This document shows, in pieces, positions 1 to 64,000 of a DNA stretch of 64,000 bases. The notes below the pieces were generated by a model that worked only from the letters and a program-made list of their open reading frames with translations, had not been told where the DNA came from and did not search any database. The DNA comes from Mobula birostris (taxonomy: Eukaryota). How positions within the stretch are numbered: the first letter of the stretch is position 1; every line of letters begins with the position of its first letter. The translations under genes were made by a program, and so were the position numbers. The stretch covers positions 82,294,969 to 82,358,968 of the forward strand of contig NC_092370.1 of the NCBI RefSeq assembly GCF_030028105.1, given 5' to 3'.

Positions 1-1199
1 CAAGAGTATATCTGTCAGCATCTGTTTTGAACACAATCTGTGACTAAGCCTCCACAATTCTCCAGGATAGAGTGTTAAGATTCACTATCATTTCAGTGAT
101 GAAATTTCTCCTTTTTTCAGGCCTTTATTTTCCAATGGTGAACCCTTGTTCTAGACTCTCTAAACAAGAAAACGTTCCTGCACCTACCTTCAGAAATTAT
201 TATTTTACGTATCAATAAATTTGCAGTAAAATAATTACATCCTTACTGTATTAAACCATTTTCTAGTTGCATCCTTCAGGTTTAGCTAAAAGCTGATCGC
301 TACTGGGAAATCTTAATAAAACATAAAGAAGCAATTAAATTGGCCCTTTCCTGTTCTGTGCTGTTCTTTTGAGCCATTTTTATGAATATCTTTTATTAAA
401 TTGCTGATTCAGCTTCTAAAATTCCTGCATAAATCACATTGCTGTTCATATTTAGTTGCTCTTGTAGGAATACAAACTTTTAACCTATAAAGTATAAGTA
501 CGCCAAGTTATTATGATTTGCAACACACAGGGACCATGTGCGCATCTGGAACCCAGGATGGTTATGTGTGAATTTGCAGTGGCTTGGGTGGTAATAGCTA
601 TAGAAATGAGGTGTCTTGGCTCACAGTACATACTAACCATAACAACCTGCATTTATACTAACAAAATATCCTAAAGTGCTTCACAGGAGTGTTACTGAAC
701 AAAATTGACATCAAGGAGCATGCTAAAGGAGGAGTGGGAGATTGGGGGATGGAGTGTATATATTGGGTGAGGGAGGAGCAGTGGTAAGTGGAGAATTAGA
801 ATGAGATTGATCAGACAGGAAAATTTATTTTGTTTTAGGCTTTGGGGGAGATCAATGGTTATGGAGTTGAAATGGGTAACTTGAAGCTAAAGATCAGATC
901 AGTTATGTTTAATGCAGCAGGAGGCTTGAAGAGCTGTGTGACCTACTTCTCCTATTTCTTTTGCTCTCGTGAAAGGCTAAGTTCACATAGGCTTACATAC
1001 GATTCTTAAAGCAGTGTTTAGTGCTTAAGTAGTGAAATTTCGTTTTGAGAATAAGGTACCCGGGAAGGAGACAGGACTTCAATATAGAAGGTGTAAAAAG
1101 GAAATGACTAATTAGGGCTTGTGTGGGCAATAACATTTTTAAGGAAAATAGAAAGTGGCAGAGAAACTATCAATTTCTTTGTGCCGTTCTTCACAGAAT

Positions 1200-2040
1200 T
1201 AGTGGATAATGATGAAGCTAATGGCAGTTTATAGTAGAATATCAATATAGCTCATTGGAAAGTTAGGTGGAGGTTGGCAGATGGAATTTAATCTCAACTG
1301 GACCATGATGATGCATTTTAAAAGTCATTTAGGGATAGGACATGCTTTGTAAATAATAGAATACTATGGAATATTGATGCAGAGAACTTTTGGTTCCAGC
1401 CTGTAGGTCTTTGAAGTAGCAAGAAAGGTAGATAAAGTGAAGAAGGCAGCAGACACCATGTGTGCCTACATAGGTCAAGTTACAGAATATAATGCTGTGA
1501 CTTTGCAAAACTCTACACTGCACTTGGAGTATTTTGTGTCATTCTGGTCATCACACCATAGGATGGATGTGGTTGGACTGGAGTGAGTACAGAAGAAGTT
1601 CACCAGGATGTTGCCTGGTGGATTTTAGTTATCTGGAGAGGCTGGATAGGCTGTGTTTGTTTTTCCTGGAGTGAGGGAGGCGGAGGAATGACCGAATGAA
1701 GATATATAACGTTATCAAAGGGATAGCTAACGATAATTTTTTCCCACAATTGGGGTTTCCAAAACAAGAAGGCATAGATTCAAGGTGAAAGCAAGAAGAT
1801 TTAGAAAGGATTTGAGAGGGAAGGTTTTTTTTACACAGGAGCTGCCATCTGCAACATCTGCCGGAGGAGGTATAATCAGATACATTTAAGAGGTGTTTTA
1901 ATAGACACTTGAATATGCAAGGCGCAGAAAGATATTGATGAATTGTGAGCCCGTTGGTTTTCTTTAGATAGGGAAAAATATCAACACAAATGTGTGTGCT
2001 GAATGGCCTTTTTCTATGCTGTGCTACTTTATGACTTTCA
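1200..2040 (+). mobile_element. Decayed CR1 LINE 3' fragment
   Basis: Remnants of WQMEFN, HLEYCVxFWSP and RFTRMLPG motifs, followed by a CR1-type 3' UTR; many stops. Confidence 0.75.
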
Positions 2041-2159
2041 AATATAGAGAACTTGCTCACTATATTAGAAAAAACAAGGATCCAGTGAGAATGCGGGACT
2101 ATAAAAACCCGTTATTTATAAAATAGTATTGGAGAAGTTTGTGAATTGTACATTTACAT

Positions 2160-2622
2160 GGAGTACTGCCACAAGAAAGCAGCATCTATCATCAGGGAAC
2201 CCCAACACCCAGGACCCACTCTTCTCGCTGCTGCCATCAGGTAGAAGCTACAGAAGTCTCAGGACACACTACCATGTTCAAGAACAATTATTACCTCTCA
2301 ACCATCAGGCTCTTGAACTAGTGAGGATAACTTCATTCAACTTCACTTCCCTCATCACTGAATTTTTCCCACAAGCTATGGACTAATTTTCAAAAACTCT
2401 ACATCTAATGTTCTTGATAGTTATTGTTTTTTTTCTTTTGTATTTGCAAAGTTTGTTGTCTTTTGCACATTGGTTGTTTGTCCACCCTACTGGGTGTGGT
2501 GTTTCATTGATTCTATCATGGTTCTTAGAATTACTGAGTATATCAGCAAGAAAATTAATCTATAGGTAATATACAATAACATATATATACTTGGAAAATA
2601 AATTTACTTTGAAGTTTGAATT
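2160..2622 (+). mobile_element. Rex1/Babar-type LINE 3' fragment
   Basis: LFSLLPSGRSYRSLRT motif from the ORF C-terminus; the 3' UTR ends in aataaa plus a (TTTGAA)n-like tail. Confidence 0.75.
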
Positions 2623-2953
2623 TAGAAATCTCAAGGATTTGATGATTTACTTCCCAGGTTCTTGAAAGAGGTGACTTTAGAAATCGAGAATGCGCTGTTC
2701 ACATCTTCCAAAGTTTTGTAGATTCTGATACTGTTCCAGGGTGGAAAATGTTAGCTTTGTGTCTGTAATAGTGAAATGCTGAAAGCTGTAGTAATAAAAC
2801 ATCTTGAAAAGAATATTAAAATTGTACATCATCATTGTCATGGATTAATGAACTGGAAATCATGTTTGACTAATCTGCTAAAGGATGTGACTGACAGAAA
2901 GATAAGTGGAAACCAGTGGATATGGTGTATTTGCATTTTTGAAGGGTGTTCAA

Positions 2954-3240
2954 GGGTGTCACGGTAACGTAGCAATTAATGCCTCACTTTACAGTACCAG
3001 CAAATGCCAATCGGGGTTCAATTCCTGCCGCTGTTATTAAGGAGTTTGCATATTTTCCCTGTGACTGCAAAGGGTTTCCTTTGGCTGTTCCAGCTGCCTT
3101 CCACATCCCAAAGATGTAGTGAGTTGTTGGCGTGCAGGAAGCATGGCGACACTTGTGAGCCACCCACACAATCCTCATTGATTAACTTTGATGCAAACGA
3201 AGCATTTTACTATATGTTTCAATGTTCGTGTTTATCTTTA
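2954..3240 (+). mobile_element. tRNA-derived V-SINE (HE1-like)
   Basis: tRNA-like head with B box GGTTCAATTCC (3015-3025), then the V-domain ggagtttgcatattttccctgtgactgc...ccacatcccaaagatg. Confidence 0.75.
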
Positions 3241-3749
3241 GCTGTCGCACAGGAGGTCCATCAACAAAGTCAGAGCACATGTAATTGGGTACTGATATAA
3301 ATTGAGAATTGACTTTGGGACCAAATGCTAAGACTGATTTTGACTGTGAGGGATATGTCAGGGTTTGGACCCCAGTCTCTCAGAAGGTGGATTAAGAATT
3401 TTGCTTGAGGAGGAGAAATGTTATATTTCTAAATTTGCTGACAGTACTAAACTAGATGGGATTGTAAGAATCAAGGAGGATGTTTAGAGGTGTTCTGGGG
3501 ATATGGACAAGCTGAGTGAGTGAGAACATAGCAGATGGAATATAAAGTGGAAAAAAATATGTGCACCGCTTTGGTGCACATAATAGAAAACAGTACATTT
3601 GTTAAATGGTGAGAGATTGGGTATCACTGATACTCAAAGGGACCTGAGTGTGCTTGTATACAAGTCCCCGAAGGCCTGTATGCAGGTGCAGCAATCAATT
3701 AAGAGAGCAAATGGAATGTTAGAAAGGGAATTTGAATAAAGGAATATAT

Positions 3750-4305
3750 GAGAACACAAGAAAATAGAAGCAGGATTGGACCACCTGGCCCCTCAGAGCT
3801 CCTCCATTATTCAAACCAATCATGGTTGATCTGCCCGAGGCTTCAACTATTCATCGATGCCAGCTCCATATAGCCCTCAGTTATCTGATCTTATGAAATT
3901 TCATTTCTCTGTTTTAAATGTTTCCAGTGATCTACCCACCCCCCCACATCAAATCCTCTCAGATAGAAGGTTTCAGGGTTTTACCACACTCTGCAAGAGG
4001 AAATTTTTATGCACCTCACTTTTAAACAATTAGTCCCTTTCCTTGTAGTTATGTCTTGTTATTTGAGACCCTCCCACAATTGAAAACATCTCAACATCTA
4101 CTCTGACATATCCCCAAAAGGATTTTATCTGTTCACGTTTACCTGTCCCATTCTTCAAATCTCCAATGAATACAGATTTAACTTTGTTTTTAGCCTTTTA
4201 TGATACGACAACCCTTGCATCCCAGGAACTTGCCTAGTGATTCTTCTGTGGACTACCTTCAATGTTTGTATATCATTTCTTAAATAAAGTCACCAGAACT
4301 TTACG
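3750..4305 (-). mobile_element. CR1 3' fragment nested antisense in an older CR1
   Basis: Begins with the reverse complement of a CR1 3' end (aaatagaagcagga...ggcc) and splits the host GFEYRN|KEVLL motif. Confidence 0.7.
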
Positions 4306-7300
4306 CTTAAGGAAGTCTTATTAAATTTGTAGTGAGCATTGATGTGACTGCATCTGGAGTATCGTGTGCAGTTTTGGTCTCCTTATCTAAGAAAGGTTAT
4401 AATTCTCAGTGAGGGAGTGCAATAAAGATTCACTTGACTGTTTACAGGGATGTCAGGTTTATCATATGAGATGACAAATAAACTAGATCTGCATTCTTTA
4501 GAATCTAAAAGAATGAAAAAAGATCTTTGTACAAGTTTTTTAAAGGGCTTTTCAGGTTGAATGCAGGGAAAATGTTTCTCCTGGCTGAGGAGATTAGAAC
4601 CACGGGGCTTAGTTTCAGAATAACGAGGTAACTGTTTAGGACTGAAATGGAAATTTTTTTCACTGGAGGGAATCATTGGAATTCTCTGACCTAGAGTACT
4701 CATTCTAAACAGAGATGGATTGAGTTAAGAATGAAGATTGTGCTGCAAAATGGCATTGAGGTAGAAGTTCAAAGATGATCTTAATGAATGATGTAACATA
4801 AATTATCTGATTTCTTATTCTTGCTCCAGCCTCTGATATAAAATGTCAAGGGGATCCGAGTTCCCTTGAGTGTTGACAAATCATCTTATCTCATCTCAGT
4901 CAACACTTATACCCTTCCACTTTCTCATCTCAATCCTAAATTCTCTGTACCTCCCACTGTTAATTTGCTAGATTTTAACTCCCACATATCCTCTGTTCGC
5001 TTTCGGCTTTCCATGTTCAGGAAGTCTTATCCTGCTTCTCTCCATCTACTTCCTAAAACCCTCAAGTCACACCTCCTCTGTCAAAATTTGCATTGCTCTC
5101 TTATAATTTTCTTTATTTCCTTTATGTCAGTAAAGAAAGTAGGAGAACTTAACAATATGAAGGGCACCCATAATTACAAGTTGTTGCCACTTTATTAAAA
5201 AAAAATCATAATATTCAAATGAGTCAGTTAAGGAGAAGAAATATTGCATAAGCCAGTTGATGTAATACTTGTCTTGGAATGTGTGCATAATTTTTTGAGA
5301 AATATGATGTGAAAACTATTTTGCTTGAATTTTATACTTTGCATATAAACAGTTTTGAGTATATTAAGTTAAAAATAGTTTTCTTAGAAGTTATATGTCT
5401 CAATCTCATTCACCCAGAACAGATTCTTTCTTCCCTGAGCATTATCTTATCTTTGCTCCATAACATACAATAAATATGGTGGCTTTTTATTAATAAATCC
5501 TTTGCCTCTTTAATGTGTAGAAAATTGGAGTTCTCTACTTCTAGGTGTGCAAAATGACCAGTGCACATGGCACTAATGCCTGATTAGATGCCCACAATGA
5601 AAAATAAGACTGCAGAAAAAGCTGGTTAAAAATTGTTTGAGCAGATCTCATCTTAAATTACTGACAGAAATTTTACTTGCCTCTGACCTGGTGCCAACTG
5701 GCAAGGTAGACATGAATGAAGTGGGCTGAAATGGCCCATTCTTTTGCGGAGCGATTCTATGCTCTTATGATTCCAAATGCCCACAGAGCTTATGGCTGCT
5801 GCCTTATTGCTTTGCTGTCCACTGGAAGGTTAAATAGCTCTTAAAGTACACACTTTGAGATAGCCGCACTACAGCTGAACACAGGGTGGTTAGGTAAAGT
5901 GGGCCATTGGATGGATGTGAAAAATGCACTTTCTTGTATTGCTGGGCACTCACCCTGCAGTAGTGTGCAGTGAGTGGTTGGATTGGACCACAGGTACCCT
6001 CATTCTATTGCAACCTGCAAGCTGTACAAGGTGCCAATGATCACAAATTATTTTTAAAAGTCTGTAACTATTAAATGAAGCTCCAGGGGATCATATAACA
6101 TAAACCTGACAATTGGAAAGAGAGATGTGGCTTGTGGATCATTGAAGTTACAGAGCACATCTCATAATTTCTGATGCTTTTCTGAAAACAGTGAAATGAA
6201 ATGTACTCCTGCTTTCTGTTTAATCAGTAACAAAAAGTTAGTAGATTCCCTGAAAAGCCCCAGTGTCTGTCAGCAGTGGAACAAACATTTGCAAACTTCA
6301 GCTGTATGGTGAGAATCACATGACAGACCAATTTCTTGATTGCTGCCAGTTGACCCAGAAATGGTCATTAGTGTGAGCTAATGGCCTTTTATCCACAGAT
6401 CATATACTAAGACATGCAATGGGTCCAGTTTCTACCCATAGACATATGTCTAAATCAAAATAATATTGAAAAGGTGTTGGTGATATATTAGTAGAGAAGT
6501 GTGGTAAATTAATGTTGCCCTGAAATAGGCATCGCGGGAGGTGAGAAATCTGTCCTCAGCTACTACAACACTACACTAGTATTATATGGAAATTCATTGT
6601 ACATTTCTATCAATATTTTTTTTGATTGAGCTGCTTAGCACTATCAAAGATAAATTTCTATGCCTAAAGATGTCAAAGGATTATGATTCGTCTAAATCCA
6701 TTCTATAAAACTTATTGCTGCATTTTTAAAAATAAACTATTTATTAAACAGGTATGTGGGATAGGCATTGTGCATGCTGAAAAGGAATTTTTTAGTCGTG
6801 TAAATTTATTAGGTGTTCCATCCAATAAATCTGTCCATAACATAAAGAATCACCAAGCAACAAAACTTCCTAAAGAGCCAGAGGCACAATAAATTTATAT
6901 GTGGTAAATTCACAGTATTTCACTAGTTCCAAGTCTAGGGTAATTAAGTCACTCATTCATCTGGTCAACCAGCTGTTCCCTTTAACATTCAAATGAAACC
7001 AGGGGATGTGAATAAATTGAAATAACCTACAATGTCTCTGTTGATGGTAAATATGTGCAGAAGTCTTAGTTCTTAATCCATGCATATTAAAATAGCAAAA
7101 TTAAGTGTTGACAATAAAATTGCACCACATCTGTAAGTGAGACCAATTAATTGGTCTGAGGAAGGCTATCACTCATCATTAAGAGACTATGTAAGTTCTT
7201 GGCTTCTGAATTCTGGAGAGCATTTGCAATTCTAAGTCTGCTTGGTGGTGTCAGTATTCCCAAAGTGACTATTACCTTTGTCAAAGGCTCAGAGCCCGCA

Positions 7301-7994
7301 GTTATTAGAAGTTTTAGTGGGGTGTGTTTGCAGGATGGTAGGGGTTTAGCAGTCAGAGCTGATGGGGGAAAGGAGTTGGTGAAACTTGTTTGTGGAGAAA
7401 CCACATATGCCCTTGGAATCCTGTAGTATGAACAATGCCTGTAGTAATAGCACGTATTTTAAAGTCTATTTTTAAGGTACACAGATTTGATGGTGGTTTC
7501 ATCCAAATCTGTTATTCTCAAAATATCATGTTTTATTGGAGATTTGCATTAACAGTAATGTTGTTGGATAAATATGCAAATCAGCAATCTAAAAAAGGCT
7601 TTCTCATTAAAATATCATGCATTCAGCTTTTACACACTCTTCAATGGTTCAAGTTGAGTGTATTAAATGCAATTTTACAGTTATTCTTTTCCACTTACAG
7701 TAGGTTAAACGCCCAATTACTTATGATAAATTGAAATTTCACTATCTGATTCTGTAGAGTCATGGAGTTATAGAATTAATACAGACTGAGCTCTTTGGTC
7801 CACTGTGTCCATGTTGACCTGTTTGCCTATCTCCCACTGAGCTTTCAGGAAGTGCTCTCAAAATCACAGATGCTTGCAGTGTAAAATTTTTGAAACATAG
7901 AAACATAGAAAATAGGTGCAGGAGTAGGCCATTCGGCCCTTCGAGCCTGCACCGCCATTCAGTACAATCATGGCTGATCATCCAACTCAGAACC

Positions 7995-10901
7995 CTATAC
8001 CTGCCTTCTCTCCATACCCCCGATCCCTTTGGCCACGAGGGCCATATCTAACTCCCTCTTAAATATAGCCAAAGAACTGGCCTCAACCGTTTCCTGTGGC
8101 ATAGAATTCCACAGATTCAGCACTCTCTGTGTGAAGAAGTTTTTCCTCATCTCGGTCCTAAAAGGCTTCTTCTTTATCCTTAAACTGTGACCCCTCGTTC
8201 TGGACTTCCCCAACATTGCGAATAATCTTCCTGAATCTAGCCTGTCCAATCCCTTTAGGGTTTTATACGTTTCAATCAGATCCCCCCTCAATCTTCTAAA
8301 TTCCAACGAGTATAAGCCTAGTCGATCCAGTCTTTCATCATATGAAAGTCCTGCCATCCCAGGAATCAATCTGGTGAACCTTATTTGTACTCCCTCAATG
8401 GCAAGAATGTCTTTCCTCAGGTTAGGGGACCAAAACTGCACACAATACTCCAGGTGTGGTCTCACCAAGGCCTTGTACAACTGCAGTATAGTACCTCCGT
8501 GCTCCTGTACTCGAACCCTCTTGCTGTGAATGCCAGGATACCATTCACCTTTTTCACCACCTGTTGTACTTGCATGCCCACCTTCAATGACTGGTGTATA
8601 ATCACACCCAGGTCTCGTTGCACCTCTCCTTTTCCTAATCGGCCACCATTCAGATAATAATCTGTTTTTCTTTTTTTGCCACCAAAGTGGATAACCTCAC
8701 ATTTATCCACATTAAATTGCATCTGTCATGAATTTGCCCACTCAACTAACCTATCCAAGTCACCCTGCATCATCTTAGCATCCTCCTCACAGCTAACACT
8801 GCCGCCCAGCTTCGTGTCATCCGCAGACTTGGAGATGCTGCATTTAATTCCCTCGTCTAAGTCATTAATATATATTGTAAACAACTGGGGTCCCAGCACT
8901 GAGCCTTGCGGTACCCCACTAGTCACTGCCTGCCATTCTGAAAAGGTCCCATTTATTCCCACTCTTTGCTTTCTGTCTGCCAATCAATTCTCTATCCACA
9001 TCAATACCATACCCCCAATACCGTGTGCTTTAAGTTTGCACACTAATTTCCTGTGTGGGACCTTGTCAAAAGCCTTTTGAAAATCCAAATATACCACATC
9101 CACTGGTTCTCCCCTATCCACTCTACTAGTTACATCCTCAAAAAATTCTGTGAGATTCGTCAGACATGATTTTCCTTTCACAAATCCATGCTGACTTTGT
9201 CCGATAATTTCACCGCTTTCTAAATGTGCTGTTATCACATCTTTGATAACTGACTTTAGCATTTTCCCCACCACCGATGTCAGGCTTACCAGTCTATAAT
9301 TCCCCGGTTTCTCTCTCCCTCCTTTCTTAAAAAGTGGGGTTACATTAAGCCATCCTCCAATCCTCAGGAACTAATCCAGAATCTAAAGAGTTTTGAAAAA
9401 TTATCACTAATGCATCCACTATTTCTCAGGCTACTTCCTTAAGCACTCTGGGATGCAGACCATCTGGCCCTGGGGATTTATCTGCCTTTAATCCCTTCAA
9501 TTTACCTAACACCACTTCCCTACTAACATGTATTTCCCTCAGTTCCTCCATCTCATTAGACCCTCTGTCCCCTACTATTTCCGGAAGATTATTAATGTCC
9601 TCCTTAGTGAAGACAGAACCAAAGTAGTTATTCAATTGGTCTGCCATGTCCTTGTTCCCCATGATCAATTCACCTGTTTCTGACTGTAAGGGACCCACAT
9701 TTGTCTTAACCAATCTTTTTCTTTTCACATATCTATAAAAGCTTTTACAGTCAGTTTTTATGTTCCCTGCCAGCTTTCTCTCATAATCTTTTTTCCCTTT
9801 CCTAATTAAGCCCTTTATCCTCCTCTGCTGGACTCTGAATTTCTCCCAATCCTCAGGTGTGCCATTTTTTCTGGCTAATTTGTGTGTTTCTTCTTTGGAA
9901 TTGATATTATCCCTAATTTCTCTTGTCAGCCACGGGTGCACTACCTTCCCTGGTTTATTCTTTTGCCAAACTGGGATGAACAATTGTTACCTTTCATCCA
10001 TGCGATCTTTAAATGCTTTCCATTGCATATCCACCATCAACCCTTTAAGTATCATTTGCCAGTCTATCCTAGCTAATTCATGTCTCGTGCCTTCAAAGTT
10101 GCCCTTCTTTAAGTTCAGAACCTTTGTTACTGGATTAACTATATCACTCTCCATCTTAATGAAGAATTCCACCATATTATGGTCACTCTTATCCAAGGGG
10201 CCTCGTACGACAAGATTGCTAAATAACCCTTCCTCATTGCTCAGTACCCAGTCTAGAATGGCCTGCTTTCTGGTTGGTTCCTCGACATGTTGGTTCAGAA
10301 AACTATCTGGCATACATTCCAAGAAATCCTCTTCCTCAGCACCCTTACCAATTTGGTTCACCCAATGTATATGTAGATTGAAGTCACCCATTATAACTGC
10401 TGTTCCTTTATTGCACGCATTTCTAATTTCCTGTTTAATGCCATCTCCAACCTCACTACTACTGTTAGGTGGCCTGTACACAACTCCCATCAGCGTTTTC
10501 TGCCCCTTAGTGTTATGCAGCTCTACCCATATTGATTCCACATCCTCCCGGTTTATATCCTTCCTTTCTATTGCGTTAATCTCCTCTTTAACCAACAATG
10601 CTACCCCACCTCCTTTTCTTTCATGTCTATCCCTCCTGAATATTGAATATCCCTGAATGTTGAGCTCCCATCTCTGGTCACCCTGGAGCCATGTCTCTGT
10701 GATCCCAACTATATCATATTCATTAATAACTATCTGCACATTCAATTCATCCACCTTGTTACAAATGCTCCTTGCATTGACACACAAAGCCTTCAGTCTT
10801 GCTTTTACAACACTCTTAGCCCTTATACAGTTATGTTGAAAAGTGGCCCTTTTTGATTTTTGCCCTGGATTTGCTGGTCTGCCACTTTTACTTTTCACCA
10901 T
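7995..10901 (-). pseudogene. CR1 ORF2 (AP endonuclease plus reverse transcriptase), broken into six ORF pieces
   Basis: Consecutive ORFs 9987-10901, 9426-9983, 8984-9274, 8726-8983, 8462-8722 and 7995-8480 are separated by single stops or 1-bp frameshifts. Confidence 0.93.
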
Positions 10902-10927
10902 ACTACTTTTTTGCTTCTTCCCTCATT

Positions 10928-11878
10928 TTACACCCCTCTGCACTTGTTCCCATCCCCCTGCCACATTAGTTTAAATCCTCCTGAACAACAGTAGCAAACG
11001 CTCCCCCCCAGGACATTGGTTCCAGTCCAGCCCAGGTGCAGACTGCCCTGTTTGTACCGGTCCCACCTCCTCCAGAACTGGTTCCAATGCCCCAGAAATT
11101 TGAATCCCTCCCCCTTGCACCATTTTTCAAGCCACGTATTCATCTGAAATATCCTCCTATTTCTACTCTGACTAGCACATGGCACTGGCAGTAATCCAGA
11201 GATTATTACCTTTGTGGTCCTACTTTTTAGTTTATCTCCTAACTCCCTAAATTCACCTTGTAGGACCTCATCCTGTTTTTTACCTATATTGTTGGTACCT
11301 ATGTGCACCACGACCACTGGCTGTTCACCCTCCCACTCCAGAATGTCCTGCAGCCGCTCAGAGGCATCCTTGACCCTTGCACTAGGGAGGCAACATACCC
11401 TCCTGGAGTCTTGTTTGTGGCCGCAGAAACGCCTATCTATTCCCCTTACAATCAAATCCCCTATCACTATAGCTCTCCCATTCCTTTTCCTTCCTTCCTG
11501 TGTCACAGAGCCACCCATGGTGCCATGAACTCGGCTGCTGCTGCCTTCCCCCGATGAGACATCTCCCCCAACAGTATCCAAAACAGTATATCTGTTTAGG
11601 AGGGAGATGACCTCAGGGGACTCCTGCACTACCTGCCTACTATTACGCTGTTTAGTGGCCACCCATTCCCTTTCTGCCTGTGAGGCCTTTATATGTGGTG
11701 TGGCCAACTCACTGAACGTGCTATTCACGACTTTCTCAGCATCGCGGATGCTCCAGTATGAATCCAATCGCAGTTCCAGCCGCTCAATGCGATCTGCCAG
11801 AAGCTGCAGCTGGACACACTTCCTGCACACATAGTCGTCAGGGACACTGGAATATCCCTGATTTCCCACATGCTGCAG
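10928..11878 (-). pseudogene. CR1 ORF1 (zinc finger / leucine zipper / SGNH esterase), N-terminus truncated
   Basis: ORF track 10928..11893: DDYVCRKCVQLQLL, RAIVIGD, VVVHIGTNNIG, GSLHL. Confidence 0.9.
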
Positions 11879-12047
11879 GGAATTTTCCTTCATATTCTTT
11901 CACCACTATTATTAATGACAGCTCTGCTGCTGAAAGCCTATTTTTCCTTATTTATTTTATCAAAACTATCAATGAGAGTTCTCTTCTAAACATTTTTGCT
12001 GCATGGGAATAACCGCTCTAGATAACTGAGGTAATATATACTCAGTG

Positions 12048-12253
12048 CCATTTCCCCCTTCTCCAGCCCTGTATCTCTTTCACCAATGGACTTTCCAGCT
12101 CTTTTCTTCACCAGTCACCCCTTCCCAGTTTCACCTATCACCTTGTGGTTCTTCCTCCCCTCCCCCAATATTCTTACTCTGATTCCTCATCTTTATTTTT
12201 CAGTCCTGATGAAGGGTCTTGGCCAGAAACGTCGACAGTACTTTTGTCCATAG
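12048..12253 (+). mobile_element. Penelope-like element (PLE) terminal fragment containing a hammerhead motif
   Basis: Pyrimidine-rich tract followed by cagtcCTGATGAagggtcttggccaGAAACGTCgacag; the same sequence family recurs many times in the window. Confidence 0.7.
12201..12238 (+). ncRNA. Minimal type I hammerhead ribozyme motif (probably weakened)
   Basis: Core CUGAUGA at 12206-12212, GAAA at 12226-12229, palindromic ACGU in place of stem III, GUC cleavage triplet, stem I GUC/GAC. The stem II closing pair is mutated. Confidence 0.7.
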
Positions 12254-12269
12254 AATTATCGGGCACACT

Positions 12270-12405
12270 GCAGACGCAAGAGACTGCAGATACTGGAATC
12301 TGGAGCAACAAACAAGGTGTTGGAGAAACTCAGCAGGCCAGGCAGCATCTGTGGAGGAAAATAGACAGGCGACATTTCAGGTCAAGACCCTTCATTTGGA
12401 CTGGT
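12270..12405 (-). mobile_element. PLE-derived terminal fragment with a decayed hammerhead
   Basis: Reverse complement reads ccagtccaaatgaagggtcttgacctgaaatgtcg...cagatgctgcctggcctgctgagt. Confidence 0.65.
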
Positions 12406-14398
12406 TATTGGAATTACAGTATTTGTGGAGAGTAGAGAGTGAGAGAGATAGCAATTATAGGTTAATTTTATTATTACAACTGACACTGATTGTATTTTGA
12501 AGAATGACAGTGAACAAAGATGATGACACTTCAGATATTGGGGGAATCAGGTAGTCTGACGTGTTCAACACTATACGCTCATCTAAATTTTTAGACATCC
12601 CTGGCACCTTCTGTGTTACCAGAGTTTGAGGAGTGCAGATACTTTAGTTTCTAATAACTTGAAATGATAACTGGTTTGTCTTTTGACAGATGCTGTTTGA
12701 TTGGCTGAGTTCTTCCAGCATTTCTCTTTTTGCTTCAGTTATCTTGGTATTGGACCTGGGAGTGAGCGCATTTGAAGAGGCAAAAAGAGCATTTGACTAC
12801 AAAGAAAGACAATTTAAAATAGTGCAGTATACATAACTCAATAATCATTCTCTGTGTCAAAATGTAAATATTAGGTGAGACTACACAGAATGAAATTTTG
12901 AAATTGTGCAGTATAAGTCACCAATTAACTACTATGTAAAAAAAAAATCAATTATTAGCTGAGACTCCACTTGAGTGTTTGTGGATTGTTCAGTCAAATG
13001 TCTAAACTCACTCTAACCAGGAATACTCGACTAAAATGCCAAAGAATCCAGATTGTATCCAAGCACTGAAACATAGGATTTTGCAAAAAAAAATTAAGTC
13101 AATATAAAAACAAAAAAACTACATGTATGATAAACATGCACTTAAGCTTCAGCTTGTTAATGTGAATGTGAAACTTTCACATGTGATTTGTAGGGTTCTG
13201 AAATTCAGCATTAAGTTATAGATAGATGCTAAGTTAATTGCACTCATAGTATTGGAAACAGTAGCAATGAAAAGATGGCTTCCAGATGACTAACTGCCGG
13301 AAGGCCTTGTGTTCCTTCACCTTTGTCCCAGGCTGGAATGCAGTCAGAGGTTGGAAAGTTAAGATATGGGGTGTGGGGGAGGGGGGATTTTGGAGAAAGA
13401 GTTCGTAAAAATAAACCTGCAGTGGCTTCCACATGCACCTTTTTTTAAGGTAATTATTTTTCTTGCCCAATAAAATTACACACACCAAGGAGTATAGCGC
13501 TGTACTGTAACAGCAGGGTATTGAGCATCCATCTGGATGACAGTTGAGATTATTTTTGGCTGTTCTATCTACCTTTTGTACTGTAATTGTGTGGTTTTGC
13601 TGGCAGAAAGATAAAAACAAATGTGCAGAGCTGCTGTTCTGTAAATTGGGTTTAAGTCAATCAGGACCATCTGCTCTACTGTTATTTTCTTAGAAATGTC
13701 ATGCTAAGGTATTTGCATCTCTTTGCATTTACCTAACTACCAACGTCTGTATCTGAAGAGAAGGAAACAGCCTCCTTACACCACTTCTCTTACCTCACTT
13801 TTCCCAAACTGCGGAGATTGAGTCCCTTGCAGAATACTTACTAGCGGTATATACATGTGAAAAGGGACAAGAAAGCTGACCCACTGATCTTATCTTAACC
13901 AGTTCAATGCAACATGTTCTCACAGTGAGACCAAATCCATCCATCAATACACACTCATAATCTCTTGGAAAGTGACAAAAAGAAGTTTTGTCCGTTGCAC
14001 ATTGCCTGTGACCAGATAAGTTTCAGAAATATGCAGTAACTATGACCACTATTCACTTTTATTCCTTTACCATCTGTGCAGAGAGAAACAAAGTTAGTGT
14101 TTAAGGTCAAAGGCCTGCCACATGCCATGCCATGACTTAACACAAGTGTTAAGGGATTACAGCAAGGCACTTAACAAAATCATTTGTAGTCCAGTCATTA
14201 AGTAATGATGACAAAGCCCCAAATAGATTTTTTTAAAATTTGCTTAGTAGTCACATGGATGTAAGGACTTTTTTAAATAATAGTGAAAGCACAGTGTCTC
14301 ATCCTGAGATTCCTTTTCATGTATGTTACAGAAAGAGTATCAACAGTCTTTCCACTGTTACTTCCACTGGCTTCTTCAAATATGCCATGCACTTGCCA

Positions 14399-14808
14399 GG
14401 TCAAGTACAGTTAAGTCAGGTTTATTGTCATACAGGTCCAATGATAAACTTGTAGCATTGTCACAGGAACTTAGATTCAAACAATAACATACATTGTACA
14501 AGTCAATGAAAAAAATGCACAAAATAGGAAATTAATGCAAAAGCACAATTATAACCAAGTTCATCATAGTACAAGTCTGGAGTGTTCCAATGCTGAGGTA
14601 GAGTTAGGTTTGTGCAGGCCGGTTCAAGACAGTGATGATTGAATGAAAATAGCTGTTTCTGAACCTGATGGTGTGGGACTCAAGGCTTCTGTAACTCCTG
14701 CTTGATTGTAGCAGTGAGACGAGGGCATGACTCAGATTGTGGAGATCCTTGATGATAGATCTCACCATCTTGAGGTGCCTCAAGTAGATGCTTTCAATCT
14801 TGGGGAGG
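14399..14808 (-). mobile_element. Rex1/Babar-type LINE 3' fragment
   Basis: ORF 14604-14822 contains SIIKD...SLLQSSRSYRSLESHTIRFRNSYF; 3' UTR with aataaa. Confidence 0.75.
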
Positions 14809-15456
14809 AATGAAAGACACATTAAGAAATAGTTTTTTTATTCATGTGGCCATCACTGGTGATCATTCACTAACTGTTATTACGGGACTGAGGCAAAAGC
14901 AGCCATGATGATAGACGACAAGGCAGCTTGTGGAAAAACTACAGAGTTGAAAACATACCTTGAACAAAATCAAAGACTGAAGTTGTGAATTTTTACCCAA
15001 TCTGATAATGGTGTGAGGCTGAAAGATGGAATTGGTGAAGAGGGAATGGAGATGACCCAAGATCAGGGAACTGATTTTTAACTGATGGTAATTATGGTTT
15101 TTGTAGGAAGGGGCAGGAGAGGCAGTGTGGAAGCTGAGCTAGTTATATGTATGGCTACGAGGAAAACTATGCCGTGTCTTGTGAATGAGGAGAATGAAAG
15201 TCAGAGAATGATCCTGGCTGCACTCCAGAAATAATGATACAGGGCAGGATGAAAATCAGTCTAATAGACTGTGTAAACTGCAGTAGGTTCTGTATATATG
15301 CACGCACAGTATAGCATATAATACAAAATACAGACGTACACAGCAGAGTAAATTTTAAATTGTTCCATTCAGGCCTAAAGATTTAATCGCCATGGAAGAT
15401 TTCTTTTTCTTGTGGGATAACGTTTTTCTTGACAAGGTGGGGGTGGTCACGCAATA

Positions 15457-15895
15457 GTTCAAAGTTCAAAGTAAATTTTATTATCAAAGTACATATACGT
15501 CAACATATAAAACCTCGAGATTTCATTTTCTTGTGGGCATACTCAATAAATCTATAGAATAATAACCATAACAGAAGCAATGAAACTGCCGAACTAGGGC
15601 ATTCAACCAGAGTGCAGAAGACAACAAACTGAGCAAGTACAAAAAGGAGAAATGACAATAATAAGTAAATGAGCAATAAATATTGAGAACATGCGATGAA
15701 TAATCCTTGAAAGTAAGTCCATTGGTTGTGGAAACATTTCAATGGTGGTGCAAGTGATGTTGAGTGAAGTTATCCCCTTTGGTCCAAGAGCCTGATGGTT
15801 GAGGGGTAATAACTATCCTGAACCTGGTGGTGTGAGTCCTGAGGCTATTGTACCTTCTTCTTGATGGCAATAATGAAAAGAGAACATGTCCTGGG
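15457..15895 (-). mobile_element. Rex1/Babar-type LINE 3' fragment
   Basis: Same 3' UTR as 2160-2622 in reverse orientation, with a (TTTGAAC)n tail. Confidence 0.75.
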
Positions 15896-17287
15896 TCACT
15901 CTAGTTGGGAGGTGAGACTTGTGGTGGTGAAACAATCTCAGGTTCTGGGGCCTCCTCCGGGGTGGTTGTAGGAGTTGACTTTGGGACTGTAGAAGATGAT
16001 TCTGACAGCTCCGGACACCTTTCTTCTCTAACAATTGACTCTACTCTCCTCAACTGATCAATGTGTCATCTCCAGATGACATCAGATGCTATCTCCATTT
16101 TGTAGGAGAGTAGTCCAGTTCTGTCCTTAATCTTTAGAAGTACCCATTTTTGACCATCTCGGTAGTCCCTGGCCAGGACTGTTTGTCCAGGAGTGCAACA
16201 TCGAACCTTCTTGTTTGAGGAGCCCTCAATTTGTCTCAGCTGTTTGTCCTGCATACTTCTTCTGAGATTGGGTTTGAGGAAATACAAGTATGAGCACAAG
16301 GGATGACCCGGGAACAGCAGAGCTGGTGAATTGCTGGTTGTGCAGGTTGCTGCATTGTGACATGCAAAGAGGAGACTGGCGAGTTTCTGATTCAGTGTAT
16401 TGTGTTCTGTTGACATTTCTTGCAGCGTGTCCTTCGGAATCTGGACTAATCTTTCCGCCAAGCCATTTGTAGCTGGCTGCCCCGGTGTGGATGTAATAAA
16501 ACTTATTCCGTTCATTTTCAGGAATGACTGAAACTGTTCAGCAAGAAGCTGTGGTCCATTGTCAGTGACTAAGTGTTCTGGAACACAGGTCCATGAGAAG
16601 AAGCTTCTCAGCACATCAGCAGTGTGCGAGGCTATAGTGGGGGCTATTGTGAACACTTCTGGCCATAGAGTAGCTGCGTCCACTACTACCAAGAACTTTG
16701 TGCTCATGAGTGACCCAGCAAAGTCCACATGAATCCTCTGCCAGGGCAATGCAGGCCATTCCCAGGGATGGAGAGGTGCTGCTCTTGGCATGTTCTGAAT
16801 GTGTTGGCATACCAAACAATACATGGCAAGCTGCTTGATCTGCTGATCTCTCCCAGACCACCAGACAAAGCTTTGAGACAACACTTTTATTTTGACCACG
16901 CCTAGATGACTCCAACACTTTTGCTCTCACCTTGGATGGTACAACTCTCAATCCCTAGATAAGCAACTCCTGTAATGGGCAATTTCATCCTGACACAGGT
17001 AAAAATGGGGGAACTGGAATTTCTGCTGCACATTCCAGCCATTTTGGGTTGTCATGTACCCTGAGACAGTGTGGGCTCTTTTCTCGTTTCCCTTTGAATC
17101 AATAGGGAGACGTTTGATTTGCATTAGGGAGAATACGTCAAGAGGGGTGTTTGTAAATTTTCAGGTTATTTCCTTTTCCAAGCTTAAATGGGACAATCCA
17201 TCAGAATTTCCATGATTAGTTATCCAAGCAATACAGACAAAATGCTGGAGGGACTCAGCAGGCTAGGCAGATTTTCTCTTGTTTACT

Positions 17288-17560
17288 TAAGAACATAAAA
17301 AATAGGAGCAAGAGTAGGCTATCTGGCCTGCCGCGCCTGATCTACCATTCATAAGATCATGTCTGATCTGGCCATGGACTCATCTCCACCTACTTGCCTT
17401 TTCCCCATAACCCTTAATTCCCTTACTATGCAAAAATCTATCCAACCTTCTCTTAAATATATTTACTGAGGTAACCTCCACTGCTTCATTGGGCAGAGAA
17501 CTCCATAGATACACTACTCTCTGGGAAAAGCAGTTTCTCCTCATCTCCATTCTAAATCTA
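17288..17560 (-). mobile_element. CR1 3' fragment inserted into the Gypsy element
   Basis: FRMEMRRNCFSQRVV...LDRFLHSKGIKGYG plus CR1 3' UTR. Confidence 0.8.
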
Positions 17561-18395
17561 CTCTTTGTATGTGTCCTATTTTGTTGCATTTTCTGCAGCT
17601 TTCGCATGTATTGGTGTGGTGTACGTGAGCCCCTGCCACAACGGTAACACAATTTGTTTGGCCAGGCAGGTTTCCGTTTAATTATTGCAATTTTGCTCAT
17701 GCTCACTTTCATTCCTAACTACAATGAATTGTGCTTCTGGCTCCTTGATACAGGGATTTCCACTATTCTTTTAAATGTGTGATGCGCTTCAGTTAGCCGT
17801 TTTTGAATACTTTCTTGTAAGATTCTACAAATGTAACAATCTCTCAGTGCATCATTAAGCCCATCACTGAACTGTCAATGCTCAGAAAATGTCTTCAGTT
17901 CAGTCACATAAGCTGAAATAGACATTCCTTTGTGTTGATTCTGCTTATGAAACAAAGTGTTCTGCAGTCAACAGTGGTTTCAGTTTAAAATGTTCCTGCA
18001 TTGCCTTCACAATATCAGAAAGGCTCATTTCAGTTGGTTTGGTTGTAGCAGTTGAACTTCTAAGCAAACTATCCCACCCACTGCACTCAGCAACACTGGC
18101 AGTCATTTTTCATTTGCTTCAAAATACTGCTCAATTTGTTCAGTATGCATCATCCAGTTATCTGTTGTGCAATTGATCATGTCTATCTTTCAGCCATTTT
18201 TAAAAATTAATATTATTCTCATCACTAGATACTCACTTTTGATAAACCCGAGGCCGTACTTGTGCTTGTTAATTTCATCCAATTTCTGCCTTCTTAATTG
18301 TTCAAATGTTTCTCTTCCCTTCCAAAGAAAAACGTGCTGCGCTTCAACAGGTGGGCAGTCATGTTGGGTTTGTTTTAAAACTTTCTCATTGCCAC

Positions 18396-18616
18396 TGTTA
18401 TGTTTATAACTCCAGAAACGAATTGAAAGAAAATCACGGGATCGGGATACTTGTCTACTTAGTTTTTTTTACTTTTTCTCGTGAGGCGCTTACATATGAT
18501 GTGGCATAATGATGTATACTATTCATGTACTTCTTACATGTAACCCATAATGAATGAACTAAACAAACAAAGAAACAATGTATTTACAATATTATTCAAA
18601 TATTGAAAATACTACA
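18396..18616 (-). repeat. Gypsy 5' LTR (~221 bp)
   Basis: tgttat...actaca termini, adjacent to the PBS-like sequence and gag. Confidence 0.65.
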
Positions 18617-18701
18617 TATTCCTTTTCTGCTTCATAGATTTAAAATACTAGGAAAGTTCTTGAATTCTTTATTGGATAATACCTCCACAGAAACTCCGGT
18701 A

Positions 18702-19473
18702 CAGGTTTCCCCCACCATCCGAAGGTAGAGTGTTCCTATGAAACGGTTCATAAGCTGGAATGTTGTAAAGTGAAGAAGCAATTACCATTTATTTATATGG
18801 GAAAATTTTGTGAGCATTCGCAGACCCAAAAATAACCTACCAAATCATGCCAAATAACACATAAAACCTAAGATAGCAATAACATATAGTAAAAGCAGGA
18901 GTGATATGATAAGTACACAGCCTATATAAAGTAGAAATACTTCTCCACAATAGTTGCCTGCACTGTCCACCGTAGCGAAAATCTCACGCAGTCACTTTCG
19001 GTCCGTTCGCTACTGCATTCGGTTTCGATTGTTAACCTTTCCTCTTCCAATTGCATCAGCTCTTCATCTATCAGTTCTTGGTCATGGGGTATCAAAATCT
19101 CTTCAACATCATCATCATCAATTTCCACAAGCCAAACTCACTTTGTCCTTACGTCGTTCACCACGATCCAAAAGCCTAATTATGTCCAGTTTTATGTTAA
19201 GTGTAACACCCTTACGAGCTCTTTTAGGCTTTTCCGATACCTTAGAACTCACCTTGCTAACGGATGCTCACAGGCACGTGTTTAAGCATTGCCGGCTAGA
19301 ATGCAGTTCCCGGGGAAAGCAGCTGCTCGGGGTGCGTGCTGCCTTCTTTTTGCGCGCTGCCTTTTTTCGTAACAGTGAAAACATCTCCTGTTAGCGAAAA
19401 TAGGTAACTAATGTAGGTCTTTCGTAACAGTGAGGTTTCGTAAAGCGAACGTTCAAAAAGCAGGGGACACCTG
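18702..19473 (-). mobile_element. Tigger/pogo internal-deletion derivative (non-autonomous)
   Basis: TA|CAGGTTTCCCC ... GGGGACACCTG|TA termini. The minus strand keeps the CENP-B-like N-terminus (KRARKGVTLNIKLDII...GER) fused to the acidic C-terminus (DDDVEEIL...ELIDEELMQLEEE). Confidence 0.8.
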
Positions 19474-21825
19474 TAATAGAAACAAACCATATCTAGCAGG
19501 TCATTCAGTATCTGTGGAGGGACACAGAGTTCATGCCACATATTGAATTACCTTTCACTTGAACTGTTTATTGTTTCTCTCTGCAAGGTGCTGCCTGATC
19601 TACTGAATACTTCTAGCATTTTCTGTATTTTTTTCATATTTTTAGCATCTACCTTTTTTAATTTCAATTACTGCAGAAACTCGGGGTTAAGTCACATGTT
19701 CAAAGCCCCTTCTGACTTTCATACTCAGGGTGTTGTAGGTTCCATCCAGTTCCTGTCTTGTAAGTAGTGTGCCTAAAATATATGTAAAGACTTCTGCTCA
19801 GAAGTAGTGGAAGGTGTCTTAATTTTTTAATGTTCGTGACTGTCCAGTTGGTTTATTACCATGGTAAGATCTTAAAGCCTATCCAGTGAGGAATATTTTG
19901 AATTCCATCATAAATTGAAGTTTCAGTCTTGCATTTCACAAACGTGGACTGGTAATTGAATACTTTCAAGCTTTTTTTTGTCGAGTAAATTCTCCCAGCT
20001 TTTCCCCTTTTCACTTTCTTGATGATCATTTACTTACTTGGCTTTTATGAGTGTCATTTAACTTTGCTTCTGTGTCTTAATTTTAACCATAAATCCCCAT
20101 AACCATGGAGAAGTTCAGATGAACAGAGCTGCTATTATCATTCAGATTGGATTCATATTATTTATTGTCATGTACACCAGAGTGCAATGAAATTTTGTTT
20201 CTCACATGAAGCTCACATTGTAAACAGTGCAAGTGGTAATAATGAATACGGCAATAAATACAGGGATGAGTGCAAGAACAATGGAATGGTGCAAAATATA
20301 TCAGTGCAAAGTGTGGTAGTGTAAAAAGAAATGCTAAAGTGACATAATGGAAGAAGTAGAATTCAGGGTTTGAGAATGGGCAGCACCACTGGATAGGGGA
20401 TTTGAAAGAGGTGATGGTTCAGAGTTATCATATGCTGTTGATTCATAATGAATGCATATGATGAAAGTTTTAATTAAAAAATGAAACAATTAGTTGAAAA
20501 ATCCTCTGCATGTTATTGATACTGTAAAGCTTCAAATTGCTGCCCTGCTTATGCTCACTGCCCCAGTTGATATTTTTGCTTTAGTTATTCTTTAAATATA
20601 TTTCCAAAATTTTAGTCTAATTATATATACCAAAAAAGGTTGATATTATTCCCACATTTTGACTTTGTATTTTTTTAAAATTACTTAATGCTGAAGATCT
20701 GTTTTGTGTTAGATTAAATCAAAAAGAGTCTGAAAGAGAATGCCACTAAAATTTCAAAGTTATCAAATAAAACAAAATTAATGTCTGATATGCACAAGAG
20801 GGAAACTAGAATGAAAAGTGATGTCAGCTGTCTTCACAGTGCTTTGCAGCGTCTAGTCGGGGTAAATGTTGTGCTGCTGTACTTTACTGTATTATAGAAA
20901 ATAATAAAGTTCTCTCTTGTAAACTGAAAGCCCATGCCTGTGGACTGAATGGTCATTCTGCATGTTATTTCAAGCATTTTCAATGTTTGAGTAAAAGGAA
21001 CTACGGTTAGGTTATCTGCCTTATTATTTGCTGTTTTAAATTAATAAAGATGTACACAACAACATCAAAATGTCCTTAATGTCAGAAGTGTACAAAATCA
21101 TTATATGAGAGCAATCTGTAACTCCCTAGTCTCAGGTTTCTTTCATTTTATTTGAATTGTATTATCTTGTTTGCAGTTTCAAATGCTTTGTGGTAAAATT
21201 ACAGTGCAGGTAATAATTTGCAGATGTAACAATAGCTGTAATGTGAGCTGTATCCATTTACTGAAACTGAGCTGGGATCTGCTACTGGGTGCTGGGGGAA
21301 GGATGTGGTTTTTGCAAGTGTTGGGCTAAATCCTTTCTGTTCATCATTTTAGAAATGTGTTTTGAAGAAAATATGGCTTTTGTCTATGTTTAATTAGAGT
21401 TGGAATGATTATAGTGTGGAAGGAGATCATTCAGCCCATCAAGTCTGTATCAGTTCCATGTTACATCAATCTCATTTATCCCACTCACTTGGCCTCTCTC
21501 TGTATCCTTGTGAATTCTTTCCTTCCAAATACTTATCCATCTCCCTTTTGGATGCTATAATTGTATCTGCTTCCTCTGCTCCCCCTGCAGCGCATTCCAC
21601 ACCCTAACCACTGGCTGTGTAAAAAAAGTAATTCCTCATGTTAGTTTTACTTCTTTCTCAGCCACCTTCACTCTGTGCCTCTTTGTTCTCGACCTTACAT
21701 TAACGAGAACAGTTTTTTCCTATCTACTGTGTCTGTTACCTTTGTGATTTTACATAGCTGCGAACTCTCCTCACAACCTCCTCAGTTACAAGGAGAACAA
21801 ATCTGGTCTCTCCAGTAGTATATTA

Positions 21826-23431
21826 GAGTGGCATGCAAAAGTTTGGGCACCCCTGGTCAAAATTTCTGTTACTGTGAATAGTTAAGTGAGTAGAAGTTGA
21901 ACTGATCTCCAAAAGTCATAAAGTTAAAGATGACACATTCTTTTCAACATTTTAAGCAAGATTATTGTATTATTTTTGTTTTTTACAATTTTAGAGTGAA
22001 AAAAAAGAAAGGAGCACCATGCAGAAGTTTGGGCACCCAAACAGATTTGAGCTCTCAGATAACTTTTACCAAGGTCTCAGACCTTAATTAGCTTGTTAGG
22101 GCTATGGCTTGTTCACAATCATCGTTAGGAAAGGCCAGGTGATGCAAATTTCAAAGCTTTATAAATACGCTGACTCCTCAAACCTTGTCCCAACAATCAG
22201 CAGCCATGGGCTCCTCTAAGCAGCTGCCTACCACTCTGAAAATTAAAATAAATGATGCCCACAAAGCAGGTGAAGGCTATAAGAAGATAGCAAAGCATTT
22301 TCAGGTGGCCGTTTCCTCAGTTCATAGTGTAATTAAGAAATGGCAGTTAACAGGACTGGTGGAGGTCAAGTGGAGGTCTGGAAGATGAAGAAAACTTTCC
22401 GAGAGAACTGCTCGTAGGATTGCTAGAAAGGCTACGAGCAAAAGACCTTCAGGAAGATTTAGCAGACTCTGGAGTGGGGGTGCACTGTTCTGCTGTGCAG
22501 TGACACCTGCACAAATATGACCTTCATGGAAGAGTCATTAGAAGAAAACCTTTCCTGCATCCTCACCACAAAATTCAGTGTCAGAAGTTTGCAAAGGAAC
22601 ATCTGAGTAAGCCTGATGCACTTTGGAAACAAGTCCTGTGGACTGATGAAGTTAAAATAGAAATTTTTGGTCGCAATGAGCAAAGGTATGTTTGGAGAAA
22701 AAAGTGCGCAGAATTTCATGAAAAGAACACCTCTCCAACTGTTAAGCACGGGGGTGGATCGATCATGCTTTGGGCTTGTGTTGCAGCCAGTGGCACAGGG
22801 AACATTTCACTGGTAGAGGGAAGAATGAATTCAATTAAATACCAGCAAATTCTGGAAGCAAACATCACACCATCTGTAAAAAAGCTGAAGATGAAAAGAG
22901 GATGGCTTCTACAACAGGATAATGATCCTAAATACAGCTCAACATCCACAATGGACTACCTCAAGAGGCACAAGCTGAAAGTTTTGCCATGGGCCTCACA
23001 GTCCCCCGACCTAAACATCATCGAAAATCTGTGGATAGACCTCAAAAGAGCAGTGCATGCAAGACGGCCCAAGAATCTCACAGAACTAGAAGCCTTTTAC
23101 AAGGAAGAATGGGCGAAAATCCCCCAAACAGGAGTTGAAAGACTCTTAGCTGGCTGCAGAAAGCGTTTACAAGCTGTGATACTTGCCAAAGGGGGTGTTA
23201 CTAAGTACTGACCATGCAGGGTGCCCAAACTTTTCCTTCAGGCCCTTATCCTTTTTTGTTATTTTGAAACTGTAAAAGATGGAAATAAAAAAGTAATCTT
23301 GCTTAAAATATTAAAGAAGTGTGTCATCTTTAACTTTATGCCTTTTGGAAATCAGGTCATCTTTTACTCGCTTAGCTATTCACAGTGACAGAAATTTTGA
23401 CCAGGGGTGCTCAAACTTTTGCATACCACTG
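21826..23431 (+). mobile_element. Complete Tc1-like DNA transposon (IR/DR type, DD34E), 1606 bp, inactive
   Basis: TA TSDs at 21824-21825 and 23432-23433; ~200-bp TIRs with internal direct repeats (GCAxAAGTTTGGGCACCC). Confidence 0.95.
22206..23211 (+). pseudogene. Tc1 transposase pseudogene
   Basis: Paired-like domain MGSSKQL...GEGYKKIAK...RSGR*. Catalytic WTDE / QDND / SPDLNIIE, with 34 residues between the second D and E. Premature stops and a small deletion. Confidence 0.92.
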
Positions 23432-23830
23432 TAAAATCCTGCAGATGTTATAAATCTATAATGAAAATAGAAAATGCCAGCAACAGTCAGCAAGTGAGGC
23501 AGCATCTTTAGAAAGGGAAACATAGTTAACATCTCAGGTCAAAGGACTGGTATTGAATATTTTTGATATTGTCTGTCTATTTCTGTGCCTCCCAGATAAC
23601 TTAAGTCCCTAATCCTTTTCCTTAAGTGTCAGGTCTAGAACCGTACAAGTCATGGGGCAAGCATAGGATGATAGGATCTCAAAATCTATGTATACCATGC
23701 ATGGCTGAAGCCTTTCCACCCACTGATCAAAAGTAAATTCATTGTATGCTGGTCATATATGAGCTGAGAGAACTTGTGGTGATACAGCTTTGGCAATGTC
23801 TTCTGTGTGTCAAGATTTCTTGACATATCG

Positions 23831-23961
23831 GCTCCCACGTTCTTGATTTCTTCCTTAAGTCTGTACATTCATGTTCTAGAAGTAATTAGGAGGTAGCTCC
23901 CACGTTCTTGATTTCTTCCTTTAAGTCTGTACATTCATGTTCTAGAAGTAATTAGGAGGTA
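23831..23961. repeat. Tandem duplication of 65/66 bp
   Basis: gctcccacgttcttgatttcttcctt(t)aagtctgtacattcatgttctagaagtaattaggaggta occurs twice, differing by one T. Confidence 0.95.
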
Positions 23962-24034
23962 GGCCTACATCATTTCAGTTCTAAACCAGTCAGCAGAAGA
24001 TTTGAAAATGGATTCCAAAGACACCTGTTTATTG

Positions 24035-24520
24035 GTCATAGAGTCATGGAGTTACTGTATATAACATGGAAGCAGGCTCATTTGGCTCAACTCATCCATG
24101 CAAACCAAAATGTCTATTTGAATTGTCCCATTTGCCCACATTTCACCTATAACCCTCTAAAACTTATTTTATTCATGTACTGTTCAAATGTGTTTTAAAC
24201 ATTATAATTTGTGCATAGCACGAACAGGTTGTTTCAGATTACCACCACCTGTGGGAAAAAGTTTCCTCTTAAGTCCCTTTTAAATCTTTCCCCTCTCATC
24301 TTAAACCTATACTATCTAATTTAGACTCTCCTGCTCTAGGTATAGCATTGTGACCATTCATTTTATTTTTGCTCAGCATAATTTTATACTTCTCAACATG
24401 TCACCTTCCTGCTCCCTCTGCTCCAAGGAAAAATGTTCTAGCCTTTCCAGCCTCTTCTCATTATTCAAACCTTCTAGTCCTGGTAACATTATCATGAATC
24501 TTTCCTGCCCCTTTTCCATG
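24035..24520 (-). mobile_element. Decayed CR1 3' fragment
   Basis: Reverse complement of the CR1 ORF2 C-terminus and 3' UTR. Confidence 0.65.
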
Positions 24521-25424
24521 ATCATTGAGGACCTTGATAAAGTTCAGATATTTCTAAAGGACTCCACCAACAGTAGTGAGTACCTCACAGGAACAACACC
24601 AGTCAGGAACAACTGAACAAGTTTGGGAATCTTTATACGAGAACAGAAATAGACTGAGGGGCAGACATTGAAATGACAGAGAGACACATATTGTCTTTGT
24701 TTAATGAGAATTATCAAAATGCAAAATACTATTGTGTATTATATAAATACGGATCAGTCATCAGTAAATCCAGAAAGGCACAGAGATCTTGGTTTTTTAC
24801 CAAGTGAGTTGGTCTGTAAGCTGTTACTGAGCCATAGGAATTATTTCCTGTGACTCTGCTTCTGTAGACTGCTGTCACTAATGTGAGAATTTCTGAACTT
24901 ATTTAAACAAGTAAAAAAACATAAGGACAAGGATAAAGAAAGGCTTAGAGGGACATGGGCAACATGGTCAACATGAACAAGGAGGACCAGAGGGCCTGTT
25001 TCCATGTTGCTCTATGATTCTATAATTCTCTCTGATACTAAGAAATATTGTAAAAAAGTTCTTAAAACATTATTATGTACTAGAGATTAAAGTAACCATG
25101 AAAAAGATTATGCAAAGTGAGTCACTGGATTTTGGCAAAAGTCGAAATTACTTGTGTTACCCAAAGGCAGTTGGGGAAATAAACAGAATCTTTCCAATCA
25201 AGGTAAGCTCTATGTAATTCATGCATAAAGCTGAGTGCTACTTCAGCCCTAGACTTGTGGCTGAGTACAACAACAGAATGGTGATATCTGACTTTCACCT
25301 CATCCTTGATGCAAACATTAGGTAGAATATAGAACATAGAACAGTACAGCGTAGGAACATGTGCCTGTTTAACAGCCTTGGATACAGAATTTATTTAATT
25401 ATTTATCTACTTGTTTATTTAAAT

Positions 25425-26610
25425 GCACATGATAAAATAGGCCAAAGTCAGCATGTTTCCTAAGGGGAAATCATGCCTGATAAATCTGTTGGAATTCTTT
25501 GAGGAGATATCAAGCAGGAAAGGAAAGTCAGTGGATGTTCTATATTTGGATTTTCGGAAGGCCTTTGACAAGTTACCACACATAATGCTGCTTAACAATA
25601 TAAAAGCCCATGGTATTACAGAAAGTTCCCAGCATGGATAGAAGATTGGCTGACTGGCAGGAGGCAAAGAGTGGGAATAAAGTGGGGGCTTTTCTAGCTG
25701 GCTGTCAGTGACTAGTGGTATTCCACAGGGGTCTGTGTTGGGACCACTTCTTTTCACATTGTATGTCACTGATTTGGATGACAGAATTGATGGCTTTATG
25801 GCCAGGTTTGCGGATGATATAAAGAAAGGTGGGGATGCAGGTACTGTTGAGGAAGCAGGGAGTCTGCAAAGGACTTCAACAGATTGGGAGAATGGGCAAA
25901 GAAGTGGCAGATGGAATATAGTGTGGGAAAATGTACAGCCATGCAGTTTGGTAGGAGGAATAAAGGCATGGACTATTTTCTAAACAGGGAATAAAAAGCA
26001 AGGATGTAATGCTGAGACTTATAGAGCATTGCTAAGACTACACTACACTAGGAGCATTGTGAGCAGTTTTGGGCCCTTTATCTTAGAAAAATTTGCTGGC
26101 ATTGGAGAAGGTCCAGAGGAGGTTCACGAGAATGATTCTGGGAATGAAAGGGTTAATAACGTACGAAGAGCATTTGATGGTTCTGGGCTTGTATTTTTTG
26201 AAGTTTAGAAGAACGTGGGGGAAATCTCATTGAAACCTATCAAATATTGAAAGGCCTAGGTAGAGTGGATGTGGAGAGGATGTTTCCTATAGTATGGGAG
26301 TCTAGGACCAGAAGGCGCAGCCTCAGAATCGCGGGAAGTTCATTTAGAACAGAGATGAGGAAGAATTTCTTTAGCCAGAGAGTATTGAACCTAGCACAGA
26401 TGGTTGAGAAAGTCAAGTCATATTATATAAGATATATTTAAAGTGGAGATTGATAGGTTCTTGATTAATCAGAGTGTCAAAGGTTACAAGGAGAAGGCTG
26501 GAGAATGGGGTTGAGTGGGGTAATAAATCAGTCATGTTGGAATGGCAGCAGACTTGACGGGCTGAATGGCCTAATTCTCCTATTGTGTCTCTTATGTGTT
26601 ATGGTCTTAT
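25425..26610 (+). mobile_element. CR1 RT plus 3' end fragment
   Basis: [38 protein letters not shown] and FRTEMRKNFFSQRV motifs; CR1 3' UTR. Confidence 0.9.
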
Positions 26611-26659
26611 AGATGTTCTGCAGCTAATTTACCTTCCCTCTGGAGTCAATCTCTAGGGA

Positions 26660-27225
26660 AACAGTGTTAGTTTGCCCAGTGCTTCAGGTTAATAACCTTT
26701 GACATTGACCTGAAACATTATCTCTGTTTTTCTGAAAATAAAAATAGAAATGGCAGATGCTGGAAATCTGAGACAAAACCAGAAAATACTGGAAGAACTC
26801 AGTTGGTCAGGTAGTATGTGTGAAAAGAAAAACAATTAACATTTTAGAGCCTTTAGAGGATCTCAGACTGAAATATTAATTTGTCACTCTTCCCACAATT
26901 GCTGGCTGATCTATTGAGGTTTCCAAGCATTTTCTACTTTTATTAATTCTGTTACTCTTGCCACAGATGCTGCCCGATCTGCCAAATATCTCCAGCATTT
27001 TCTGTTTTATTTTATATTTCCTGCTTGTGTAATTTTTAGCGTTTAAATAAAAGAATAAGTAGTGTAACTGGCTCCTAATATCACAAATTAAATCAAATTC
27101 CTGCATGTGTTATGAGGTCTTGACCTGAAACATCAACTCTCCCTTTGCCTCTACAGATATTTCAGGACCTGCTGAGTTATTGCAGCAGTTAATTCTGTGC
27201 TTCAAGGTCCATCATCTGCTGTCTC
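26660..27225. mobile_element. Cluster of decayed PLE-derived fold-back fragments
   Basis: Several copies, on both strands, of acagatgctgcc...ctgctgag..ctccagcattttctg and gacctgaaacat. Confidence 0.55.
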
Positions 27226-28648
27226 TTTTCCCCCACATCATGGGTTAGCTCTGCAATGTGTTTAAGTAATTCAAAACTGGCTTATTATTGCCCCATGTAC
27301 TGTACTCAGATAGAACGAGAAGCTTTTGTTGCATGCCACTAGAGTGATCATTCCATAACCAAGTACATCGAGGTAGAGCAAAAGGGAAAACAAAAATAGA
27401 ACACAGAATATAGTGTGTTTAAAATACACTAATTCCAGAGGTATTTATAGCCAGTAACACATTTAAGGTAAAAGAATTAATCAAGGATTATGGTAAAAGA
27501 ATGACACTCTGGTTTTGACCACATATATAACACTTATAATCTACACAGATTTTGTTTGGAAATGTTTTCTTAAATCAGTCAACTTCTCCTTTCTTCATAC
27601 TTCTGCTGTGCTTGACGAAGGCAAATCTGTATGATTTTTCACATTCAGGTTCCTATTATTGGCCCCTAATGTCTATGTTAGCCAAGATTGAGTGGCCAGG
27701 ATGAACGTGCTTTCCTGTACAGTGCCATTGTAGGAAATTATAGTTTTAAATATCTTTCTCAGAGTATACTGCCCTTTTTAAAGTTCAAATACACTGTGTG
27801 TTTATTGGAACATAGCTTGGAGATTAATGGTGTTATAACAAAAAAATGATACATGATAAATGATGAAATGATAATTGTTGATGTTGCTGTTCCTGCATTA
27901 CCAAGAAGCATGGCTAAGGAACAATTAAAATATATAACTGTTTCGTTAAATACTTATGCTGGATAATTGCACAAGACAGAACTAATAAATCTTGCAAATG
28001 TTGTTGCTTGGGGTCAAATTTTAAAAACTAACCATTACTTAAACAATTTAGTATAAAGCCACCTTTGTTCGGGTTCCAGAGTACATGGTTGACTGCAAGA
28101 CCCTTGGTCTAGTAAGTTGCTGTGTAATACCCAATGATCAGGCAGCTACAGATATGCACAAGTTTGAATTAGTTGTAATTATTCCCCAAAGATCTTGATC
28201 TATGGACTGAGTCTAAGTTGCAAAACCCATATGTGAGTGTGAAATCCAAGCTATGTGCTTATATGTAAATAGAGCCATCTGTTATATAAATACACCTGTA
28301 CAATATTAGATAGGAAATAGAATAACACTTTAATTTCTTCTGTAGAATTATTAATGGCTCTGTCATTTCCTATGAGATCAATTCAAGTGGATCTTGTTAA
28401 CACTGGTAATGTTTAATAATTTCTTCACAGCATTAGTACGGTATTACTGTGTCCACATAGTTAAAGAAGAAAATACTTTAGACAGAGCAAAAGTAACAAT
28501 GGAGATATAAACAGATCTTGTAGAGTCATAGAATCGTTCAGCACAGAATCAGGCCCTACCAACCTCCATGACCATCTTGACCATCTACACTAATCCCATT
28601 CACCTGCATTAAGGCCATATTCTTGTGTGCCTTGTTTATTGAAGTGCC

Positions 28649-28822
28649 TGAAGACACACAGAACTGCAGATGCTGAAATCTGTAGCAAAAAACAAACTGC
28701 TGGATGATCTCAGGCAGAATCCGTGAAGGGAAACGGACAGGCCAAGCCTGAAATGTTGACAGTCTAATAACCTCTGCAGATGCTGCCTAGCTTGCTGACT
28801 TCCTCCAGCAGTTTGTTTTTGC
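28649..28822. mobile_element. PLE-derived fold-back element with TSD
   Basis: Inverted arms agcaaaaaacaaactgctgga / tccagcagtttgtttttgct. Flanking repeat tattgaagtgcc (28637-28648) / tatttaagtgcc (28823-28834). Confidence 0.7.
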
Positions 28823-29054
28823 TATTTAAGTGCCAGTCTGATTCTCTCTTAACTGGAATGGCTAACTCATTCCATCACCTGGTCGGGCAGCAAATCCCAG
28901 GTATCTCCCAATCTCTGTGTGAAATATCTAGTCACAAAATCAAATACGGTCTTTCCAATATCGTTAGCTAAGGATTTTAAAATTGTTTCCATATCCACAT
29001 GCTTAAGGAAAATACTTACTTGGATGTCTTGGGCATTTGCCATAGCACTTATCG

Positions 29055-29225
29055 ATGGCATGGCAATTGCTGTGGTCTCATGGCTTCAGGGACCTACAGT
29101 CAATTATGACCTTAGTTGTCTGTATGGAGTTAGTGTGATTTCCCTGTGACTGCATGGGTGTCTTCCTGATGTTCTGGTTTCCTCCCACTTCACAAAGATG
29201 TGCTAGTAGCTTAATTGGCAACTGA
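29055..29225 (+). mobile_element. Decayed V-SINE
   Basis: V-domain ...ccctgtgactgcatgggt...ggtttcctcccac...caaagatgtgc. Confidence 0.6.
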
Positions 29226-29250
29226 CAGGATTTCTCTGCTGGGAGCTGGC

Positions 29251-29730
29251 ATCAGAATCAGAATCAGGTTTATTATTACTGACATAAGTTGTGAAATGTG
29301 TTTTTTTGCAGCAGCAAAACAAGTACAGGACAAGACATAAAAGTTACTAAAAGTTATGAAAATTAACATAAAGTGCAAAAAATGAATAATGAGATAATGT
29401 TCGTGCATTCATTGACTGTTCAGAAATCTGAAGGCGGAGAGGAAGAAGCTGTTCTTAAAATGTTGAGTGTGAGTCTTCTGGCTCCTGTTCAACACACACA
29501 AAATTCTGGAGGAATTCTGCTAATCAGGCAGCTTCAATGGAGAGAAATAAACCGTCGAAGTTCCTCTCCATAGATGCTGCCTGACCTGCTGAGTTCCTCC
29601 AGCATTTTGTGTGTGTTACTCTGGAATTTCAGCATCTGTAGAAACTCTTGTGTTTATGACTTCTGGCTCTTGTACCTCACAGTGTTAGTAACAAAAAGAG
29701 GGCATGTGTCAAATGGTGAGAGTCTTTAAT
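29251..29730 (-). mobile_element. Rex1/Babar 3' fragment hosting a fold-back insertion
   Basis: (ATTCTG)n tail at 29251; the host sequence resumes after 29660. Confidence 0.7.
29489..29659. mobile_element. PLE-derived fold-back element with a 14-bp TSD
   Basis: Inverted arms; TSD cttctggctcctgt (29475-29488) / cttctggctcttgt (29660-29673). Confidence 0.8.
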
Positions 29731-30220
29731 GACTTGGAAGGTCAAATGGTAATCCAAATATGCTTGTAGCCTCTTGTAGGTAGGGCCCATTTAATTCCTT
29801 GTACCATCATCCTCCCTGTTTTCTCTGATCTTTTACTGCTGGATCCTGGCCCCATGCTGATCCCACAGCTCCCTAACTGTCCTCCCAGATGATGATATTC
29901 CTACCAAAGCCTGGAAGTAATCTTTGAGGTTTCCATTACTCTGGACTGAAAATCTATTTCTTTATTTCTCTAACTGCGACTCTCAGCTTTAGTCCAGGCG
30001 CCCATGATTTACAAGTTCCTCAGCTGGTTTATTCATGGCCTGTGTTTAGTTGAATGAGGCTAATCTTTTGTGTACAGCAGAGTTTTACAAGAAGACACAC
30101 ATTGGTCTCTCCACACTCACTAGTCCGCTGTGCCTTTTTAAGCAATGAAATTATCTAGGCTCCTGTTTTGAGTGTACCAAGCTCTCTAGAATATATTGTA
30201 AATGTAACAGATTGTATATA

Positions 30221-30422
30221 AAGCACACAAAATACTGGAGGAACTGTCAGGCAGTATCTGTGGAGGGAGATAACAGTCGACTTTTCAAGCCAAGATACTT
30301 CATCAGGCCTCTGTCTTGACTTGAAACATTGACCATTTAGTTCATTCCATAGATGCTACTGAGGTCCTCCAGCATTTTGTGTGTGCTCCTCAAGGATTCC
30401 ATTATTTGCAGAATCTCGTGTC
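30221..30422. mobile_element. PLE-derived fold-back element with a minus-strand hammerhead core
   Basis: Minus strand reads cCTGATGAagtatcttggcttGAAAagtcgactg; arms gcacacaaaatactggagga / tcctccagcattttgtgtgtgc. Confidence 0.65.
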
Positions 30423-30920
30423 TGCGATTTTATTATATATTTGGAGAAGCCATTTACAAGTTAGTGCATTTTCTATGCAAGATTTAATTCTAACATGGAA
30501 GGAGGTTTTAGATACTGTATAATTTCAAGTACTCATGAGTTGAAATCCAATATTTTTTTTCCTCTACTTATTTAGAAACTAGCATCTTTGTTGGCTTGAT
30601 TTACTCCTTTATCCTTGTAGCTTATCCATTCTTTTCTCCCTGCTGTTCAACTTGTTCAGAAGTCCCACCTCCTATTCCATCAATCTTTTTCCATCTCCAC
30701 CTCCTTAGCACTCATATTGGTTAATGGGGATCATCTGTTTTACCTTTAAATCTGCTGTTTTCACTCTTCTTAAAGGAGACTGAAGTGATTGGGTGAAGCT
30801 CAGTGGGGATTCATAAGGGGCCAGTCACAATAGCGAGTGTAGTGCAGGAAAAGATGCATCAGTGGTCCAAGCCGAAGGTATCTGTAGCCTCCTGGTAAGC
30901 CTCAGGCTTGCTCAGCTCAC

Positions 30921-31396
30921 ATTCTATTGGTGTCTGCTACCCACAGCAGGCTGAGGGTAGCAGACACCAACAGAATCAACAAACTCATCCGTAAGGCCAG
31001 TGATGTTGTGGGATGGAACTGGACTCTCTCACGGTGGTGTCTGAAAAGAGGATGCTGTCTAAGTTGCATGCCATCTTGGACAATGTCTCCCATCCACTAC
31101 ATAATGTACTGGGTGGGCACAGGAGTACATTCAGCCAGAGACTCATTCCACCGAGTTGCAACACAGAGCGTCATAGGAAGTCATTCCTGCCTGTGGCCAT
31201 CAAAGTTTACAACTCCTCCCTTGGAGGGTCAGACTCCCTGAGCCAATAGGCTGGTGCTGGACTTATTTCATAATTCACTGGCATAATTTACATACTACTA
31301 TTTAACTATTTATGGTTCTATTACTATTTATTATTATGGTGCAATTGTAACGAAAACCAATTTCCCCCGGGATCAATAAAGTATGACTATGACTTC
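30921..31396 (+). mobile_element. Rex1/Babar 3' fragment with a 5' snap-back hairpin
   Basis: RINKLIRKAS...SHPLH...CNTERHRKSFLPVAIKVYN; aataaa plus (ATGACT)n tail. Confidence 0.85.
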
Positions 31397-32043
31397 GACT
31401 TCGTCTAGGGGAAGCAGCCTTCGGCCCCACCAAACTGGGTAATCAAGTTTGTGTAGATGCTGTGTGATGTACCCCACCATGCCAAATAACAGACAGCACA
31501 CCATATGCGATTAAATGATTACACTTTGTAAGTATTTCTTGGTGATTGGTTAGTAGAAACAAGTACAACGAAAGTGCCAAGTCAGTAACTCTATCAGTTC
31601 TGTGCACAAATAATTAGTTGGAGCTCTTAGAAAACTGGGTCTCCCTTTCCTTCAGTCGATGTCCTCCGAACTCCGCCGACCCTTGAATGGGATCACCCTT
31701 GGTGGTCGACCAAACGCTCCACACAAATCTGTCCTTGTCTCCTCTCCTCGCCAAAGACCCTGGCCTTGGACTCCCGCTCGGGGTCCATTCCTCGCCCATC
31801 TTACAGCATCTCTCTCATCGCATCTCCTCTCTCTGTCTCCATCACGCCTTCTCCCCAAAGCCCGCGAAAACAGTAGCTTACAGACACACAAGAAAGAATA
31901 ACGTCTATCCCAATTGGTTAGCAAATGAATACAATTCTCGTTATCAGTAATTATAACCCAAACAAGCTGCTACCGTTAACTCAGCAGTTAACATTACAGA
32001 GAAGCCATTTTATTATAACATAACAAAGAAGCCATTTTATTAG

Positions 32044-32256
32044 TGCAAACACGAAGAAATCTGCAGATGCTGGAATTTCAAGCAACACACATAAAAATTG
32101 CTGGTGAACACAACAGACAAGGCAGCATCTATAGGAAGAGGTACAGTTGACGTTTCGGGCCGAGACCCTTCATCCCTTCTGCCCGAAACGTTGACTGTAC
32201 CTCTTCCTATAGATGCTGCCTGGCCTGCTGTGTTCACCAGCAATTTTTATAGTTAT
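32044..32256. mobile_element. Young PLE-derived fold-back element
   Basis: ~70-bp near-perfect inverted arms centred in the hammerhead region; flanking direct repeat agccattttattag (32030-32043 / 32257-32270). Confidence 0.85.
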
Positions 32257-34157
32257 AGCCATTTTATTAGCCCTAGCAGTAACATAAAAGAAAGAACCCC
32301 TTACATATCTCATACATTTAACTTGGCCAAAACAATGGTATTGGTATTGCTGTTGGTTTATTATTGTCATGTGCACTGTGATACAGTGAAAAGATTTTGT
32401 TTGTATGCAATCCAAACAGATCATGTCATACATTATTACATCGAGCTAGTAAAAAGAAAATAAAATGCAGATTTAGTGTTGCTGCATATATTTCATCCTG
32501 CATTCATCTTAAATTATGTTCAACCATGCTGTCTCCACCTCAAACTTAATTCTTTGCTCCCCATCCATATGAACCCCAGGTCTTTATTTTCCTTATCTTA
32601 TGGACCTTGAATTTAATCTTAATGCTTGTGCCAATTACTTCGACCATGTGTATTTGACTTTTGTGGAATTTCCTCTTTATATTTCTTCCTTCACCATTCT
32701 CCTTTAAAAAGCCTTTTTAAATACATCCCTTTGACCAAGTTTTCAGCTGCCCTTCCACTCTCTTTCTTTATGGTCTGGTGTCTGTTTTCCATATGCTTGC
32801 CTGTAAAATGCCTTGGGATTTTTCCTTTAGATTAAAGGCATTGCACAACTCCGAGTCATTGCTGCTGCAGTGCACTGGTGCTCTCTCTCTGTGTATGTGA
32901 AACAATGTGCTTGAGTGCAAGCCTGCTATGCGCAGGGGTTCACCATTCCTGGTGCAAGGAGGCCTAAAGTGGTTGCAACAAATGCACTGGGTAGAATGGC
33001 AACACTGAATGATGCAGCTGAGCATTACTGAAAAGAAGAGCTGAGGGTGATCCAACAGCTTATGTTCATAGAGCACTTTGAACACTGTAAAAGGAGACTG
33101 AAGTAATGGGGTGAAGATCATTGTACTCTTAGAAGTTTTAGCAGACAGGATGTTGACTGTAGATCCTCTGATGCAATGCATGCCATAGAAGACCCAAAAC
33201 TTGTTCAGAGAGGTATATAATTAAACAGAATGCCAGAGTTTGGGTGCATGGCTACCAGTGATGCAGCGCAGGTTGTCAGATTTGGCGCAGCTCAGAGTAA
33301 AGGGTTGGAGGGCTGGAGATGTTTTTTTTTACAGAAGTGGGGGTGGCAATTGGACTATTGGTAAACTTGAAAGCAGCCACAAAGATTTCAAATAATGAAT
33401 TCTAAACTATTGGTTCAACAGTTAACCATATGGAAAAATCAGTGCTGCCTTATGCAGTTCATTGGGTGTCGGTAGAAATGAATGAACTCTTGGGAGTTTT
33501 GACAAGTTTTCTTTTCCTCATCCTTTGATTAATTTTGCTGTGCAAGTCACAGTGCTCTGGATTCAAATTGAACAATCTTTCTTATGGTGAAAAGGTGCCC
33601 TGGCATTTCATCAGCATATTTCCAAATGCAATGCTTGTGTGTGCAGAAGTAGTTGCCCATGTCTTCATACTGAATGAAGAGATTCCTTCACACAATCATA
33701 TTGGCAATTTTTTTTTTCTGAGAAAGCAGTGGAACTGCTTAAGGAGCGAGGGAAGACAGAGACTCCCATAACGTGTAAGAAGTAGCTCATCAAGGACTTG
33801 AATTGCCAAGGCAAGGCATTGCAGGCTATAGGCTAGTTAGGATTAATACTGTACTATGGGTACTTGATGGCTAACATGGATGTGGTGGACTGAAGGGCCT
33901 GTTTCTGAGCTGTATGACTTTGCACACTTTGTCCTGAACATGAGGAAGATTATCAAGTTCTGAAAAAGAAACTAATACTAATTACAGAGGGAAAGCTGAA
34001 ATTGAGAAACAGAAGGTGCCACACAATGCTTAAAGCAAATAATTGAGGGTGATTTTCTGCCCCAACAACTTTTAAGATGCAGATAAAATGAGAAAGGAAA
34101 AATCAAACAAAAGAGAAAGTGTATAATGGATTGGAAAGCAAGGTAGATGGAATAAAA

Positions 34158-34730
34158 GACCATAAGACATAGGAGCAGAATTAAGCCATTCAGCCTATGG
34201 AGTCTACTCCACCATTTCATCATGGCTGATCCTGGATCCCATTCAACCCCATACACCTGCCCTCTGACCATATCCCTTGATGCCCTGACCAATCAGGAAT
34301 CTATTAACTTGCGTTTTAAGTATACCTATGGACTTGGCCTCAACCGCAGTCTATGTCAGAGCATTCCACAGATTCACTACTCCTTGGTTAAAAAGATTCC
34401 TCCTTACTTCTGTTCTAAAAGGTCGCCTCTCAATTTTGAGGCTGTGCCCTGTAGTTCTGGATACCTCCACCAGAGGAAACATTCTCTCCACATCCACCTT
34501 ATCTCGTCCTTCAACATTCAGTAGGTTTCATTGAGATACCCACGCATTCTTCTAAATTCCAGTGAGTACAGGCCCAAAGCTGCCAAATACTCCTCATATG
34601 TTAACCCTTTCATTCCAGGAATCATCATCGTGAACCTCCTCTGGGATCTCCAATAACAATCATTCCTTTCTGAGCTAAGAGGCCCAAAGCTGTTGACAGT
34701 ACTCCAAGTGTGGCCTGATTCGTGTCTTAT
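34158..34730 (-). mobile_element. CR1 3' fragment
   Basis: Begins accataagacataggagcagaatta (reverse complement of the CR1 3' end), followed by the ORF2 C-terminus. Confidence 0.85.
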
Positions 34731-36087
34731 ATGACAGTAGAATACAGGATGTTGGTAATGGAAGAAATAAAGAAGAAAAAGATGGTCCAGACATGGTGCA
34801 AAATAAAACCACCTTCTAAAATAGTTGAACTCATGTTGAATCCAGAAAACTATATTGTGCTGGGTTGTAAGGTGAGCTACATTAGAATAATGTAGGTGGC
34901 TTAAAACGTGAGTAATTAAGCAGATCAGTGATCAGATAATGAGAGTCTTGCTTGTGGACTGAACTGATATTAAAGAAGTCATCGGTCTTCATTTATTCTT
35001 CAAAGACAGATGAAGCCATGTTATGAACAGCAGATTTATTAGCTTTTGTAGAATTCCAGACGTATAACTTCGTGAATTTGATGGTGGGGTGAGATTCAAA
35101 ATCATATACTATAGTGCTATATTGCACTGTACTTCTGCTGCATAACAACAGATTCCATGTCATTTAAGTCAGTGACAATAAACCTGATTCTGGTTCATGT
35201 CCTGGCCTGGATCTTAGTTTAATCTCATAACCACTATGTTGCCAGAACCTCATGAAATAATTTTATCTGAAAGAATTGAGACTCAGTGTGTTAACAGCTC
35301 AACTTTAACCACCCTTCTAGGCATAGAAGAGAAAATCAAAAACCAATCCATTGTTGCATGAGCTCATCTTGGTTGTGAGCTCATCATTGAAGCATTGAAT
35401 GCTTAGCATTAAATGACAAAATTTTCATAACACAGTTTATGTTAATCTTGATCAATCTTTTCTAATTACTTATCTTTTTTAATCTATAAAACCTTAGCTG
35501 TAAAACTGATCTGCTTAACAGTTCTTCTGTTTACCATATCTTAAATCAAAACACAATACAGTTTTGTTCTAAACTAAAGATATCATCTTTGTAATGGGAT
35601 CACCTGAGAAAAATAAGTGAAACATTTTTAGTTTATAAAATGTTAAACACATCTTGAAATATTTAAGGACTGGTATTTTTATAAACAAAGTACCTTTTTT
35701 TGTACAGTTGTGAATTGGGAATTAAGCAAACAAATTCTAATGGTATGAACTGTATGCAGTGATAATTTCAGGCATACATGCCTGGAAATTGAAGTGCACC
35801 CTCTTGTGATTTGCTGAATATACAGTATGTTGTGTACAGAGTTATTGTCCATCTAGATCTCCTTAGAGGTTTTACAGAACTGGGCAGTATGTTAAAAGCA
35901 GCGCAATGGGAATTGACACGCAAAGCACTGTGATGGCTGCATTCAGAATTGGAGCTGCTGCAAAACTGCCATGCTGACTACTGTGGGCTAAGTGTGCACC
36001 TTGGTAGCATAGTATAGTGACAACCAAGGCCGCTGTGGAAGTGAATGTTTTGGGGTGGGTGTTTCATGCTCCTTAATGTGTCCAGGG

Positions 36088-36385
36088 CCATAAGATCATA
36101 AGTCATAGGAACAGAAGTAGGCCATTTGGCCCACTAGTCTGTTCTGCCATTTGATCGTAGCTGATTTATTTTCCCTCTCAACCCGTTTTTCTTGATATTT
36201 CCCCATAATCTTTGGTACTCACACTAATCAGGAGCCTATCAACCTCCCCTCTAAATATGCCACAGCTATCTGCGGCAATGAATTTGACATATCTGCTATT
36301 CTCTGGTTAAAGGGATGTCCTTCTATTCCAAGTCTCTATCCTCTGGTTCTAGACTATCCCATTAATGGAAACATTCTCTCCATGT
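36088..36385 (-). mobile_element. CR1 3' fragment
   Basis: Same 3' UTR family as 34158. Confidence 0.75.
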
Positions 36386-36599
36386 ATAATCCAGTTCGTT
36401 GTGGTGTGTGACAGGCCTCTGATCTGATCAACTCCTGTACCATGATTGGTACAAAGCAATTGTGAGGTGCAGGTGGGTAAAAGGGCTCGTGATTATTGTG
36501 TGCAACTCACAATAGATTTTAAAATATTGCACTTACTAAACTATATAACTGTAGCTGCCCATTATAAAGTGTAATTGGGAGATGCTATTGGTGGAATTT

Positions 36600-37160
36600 C
36601 AGTGTGATAGTGCAGCTCAGATGAAACAACCTCCCTTCCATAGACTCTGTCTACACTTCTTACTACCTCAGTAAAGCAGCCAAAATTATCAAGGGCCCAA
36701 TTACCCAGGACATCTCCCTTCTCCCTCCTCCCTTCAAGCAGTAGAAATAAAACTCTAAAACAGGAGCTCCCAACTTTTTTTTATGCTGTGGACCCCAACC
36801 ATTAACCGAGGGGTCTGTGCACCCCAGCTTGGGAACCTTTGGTCTAAAAGGATGTATCACCATGCTCAATGACATCTTCTATCCCACTATGATAAGACAA
36901 ATTGAATTATCATCTTTTATAAAAAGATGGACCCTTAACCTCATAATCTTCCATGTCTTAGCCCTTGCAACTTATTTTTTGCTGCATTGCACTTCAACTG
37001 TAACTGCAGTATTTTATTTTGTTTTCTGTTGTTTTTTGTTCCCATTTACTATCTCAGTGCGGTGAAGTGATGAAGTGATCTGTATGGATGGCATGCAAAG
37101 CAAACTTTTTCACTGTGCATCTGTATCTGTGCCAATAATAAACTATTTATCAATTTCAAT
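36600..37160 (+). mobile_element. Rex1/Babar 3' fragment hosting a hAT MITE
   Basis: LPSIDSVYTS..LSKAAKIIK..P remnants and a 3' UTR with aataaa. Confidence 0.7.
36761..36841. mobile_element. 81-bp hAT (Charlie-like) MITE
   Basis: Imperfect TIRs CAGGAGCTCCCAAC / CTTGGGAACCTTTG; 8-bp TSD ctctaaaa / gtctaaaa. Confidence 0.75.
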
Positions 37161-37607
37161 TGCCATCTCATTCCTGAACCATAAACTGACGTGCTCCTAC
37201 TTTTATCTCATCAATTGACAACAAAGATTTTAGATTTGCCTTGATGCTCAAATTTAAGCAGGCAGTGGAAGAAATAAAGGATGTTGTATCATGTACATGC
37301 CTGCCATCGCCTTTTGGGGGAATCACGCTCAGAATTGCCCAGGTTCAACTGTTCCACTCAGAAACAATTATGAGCATCATCAAATCTGTGCAAAGTAACT
37401 CTTATATGTGACTTACAGAGAGAAAGCATGTGGGGATTAGTCCAATGTCTAGACAACGCAGGTCACTTTTTCAATAAATATTTAATGGTATTTCTCCCTT
37501 AACTACCCACTTCGCTGGGATATTTAGGATGATTTTCTGTTTTATTTAGGCATTCTGTTAAATGTTTGGATACAGATAGAATGCTCACTGTTTTTTATCC
37601 ACCACAG

Positions 37608-37811
37608 GAAAGCTCTGAATTTGGGAATACTGCGAGACCCAGGATCCGAAGTTGAAGACAGACAATACCAAGTAGACCTGCAATCCATTACCATTGGAAC
37701 AGCCCTCTGGGATCAGCTAAAGCCTGAAAAGGAAGTTAGCAAAGGAGGACTTTGTGCAGAAAATGAAAGGAATTATCAGAATCCAGCACTGGAATGGAAT
37801 ATGGCCAGTAG
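37608..37811 (+). CDS. VPS13B: VPS13B internal coding exon (204 bp, phase 2 on both sides)
   Basis: Acceptor ttttttatccaccacAG and donor AG|GTGAGA. Translates (Q)KALNLGILRDPGSEVEDRQYQVDLQSITIGTALWDQLKPEKEVSKGGLCAENERNYQNPALEWNMAS(S), which matches human VPS13B as recalled: RALNLGILRDPGSEIEDRQYQIDLQSINIG...QNPALEWNMASS. Confidence 0.96.
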
Positions 37812-38261
37812 GTGAGAGAGTCTTTGGGATTTGTAAGATGTTGGACGAACCCCCTGGCTTAAGTCATCTCAAACAATGTCTCTACTTCCTTCTCATGAAG
37901 TATATTTTGGATTTGACCAAGCTGCAACATGAAAATATATCCAACTCTCCATTGGCTATCTTAAATTTATCTCCTCCAGTTATCAATCCTTCATCAGTAG
38001 AAACACTTTCTCCCTCATAAACCCTTCATCCATGTGAAGCTTCTATTAAATCCAGTTTTGATGGTTATATTGCCAAAATCGCTTTCTAAATCAGGTTATG
38101 GAATATTCAATTCTCTTTTGGATTTTATGCAGTCTTTGAAAATGTTCTTTAATTCTATACAAAACATTCTTAACTCCCAAAAGACATCATTTGCATCAGA
38201 GTGTTTGAAGACCTGCTTGAAATTTATCCCCTTTGTGTGATCACTAGTAACACGCAGGATG

Positions 38262-38462
38262 TGAAAACCTGCAGATGTTGGAATTTAGAGCAACACACAA
38301 AAAATGCTGAAGGAACTCAGTAGGCCAGGCAGCATCTATGGAAAATAATAAACAGTCAATAGTTCGGGCTGAGACACTTTATCAGGACAGGAAAAGAAGA
38401 AGAAGGTGGGGGAAGGGGAGGAAGAAATACAAGGTGGTAGGTGATAGGTGAAACTGAGAGAG
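38262..38462 (-). mobile_element. PLE terminal fragment with a decayed hammerhead
   Basis: Reverse-complement homologue of 12048-12253 plus downstream arm. Confidence 0.7.
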
Positions 38463-39789
38463 GAACAGGAGCCACTTGTGACCTGAGCTTAATGTTTCTC
38501 TAACTCACTGCAAATAGTAGAGACCAAATCCTTCCATTGTTTTAAATTGCAGCAGATGTGTCCTTTAAAATTACATTGTAAAGTGGATTTTGTGTTTTTG
38601 CTGTAACTGCATACAGCCTCTTCTATCAATCCAGACAGCAAGTAAATGAATATTCACGGTGGAGATTTACCTTTTGGGCTCTTTGGAGTTAAGTTTTTAG
38701 AGTTCATCGTTCAGCGACTGCTTTCAAATTAAAGTTCATTTGAGAACATTATGTAGGAGTAAGCTGTAGGCATTTGTAATTGTATATATTCTGGATATGT
38801 AGTTTGAAAAAACAAACCACAGGTGGTCTTCTCTGAAGGGTGGATGATCAAACAGTGGGGTTAGAAGGTGCCTTACACTCATCACTCACTGTTTAACTTT
38901 TGGAAAAGATTAGAAGATGGACTGCAATGCTGTTTCAGTAACTCTGGGCAGAGGAAATGCATTACTGAGATAAAACCAAATGTAAATTAGTTCCATTAGA
39001 ACATTAATAGGAGGAAGCCATGAAGGGTGATGGTCACGACCTGTAAATTAATACATTAACTTGAGTGTATCACATCTAAATAAATACTGGCCAGAACTGT
39101 ATTGGAACAGACTTGCATAGTGCTTTAAGTGCAGTTGATGATGTTAATGCAAGCAATTCTAGCTATTGATGTGACACATACATGGAGTATTTTAATTTAA
39201 GCCTTATTGCTCACATTTCTTGTAGTGATCAGTTATATAGGCATATATGTGGTAATATCAGAATGTTGTGTTAGATAGAAAGTTGAGGAAATAGTCTTGA
39301 ATTAGAGTGTTTGAAGTATGTTGTGATTAACCCCCTTTTATCCAAAAGCGGAAGTGTGTGTTTATCTTTAAAACTGTGACATGTTTCCTTAAGCAGAGTT
39401 TAAGTACTAGTTGATTGACTGATCATCAAGTGATCATGAAACTGGTCTTGAACTGTTGTAAATAGATACAAATGAAATCTGTAACTTCCTAAATAGCTTC
39501 TCGAATAAAGGCATTTCCAGCCACACTGCCCTTCTGAATATAAAATGATGCTCAGGTATTACAGTAAAAGCTAAATTAATTTAAATAGCATCTCACAAAT
39601 TTATCTGAGCTAAAGGTTAATTTTTGAATACATATCATTTTTGCTCCAAAGTAAATCACAGTAGGATCTCTGGGTGTGAAATTGTTGCATATGTCTTTCC
39701 TTTTTCCTCTATTTTCTTGCTATGACCTATGGACTACATTGACCTCTGGCCTAAAAGTAGCATAATTTTATAACTTCCATATGTGTTTC

Positions 39790-41065
39790 ACATGGACGCA
39801 CTTTCGCAAACTCCCACAACCCACCAATGATCCTGTGTTTTCAGTATCTGAGGTGGAAGTGAGAACATCCTTCAGGAGGGTGAACCCACAGAAGGTATCT
39901 CACCCAGGTGAGGTACCTGGCTGAGCAATAAGGACCTGTGCTCATCAACTGGATGGAGTATTCACTGAGATCTGTGACCTCTCGCTTTGGCTTCAATTGT
40001 ACTGGTACCTAAGAAGAACATGATAACCTGCCTCAATGACTGTCTTCCAGTAGAACTTACATCCAGTGATGAAACATATCAACTCTTGCCTGAGAAGCAA
40101 CTTGGATCTCCTCCAATACTTTATAATTTATTGTCGCCAAACAATTGATACTAGAACGTACAATCATCACAGCGATATTTGATTCTGTGCTTTGTGCTCC
40201 CTGGAGTACAAATCGATAGTAAATATTAAAAATTTAAATTATAAATCATAAGTAGAAAATAGAAAAGGGAAAGTAAGGTAGTGCAAAAAAACCGAGAGGC
40301 AGGTCTGGATATTTGGAGGGTACCGCCCAGATACGGGTCAGGATCTGTTCAGCAGTCTTATCACAGTTGGAAAGAAGCTGTTCCTAAATCTGGCCGTACG
40401 AGTCTTCAAGCTCCTGAGCCTTCTCCCGGAGGGAAGAGGGATGAAAAGTGTGTTGGCTGGGTGGGTCGTGTCCTTGATTATCCTGACAGCACTGCTCCGA
40501 CAGCGTGCGGTGTAAAGTGAGTCCAAGGACGGAAGATTGGTTTGTGTGATGTGCTGGGCTGTGTTCACGATCTTCTGCAGCTTCTTCCGGCCTTGGACAG
40601 GACAACTTTCATACCAGGTTGTGATGCACCCTAGAAGAATGCTTTCTACGGTGCATCTATAAAAATTAGTGAGTGTTTTAGGGGACAGGCCAAATTTCTC
40701 TAGCTTTCTCAGGAAGTAAAGGTGGTGGTGGGCCTTCTTGGCAGTGGACTCCGCTTGGTTGGACCAAGTCAGGTCATTTATGATATTGACCCCAAGGAAC
40801 TTAAAGCTTTTGACCTGTTCCACTTGCGCACCACCAATGTAAATGATCACCCTTTTCTATTTTCTATTTATGAATTATAATTTAAATTTTTGATATTTAC
40901 TATCGATTTGTACTCCAGGGAGCGCGAAGCGCAGAATCAAATATCACTGTGATGATTGTACATTCTAGTATCAATTTGCCTACTGGCACAATAGGTCCAC
41001 AGCAGGTGCCATTTCATTGGTTCTTCACCCGACCTTGGAACATCTGGACAGCTAAGATTCATACA
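39790..41065 (+). mobile_element. Older Rex1/Babar RT fragment, split by a younger antisense Rex insertion
   Basis: SVSEVEVRTSFRRVNPQK...PKK....CLND; LDLLQ|FAY resumes after 40976. Confidence 0.7.
40118..40976 (-). mobile_element. Young Rex1/Babar 3' insertion with an inverted copy of its own 3' UTR at the 5' junction
   Basis: Intact 170-aa C-terminal ORF at 40338-40850; 40850-40976 is the reverse complement of 40143-40269. Confidence 0.9.
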
Positions 41066-42065
41066 TGAGAATCAAATTCCAAAGTACATTTATTATCGAA
41101 GTATGTATACATTATACAACCTTGAGATTCAGCTCCTTACAGATAGCCACAAAACAAAGAAACCCAATGCAACTGGTTAAAAAAAGACCATCAAGCACAC
41201 AACGTGCAGAAAACAAAAACAAATCATGTAAACAATGAAAGCAAACAAACAACTGAAGTTCACAAATGTGAGTCCACAGCGACAAAGCCAATCATCACTG
41301 CAAACGATTCAGCAGTCCATTAGTTGCAGGGCACAGGCTCATCTCAGCGCAGAGATGAGTGAACCTTGCAGAGCAGTGAGCTAAACTGACCCATCCCGTG
41401 CCTCCGGCCCTGACACCCTGTCCTTTTCAATTTGGCCTGAACTTTAAATGGCCTAAACTTTGGGTAATTTCTTGCTTAACCTATGGTCTCAGTTTTAAGG
41501 ACTTCATCTCATGTTCTTAATATTTATTACTTATTTATTTATTATTATTGTTATTATTTCTTTTTTTCTTTCTTTTTGTGTTTGTACAGTTTGTTATCTC
41601 TTGCACACTGGCTGTCTGCCCTTTTGGTGTGGTTTTTCATTGATTCTATTATGGCTATTGGATTTATTGAGTATGCCCACAAAAAATGAATCTCAGGTTT
41701 TTTATGGTGACATAAATACACTTTGATAATAAATGTACTTTGAACTTCGAAACTTCCATGCCTGTTTGTCATGGATAAAAGCAGAACAGCAGAGAAGTTG
41801 AAAATTTAACATTAAAACATAAACCAAAATTCTCAAGCTGGTCAGGCAGTATCTATAGAGAGAGATACTGAGTTAATGTTTTAAATCACGGACCTTTCTT
41901 TGGAACTGAGAAAAGCTAAAGCTAAAATAAGGTTTAAGGTACAGAGGAAGGAGAGGAGAGAGCAGCCTTAGTTGGAATTGAAAAAGAGAGAAATTGCCTT
42001 TAAACTCACGAGAGAGCATAGGCCATCAACTTTTTGCTGTTGATGTTTTTGTAGCAGGCAATTTA

Positions 42066-42202
42066 TTTTTTACGAGGTCAAGTTGCTAGCTCAACGCTCA
42101 ACCCAGCATGGATGGAAAGCGCGCACAAGAGCCAGCTGGATTCGAACTCAGGACCTTCCACCCCAAAGTCTAGCGCTGATGACACTACTCCACCAGCCGG
42201 CT
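42066..42202 (-). mobile_element. Short tRNA-derived SINE
   Basis: Minus strand has A-box-like TGGTGGAGTAGTG and B box GAGTTCGAATCC, then gggttgagcgttgagctagcaacttgacctcgtaaaaaa. Confidence 0.7.
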
Positions 42203-43134
42203 AGTTGGGATTGAATGAAGTCAAATTTATTCTCACATGCACAAGTATAGTGCATGTACACTGAAGCAGCTTCACAGGTTCAGACACCACAAAGAATATA
42301 GTTTGCTGAAGTTTTACAATGAAGTGAAGAAAAGGGACTATGCAAAACAAGCCATCAGTGCAAAACTGCACAATCAGAGACAAGTCTGCTGTAGTGCAAG
42401 TGGTAGTCCATTGCTTAATGCAGAAGAGACTAAATAGCAGGAAGGATGATGGGCATAGGGAAGTGAAGCATGCAAAGAAGTAAAGGACAGGCCAAGTGGA
42501 TGTGTCCGTGCGAATACAAGAACTTATGTTAACATTTACCATCAAAGGTAAATAAAAGAGCGAAGGTAAATAGAAGAGCAATGATCTGAATTTGTTGAAT
42601 TCAGTGCTGTTAAGCCAGTTGTAAAATGCCTTCCTGGAGCTTACTTTATGTTTATTGGGACAGTGGAAGAAGGCTAAGAACAAAAGGTCAGAGATAGTCA
42701 GATGAAGAGTTAATTTAGTGGGTGTGTTTAGTTTGTACACTGCTCTCCTGTGGGTGTTCTTATTAAGAGTCTACTGAAAAATCCTAATATATTAGTTTCC
42801 TTTCATTTATTAAAAAATATTCTCATGGATATCTAAAAGATTAGTCAAACATAATTTCCCTCATTTCAATCCATGTTGATTCTGCTTAATTATATTATTT
42901 AGCAAGGGTCTTGCTGTTACACTTGATCACCTCCTTCCCTCCCACAAGAAGGTTGTTCCAGATCATGGCTCGACCCAGCCTTTCCAATCTTGAGCAGACT
43001 CCTGCCCATTATATATGTGGTATTATGTACTTTCTACTCCTTCATTTTCTAGGCTTGTTGCTGATTTCTCAAGCTCTGACCATTGCCCATCAACCATCCA
43101 TTTACACTCATCCTACATAAATTCCATTGTTTAT

Positions 43135-43360
43135 TATTACCACATTCTCATCAACTCCTCCCAGATTCTTACCACACAACTTCACATGAGAGGCAATTTA
43201 CTGTGACCAACCTGCACAGCTTTGGGATGTGGGTGGAAACTGAAGAATGTTAAAAAAAAACCCAGATTCTCACAGGGAAAATGAGAAAACTCCGCACAAA
43301 AGCTCTAGAGATCGAACATGGGCAGTTGGGATTGTCAGATTAGCTGTGTCACCATGCAGA
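43135..43360 (-). mobile_element. Decayed V-SINE
   Basis: tttgggatgtgggtggaaact...cacagggaaaatgagaaaactcc is the reverse complement of the V-domain. Confidence 0.6.
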
Positions 43361-44749
43361 CCAACTTTGACAAAATTCTTTAATACCAATTTTTCTGTTG
43401 TCCTCTTTGGACATTCTGTTAGTGAGTAGAAACATGTTTGTGATCTTCTTTGGGAGCTGAGGAACTGACAGTTCAAGTTAGAGCCACAGAGAAAGTTTAA
43501 ACCCAGTTGTGGATGCTATCTTGAGGTTTAAATTACTATCTTTATCTCCTTCCCTGATATAAATTGAGGAAGCTGGGTCACATTAACACTGAGCTACATA
43601 TCTCCTGTGAACACATTTGAGATGCAGTCAGAATTGGAATGAAATATGTTTTGTTATAGTCCATGGTGATGGTATTAGTTCTATCATGTGTAAAGCTGAC
43701 TGAAATTTTAGTTTTGAGAAATCAGCTGTGTTGTAACAAATTTGAAATTATAAGCAGTAGCTTTTTGTCATTCAGAAATGGTAAACATATGTAGTGAGGA
43801 GTCTTGATTCCTTATTTGAGAGAGAAAAAGCAAGGATTGTTGTTATTTTCTTTCTGCTTTGTTTTTACCTCTCTTCTGTCAACCTTTTCATCTCCCTATC
43901 TCTCTCTGTCTTTGACTCTCTCTGTCCCTCTCTTTCTTTCTATGTCTCTTTCCATCTCACTGTGCTTTGGTTGCTCTCCTTTTGAATCAGACATTAATTA
44001 AAACCCCCATTTATCTTCTCAATTGAATGTAAATAGTAATCAATAAAATGTAGAAAATGGAAATTTGAAATAAAAATGCAGGAAACACTCACCATGTCAG
44101 GTATAATCTGTGGAAGGAAAAATGTTGCATTTCTGAGAAGGTTTATTGGTTTGTAGTTCACAAATACTGAGTGTATTCAGCAGTTTCTGTTTTTATTATG
44201 AATGTATAAGTTTCAAGAGGAATTGTCTCAAAATTTTAGCCAACATTTATTCTTCAAACAACACTCTATATATTTATTTATCTGAAAGGTATTTATGGGT
44301 TATTGCTTTGCCAATAGTGATTGTGAATCTCTGGTGATCCCAGATGATCATGTAGGTTGAAAGGGCTAGAGATATTTAATCTCTAAATATCTCTATTAGA
44401 AAGATATTTAGGCTTTCAAAATATTGGAGGATTTTAGGACTATGGAGAACAGTTACACAAGAAGACATGAGGCCCCCACCGTTATCCCACTGAATGGTGG
44501 AGCCTGATAGAAGGGCCAGTTGGTCTTCTGTTGCTTCTACTTTCATATATCATTGAAGCTATGACTATACTTCAGAAATAACTCCATTATGTACAACATT
44601 TTGGGACATCTCTGAATTGTGAAATTACTTTTTAAATTCCTGTCTTCTGTATGACACTTTACTATCTTGCATGCAGCTTTACGTATTACTCCATAAGTTG
44701 TGAACCATCCTTCAGAGCAATGGGTACCTATCAATTTTCTGCAGTTTAA

Positions 44750-45150
44750 TCTGAGTTTTACAGAAAGATTGAATAGGTTAGGACTTTATTCCCTAGAGAA
44801 CAGGAGAATGAGGGGTATAGATGGGGTAAATGCATGCTGGCTTTTTCCTCTGAGGTTTAGTGATACTAGAACTAGAGGGTGAGGGTGAAAGGTGAAATAT
44901 TTAAGGGGGATCTGAGGGGAAACTTCTTTACTCAGAAAGTGGTGCAAGTGAGGAATAAGCTGCCAGCAGAAGTGATAGAAGCGGGTTTAATTGTAACATG
45001 TAGGAGAAGTTTGGATAGGTAAATAGATCAAAGAGGTTTGGAGGGATATGCTGTAGGTGCAAGTAGATGGGACTAAACAGAAGATTGGGTCAGCATGGAC
45101 CGTGGGCTGAAGGGCCTGTTTCCATGCTGTTGTGCACTATGACTATTACT
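44750..45150 (+). mobile_element. CR1 3' fragment
   Basis: ERLNRLGLYSLE.RRMRG and LRGNFFTQ motifs; CR1 3' UTR. Confidence 0.8.
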
Positions 45151-46239
45151 TTAAAATAATCGTTTGAATTGATCACTTTCAGCAAGGATTGTTTGTAAGC
45201 TTCATGTGTTGGTTGTGGACTAGCCTTATTTGACTTGGCATGCAGATAGAACTTTACTCACATCTCTTCATAAGTTCCTCCCCAAGGGAGTCTCGGAATA
45301 CTTTGTTATACAGAACTTACAATTCCTTCCTTTTATCAAGTCCCACATGCTTCAGAAGTGTATCTTAGATTCCACTTTGCAGATGTAAAGAAAGATCTGT
45401 TTTTACATCAGCAGCTAAATTCTTATGAAATTCAAGTCAACTAATTCAAATCTTATGGGGCAAGGGCTCTTGAAAATCCTGCCATGAATCTGGGATTAGC
45501 AAACTAAATTATTTAGTGCTTACTTTACTTGTACCATCTGGTGGAGTACAGTGTAACATCACAACCAAGTTTAGGACCAAATTGAAAGCTTAGTTTAAAT
45601 GAATTATTTTTGGAGATATTTGTAAAATGCTGCTTGAGATAACTTGTTAAAGCACACTAATTGGTTTTGAGGCAAGAGGTCATTAACAGAAGAGGACTTC
45701 CGGAATTATATATTTTTTAAAGCAATAATCATTCCTTCGGTCTCAGTTGAGACCAATTTTAACCCTATAGATGCTATTTGTTACAAGAATTTACAAAGAA
45801 AATCATCATAATAGCAATTCCCCAAAAATAAATTCAGTGACCCCTCCCATCCTGGTTATTCTCTCTTCCTCCCTCTGCCAACAGGCAGAAGATACAAAAC
45901 TTGAAAGCACACACCACCAGACCCAAGGAATGGTCCATTGTTGTCACATGTACCATGACAGCTTCTATCCAGCTGTCATCATGTGAATGGACCACTCATA
46001 TGCTAAAGATGGATTTTTTTCTCCCAATCATGGTTCTTGCACTTCATTTATTTACCTGTATTGCCCTTTCTTTGCAACTCCTATACTATATTTGCATTCT
46101 CCTTTTTTTTTACACTGCTTTGGCGTACTTATGTATGCATGATCTTCTTGGATGGCATGCAAATTTTTTCACTATATCTCAGTATACTTTCAGAAAGTTA
46201 CAAACCAACTCAATTCCAATTCCATAACAAGCCAGTTTA

Positions 46240-46460
46240 AGCAGGAATGTGATAGTGAGTAGGTATTGTGTTTCTATTGATGTTGTTTGAGAGATGACAT
46301 GATGACCAGAGCTCTTTGAGTAGGCCCCCTGTTTATCTTCAACATAGTTGAGTGAGATCTTGAGGTAGAGCACATGAGTCCTCTGTTTAATATCTTACTT
46401 GGAGGACAATACCTCAACCAGTTCAGGACTGCCCCAGTATGTCAGGTTTGATTTTGAGTA
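46240..46460 (-). mobile_element. Ancient Deu-domain SINE (SacSINE1/AmnSINE-like) remnant
   Basis: Degenerate resemblance to the recalled Deu-domain reverse complement (...gagatctt...ctgtttaatatcttacttggaggacaatacctcaac...). Confidence 0.4.
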
Positions 46461-47656
46461 AAAAAAAGCTTCAGTTTATTCTTCAAGAAAAAAAATGCTT
46501 TTTATTGTAATAATAAGTACTTCCATCCTGAGGAGGAATTCAACATAGAGATATGAACAAACAAATGTATAAGTTAGAAATAAATCTCTGGTTCTTTCAG
46601 CCTACTTTGCCATTTAATAAATTCATATTGATTTGCTTGTAAGTGCATTCAGCCTCTTCACACTAAATTTTCACTACCTCTTGCTTATCAAGTATCTAAC
46701 TATCTACCACAACGTTGATTTAAATGCCTTTATGGAAGAGAGTTCCAAAGACTCGTGAGAGAAAAAAATATTTACTTAACTCCGTCTCAGTGAACAGTCT
46801 CATATTTTCAAACTGTGACCCTAGAGTTCTAGATTCTTCCACGAAAGGGAACAGTTTGTTTTTCTTATGCTGAACTTTCTTCGTTTTTCAATTATTTTCT
46901 GTGGCTTTCTTCATACTACATTTCTGTTCTGGATTGAAAAATATGGACACCTGTTTTGCTAAATAATAGATCAAGTTGTTGACTGGCTCGAGGGAATTCT
47001 AGTATAATTAAGTCAGAAGGTTGGGTGATTATTGGAACATTAAATGGGGAAAAAGACCAAGCATATGAGGTAAATTCTTTCAGACAAGGTTTTACTTCCA
47101 TGGGGCAAGATGTGTTTATTCAATCCACAACTGGAAGATGGTTTCACGTTTTGAATATATTAATAAGCCTAAGGAGAGCAGAACTGTCTTTATATACATT
47201 ACTCTTTATGAATCAAGAGGACTTCCAGGCAAAACTACCATATCATTGACATATCACCTTACCCAAAAATATTTGGTGTCCAGGACCATGACCTTCTTGG
47301 GCCATGGATTGGACATTCTTCGTCCCATGGGCTGCTTGACTATTTCCTACCCTACAGGATGCCGGATCTGTCAGTTGGATTGATAAGAGAGTGTGAATCT
47401 CCATAATATACAGAAACCAAGGATTTTGTGCACCACTAACCCACTTTTCTCATCTCTACAACCCATCCCAGTAAATATTTTGACCTTAGTTATTAAGCTG
47501 TAACTCATTTATGGAGTGTACGGAAGGCTGCGTCGAACAATCTGATTTAATTATTTGGAAATGAACTGTGTTTATTTGCCAGTTTGACAACTGGTCTGTA
47601 ACTAAGTTGATGCAGAGGAATAATAACATTGCATTACTATATGTCTTTTTACACAG

Positions 47657-47780
47657 TATTCGTCGTCATCAAGAGCGAAGGGCAATATTAACTCCAATTT
47701 TGACAGACTTCAGTTTGCGAATAACAGCTGCCCCTGCCATTCTTTTTAAAAAACTCTCACCTGAGAATGCACAGACTGAG
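47657..47780 (+). CDS. VPS13B: VPS13B internal coding exon (124 bp)
   Basis: Acceptor tctttttacacAG and donor GAG|GTCAGT. The split codon AG+T gives Ser, then IRRHQERRAILTPILTDFSLRITAAPAILFKKLSPENAQTE. This continues the previous exon and matches human IRRHQERRAILTPVLTDFSVRITGAPA. Confidence 0.96.
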
Positions 47781-48562
47781 GTCAGTAATGTGAGTTTTAA
47801 TGAACTGCTCTCTCTGCCATCTAAAATTATCTAGACTCTCTATCTACTAAAGTTGCTTTGACTTTTCCTTTTTAATCCCCTTTTCCATGTCTGCATGAAT
47901 TTAGTTGTTTTGTCGTCAGTGACCTATAATTTTGTCACAAATCAAGCACTTAGTTATTTGCCCTAAATTTTTGTTGTGGCTTGATGTCAAATTTTACTTG
48001 TTAATATTCTGTTAATTCTCTCAAAGTTAGCAGCATATTTGGTGGACAGTTTTTTATATAAATTCTATTTCTGCATAAAGAAAGATGAGTTCTTCTCTGC
48101 CCAGTTGCTTTATAATTGCATCCAGCTCAACTTACAAAGAATTCCTTTTGCTCTTGGAAGCTGGAGCTACCAAATGAAGTACTCCTGGTTACTCCTTCAC
48201 TAAAAACCAAATGGGGCAAAGATGCTGAAGGAAACTCTAAAAAGTTTCTAAATAGAGATTGAACAAATTTACTTTCATAAGATATATAAGAATTTCAGAA
48301 GTAGGGTGGGTGCAAGAAGTTAATAGATCAACTCTGATCCAACTGACTGCCAGTGGGGAATGAGTCCCATTTCTAAAGTCTGGAAAAATTTTCTATGAAT
48401 TAATAACTGCCTGATATATAGATTTGAATTTACTGCATTTTTATTATATATGTGTCACATATAACCTTTCAAATTGAATTTTGGTATTCTTATTTTGAAA
48501 CATTCATATGACGCTACTATGCAGGAAATCAGATTTTAATGTTATATATAATACCATTGTAG

Positions 48563-48706
48563 GAAATAGTAGTGTGCGGCCATTCACTGGAAGTCAACGT
48601 TACCACAAGTCTGGATTTCTTCCTCAGTGTAGCTCAAGTACAGCTCTTACAACAGCTGATAGAAGCCAATATGCTTGGAGTGGTGGTGTCAGACCAAATG
48701 TCAGAG
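48563..48706 (+). CDS. VPS13B: VPS13B internal coding exon (144 bp, phase 0); absent from the ORF track in this frame
   Basis: Acceptor cattgtAG and donor GAG|GTAAGC. Translates EIVVCGHSLEVNVTTSLDFFLSVAQVQLLQQLIEANMLGVVVSDQMSE, matching human EILVCGHSLEVNITTNLDFFLSVAQVQLLHQLIVANM. Confidence 0.96.
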
Positions 48707-49581
48707 GTAAGCTCATACCTGACTTCAATTTCCTTTCTCATCTTTTGAATTGCATTTACGAAGATGGAAGATGATGCTCAAGCACAGGGATAATGTAAGA
48801 ATCGTGACATTAAATTTGATCCATAACATACAGATTAATAGTGTTGAATTAAGAACAAACCCCAGCTATTGTTCTCCATGCATTAGGTAGAATTTACAGC
48901 ATAGAAGCAGGTCATTCAATCTAACTGGTCTGTGCTGCTGTTTATGATTTTCATTGGAATAAAAATTATGAAAGAAGTTCAACCACAAGTTATTTGCTTG
49001 TGGTTTGAAGGTCTTGATTCACATGAATACTGGTTGCCAGCATTTCAAAAGCTAATGCAAAGAAACAAGCAACAAAGGGGATCCCTGCTGAATGTTCTAA
49101 TGGAAATGTGATCTCATTAGGGACAACTGATGTATGGAGCTGCGAGGTAAACAATGGTCTTTTAAACTATAGCTGACATTAAAAAAATGAAGAATAACAC
49201 AGATTATGCCTTGCAGAATATCACATTACAGTCTCATGCTATGTGTATAGTTTTCTTTTGGAAGCCAGAAAACAACTGGGGAATAAAGTCGGACACTTCG
49301 CACCAATATGATTCACAGATTGTGGTTTTGAACTTTAATTGGAAGGGAGAAGTGTTCTGAATTATAGGACTATGAAAACTTCTCTTTTTTATCAATCAGC
49401 TGTATAGTTTTGTCACGTTTTAGTGTATATTTAAATAATATGTCTGTATGCATTTCTTTACTGTGTAGTTAGCGTACCTGCTTATCATTTGTAATTCTTT
49501 ATATTTCGACAGTAGTTTCAGGTCGGTACCCAAATTAATTTTGACAAAAATTACCTTTCTTTTCCAAATAGCTGAGAAAAA

Positions 49582-50950
49582 TCAGAATCAAATTTATTAT
49601 CTCTGCCATGGCGTAAAATTTGTTGTTTTTGCAGCAGAAGTACAGTCCATAAGACATTAAAATCCATAAGTTGTGAAAAAATAGTGTAAATAAAATGGGA
49701 TAATGGTAGTATTTATGTGTTCATGGACTATTCAGATATCTGATGGCAGAAGGAAACTGTTTCTAAATCATTGAATGTGGATCTTCAGACTCCTGTAACT
49801 CCTTCCCCAAAGGCAGTAATAAGAAGAGAGCATGTCCTGAAATGTCGACTATTTATTCCCCTTCATTGATGCTGCCTGACCTCCATACTGACTTGGTACA
49901 GCCATTTAGAATTCTTTCTGGTGTAAATCTATCGAAATTTATAAGAGTTCTTGGTGATATATCAAATTTCCTCAAACTCCTAATGAATTATAGTCAACTG
50001 GTGTGCCTTCTTTGTGATTGCACCGATGTCTTGGGCCCAGGATAGAATCCCTGAGGTGTTGACACACAGGAGTTCCGTGGTCTTGCTGATGTTGAGTGTG
50101 ACTTTGCTGTTGCGACACCACTCAAGCAGCTGATCTATCTCACTTCTGTGTGCCTACTTGTCACCATCTGAGAGTCTACCAACAGAATGCTGTCATCAGT
50201 ATATTTATAGGTGACACTTGAGCTGTTCTTAGCCATACAGTCATGAGTGTAGAGAAGGTAGAACAATTTGCGAAGCACACATCCTTGAGGTGCACCTGCG
50301 TTGATTGTCAGCAAGGAGGAGATGTTATTTCTGATCTACATTGACTGTTTATCCTGGTGAGGAACTCAAGGATTCAGTTGTAGAGGGAGTTACAGGGGCC
50401 AACATTTTGAAGTTTGGTCAGTAGTACAGAGGGAATGATGATGTTAGACACTGATCTATAATCGATAAACAGCAGCCTGACATGTGTCTTGCAGTTGCCT
50501 AGGTCCTCCAAAGTGAATGGAGAACCAGTAAGATTGCATCCATAGTAGACTTGGAGCATGGCGAGGCAAATTGCAGTGGGTCCAGGTCCATGCTTGGGCA
50601 GCAGTTATGCCAAACCTCTTGAAGCACTTCATTACAGTAGATGGGTGTGCTGCTCACGTGTCTGTTTGTCAGTCTGTGTGTAGTTTTTCATTGATACTAT
50701 TGTATTTCTTTGTCCTACTGTGAATGGCTGCAAAAAAAATGAATCTCAAGATAGTATAATGTGACATATACATACTCTTGGATAATAAATTGACTTTGAA
50801 TTATTGGGCGATAATCATTGAGGCAATTTTTCCTGCTCTTTTTGGGCACCAGAATGATTGCAGCCCTTTTGAAGCAGGTGAGAAACAGCCAACTGGTTGG
50901 CACAGGTTTTTAATACCCGCGCAGATACGCAGCCAGGGCCCAATGCCTTG
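49582..50950 (-). mobile_element. Decayed Rex1/Babar RT fragments with small nested pieces
   Basis: ILVPKKSRKNCLNDYRP, HVRLLFIDY and FNxIIPS motifs; 3' UTR with (ATTCTG) tail near 49582. Confidence 0.75.
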
Positions 50951-51092
50951 TGAGGGTTCACCCTCTTGAAGGATACTTGGTTATCAGAGGGTCACCTGAT
51001 GCTGTTGAGATTTGCACCAATGTTATTTTCCCTTTCAAAGTGTTCATGAAAGGCATTGAAGCTCATCGGCAAGTGAAGCATCATTACCATTT

Positions 51093-51785
51093 AGACCATA
51101 AGACCGTAAGACATTGGAGGAGAATTAGGCCATTTGGCCAATTGAGTCTGCTCTGCCATTTGATCATGGCTGATCCATTTGCCTCTCAACCCCATCCTCA
51201 TGCCTTTTCCCCGTAACCATTCACACCCTGACTTATCAACCTCCGCCTTAACTGCTCTTAATTACTTGGCCTCATACCCGTATGTAGCAATTAATTCCAC
51301 AGAATCAACACCCCCTGAATAAATAAATTCCTTCTCAGCTCCATTCTAAGTAGACATCCCTCTATTCTGAGGTTACGCCCTCTGGTCCTAAACTCCCCAC
51401 TGTAGGAAATATCCTCTCTACATCCACTCTGTCTAGGCCTTTCAACATTCGATAGGTTTCAATGAGATTTCCCCCCTCCCCCTCATTCTAAATTCCAGCG
51501 AGTACAGGCCTAGCCCAGAACAATCAAACGCTCCTCATATGATAAGATTTTCATTCCAGGAAACCATTTTCGTGAACTTCCTTTGAAACCTCTCCAATAT
51601 CAGCACATCCTTTCTTAGATAATGGGTACAATAGTACTCTTAGGAAATGAGTATTGCTCACAATACTCCAATTGAGGCCTCTCCAGTGCTTTATGAAGCC
51701 TCAGCATTACATTGTTGCTTTTATACTCTACTGCTCTGGAAATGAATGCAAACATTTGTGTTCGTTACTGCCAACTCAACCTACA
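51093..51785 (-). mobile_element. CR1 3' fragment
   Basis: agaccataagaccgtaagacattggagga... followed by the ORF2 C-terminus. Confidence 0.8.
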
Positions 51786-51816
51786 ATTAAGAATATAGAA
51801 CATAGAACATAGAAGT

Positions 51817-52155
51817 CTGTTGTTGTGTAGCTTGCCAAGCTGCTAGTTAGCTTGCAGGCGTTTCGTTACCCTGCTAGGCAACATCATCGGTGCAACTTTG
51901 AATGAAGTGTTGATGATCTACATTGTTCGGCTTTTATGTGTCCTGTGATTAGTCAGTTTGTGTGTGTGTGTGTGTGTAAACGGACTAATCACAGGACACA
52001 TAAAAGACGAACTATGTAGATCACCAACACTTCATTCGAAGTTACACCGATGATGTTGTCTAGCAGGGTAACGAAACGCCTGCAAGCTAACAAGCCAGCT
52101 TGGTGAGTCACTCAACAACAGCATCCTCAACCCGAGGTACAAACTTTTTTCAACA
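51817..52155. mobile_element. PLE-derived palindrome (second family) with a (GT)9 spacer and a hammerhead-like motif on each strand
   Basis: Arms 51817-51959 and 51978-52121 are about 90% reverse-complementary. Each contains CCGATGA-t-stem II-GAAACGCC. One arm has a ~30-nt extension. Confidence 0.8.
51960..51977. repeat. (GT)9 microsatellite
   Basis: Read directly from the sequence. Confidence 0.95.
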
Positions 52156-55100
52156 TCACACAGAACTCTACAGCACATTACAGGTCTTTTGGCCCACAAT
52201 GTTGTGCCGACCATGTAACCTACTCCAGAAACTGCCTAGTATTTCCCTACCGCTTATTCCTCTATTTTTCTAAGCTCCATGTATCTATCTAAAAGTCTAT
52301 TAATTAAAAACTCTATTATATCCTCCTCTACCATCGTCGCAGTGCAATCCACTCACCCACCAATCTCTGTGTGAAATACTTACCTCTGGATACCTATTTC
52401 CGTGACCCCTCGTGTTAGCCATTTCAGCCCTGAGAAAAAGCCTCTGGCTATCCAGATGATCAATGCCTCTCATCATCTTATACACCTCTATCAAGTCACC
52501 TTTCAACCTCCGTCACTTGACAAGGAGAGAAGGCCAAGTTCACTCAACCTGTTCTCATAAGGCATGCTCTCCAATCCAGGCAACATCCTTGTAAATCTCC
52601 TCTGCACTCTCTCTATAGTATCCACATCCTTCCTGTGGTGAGGTGACCAGAACTGAACACAGTATTCCAAGTGGGGTCTAGCTAAGGTCTTATATAGCTG
52701 TAACACTACTCCACAGCTCTTGAACTTAATCCCACAGTTGATGAAGGCCAACACACCATACGCTTTCTTAACCACGCTGCATAGCAGCTTTGAGTACCCT
52801 ATGGACATGGATCCCGAGATCTCTCTGGTCCTCCGCACTGCCAAGGGTCTTACCATTAATACTATGTTCTGTCTTTAAATTTGACCTGCCGGAATGAACC
52901 ACTTAACACTTATCTGGGCTGAACTCCATCTGCCATATCTCAGTTCTGCATCCCATCAATGTCCCGCTGTAACCTCTGAGAACCCTCTGAAATATTCACA
53001 CCCCCCCCCCAACTTTTGTGTTGTCAGCAAACATACTAATCCACCCTTCAACTTCCTCATCCAGGTCATTTATAAAAATCACAAAGAGGAGGGGTCTCAG
53101 AACAAATCCCTGCAGAACACCACTGGTCGCTGACTTCCATGCAATATACGATCCATCTATAACCACCCTTCTGGGGGCCATTCAAGTCTGGATCCACAAA
53201 GCAAGGTCTCCTTGGATCCCATGCCTCCTTACTTTTTGAATGAGCCTTGCATGGGAAACCTTATCAAATATTAAAATCCAATACACTACATCCACTGCTG
53301 TACCTTCATCAATGTGTTTTGTTATATCCTCAAAGAATTGAATCAGACTCATAAGGCATGACCTGCCCTTGACAAAGCCATGCTGACTATCCCTAATCAG
53401 ATAATGTCTCTCCAAATGCTCATAAATCCTGCCTTTCAGGATCTTCTCCTACAACTTGCCCACTTGTATATCTCATCCGGACCCAGTGATTTATCTAACT
53501 TAATGCTTTTCAAAAGCTCCAGCACACCGACTTTCTTAATGTTTATATGCTCAAATATTTCAGTCCACTGTAGGTCATACCCACAATTGCCAAGGTCCTT
53601 TTCCCTGGTGAATACTGAAGCAAAGTATTCATTAAGTACCTTCACTACCTCCTCTGACTCCATGCATACGCTTGCACTATTGCACCTGATTTGTCCTACC
53701 CTCACATGGCTCATCCTCTTGCCCTTCGCATACTTATAGAATGCCTTGGGGTTTTCTTCAATCTTGCTCGCAAAGGCCTTCTCATGGCCCCTTCTAGCTC
53801 TCCTAATTTTATTCTTAAGCTCCTTCCTGACAACCTTGTAATTTTCTATAGCTCCAACAGTACCTAGTTTCTCTTACCTTTCATAATTGTTTCTTTACTT
53901 CTTAGCTAGATTCTCTACATCCTTTGTACACCATGGTTCTTTTACCCTACCATCCTTTCCCTGCCTCAATGGAACATACCTGTGCAGAACGCCATGCAAA
54001 TGTCCCCTGAACATTTGCCACATTTCTGCTGTGCATTTCCCTGAAAAATCTGCTCCCAATTTATGCCTCCAAGTTCCTGCCTAATAGCATCATATTTCCC
54101 CCTACCCCAATTAAATATTTGCCCAAATTGTCTGCCCTATCCCTCTCCAGCACTATGGTAGAGGAGACAGAGTTGTGATCACTACCTCCAAAGTGCTCTC
54201 CCACCAAGAAATCTGATCCCTGACCAATAGCAGTTCAAGTACAGCCGCTCCTTAAATTGACTTATCTACATATTGCATCAGGAAACCTTCCTCAATGCAT
54301 CTAACAAACTCCATCCCATCCAAACCCCTTGCTCTAAGGAGATGCCAGTCAATTTAGGAAAGTTAAAATCCCACATCACAACAACCCTATTATTATTGCA
54401 CCATTCCAGAATCTGCCTCCCTATCTGCTCCTTGATGTCTCTATTACTATTGAGGGTCTATAAAAAAAACACCCAGTAGAATTATTGCCCCCTTCCTGTT
54501 TCTGACTTCCACCCACAATGACTCAGTAGACAATCCCTCCATGACTTCTTCCTTTTTTGCAGCTGTGATATTATCCTTGATTAGCAATGCCACGCCCCCC
54601 ACCTCTTTTGCTTCCCTCCCTGTCTTTTTTGAAACATCTAAAGCCCGGCACACTCAGCACCCATTCCTGCCCCCGAGACATCCAAGTCTCTGTAATGGCC
54701 GCAATGTCATAGTTCTGTGTATTGATGCACGCTCTTAAGTTCATCCGCCTCGTTTAGGATGCTCCTTGCATTAAAATAGAGACATCTCAAACCATCTGGT
54801 TAAGTGCATCTTTGGTCTATCATCTGCCTATCCTTCCTCACAAACTCTCTACAATCTGTCCCTACTTGTGCACCAACTGCCCCAACCTCTGCCTCTTCAC
54901 TTGGTGCCCACACTGCTCCAAACCTAGTTCAAACCTTCCCCAACAGCATTAGCAAACCTTCCTCTCAGGATATTGGTTTCCTTCCAGTTCGGGTACAACC
55001 TGTCCCAAATGTACAGGTCTCCCCTTCCCCAGAAAAGGTTCCATGATCCAAGAACTTGAAACCCTGTCCCCTATACCATTAATACTATCTCCTCAGCCAC

Positions 55101-56089
55101 TCATTCGTCTGTGGTATCTTCTTGTTCTGACCTTACCTAGCTCGTGGCACTGGGTGTAATCTGGAGATTACCACCTTGGAGGTCCTGCTCTTCAGCCTCC
55201 TTTCTAACTCCTTAAACTTACTGTGCAGGACCTTTACCCCGTTCCTTCCTATGTCATTGGTACCAAGTATACCACGACCTCTGCCTGCTCACTCTCCCTT
55301 TCAAGAATATTCTGCAACTACTCAGAGACATCCTGGACCCTAGCACCCAGGAGGCAACACACTATCCTGATGTCTCTTTTGCTGCCACAGAATCTCCTAT
55401 CTGTCCCCCTAACTATCGAGTCCCCTATGACTATTGCTTCGCCTGACTTCACCCTACTCTTCTGAAACTCAAAGCTGACCACAGTGCTATTAGTCTGGCT
55501 GCTACTGTTGGCTTGCCCAGATAGGCTATCCCTCTCAGCAGTATCCAAAGGGGTATACCTTTTGCTGAAGGGAATGGTCACAAAGGGGAACCCTGTATTT
55601 TCTTTCTCCCTTTACCTCTCTCAGTGCTCACCTATCTAGTCCCTGAATTCTGCGCTCTGGGTGTAACCACCTGCTTAAAAGTCTTACCTATCAATTACTC
55701 TGCCTCTTGGATGATCCTTAGTTCATCCATCTCCAGTTCCAGCTCCTTAATGCAGTCTTTCAGGAGCTGGAGTTGGTTGCACTTCCCACAGGTATAGTCA
55801 AAAGGGAGACCACCAGGTTCCATGAATTCCCACAACCTATAGGAGGACCATTCCACTGCCATATCTTCCATCCTGTCTGTACTGTACTATGAGCAACCAA
55901 GACCAAATCAGCAATAACAAAAGGAAAAACCTACCCTTCTTACCTGTTTCTTTGGCCTCAGCCTCTTTTCATTGAAGCCTCTTGAGTCAAAGCCTCTAAG
56001 TTCCCTCTCTGTTTTTAGACCCCAGTCCAACAATGGCCGCTCCACTAGACCATATCTCTCAATTGCAATTTAAAAAATAAACTATTTGC

Positions 56090-57668
56090 TTGATCCCCCC
56101 CCCCATTACTACCTCTCTAATGCCATTTTCCAGAGGCCCGATATCTACTCTTGCCCCACTTTTTATATAACTGAAAAACTTTTGGTATCTTCTTTGAAAT
56201 TTTTGGGTAGCTTACCTTCATACTTCATCTTTTCTCTCCTTATGGCTTTTTGTCATTACCTTCAGTTTGTTTTTAAAATCTTCCTAATCCTCTAACTTTC
56301 CACTAATTTTTTGCTCTATTACATGCCTTGTCTTTTATTTTTATGGTGGCTTTGACTTCCCTTGTCAGCCATGGTTGTATCATCCTTGGGATGTATCTAT
56401 CCTGTGGTGTCCAAATTTCTCCCAGGAACTCCAGACATTGTTGTTATGCCGTCATCCCTTCCAGTGTTCCCTTCCAATCAACTTTGGCCAGCTCCTCTCC
56501 CATGCATCTGTAATTCTCTTTACTCTACTATGATACTGATACATTTGATTATAGCTTCTCCCTCTCAAATTGCAGGGTGAGCTCTATCATATTAAGGTTG
56601 TCATAGTTGAAGGTGCTAATTGGGACAAGCTCCCACTACCTATTAAATGCTCCCAATGGTATGCTCCTCAAATAGTCTCTGACAACCAAAGTCCAGCTCC
56701 TGGCAGAACTGTTTCTACTGACAGGAGAAGGGGCAAAGGTGGGTTACTGGTGTCTTAAAATTAGTTGCTTTGGGCTGATGGGTCTCATTACCTGTGGTTG
56801 GCAGCTCATCTAGGAGAAGGAAAACTCCTGATCCCAAAGCTCCGCTTGCCTTGCAGCTATACCTACTCATGAAGGAAGCTTTGGGAGTAAACCCCGAGGG
56901 AAAAATATATGGAGCTGCAGTCCCAAAGGCAGTCTGACATTGAGTTCAATGTTGACTGGCAACTCCTGCTGGTACCAAACTGAATTGGTCTCTACCGTTC
57001 CTTTGGGTTGATCAGTTGCGTGGAGAGGGGTAGCTTGCTCTCTATATCGTACTGCTGAGGCTTGCGTATCTAGACAGCTAGAATGCAATATCCATGGCCA
57101 ACTCTGACTGACAGAGGCCCTCACTTCACTATCATATTATGATCACTGCCTCCTAAGGGTTCCTTTACCTTAAGCTTCCTAAACAAATCCAATTCATTTT
57201 ACAGCACCTCTTCTCTTTTCCTCCCTAAATCATTAGCACCAAAATGTACCAAGATTTCTGGCTGCTCACCCTCCCCCTTTCAAATTCTCTCAACCCGATC
57301 CGAGACATCCCTGACCCTCACACCTGGAAGGCAACATACCATTTGGGGGTCTATTGCATGAACAGAATCTCATGTCTAGTCTTCTAACTATGGAACCCGT
57401 TATCACTACTGCAGTCCTCCTTTCTGAGCCGGAGCACCAGGCTCTGTGCCAGAGACCTCATCGCTGCGGCTGCCCCCAGTTGGTCCCCCCACAAACAGTA
57501 GCCAAAGTGAGGGGAAGGGCCACAGGGGTACTCTGCTCTGGCTGCTGATTTTCTTTCCCTCTCATGACAGTCACCCAGGTACCTGCCTCCTGCAACTTAG
57601 GGGTGACCACCTCCCTCTAGATCCTATCCATCACCTCCTCAGTTTTCTGTATTAGCCGATGGTTATCA
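56090..57668 (-). mobile_element. Fragmented CR1 (APE/linker and ORF1 pieces)
   Basis: Reverse-complement remnants of SDHN, PWLT and CCLPGVRVRDVS. Confidence 0.65.
56595..57128 (+). mobile_element. Non-coding RTE-derived short retroelement with an 11-bp TSD
   Basis: TSD ctatcatatta (56584-56594 / 57129-57139). Carries an RTE 5'UTR-type motif ggttggcagctcatctaggagaaggaaaactc and a short TCAC-type tail. Confidence 0.7.
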
Positions 57669-57669
57669 A

Positions 57670-58160
57670 GCTGCAGCACCATTTATGCTGTTAAGCTTCA
57701 CCTTATAGGAATTAATGGTGTGGAAACCCTGCCACAATTGCAGTGGTCTCTAACTTCACTCATAATTGCCTTTTTGCTTTCACCTGGACTCATCGGCTTC
57801 TGGGCCACTGGTCCTGAACAGCCCACAGCAGACTGCAAGTCTCCTGGTTCATTCAGGGCTTCTGGTTTGAGAAAACTTCGTATGTTCTCAAAGGCACACC
57901 CTCATCACTCTGGTCTTGATAAAGTCAGTGATAGATGCAGCATATTAATTCCAAACCAAATATTGTCCAGTCCACTGATTCACATGACCTCCCAAGACCG
58001 TACCTTCATGGTCATCACCAGTGGTGCTGTGGCTCTCAGTTGCTGCCTATATTCTGGGAGTCGAAGTACAGCCAGGTGAACAATCTTGCTAAAAATACGG
58101 TCACAGACTGGCACAGTGAGCATTCTTGGTTATTGTGTAACAGTCACCAAGTGTGTTTCC
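57670..58160 (-). mobile_element. Rex1/Babar APE C-terminus and linker fragment
   Basis: Minus-strand remnants of NTLxxCYT, ESVDWTIF, FxNQKPxMNQE and QLWQGF. Confidence 0.6.
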
Positions 58161-59743
58161 GAGCTAATTCTTTTTTCCGCTTGATTCGATGTTACCAACA
58201 CTGAGCCCCTGAGGAAACCTACAGCTGATGTGACCTGCAACTTGGTCATCTCTGAGGCCAAAGTTCACAGATGATCCAACGAGTGGACAGTTGCAAGGCT
58301 GTAAGACCGGATGGCATCCCAGGGCGGGTACTCAGAGTGTGCATGGCACAACTGGCAGGTGTATTTACAGACAGTTTTAATCTCTCCCTCTCCCAGTGTA
58401 GAGTACCCTCCTGCTTCAAAACATTCACCATTGTTTCAGTACCTAAAAAGACTAAGGTAACATATCTGAATGTCTGATGTCCTGTTGCACTCACCTTAAT
58501 TATAAGCAAATGCTTTGAGAGGCTGGTCAAAGACTACATCTGCAGATCTGCAGCATGCTACCACCCACACTGGACCCCCTACAATTCATCTATCGACACA
58601 ACTAATCGACAGATGACCACAATAACGACAGCTCTACACACCGTCCTTATACATCTGGAAAAGAAGGATGCTTATTTGAGAATGCTGAACACCATAATTC
58701 CCTCCAGGCTTGGCAAGGAGCTCAGAGACCTTGGCCTTCACCCTGCATTGTGTAGCTGGATCCTGGACTTCCTGTCAGATCGCTGGCAGGTGGAAAGAGT
58801 GGGCTCCCTCACCTCTGCCCCTCTGACTCTCAACACAGATGCCCCTCAGGGCTGCGTACTAAGCCCCCTCCTTTACCCTCTGTATACCCATGACCGTGTT
58901 GCCACCCACAGCTCCAATCTGGTAATTAAATTTGCTGACAACACTTCACTGATTGGCCTAATCTCAAATAATAATGAGGCAGCCTACAGAGAAGAAGTCA
59001 TTACCCTGACACAGTAGTGTCAAGAAAACAACCTCTCCCTCAATGTCGCAAAAACAAAGGAGCTGGTTGTGGACTACAGGAGGAATGGAGACAGGCTAGC
59101 CCCTATTCACATCAATGGATATGGAATTGAAAGGGCGAACAGCTTTAAATTCCTCGGCATAAACATCACAGTGGATCTCACATGGTCTGTACGTACCGGC
59201 AGTGTGGTGAAAAAGGCACAACCGCGCCTCTTTCACCTCAGACAGTTGAAGAAGTTTGGTTTGGGCTCCCAGGGGCACAATTGAGAGCACCCTGACTGGC
59301 TGCATCACTGCCTGGTACGAGAATTGTACTTCCTCCAATCGCAGGACACTGCAGGAGAGTGGTGCCCAGCGCATCTGTAGATGTGAACTTACCACTATTC
59401 AGAACATTTACAAAGGCAGGTGTGTAAAAAGGGCCCGGAGGATCTTTGGGGAACTGAGTCACCCCAACCACAAACTGTTCCAGCTGCTACAATCTGGGAA
59501 ACAGTACAGCAGCATAAAAACCAGGACCAACAGGCTCTGGGACAGCGTCTTCTACCAGGCCATCAGACTGATTAATTCATGCTGACACAACTGTATTTCT
59601 GTTATATTGACTGTCCTGTTGTACATATGATTTATTATAAATTACTATAAATTGCACATTGCACGTTTAGATGGAGATGTAACGTAAAGATTTTTACTAC
59701 TCATGTATATGAAGGATGTAGGTAATAACGTCAATTCAATTCA
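58161..59743 (+). mobile_element. Rex1/Babar LINE, RT domain to 3' tail
   Basis: KAVRPDGIPGRVLR, FNLSLSQCRVPSCFK, APQGCVLSPLLY, KFADN and FKFLGINIT motifs; (AATTC)n tail. Confidence 0.9.
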
Positions 59744-59969
59744 GTGCTCTGGTTCTATAGGTGACATGCTGGTGATGGTCAGAGACTCCTTCATGCTGGC
59801 CTTCAATGTAGTCTGTTTCCAGAATGATACCACAATCAGAATCAAAATCAAATTTAATATCACCAGCATATGTCGTGAAACTTCTTAACACTCCACCAAG
59901 TTAAATGTCTTGCTTAATATAATCTTGGTTTGGATGCTCTAGAAGCTCATTTTGAGGAAGAATGGATAA

Positions 59970-60165
59970 TGTTTTTCCCAGTGTGCAGCCAATACTTATT
60001 TCTCCATTAACATCTTAAAAGCAGGTCATCAGTACTGTATCTTTTTTTTCTACTGTTGGAATCTTGCTAATTGCTTCATTCCTGCACTCACTAACTTGAT
60101 GACATTGGTTGTAGAGATTTTGAGGCATTCTGCAAGCGTGAGAGGGACTTTATGTATGCAGCCCG
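59970..60165 (+). mobile_element. Ancient SacSINE1/Deu-SINE-like 3' remnant
   Basis: Degenerate ...gccaatacttatttctccattaacatc...cattggttgtagag..ttttgaggcattctg...gtgagagggactttat. Confidence 0.4.
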
Positions 60166-60209
60166 TTAATTATTTTTGTTTCTTAGTTGCTAGCTACCAT
60201 TTACAGGGG

Positions 60210-60480
60210 TGCCCTTATAGAATGGAACTGAGAAGAAATTTCTTCAGCAGTAAGTGGTGAATCTGTGAAATTCTTTGCCACAGGCAGCTGTGGAGGCCAA
60301 GTCTTTATGCATATTGAAGGCAGAGATTGATAGATTCTTGATTGGTCAGGGCATGAAGGGATACAGAGAGATGCTTGGATATTGAGGCTGAGAAGAAAAT
60401 TGGATCAGCCATGACGAAATGGCAGAGCAGACTTGATGGGCCAAATGACCTATTTCTGCTCTTCTATCTCATGGTCTTAT
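60210..60480 (+). mobile_element. CR1 3' fragment
   Basis: gagaagaaatttcttcagc...gatgggccaaatgacctatttctgctc. Confidence 0.8.
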
Positions 60481-60664
60481 CTCATCTGTTTTTAACTTTA
60501 AGTGATAAAAATGTTGCAATTTGATGTACAAATGATGTTATGAAAATTCACCTAAGAAAATTAGAAGTGAGGCAATGGATGGCCGGCAATCAAATGTCCG
60601 TGCTATTTGATTGCCAGTGCTATTTCATTTTGTTAGAATTTAATATAAGCAATTTAAGTAACAC

Positions 60665-61086
60665 AGATTAACCCCCGCCCCCATTACAGGGGTTTGTGTT
60701 CCTAGAAAATCTCTCTGGTGCTGCTGCAACTTATTTTCTGCTACTTATCTATTTAATACTGTTTTTCTATTTCTGTCTTGTTTTTATCTACCGCTTTATT
60801 TAATTGCCTGAGAGGAAGCCAGAGTTTCTTTGTACCTATGTATAATGACAATAAAGAACATTCAATTCAATTCAAAATGGCCCATACTATGATTTTCTGT
60901 AATGTAAATACATCTCATCTGCATATGTGCATAAGTTGAAATTTATTGTAATTCATTATTTACTTTCCCCCACCACACTTAATTTTTGTAAGAGCAAGCG
61001 TTACTTTGGATCTCAAGTAGTGATCCGTAAATTGTATAAAGGCAAATTTTCATTACACAAATGCTTGTAACAGAAGGAATTCCTGT
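60665..61086. mobile_element. Possible Tigger-like MITE with a nested Rex 3' tail (~60711-60873)
   Basis: Degenerate CAG...CTG|TA ends. The nested aataaa + (ATTCA)n tail is flanked by aaaat. Confidence 0.4.
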
Positions 61087-61639
61087 AATTTATTTGTATT
61101 ATTGAATTCCACTTTTAGTATCAGGTTATTCTGAAATATATTGTCCCTCTCTAAAATTCCTTTGACGTTGATAATATAATAAACTAAATCGTTTGAGTTT
61201 GCGTGTGAGCCATTGTCATCCCACTGTATATCTCTTTGTGAGGGCTCTGTGGCTTAACTCTGACAATCTCCTGCCTGCTGTGCTCCATAAACTAAAACCA
61301 ATAATATATGCATTTTGAAGAAGGAATACTTTGTTTAATAATTCAACAAACTATTGAGGTAGCTACATCTCTCTATTAACATGCACGTGTTAAACATTGC
61401 AATGGGTTTCGCCATGTGCCGAATACACATCAAATCAAAAAAGAAATGTAACCAAAGTATTTTTTAAGTATTGGCTACAAGCATTTGCTTAAAATAGCAA
61501 CAAAAACTCAAGGTACATCTTCAGACTATATATGTTAATATTTTCGAGACTGAACATTGGACTTAAATACTTAAAATTATGAGTAATTCTGCCATTTTTA
61601 TATCTGATCTCCAGTATATCTGAACTTAAAGGTGGTAAT

Positions 61640-62205
61640 TACAGAAAACAAAAGAGCTGATTATTGACTTCAGGAAGGTGGTGGGGGGTGGGGGGATGTG
61701 GTGCACATGCTTCTGTTTATGTCAGTGGTGCTGAGGTCGAGAGGTTTGAGAGCTTTAAGTTCCTAGGACTGAATATCACCAAAAGCTTGTCCTGGTCCAA
61801 CTACATTGACACTATGGCCAGGAAAGCTCAGCAGTACCCCTACTTCATCAGGAGGCTGAAGAAATTTGACATGTCCTCATTGACCCTCACCAATTTTTAT
61901 CAATGCACCATATAATGCATCCTGTCTGGGTACATCACTGCTTGACATGACAACTATTTTACCCATAACTGCTAAAAACTGCAAAGAGTTGCAGACACAG
62001 CTCAGCGCATCACAGAATCCAGTCTCCTCTCCATGGACTCTGTCGCTGACTTGGTAAAGCCAGCATAATCAAAGACCCCACACGCCTCAGACATTCTCCC
62101 TACTCCCTCTCCCATTGGGCACAAAATATGTCTTAAGTCTGAAGACGTATACCACCAGGCTCAAGGACAGCTTCTACCTCACTGTTATGACTATTGCATG
62201 GTTCC
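61640..62205 (+). mobile_element. Rex1/Babar 3' fragment
   Basis: GAEVERFESFKFLGLNIT...LRRLKKF...LTNFYQCTI. Confidence 0.8.
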
Positions 62206-62977
62206 CCTAGGCAGTGGGTAAAGTTTTCTTGTAATATGGTTAGTGAGCATAAGAAGTTCACATAGCCAGCTGCAGTGAAGAAAAACACAATAAAGTAGAC
62301 GAGCGCTGACCAAATGGCCATGAAGCTTTGACTTTACACAACATAGCTTGATTGATTGGAACCTAATTTGGAACGAGGGAAACTGCTGGAACTGTCTGAC
62401 TTTCCTGACTAATTTCTCTGCTGCTGCAAGTCTCCTTTTTCACAACCATCTATGCGCTTTGTATTTCTTTGGCTGTAAAGTGCAGGTGGGACATTCCGAA
62501 CTATGAGAAGTGCTATACACATATAATTATTTTTTCTCTTTATCCCTTTCAAATATGTTGCTTTGTCTTGAAGTTTCCTTTCTCTGTCTGTTATCTATAT
62601 TTAACATCAGAGAATATTTCTCTGTGAAGTGAAAAGTAGAAGTCCAGGATATGTGTATAATGGTGGTTAGGTTACTAGTCTAATAATCCGGATGCTAGGG
62701 TTGTTGATCCAGAAACATGTTAATGTCCTATGTTCAGGGAAGTATTCATTCAAGAGATCAGGATGCTACTGCATCCCTGATTACCCCTAAACTGAGAAAT
62801 CCATTGAAAGTCAAGAACATCAGTGCACATGAAGTCATTTATGGCTCAGAAAGGGTAAGGAAGGTTCCCTTCTTACCTGCAGAACTTTAACAGATGAGAT
62901 GTTTCTTATGCATTCTGCCAATTTACAATCACCTTTGCTGTTACTAACTTTTCAGTCTAGACTATATACAACAGTGA

Positions 62978-63178
62978 AGACGCAAGCAACTGTAGATGCT
63001 GAAATCTGGAGCAATGAAAGATCTGCTGAAGGAACACATTGGCTTGGGCAACATCTATAGGAGGATAGGGATTGTTGATGTTTTGGACCCTGATGCAAGG
63101 CTTCGATCTGAAACATTGAAAATTCCTTTCCTCACACACATGCTGCTTGGCCTGCTGATAGGTCCAACAGATAGTTTA
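62978..63178. mobile_element. Decayed PLE-derived fold-back element
   Basis: Inverted arms around cCTGATGCaaggcttcgatctGAAAC; degenerate 15-bp flanking repeat (12/15) at 62963-62977 / 63179-63193. Confidence 0.6.
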
Positions 63179-63229
63179 TAGATAGAATAGTGATTAAGTT
63201 AATGGCTAGCAGAAAAGGCTTCCACCATC

Positions 63230-63525
63230 AGTTTTGGAACATGAGATTAAATCCCACAATGTTGACTTGTGAACTTAAACTCAAATAATTACAGAGCAAA
63301 ATCAAGCCAAGATGATGACCATGTAATAACTGGATGTTTGTAAAACCCCACCTGATTTACTCATGTTCTTCAGGAGTCTCAATCTACCAATCTTACCTGG
63401 TCTACCCTATATGTGACTTCAGACCCATTGACGTCATTGATTTTAATTGCCTCCATAGGTCAAGGGAAATTAGTAATGAACAATAAATGGCATCTTTGCC
63501 AGTAGTGCTCACATACTGTGAATAA
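63230..63525 (+). mobile_element. Old tRNA-derived SINE remnant
   Basis: Degenerate B box, and cttacctggtct...atgtgacttcagaccca...caaggg..attag..atg..caataaatg...tttgccag, which resembles a common shark/ray SINE. Confidence 0.45.
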
Positions 63526-63615
63526 GTTGCTATGATGGGAATCACTAGTTCTGGCCTCTAGCTATGAATCCAGTAAATTAAACACCAAGATAAATAAAAT
63601 CTTAGCCTCCAGTAA

Positions 63616-63653
63616 CAGTCAACATTTCAGGCCAATATTCTTCATCAGGACTG
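63616..63653 (-). ncRNA. Hammerhead-like motif, antisense to VPS13B
   Basis: Minus strand reads cagtc-CTGATGA-agaatattggcct-GAAA-tg-tt-gactg: perfect 5-bp stem I, intact core, decayed stem II. Confidence 0.55.
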
Positions 63654-64000
63654 AGAATTGTTGGCCTTATCACTAAAGCCCAAGAATTTGACGTTTCTTA
63701 CTTGGGTTTTTGTTTCAGGTCACAATCCTGAACAATGTCCTTACTTGACTGGTCTAGTCCAGGCTATCTGATCAGCATCAGGTTCCTACTCAAATATATC
63801 AGAACTACTGCAGGGGAAAAAAAAGTACAGCAATTAACTGCTGGAAAATTGATTGTTCCTTGTTCCAAAACAGACATTTGAGATACATGGGAATGGATGT
63901 ATGTAATTCTGTCTGATTATTTTCAGAATTTAGTATTGTTACAGTTCAGTGAATGTTATGAATAGCATATCTTCAATTGCATATGTTGAAGATAAATCTT

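Follow-up and report, generated by a model that had tools for sequence, protein, structure and literature searches.

The window, i.e., the whole 64,000-nucleotide stretch of DNA analysed here, contains short hairpins related to a minimal hammerhead ribozyme, which raises the question of what kind of element they represent and how their two unequal arms came to stand head-to-head. Judged from sequence, the hairpins consist of the terminal 100 to 140 nt of a Penelope-like element (PLE) that is autonomous, and they constitute neither a separate retrozyme nor a MITE family; we consider it fairly probable (roughly 0.7) that they are 5'-truncated head-to-head insertions of the PLE 3' end, produced by twin priming on one uncleaved RNA. 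Signed positions are numbered from the predicted ribozyme cut; arms have two fixed outer ends, at approx. +67 (short arms) and approx. +104 (tail arms), and the difference between them is the PLE tail.

Fold-back copies, single arms and ribozyme motifs in the window

The five hairpins listed in a preliminary description of the window are all head-to-head pairs of arms, and reversed or shuffled versions of the window gave no match; the reported length difference of 30 to 45 nt between arms was confirmed and corresponds to the PLE tail. In the fold-back at 28649..28822 (older subfamily; tail-bearing arm on the left, - strand, and short arm on the right, + strand), most of the ribozyme core is gone, and the left copy of the target site duplication (TSD) at 28637..28648 (+ strand) matches 28823-28834 at 11 of 12 positions. 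The arms of the older-subfamily fold-back at 29489..29659, the short one on the left and the tail-bearing one on the right, meet near the cleavage-site palindrome without a ribozyme core, with a left TSD copy at 29475..29488 (+ strand; 13/14 matches to 29660-29673). At 30221..30428, again with older subfamily arms (short left, tail right), the short arm has its 5' end at approx. -32 and a degenerate hammerhead core, the 5' end of the tail arm lies at approx. -18, and the flanks hold no convincing TSD. The fold-back at 32044..32256 (tail arm left, short arm right) belongs to the young subfamily; its tail arm has its 5' end at approx. -26 and lacks the start of the CUGA core, its short arm spans approx. 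-15 to +57, and its left TSD copy (32030..32043, + strand) matches 32257-32270 at 14 of 14 positions. An old, degenerate fold-back at 62978..63178 (tail arm left, short arm right) is flanked by a repeat with 12/15 matches (62963/63179), and a sixth, old fold-back (26752..26932; tail arm left, short arm right) is followed by two + strand arms (26954-27030 and 27116-27226). The match counts of the four long direct repeats stand as first described, but against shifted controls the 12/15 repeat does not stand out, its score lying under their 95th percentile, and the 11/12 repeat passes that percentile without reaching the control maximum.

The best kept minimal hammerhead in the window (12201-12239) lies inside a single PLE 3' end of approx. 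190 nt at 12053..12254 (+ strand), which runs into pyrimidine-rich 3' UTR. On the - strand, single tail-bearing arms are located at 12275..12404 (5' end at approx. -34), 38261..38454 (continuing to approx. -111 in the PLE 3' UTR) and 23434..23550 (old; 5' end at approx. -34), together with an old arm at 41836..41954 that continues to approx. -85 in the 3' UTR, a degenerate hammerhead fragment at 63614..63657 and an arm fragment at 17222..17270. Fragments of + strand arms are found at 19561..19651 (old), 49832..49904 and 12658..12723, the last being absent from the earlier list; ten of the 11 single-arm relics in that list were detected, the exception being the one at 44050. When 40 kb of flank is added to the window, family matches account for 3.9% of the sequence.

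The proposed minimal hammerhead consensus is borne out by 6,161 exact matches to a 34-mer (control: 0). A core scan of the window found an intact ribozyme in none of the five hairpins; ribozymes were present only at 12206 and 63648, both in single arms, and in degenerate form at 30306. A hammerhead descriptor gave 154 matches in 1.35 Mb of selected loci and 0 in reversed sequence, and an Rfam scan gave no hammerhead match at E <= 1; minimal PLE ribozymes thus evidently escape Rfam. In an older relative family, U-A replaces C-G as the pair closing helix I, a compensatory change (15 U-A and 5 C-G of 23, with search patterns that partly fixed the 3' strands). In the predicted monomer fold helices I and II form and the core mispairs. 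Like other metazoan PLE minimal hammerheads (PMC4209133), the predicted ribozyme here has a type I core with an additional nucleotide ahead of helix II and palindromic positions 15.2-16.2, and lacks a true helix III; in both cases motifs are mostly solitary with some opposite-strand pairs 100-700 bp apart, whereas helix II has 3-5 bp here and 7-8 bp in Schistosoma (PMC4209133).

The autonomous element and its template RNA

Copies were sampled as the first 100 (young subfamily) and first 90 (older subfamily) exact matches at one contig end, i.e., non-randomly; the 100 young arm-anchored copies represent 91 insertions, with 38 fold-backs. Copies L001-L030, chosen for likeness to a one-tail hairpin, were excluded from one-tail counts, and L002-L030 were used for allele concordance only.

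Ribozyme-anchored loci extend 5' into a 3' UTR and then into an ORF encoding reverse transcriptase (RT), a Cys linker and a GIY-YIG endonuclease (EN), and whole copies of this approx. 3.5-kb unit are present in the genome. Two loci, L158 and L168, are complete units that carry the repeat at each end (partial tandem, pseudo-LTRs) and represent the autonomous partner with the same terminus that had been anticipated; 13 of 30 copies of the repeat-ORF junction reach > 90 nt upstream of the cut, as in a partial tandem. The older subfamily, which includes four window hairpins, likewise continues into a related ORF; a tblastn search for a PLE ORF in the window itself was empty. The 1043-aa open frame of L158 contains GIY-YIG by Pfam (23.1 bits; cut-off 22.6) and, below the cut-off, RVT_1 (E = 6.5e-4); DKG and YIDD motifs are present in the PLE ORF, and a CCHH motif whose two Cys lie between GIY and YIG was found by eye in the translations of L057, L157 and L159 (one Cys of this motif is mutated in L158). 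The RT-EN linker of L158 and its relatives reads C-X4-C-X2-C and fits CX2-5CxxC, which PMC8557442 gives as a criterion for Neptune or Nematis; on this motif, the PLE is of Neptune/Nematis type, the two clades being taken together. No named PLE references were among the matches of the RT comparison, a PDB sequence search gave no meaningful match, and an RVT_1 search of the genome (best 150 of 340,012 candidates) was of no help toward the PLE. Two arm 32-mers have 58,441 and 9,243 genome matches, in agreement with the suggestion that the family is a major genome component.

The continuity of arms with this ORF supports the initial assignment of the family to PLEs; the same description had also proposed a distinct, non-autonomous retrozyme-like RNA. 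Such a short RNA (approx. -33 to beyond the tail) would come from mini-master copies and be mobilised in trans by the PLE. It would fit the 44 of 100 arms that end at or 3' of -45, the existence of a few short copies (L207, L232 and L236) running from approx. -33..-27 to +170..+588, which are possible transcribed mini-masters, and the rarity of junction-bearing copies (119 exact matches vs. 58,441 arm matches). However, the other 56 arms run 5' past -45 into the PLE 3' UTR, 36 of them reaching the ORF, and allele spectra at four sites are indistinguishable between the 44 short arms and the 36 that include ORF sequence (P = 0.58; low power). Complete helix I is kept in only 5 of 22 short hairpins, and the hairpins are not tandem repeats. 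Moreover, 5' ends cluster at the 5' edge of the ribozyme (24/100 at -35..-29) and avoid the predicted cleavage site (only 2/100 at -5..+5); in the older subfamily the peak is broader (13/90 at -36..-29) and 7/90 lie near the cut. Among the 30 junction copies, seven start at -33..-23, none at -34..-91 and none within 5 nt of the cut; as long copies also start at -31..-23, full-length RNA explains the 5' end peak. Overall, a separate short RNA appears quite unlikely.

An extra G derived from a cap at position -33 (59 G to 41 A) is not supported, as reading of 30 loci traced the G excess mostly to TSD or partner-arm homology. A spliced-RNA template like that of D. virilis (pyrimidine tract plus AG at the edge of the ribozyme) is not favoured either, since the TSD directly abuts most single arms that start near -32 and leaves no space for an upstream exon. 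Contigs of four presumed-RNA runs cover the element; their loose ends coincide with the two 3' ends described above, and they are uninformative on starts, cleavage and expression.

Arm pairing, outer ends and target site duplications

All 38 young fold-backs pair an arm ending at approx. +104, with the tail, with an arm ending at approx. +67; arms without a called partner divide into 28 tail and 25 short, which puts the chance of 38/38 at approx. 0.5^38. By eye, six further insertions whose partner had been missed by the script, plus a seventh, also combine a tail and a non-tail arm. In a census of 889 kb, 67 pairs stood head-to-head and 6 tail-to-tail; of the 67, 59 had the tail on one arm only. 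Both arms lie within a single TSD in 34 of the 38 fold-backs (control 0.2%), and of the 53 arms lacking a called partner only 18 have an adjacent TSD; TSDs are 8-17 bp long with a mode of 13-14 bp (31/52). Paired arms have subfamily alleles in common (18 discordant of 135 site-pairs vs. 31-45% expected per site) as well as rare alleles (25 vs. 4.7 expected), and their lengths covary (P = 1.3e-4; Fisher's exact test); the common alleles fit one RNA molecule and two RNAs from one source locus alike.

Two independent neighbouring insertions, or a later inversion or recombination between copies, could be invoked because neighbours are common at very high copy number. This reading is already strongly disfavoured by the enclosing TSD, and the excess of head-to-head pairs and the allele concordance also speak against it, so that we regard it as very improbable. 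Hairpin shape and high copy number likewise recall a DNA transposon of the MITE or fold-back kind, which would be marked by fixed inverted repeats, fixed centres and a short constant TSD. Inner ends nevertheless range from +64 to -1875, outer ends are unequal, TSD length varies over 8-17 bp, and the terminus held in common with the PLE already refutes this reading, the probability of which is close to nil.

Variable centres and individual TSDs agree with the proposal that the hairpin is rebuilt at each insertion. The further statement that the inversion centre always falls in the ribozyme or next to it is true of the five window hairpins, but of only 22 of the 38 sampled fold-backs; in the other 16, an arm extends past this region, as far as 1.9 kb. 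In 17 of the 38 the arms are non-nested, the tail-less arm extending further 5' by up to 1.9 kb. These two counts and the avoidance of the cleavage site by 5' ends run counter to template switching near the ribozyme, as had been suggested, as a general explanation. Non-nested arms also argue against simple snap-back copying, in which a cDNA would fold (or antisense RNA would prime itself) and be copied back, a nuclease later trimming one tail; in these 17 fold-backs neither arm could copy the other without extra trimming. Self-priming is proposed for head-to-head PLE structures of rotifers in PMC3846280, and the tail is ascribed to nuclease resolution in PMC8557442; alleles common to both arms and the enrichment of junctions in the palindrome-rich ribozyme region would also be accounted for. 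On the other hand, 20 of the 38 inner junctions contain filler bases and no clean turn-around (10 of 18 filler-free joins overlap by at least 2 nt; P = 1e-4), and outer ends overlap the TSD by at least 2 nt in 10/23 short and 7/21 tail arms, both above chance in a test in which 24 of 68 ends were not cleanly mapped, as would be expected if both ends are priming junctions. Five tail arms end at +43..+64, near the second start site. We thus consider snap-back copying unlikely.

The older subfamily is less strict on the one-tail rule, which counts against the twin-priming explanation. After removal of 3 of 32 called partners that did not cover the arm, 20 of 29 fold-backs were tail plus short by script (P = 0.03) and approx. 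23 by eye; exceptions are short plus short in L268 and L295 and tail plus tail in L288. TSDs were found in 9 of 32 partner-called and 0 of 58 single arms (control 0.4%).

Proposed priming on both target strands

Under twin priming on one uncleaved RNA, the GIY-YIG nuclease would make a staggered cut of 13-14 nt, and both nicked target strands would prime reverse transcription on the same element RNA, one per fixed start site, with two RT units, perhaps a dimer, occupying one start site each. The downstream-primed copy may stall near the upstream start site or displace the other cDNA, and the two cDNA 3' ends would be joined head-to-head via short homology or filler. The shortest cDNAs would run off at the ribozyme 5' edge, where the RNA would have its 5' end and transcription may start, as is expected when the 5' copy of the repeat is primed; loss of one cDNA would leave a single arm. 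The long-arm/short-arm shape is likely a record of simultaneous copying from both cut DNA strands, and the hairpins themselves are probably dead ends. The broader proposition, i.e., that PLE integration is obligatorily two-primer, with two start sites 37 nt apart, one per nicked strand, an RNA start at the ribozyme 5' edge and a ribozyme that stays uncut during copying, seems to us to have an even chance of being correct.

In LINE-1 twin priming, the second target strand primes an inverted cDNA, with a short-homology junction and one TSD; the two segments come from separate parts of the RNA and the position of the second site varies, whereas in the PLE described here the two arms mostly represent one and the same sequence and neither start site varies.

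EN+ PLEs (Neptune/Nematis; PMC8557442, PMC3846280) have in common with this element a single ORF for RT and GIY-YIG that contains DKG and CCHH motifs and a Cys linker, a partial-tandem pLTR with minimal hammerhead, an inverted 5'-truncated copy, a 30-40 bp tail at one end and a variable TSD; inverted pLTR, tail and minimal hammerhead are thus already known PLE traits. Differences are the TSD mode (13-14 bp vs. 8-10 bp in the rotifer PLE examples) and the extreme shortness of most copies, hence their MITE-like look. The strict arm-pairing rule was not found in print, the available text of these two papers neither stating nor counting one-tail pairing with non-nested arms. Non-LTR retrozymes (PMC7229834; bioRxiv 10.64898/2026.07.22.740005) are also PLE-related, with a type I hammerhead and TSDs > 4 bp, but form head-to-tail tandems with a ribozyme per unit and circular RNA, whereas the copies here are head-to-head stubs, mostly without a complete ribozyme.

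In vitro, Anolis carolinensis Poseidon (PAc) cuts and extends both strands, with uncleaved RNA as template, RNA ends absent at the ribozyme cut and a predicted dimer (PMC11167929). Two RT start sites bound the tail, as in the present element; PAc belongs to the Penelope/Poseidon clade and its ORF starts inside the ribozyme, whereas here the first ATG lies approx. 35 nt beyond the tail. As start sites were alike on both PAc strands, with strand-to-site pairing unreported (PMC11167929), the pairing rule is not predicted by that study, the only in vitro system for how PLE inverted repeats and tail arise. Their origin is described as undefined in PMC8557442, self-priming being the printed proposal for inverted structures in PMC3846280.

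Three features that are easily measured in genomic sequence, i.e., the one-tail rule, the non-nested arms and the 5' edge at -33, discriminate between models, and tens of thousands of copies in this genome, as well as other PLE-rich genomes, offer material for repeating the measurements. Such stubs are readily mis-annotated as MITEs, unknown repeats or miRNA-like hairpins. If the two-primer reading is true, the PLE tail and the inverted pLTR would be explained in one step, and the young copies in this genome, in their tens of thousands, would be countable records of the reaction.

Hairpins and other repeats of the window

Positions count from +1, the first base 3' of the predicted hammerhead cut (GUC/GACUG), with negative values on the 5' side; each single copy of the terminal sequence is called an arm, which has an outer end at the 3' end of the element and an inner end where it is truncated 5'. 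With a profile derived from natural copies, 24 arms were detected in the window, against zero when the sequence was reversed or shuffled. Each of the five hairpins of the preliminary description (28649, 29489, 30221, 32044 and 62978) was a head-to-head arm pair, and a sixth such pair was found at 26752-26932. The direct repeats reported around four hairpins were present as stated, except that the 12/15 match at 62978 was no better than shifted controls; hairpin 30221 has no direct repeat. Profile searches of the window recovered 10 of 11 proposed single-arm relics, the one at 44050 remaining undetected.

The proposed ribozyme consensus is a real feature: a 34-mer matched exactly 6,161 times (the window, G000:C1:82294969-82358968, lies in a 4.0-Gb assembly), and a structure descriptor gave 154 hammerhead matches in 1.35 Mb of selected loci vs. 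0 in reversed sequence. None of the five named hairpins carries an intact ribozyme. In an older relative family the closing pair of helix I changes from C-G to U-A, with T opposite in 13 of 15 copies that have A at +1; the helix I covariation score exceeded 500 of 500 shuffles, subject to the relatedness of copies and the search patterns used. This much older family (L237-L256) has a 13-nt helix II region and the U-A closing pair; several of its copies also start near the ribozyme 5' edge, and a fold-back occurs among them at least once.

Other repeats include a broken LINE-like element in several frames (7998-11899, minus strand; ORF1 encoding a GDSL esterase domain, plus a frame for an APE endonuclease), an LTR-retroelement integrase-like frame with rve and H2C2 (16069-16926, minus), a Tc1/mariner-type DDE transposase fragment (22504-23208, plus) and two non-LTR RT fragments (40341-40856, minus, judged by eye; 58478-59014, plus, weak RVT_1). 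At 51856-52085, an almost perfect palindrome spans 220 bp or more around a (GT)n loop; it is unrelated to the arm and is possibly another fold-back or MITE family, and its Rfam miRNA-family scores were weak, far under gathering thresholds.

The element behind the arms

Of the ribozyme-anchored loci (n = 30), many extended on the 5' side through a pyrimidine-rich 3' UTR to an ORF that bears RT, Cys-linker and GIY-YIG motifs and stops about 320 nt short of the cut; 103 scored matches with 95-100% identity came from a protein search. Among 20 long copies examined, L158 and L168 had the full layout, i.e., partial upstream repeat, ribozyme, arm, tail, an ATG about 35 nt on, an ORF of about 1,016 codons, 3' UTR, ribozyme, arm and tail. 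The suspected link to Penelope-like elements (PLEs) holds, the hairpins sharing a terminus with such an element. GIY-YIG scored above the Pfam cut-off and RVT_1 below it; the best-matching homologue is a Chiloscyllium punctatum protein (71%), which makes a cartilaginous fish the probable host, and the linker motif fits Neptune/Nematis. Two copies (L157 and L159) carry, upstream of RT in the N-terminal region of the ORF, a proline/serine-rich segment of variable copy number that is missing from more distant homologues.

An older subfamily, which accounts for four of the window's hairpins (9,243 exact matches to a 32-mer), also continues into a related ORF (approx. 55-65% identity), and window copies at 12053, 38261 and 41836 reach into its 3' UTR. 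Family matches cover 4,055 of 104,000 bp in the window and flanks, and the young arm had 58,441 exact matches vs. 119 for the repeat-ORF junction. The family is a Neptune/Nematis-type PLE, abundant in this genome, that typically yields a tiny fold-back. The hairpins had been read as retrozyme-like, and retrozymes are by definition tandem repeats (PMC7229834; bioRxiv 10.64898/2026.07.22.740005). Short and ORF-bearing arms do not differ in allele spectrum; a separate short-RNA lineage is therefore unneeded, and the retrozyme reading was not upheld. A few short junction copies could be mini-masters.

Arm pairing and 5' ends

Anatomy samples were picked without regard to copy shape. The young-arm sample comprised all of the first 100 exact matches on contig C1 (first 5.2 Mb), representing 91 insertions; a partner call required adjacency and a partner extending to +45. 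Outer ends were bimodal, at about +67 (short) and +104 (tail). An inverted partner was called in 38 of 91 insertions, and all 38 fold-backs combined one tail arm with one short arm; the other 53 insertions were 28 tail and 25 short. Six more insertions in which the script missed the partner, plus a seventh, also paired tail with non-tail by eye. Target site duplications (TSDs; 8-17 bp, mode 13-14) accompanied 34 of the 38 fold-backs and 18 of the 53 remaining insertions (0.2% in the control). In 17 of 38 fold-backs the 5' reach of the short arm exceeded that of the tail arm by over 5 nt, in 12 the reverse held, and in 9 the arms were level. Both inner ends lay no further 5' than -45 in 22, both lay beyond it in 10 and the two differed in 6 (P = 1.3 × 10-4; Fisher's exact test). 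Five tail arms ended at +43 to +64. An 889-kb census, with looser criteria and overlapping the young-arm sample, gave 67 head-to-head vs. 6 tail-to-tail pairs, with exactly one tail arm in 59 of the 67. Of 29 fold-backs in the older subfamily, sampled as the first 90 of 100 listed matches, 20 were tail plus short by script and approx. 23 by eye; genuine exceptions exist.

Inner ends of the 100 young arms fell at -35 to -29 (24), -28 to -18 (12), -5 to +5 (2) and beyond -100 (47); in the older subfamily 13 of 90 lay at -36 to -29 and 7 near the cut. Among junction-bearing copies (30 of 119 examined), 7 began at -33 to -23, none at -34 to -91, 13 further upstream and 10 between -15 and +101; the 5 nt on either side of the cut contained no start. 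The edge at -33 is most likely an RNA 5' end, and it sits in what we take to be an initiator-like motif; a cap-G test there failed, and the edge may instead be a strong RT stop. Whether it is an RNA 5' end or an RT stop, the copied template was uncut by the ribozyme. Published accounts describe an uncleaved RNA template and a predicted dimer (PMC11167929) and an internal promoter in D. virilis (PMC2377424).

Proposed priming on two strands

A terminus common to arm and PLE, two fixed 3' ends, one enclosing TSD, the tail/short pairing rule and non-nested arms are established. Read from the left flank, the inverted arm is oriented in the sequence as a cDNA primed at a top-strand nick would be. 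Overlap with the TSD by at least 2 nt was seen, above chance, at both outer ends (10 of 23 mapped short ends and 7 of 21 mapped tail ends), 24 of 68 ends being unmapped. Both arms share diagnostic and rare alleles and therefore derive from a single RNA or a single source locus. Independent site choice per strand would yield approx. 50% one-tail pairs, so the two choices must be linked, most simply by both sites lying on one RNA. We propose that, after a cut staggered by 13-14 nt, each start site would be served by one RT, the downstream copy would stall at the upstream site or displace its cDNA, and the cDNAs would be joined head-to-head via short homology or filler. PLE RTs are not known to carry an RNase H. 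Inner joins showed short homology in 10 of 18 filler-free cases and filler in 20 of 38.

Near-identical inversion junctions occurred at unrelated sites with different TSDs in two pairs of copies, L118/L124 (G000:C1 near 3.94 and 4.10 Mb; -324/-374, tail and short roles swapped) and L119/L130 (near 3.95 and 4.34 Mb; -229/-490 to -498), which suggests that joining favours short inverted homologies or that a source was copied again. Another fold-back, L122 (G000:C1 near 4,035,000), has a 490-nt ORF piece inserted between two arms, each ending near -33.

In published work (PMC6155905 also being compared), minimal hammerheads sit in pLTRs, mostly solitary with some opposite-strand pairs (PMC4209133); inverted 5'-truncated PLE copies and 30-40 bp tails, often at one end only, are described with an undefined mechanism (PMC8557442); inverted pLTRs with an 8-10 bp TSD, one carrying a tail, are attributed to proposed self-priming (PMC3846280); and cutting and extension on both strands are reported, with two start sites bounding the tail (PMC11167929). 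In the available parts of the Penelope twin-priming, head-to-head, MITE-misclassification and elasmobranch literature we found neither the pairing rule nor the present family, both of which Arkhipova 2006, Repbase/Dfam or supplements may cover. The counts favour coupled two-strand priming over self-priming, and the remaining value of the family is mechanistic, as a genomic test, by counting, of two-strand priming vs. self-priming.

Follow-up and report, generated by a model that had tools for sequence, protein, structure and literature searches.

Two inverted arms, each with a hammerhead-like motif that departs from the canonical core at the same two positions, face each other across (GT)9 in the window (the whole 64,000-nucleotide stretch of Mobula birostris contig NC_092370.1 that was analysed). 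How did both arms of one palindrome come to carry the same altered ribozyme core? According to the original prediction, which gave no element class, either a dead ribozyme had still been mobilised or the family used a variant core, and the (GT)9 was filler added by the reverse transcriptase (RT) or captured sequence.

Structure of the palindrome and of its target

The features of the locus are collected in Table 1. When the two arms (51817-51959 and 51978-52121) were aligned with each other, 130 identities, 13 mismatches and one gap were counted, in agreement with the two arms of about 143 bp and about 90% complementarity first described; the spacer between them is likewise (GT)9, no more and no less. 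Besides these mismatches and the gap, the arms have different ends. The element is asymmetric, since a tail is present on the right arm, which it extends to 52157, and the left arm has none. When folded as RNA, the whole palindrome gave a hairpin of -233.7 kcal/mol (z = -25 against 100 shuffles).

Both flanks belong to the (CATAGAA)n-type tail of a LINE on the minus strand, which upholds the proposed host sequence. The ORF2 motifs of this LINE suggest that it is CR1-type. No target-site duplication could be defined at the insertion, the longest word common to both flanks being 5 nt in length and lying inside the tandem unit.

Table 1. Positions of the palindrome, its target and the neighbouring VPS13B exons in the window
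Feature	Position	Strand	Remarks
Interrupted (CATAGAA)n-type LINE tail, left part	51789..51815	-	
Left arm: PLE pLTR 3' end, tailless, inverted	51817..51959	-	family positions 1-143/144
Left-arm minimal type I hammerhead motif	51852..51895	-	U4C at 51889, T88A at 51872, U16.1C at 51858; stem I intact
(GT)9, native (AC)n run of the left arm	51960..51977	-	left-arm 5' breakpoint is the right edge of the run
Right arm: pLTR 3' end	51978..about 52120	+	begins at family position 1, exactly after the CA run
Right-arm minimal hammerhead motif	52042..52085	+	changes at 52048, 52065 and 52079, and a stem I mismatch
PLE 'tail', 37 of the family's 42 nt	52121..52157	+	right arm only
Decayed LINE, 3' end and ORF2 remnants	52158..55000	-	its tail is the insertion target
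VPS13B exon	37603-37809	+	
VPS13B exon	about 47650-47780	+	match 47598-47780 extends 5' into probable intron
VPS13B exon, nearest upstream of the palindrome	48563-48712	+	

Identity of the family

A search with one arm as query revealed a dispersed family, in which the best copies among the best 40 of 261 candidates scored were 86-90% identical. From several searches and fetches, 196 loci were obtained and merged into 113; 108 of these contain a total of 151 hammerhead-spanning arms, matches beginning after family position 75 being excluded from the set. Because the loci are best-scoring matches and one query selected tailed arms, the counts given below lean towards young and tailed copies.

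In longer copies of the family, RT-thumb and Cys-containing GIY-YIG motifs were found upstream of the arm, a part that the window copy does not contain. A 157-aa piece of the family matches RT+PF26215 proteins (E from 1e-35 to 1e-19), of which the named ones are mostly from sharks. Furthermore, protein P0004, in which RVT_1 (E 2.9e-8) and GIY-YIG (E 0.008) were detected, matches many family loci over its residues 363-701 with 50-60% identity. On a family copy itself, the Pfam GIY-YIG match stayed below the cut-off (E 0.051), and short family peptides gave sub-threshold scores against Pfam and NCBIfam; the support for this domain comes from homology to RT+EN proteins. On account of the RT-thumb and GIY-YIG remnants and of the homology of the longer copies to RT+PF26215 proteins and P0004, the family is, on sequence evidence, an EN+ Penelope-like element (PLE). 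The layout of the EN motifs and the match to the geometry of the Poseidon element PAc suggest that it belongs to the Penelope/Poseidon clade.

In the family majority line, the hammerhead of the pLTR overlaps the start of the ORF: an ATG within the ribozyme core opens a frame of 37 codons that runs through the tail. In the five longer regions that were read, the ORF was represented by broken 3' parts only, and no intact full-length copy was recovered. The family is old, with a divergence of about 5-6% at non-CpG sites, and the core changes of the window copy are private to it. The window palindrome is an old, 5'-truncated PLE insertion of published configuration and an ordinary decayed stub, inverted pLTR pairs with a one-sided tail being the published norm for such PLEs. 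No tandem array was found at the window palindrome, so that it does not show the head-to-tail arrangement of retrozymes. At another family locus (L116), a degenerate tandem array (2930-4070) adjoins the family palindrome on either side.

Origin of the (GT)9 centre

Members of the family have an (AC)n run directly 5' of the arm. At least three units were present in 75 of the 89 arms that keep the upstream pLTR, and the longest CA run in those arms had a median of 6 and a maximum of 33 units. The (GT)9 of the window is, as far as the sequence tells, the left arm's own and not a foreign spacer, which overturns the proposal of RT filler or captured sequence.

The run does not attract breakpoints either. 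Among 86 paired arms, 8 breakpoints fell in the 27-nt bin that contains the CA run, and the three bins of equal width that follow it held 10, 7 and 8. Filler and inversion hot spot were both rejected as roles for (GT)n on the grounds of the native run and of this flat density. Both breakpoints lie within the CA run in 2 of 43 pairs, namely the window copy and a second locus (L071). The centre of L071 is nearly identical to that of the window: the tailless arm retains the CA run and the tailed arm begins right after it, with a short duplication.

Inverted pairs and the one-sided tail

Opposed arms are present as a pair at 43 of the 108 loci and a single arm at the remaining 65. The centres of the pairs range from about 0 to 1.5 kb, and further loci have a short second arm that falls under the cut-off. 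The palindrome is a normal form of the family.

The 3' ends of the arms are bimodal (140-150 and 183-185), by which a tail of 42 nt is defined. When the 43 pairs were sorted by this tail, 37 combined a tailed with a tailless arm, 2 had two tailless arms, none had two tailed arms and 4 were unclassified; among the 39 pairs that could be classified, 37 are thus mixed (binomial test against 0.5, P 1.4e-9). The use of a tailed-arm query raises the share of tailed arms but leaves the absence of doubly tailed pairs unexplained. In the window pair, and in 25 of the 37 mixed pairs, it is the tailless arm that reaches further 5'; the tailed arm does so in 9 of the 37.

Changes common to both arms

Both window arms depart from the family at the same four non-CpG positions: 53 T>C, 71 T>C, 88 T>A and 102 T>C. 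Arm positions 71 and 102 correspond to U4C and U16.1C, the two core departures that had been recognised in both arms from the start, and 88 T>A disrupts the base pair that closes stem II. The G at position 144 of both arm ends is a commoner variant (8 of 87 arms) and may be junctional on the left.

Two subfamily markers, a T at position 45 (23 arms) and a G at position 54 (21 arms), were followed within insertions. At position 54, the marker was present in both arms of 6 insertions, in neither arm of 28 and in one arm of 2 (P 1.4e-5); at position 45, the corresponding numbers were 6, 25 and 3 (P 1.4e-4). In addition, 31 of 4217 sites had a derived change common to paired arms, whereas unrelated pairs have 0.0030 such changes per site, a rate lower by a factor of about 2.4. 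The concordance of the markers and the excess of sharing indicate that both arms normally come from one donor.

Both window arms were most likely copied from one donor that was already mutated, and the core changes would then predate the inversion, as had been supposed. A dead ribozyme that was still mobilised is the best reading of this copy, a likely one though short of proof. Taken as a whole, we hold it to be probable that the palindrome arose as a Penelope/Poseidon-type insertion, now old and truncated at the 5' end, with head-to-head pLTRs and one tail, and that its arms likely derive from a single donor RNA with the four changes.

Some observations weigh against this account. Neither among 149 other arms nor in targeted searches (best 40 candidates scored in each) was a donor or a sibling with the four-change haplotype found; 137 of the 149 arms carry none of the four changes, 12 carry one and none carries two. 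The missing sibling counts against the single-donor model because that model would prefer one. The four shared changes are also five times the family rate, which was likewise counted against it. With 0.92 shared changes expected in the window pair, the Poisson P of four is 0.014 when a single pair is considered. For four in at least one of the 43 pairs, P is about 0.46, which makes the window pair, picked because of its shared changes, unremarkable among them.

The same PLE insertion could instead have been made from a canonical donor, the changes having arisen after insertion in one arm and having spread to the other by hairpin-driven conversion. Such a history appears rather unlikely to us, while having several points in its favour: with a centre of only 18 nt the DNA can form a hairpin, the haplotype is private and no sibling was found, the four changes lie within 50 nt, and three of them are T>C, as expected of GC-biased conversion. 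However, tight palindromes show no excess of sharing, the shared changes amounting to 5 of 638 sites for centres of up to 100 nt and to 26 of 3579 sites for centres above 100 nt, and three tight palindromes (L027, L076 and L095) share none. Changes of the W>S type are also common in private differences (116 of 278). Finally, three private differences lie inside the putative conversion tract, and the divergence of the window arms is not clearly reduced (9 private differences versus 13 expected, P 0.17).

A-to-I editing was considered as a source of the T>C changes and rejected by reasoning, as it would alter one arm only and the sites are not elevated in the family. More core changes common to paired arms were noticed elsewhere: both arms of L090 carry C3U and both arms of L093 carry A9U.

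Proposed mechanism of insertion

From the observed anatomy, family membership, canonical family core, native (CA)n run, tail asymmetry and arm concordance, we infer the following course of events for a single mutated donor. An RT-endonuclease supplied in trans would nick both strands of the AT-rich LINE-tail target. Two cDNAs would then be primed on one donor RNA. Each of the two internal start sites, near family positions 143-147 and 185, would serve for one of them, and both cDNAs would read through the uncut hammerhead site. The cDNAs would stop early, one after copying (CA)9 and the other just before the run, and their joining 3' end to 3' end would yield the head-to-head pair.

Several properties of PAc, the Poseidon element of Anolis carolinensis, as described by Frangieh et al. 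(2024, PMC11167929), are in line with this scheme. Both target strands are nicked and extended by PAc, which is predicted to be a dimer; two RT start sites delimit the tail, and two 3' ends are obtained in vitro. Insertion in vitro is independent of hammerhead activity, hammerhead mutants inserting equally well.

Alternatively, the same insertion could have been built from the same donor by fold-back self-copying, the tail being removed later from one end. This route is possible and, in our estimation, improbable. Self-priming has been proposed for the palindromic junctions of PLEs (Arkhipova et al. 2013, PMC3846280), and the one-sided tail has been ascribed to endonuclease-mediated resolution (Craig et al. 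2021, PMC8557442). Fold-back would give the arms every template change and every first-pass RT error in common, and the 9 mixed pairs in which the tailed arm reaches further 5' would fit. In the window pair and its like (25 of the 37), however, the tailless arm extends further 5' and the other arm alone is tailed, so that neither arm is a simple copy of the other; moreover, both 3' ends obtained in vitro correspond to the two RT start sites in the account given of PAc (PMC11167929). Double priming and fold-back followed by trimming are not cleanly separable; both predict microhomology at the junction. A proposal of double priming for PLE inversions was not found in the literature searched, which misses most subscription papers.

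The hammerhead core in the window copy and in the family

Neither window arm has the complete invariant core (C3, U4, G5, A6, G8, A9, G12, A13, A14 and the A15.1-U16.1 pair). The claim that each arm folds as a hammerhead holds for the minus arm to the extent that stems I and II form, no better than in shuffles (z = -1.1); it fails for the plus arm, in which G>A at 52044 leaves a mismatch in stem I and no hammerhead stems form (-9.3 kcal/mol, z = 0.04). In the fold of the full hairpin, stems I and II can form in neither arm. An Rfam scan of the window brought no hammerhead family to E 1. Rfam matches to miRNA precursors over the hairpin were discarded, being far under the gathering scores and reflecting the palindrome only.

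When the frequencies of CUGAUGA and CCGAUGA were compared, the family proved to be canonical and the variant private to the window copy. U4 is T in 136 of 143 other arms and C in 3; U16.1 is T in 136 of 145 and C in 4. In these arms C occurs at either site at the background rate and never at both sites together. Exact 34-nt patterns gave 3 CCGA matches, 2 of them the window arms, versus 4 canonical ones, numbers that are too small by themselves; targeted searches with exact variant patterns (best 40 candidates scored) returned the window copy only and no sibling. Outside the window, departures from the majority concern 71 of 1449 observations in the core and 818 of 14425 in non-core positions; core and non-core decay alike, which indicates neutral decay. 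The 5' ends of copies do not pile up at the hammerhead cut site, 1 of 18 beginning at 104 in a small sample, not chosen for this purpose, of matches that start after position 75 in the fetched loci.

Pairing-preserving double changes in the stems were found at CpG pairs only. The lack of covarying stems, which the original prediction had regarded as fatal to it, is thus real outside CpG pairs; the missing compensation is expected of dead copies of one master that decay neutrally, and it does not refute the ribozyme origin.

A family or subfamily with an active variant core (CCGAUGA...GAAACGCC), combined with (GT)9 as RT filler or captured sequence, is very improbable. Both changes are indeed present in both arms, and U4C, which considerably lowers activity in vitro, still permits viroid infectivity and so keeps enough activity in vivo for a viroid, according to Perreault et al. 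(2011, PMC3088659). Nevertheless, the scarcity of C at U4 and U16.1 and its absence from both together, as well as the lack of any arm with two of the four changes among the 149, speak against such a core; according to the same source, no pair of the hammerhead consensus is better conserved than A15.1-U16.1. As for the filler, the CA run is native and few pairs are broken twice within it. Because of U4C, of the change in the conserved A15.1-U16.1 pair and of the bare activity that PLE minimal hammerheads have even with a canonical core, the window motifs are predicted to be inactive. The odd core is likely dead damage that is private to the window copy and not a new type of ribozyme.

Assembly of the locus

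No sign of an assembly chimera was seen. Contigs from a public run, which may be the assembly's own sample, span both outer junctions with 0 differences; the left junction is also spanned, with 1 difference, by a contig that bears a second organism label. The contigs of this second label cover 51699-51863 only, with one unlocated difference, and a short piece of 37 nt that lies on the core may come from a paralogue. A fold-back artefact of assembly is practically untenable: no contig examined bridged the (GT)9 centre, where contig placement skipped the repeats, but 13 mismatches and one gap separate the arms, whose ends also differ, the outer junctions are covered exactly, the left one also under the second label, and L071 has a nearly identical junction.

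VPS13B context

Three VPS13B exons were matched upstream of the palindrome (Table 1), and homologues that extend to residue 1999 revealed no further one in the window. As VPS13B continues beyond the matched residues, the insertion downstream of these exons is very likely intronic. With the element on the sense strand, the VPS13B pre-mRNA is predicted to form the long hairpin that had been anticipated. The copy appears to have decayed neutrally and to have no function, and any such hairpin would be incidental.

Comparison with known elements

The palindrome resembles the insertion units of EN+ PLEs, as described in PMC3846280 and PMC8557442, in its head-to-head inverted pLTR ends, heavy 5' truncation, one-sided tail, pLTR hammerhead, lack of an obligatory target-site duplication and C-terminal GIY-YIG, the last being found here in longer copies. 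The published tail measures 30-40 bp and is present at one end only. Unlike these units, the window copy is about 340 bp in length, has both breakpoints at an internal (CA)n run and carries private changes in its core, and the family tail is 42 nt.

With PAc, the family has in common the start of the ORF inside the hammerhead, the AT-rich target and two 3' ends that lie about 110 nt into the ORF and bound an AC-rich tail. In PAc, the ORF begins at stem II, and reverse transcription is initiated 111-118 nt into the ORF (PMC11167929). The family differs from PAc in being old, and the likeness is one of geometry, not of sequence comparison.

Features of the minimal type I hammerheads of metazoan PLEs described by Cervera and de la Pena (2014, PMC4209133) also recur: a helix I of 5 bp and a helix II of 8 bp, an unpaired base before stem II, a palindromic 15.2-16.2 and no real helix III. 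Pairs of such motifs in opposite orientation, with 100-700 bp between them, had already been noted there. In contrast to the compensated C3U/G8A variant in that report, U4C and U16.1C of the window are uncompensated and private.

Like the non-LTR retrozymes of Li et al. (bioRxiv 10.64898/2026.07.22.740005), the element is non-coding, PLE-derived and equipped with a type I hammerhead. Retrozymes are defined there as head-to-tail tandems, whereas this element is inverted and belongs to a family that runs on into PLE coding sequence.

Implications for hammerheads in PLE mobilisation

The near-rule of one tailed and one tailless arm (37/39), together with the concordance of the arms, gives genomic support for a double priming that links the PAc start sites to the inversions. 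Since comparison of the two arms recovers the donor sequence, the need for a hammerhead in cis during PLE mobilisation in vivo becomes testable genome-wide; the window copy, being a single one, is insufficient to decide it.

A more speculative idea, to which we give little credence, is that RNAs with a crippled ribozyme were the preferred templates, because reverse transcription, once begun downstream of the hammerhead site, has to pass it. The core changes found in both arms of a pair, namely U4C and U16.1C in the window, C3U in L090 and A9U in L093, would then be fossils of such donors. On this reading, the ribozyme-dead RNAs would have been mobilised in trans by an RT dimer that used each of the two start sites once. 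Outside the window, 2 of the 31 shared changes lie in the core, which is no enrichment, at low power.

Other inverted repeats in the window

A small palindrome at 32091-32250 has arms of 73 nt that are 92% complementary and 14 nt apart. It has no BLAST similarity to the element at 51817 and is probably the other family of the original prediction. At 29491-29617, inverted arms of 57 nt (84%) lie 13 nt apart, and this repeat recurs at 12308 and 38287. Inverted arms of 127 nt (94%), 580 nt apart, surround a LINE-like coding fragment at 40143-40976. Finally, inverted arms of about 190 nt at 21817-23440 flank a DDE-like transposase frame (22504-23208), in an element that we presume to be of the Tc1/mariner type.
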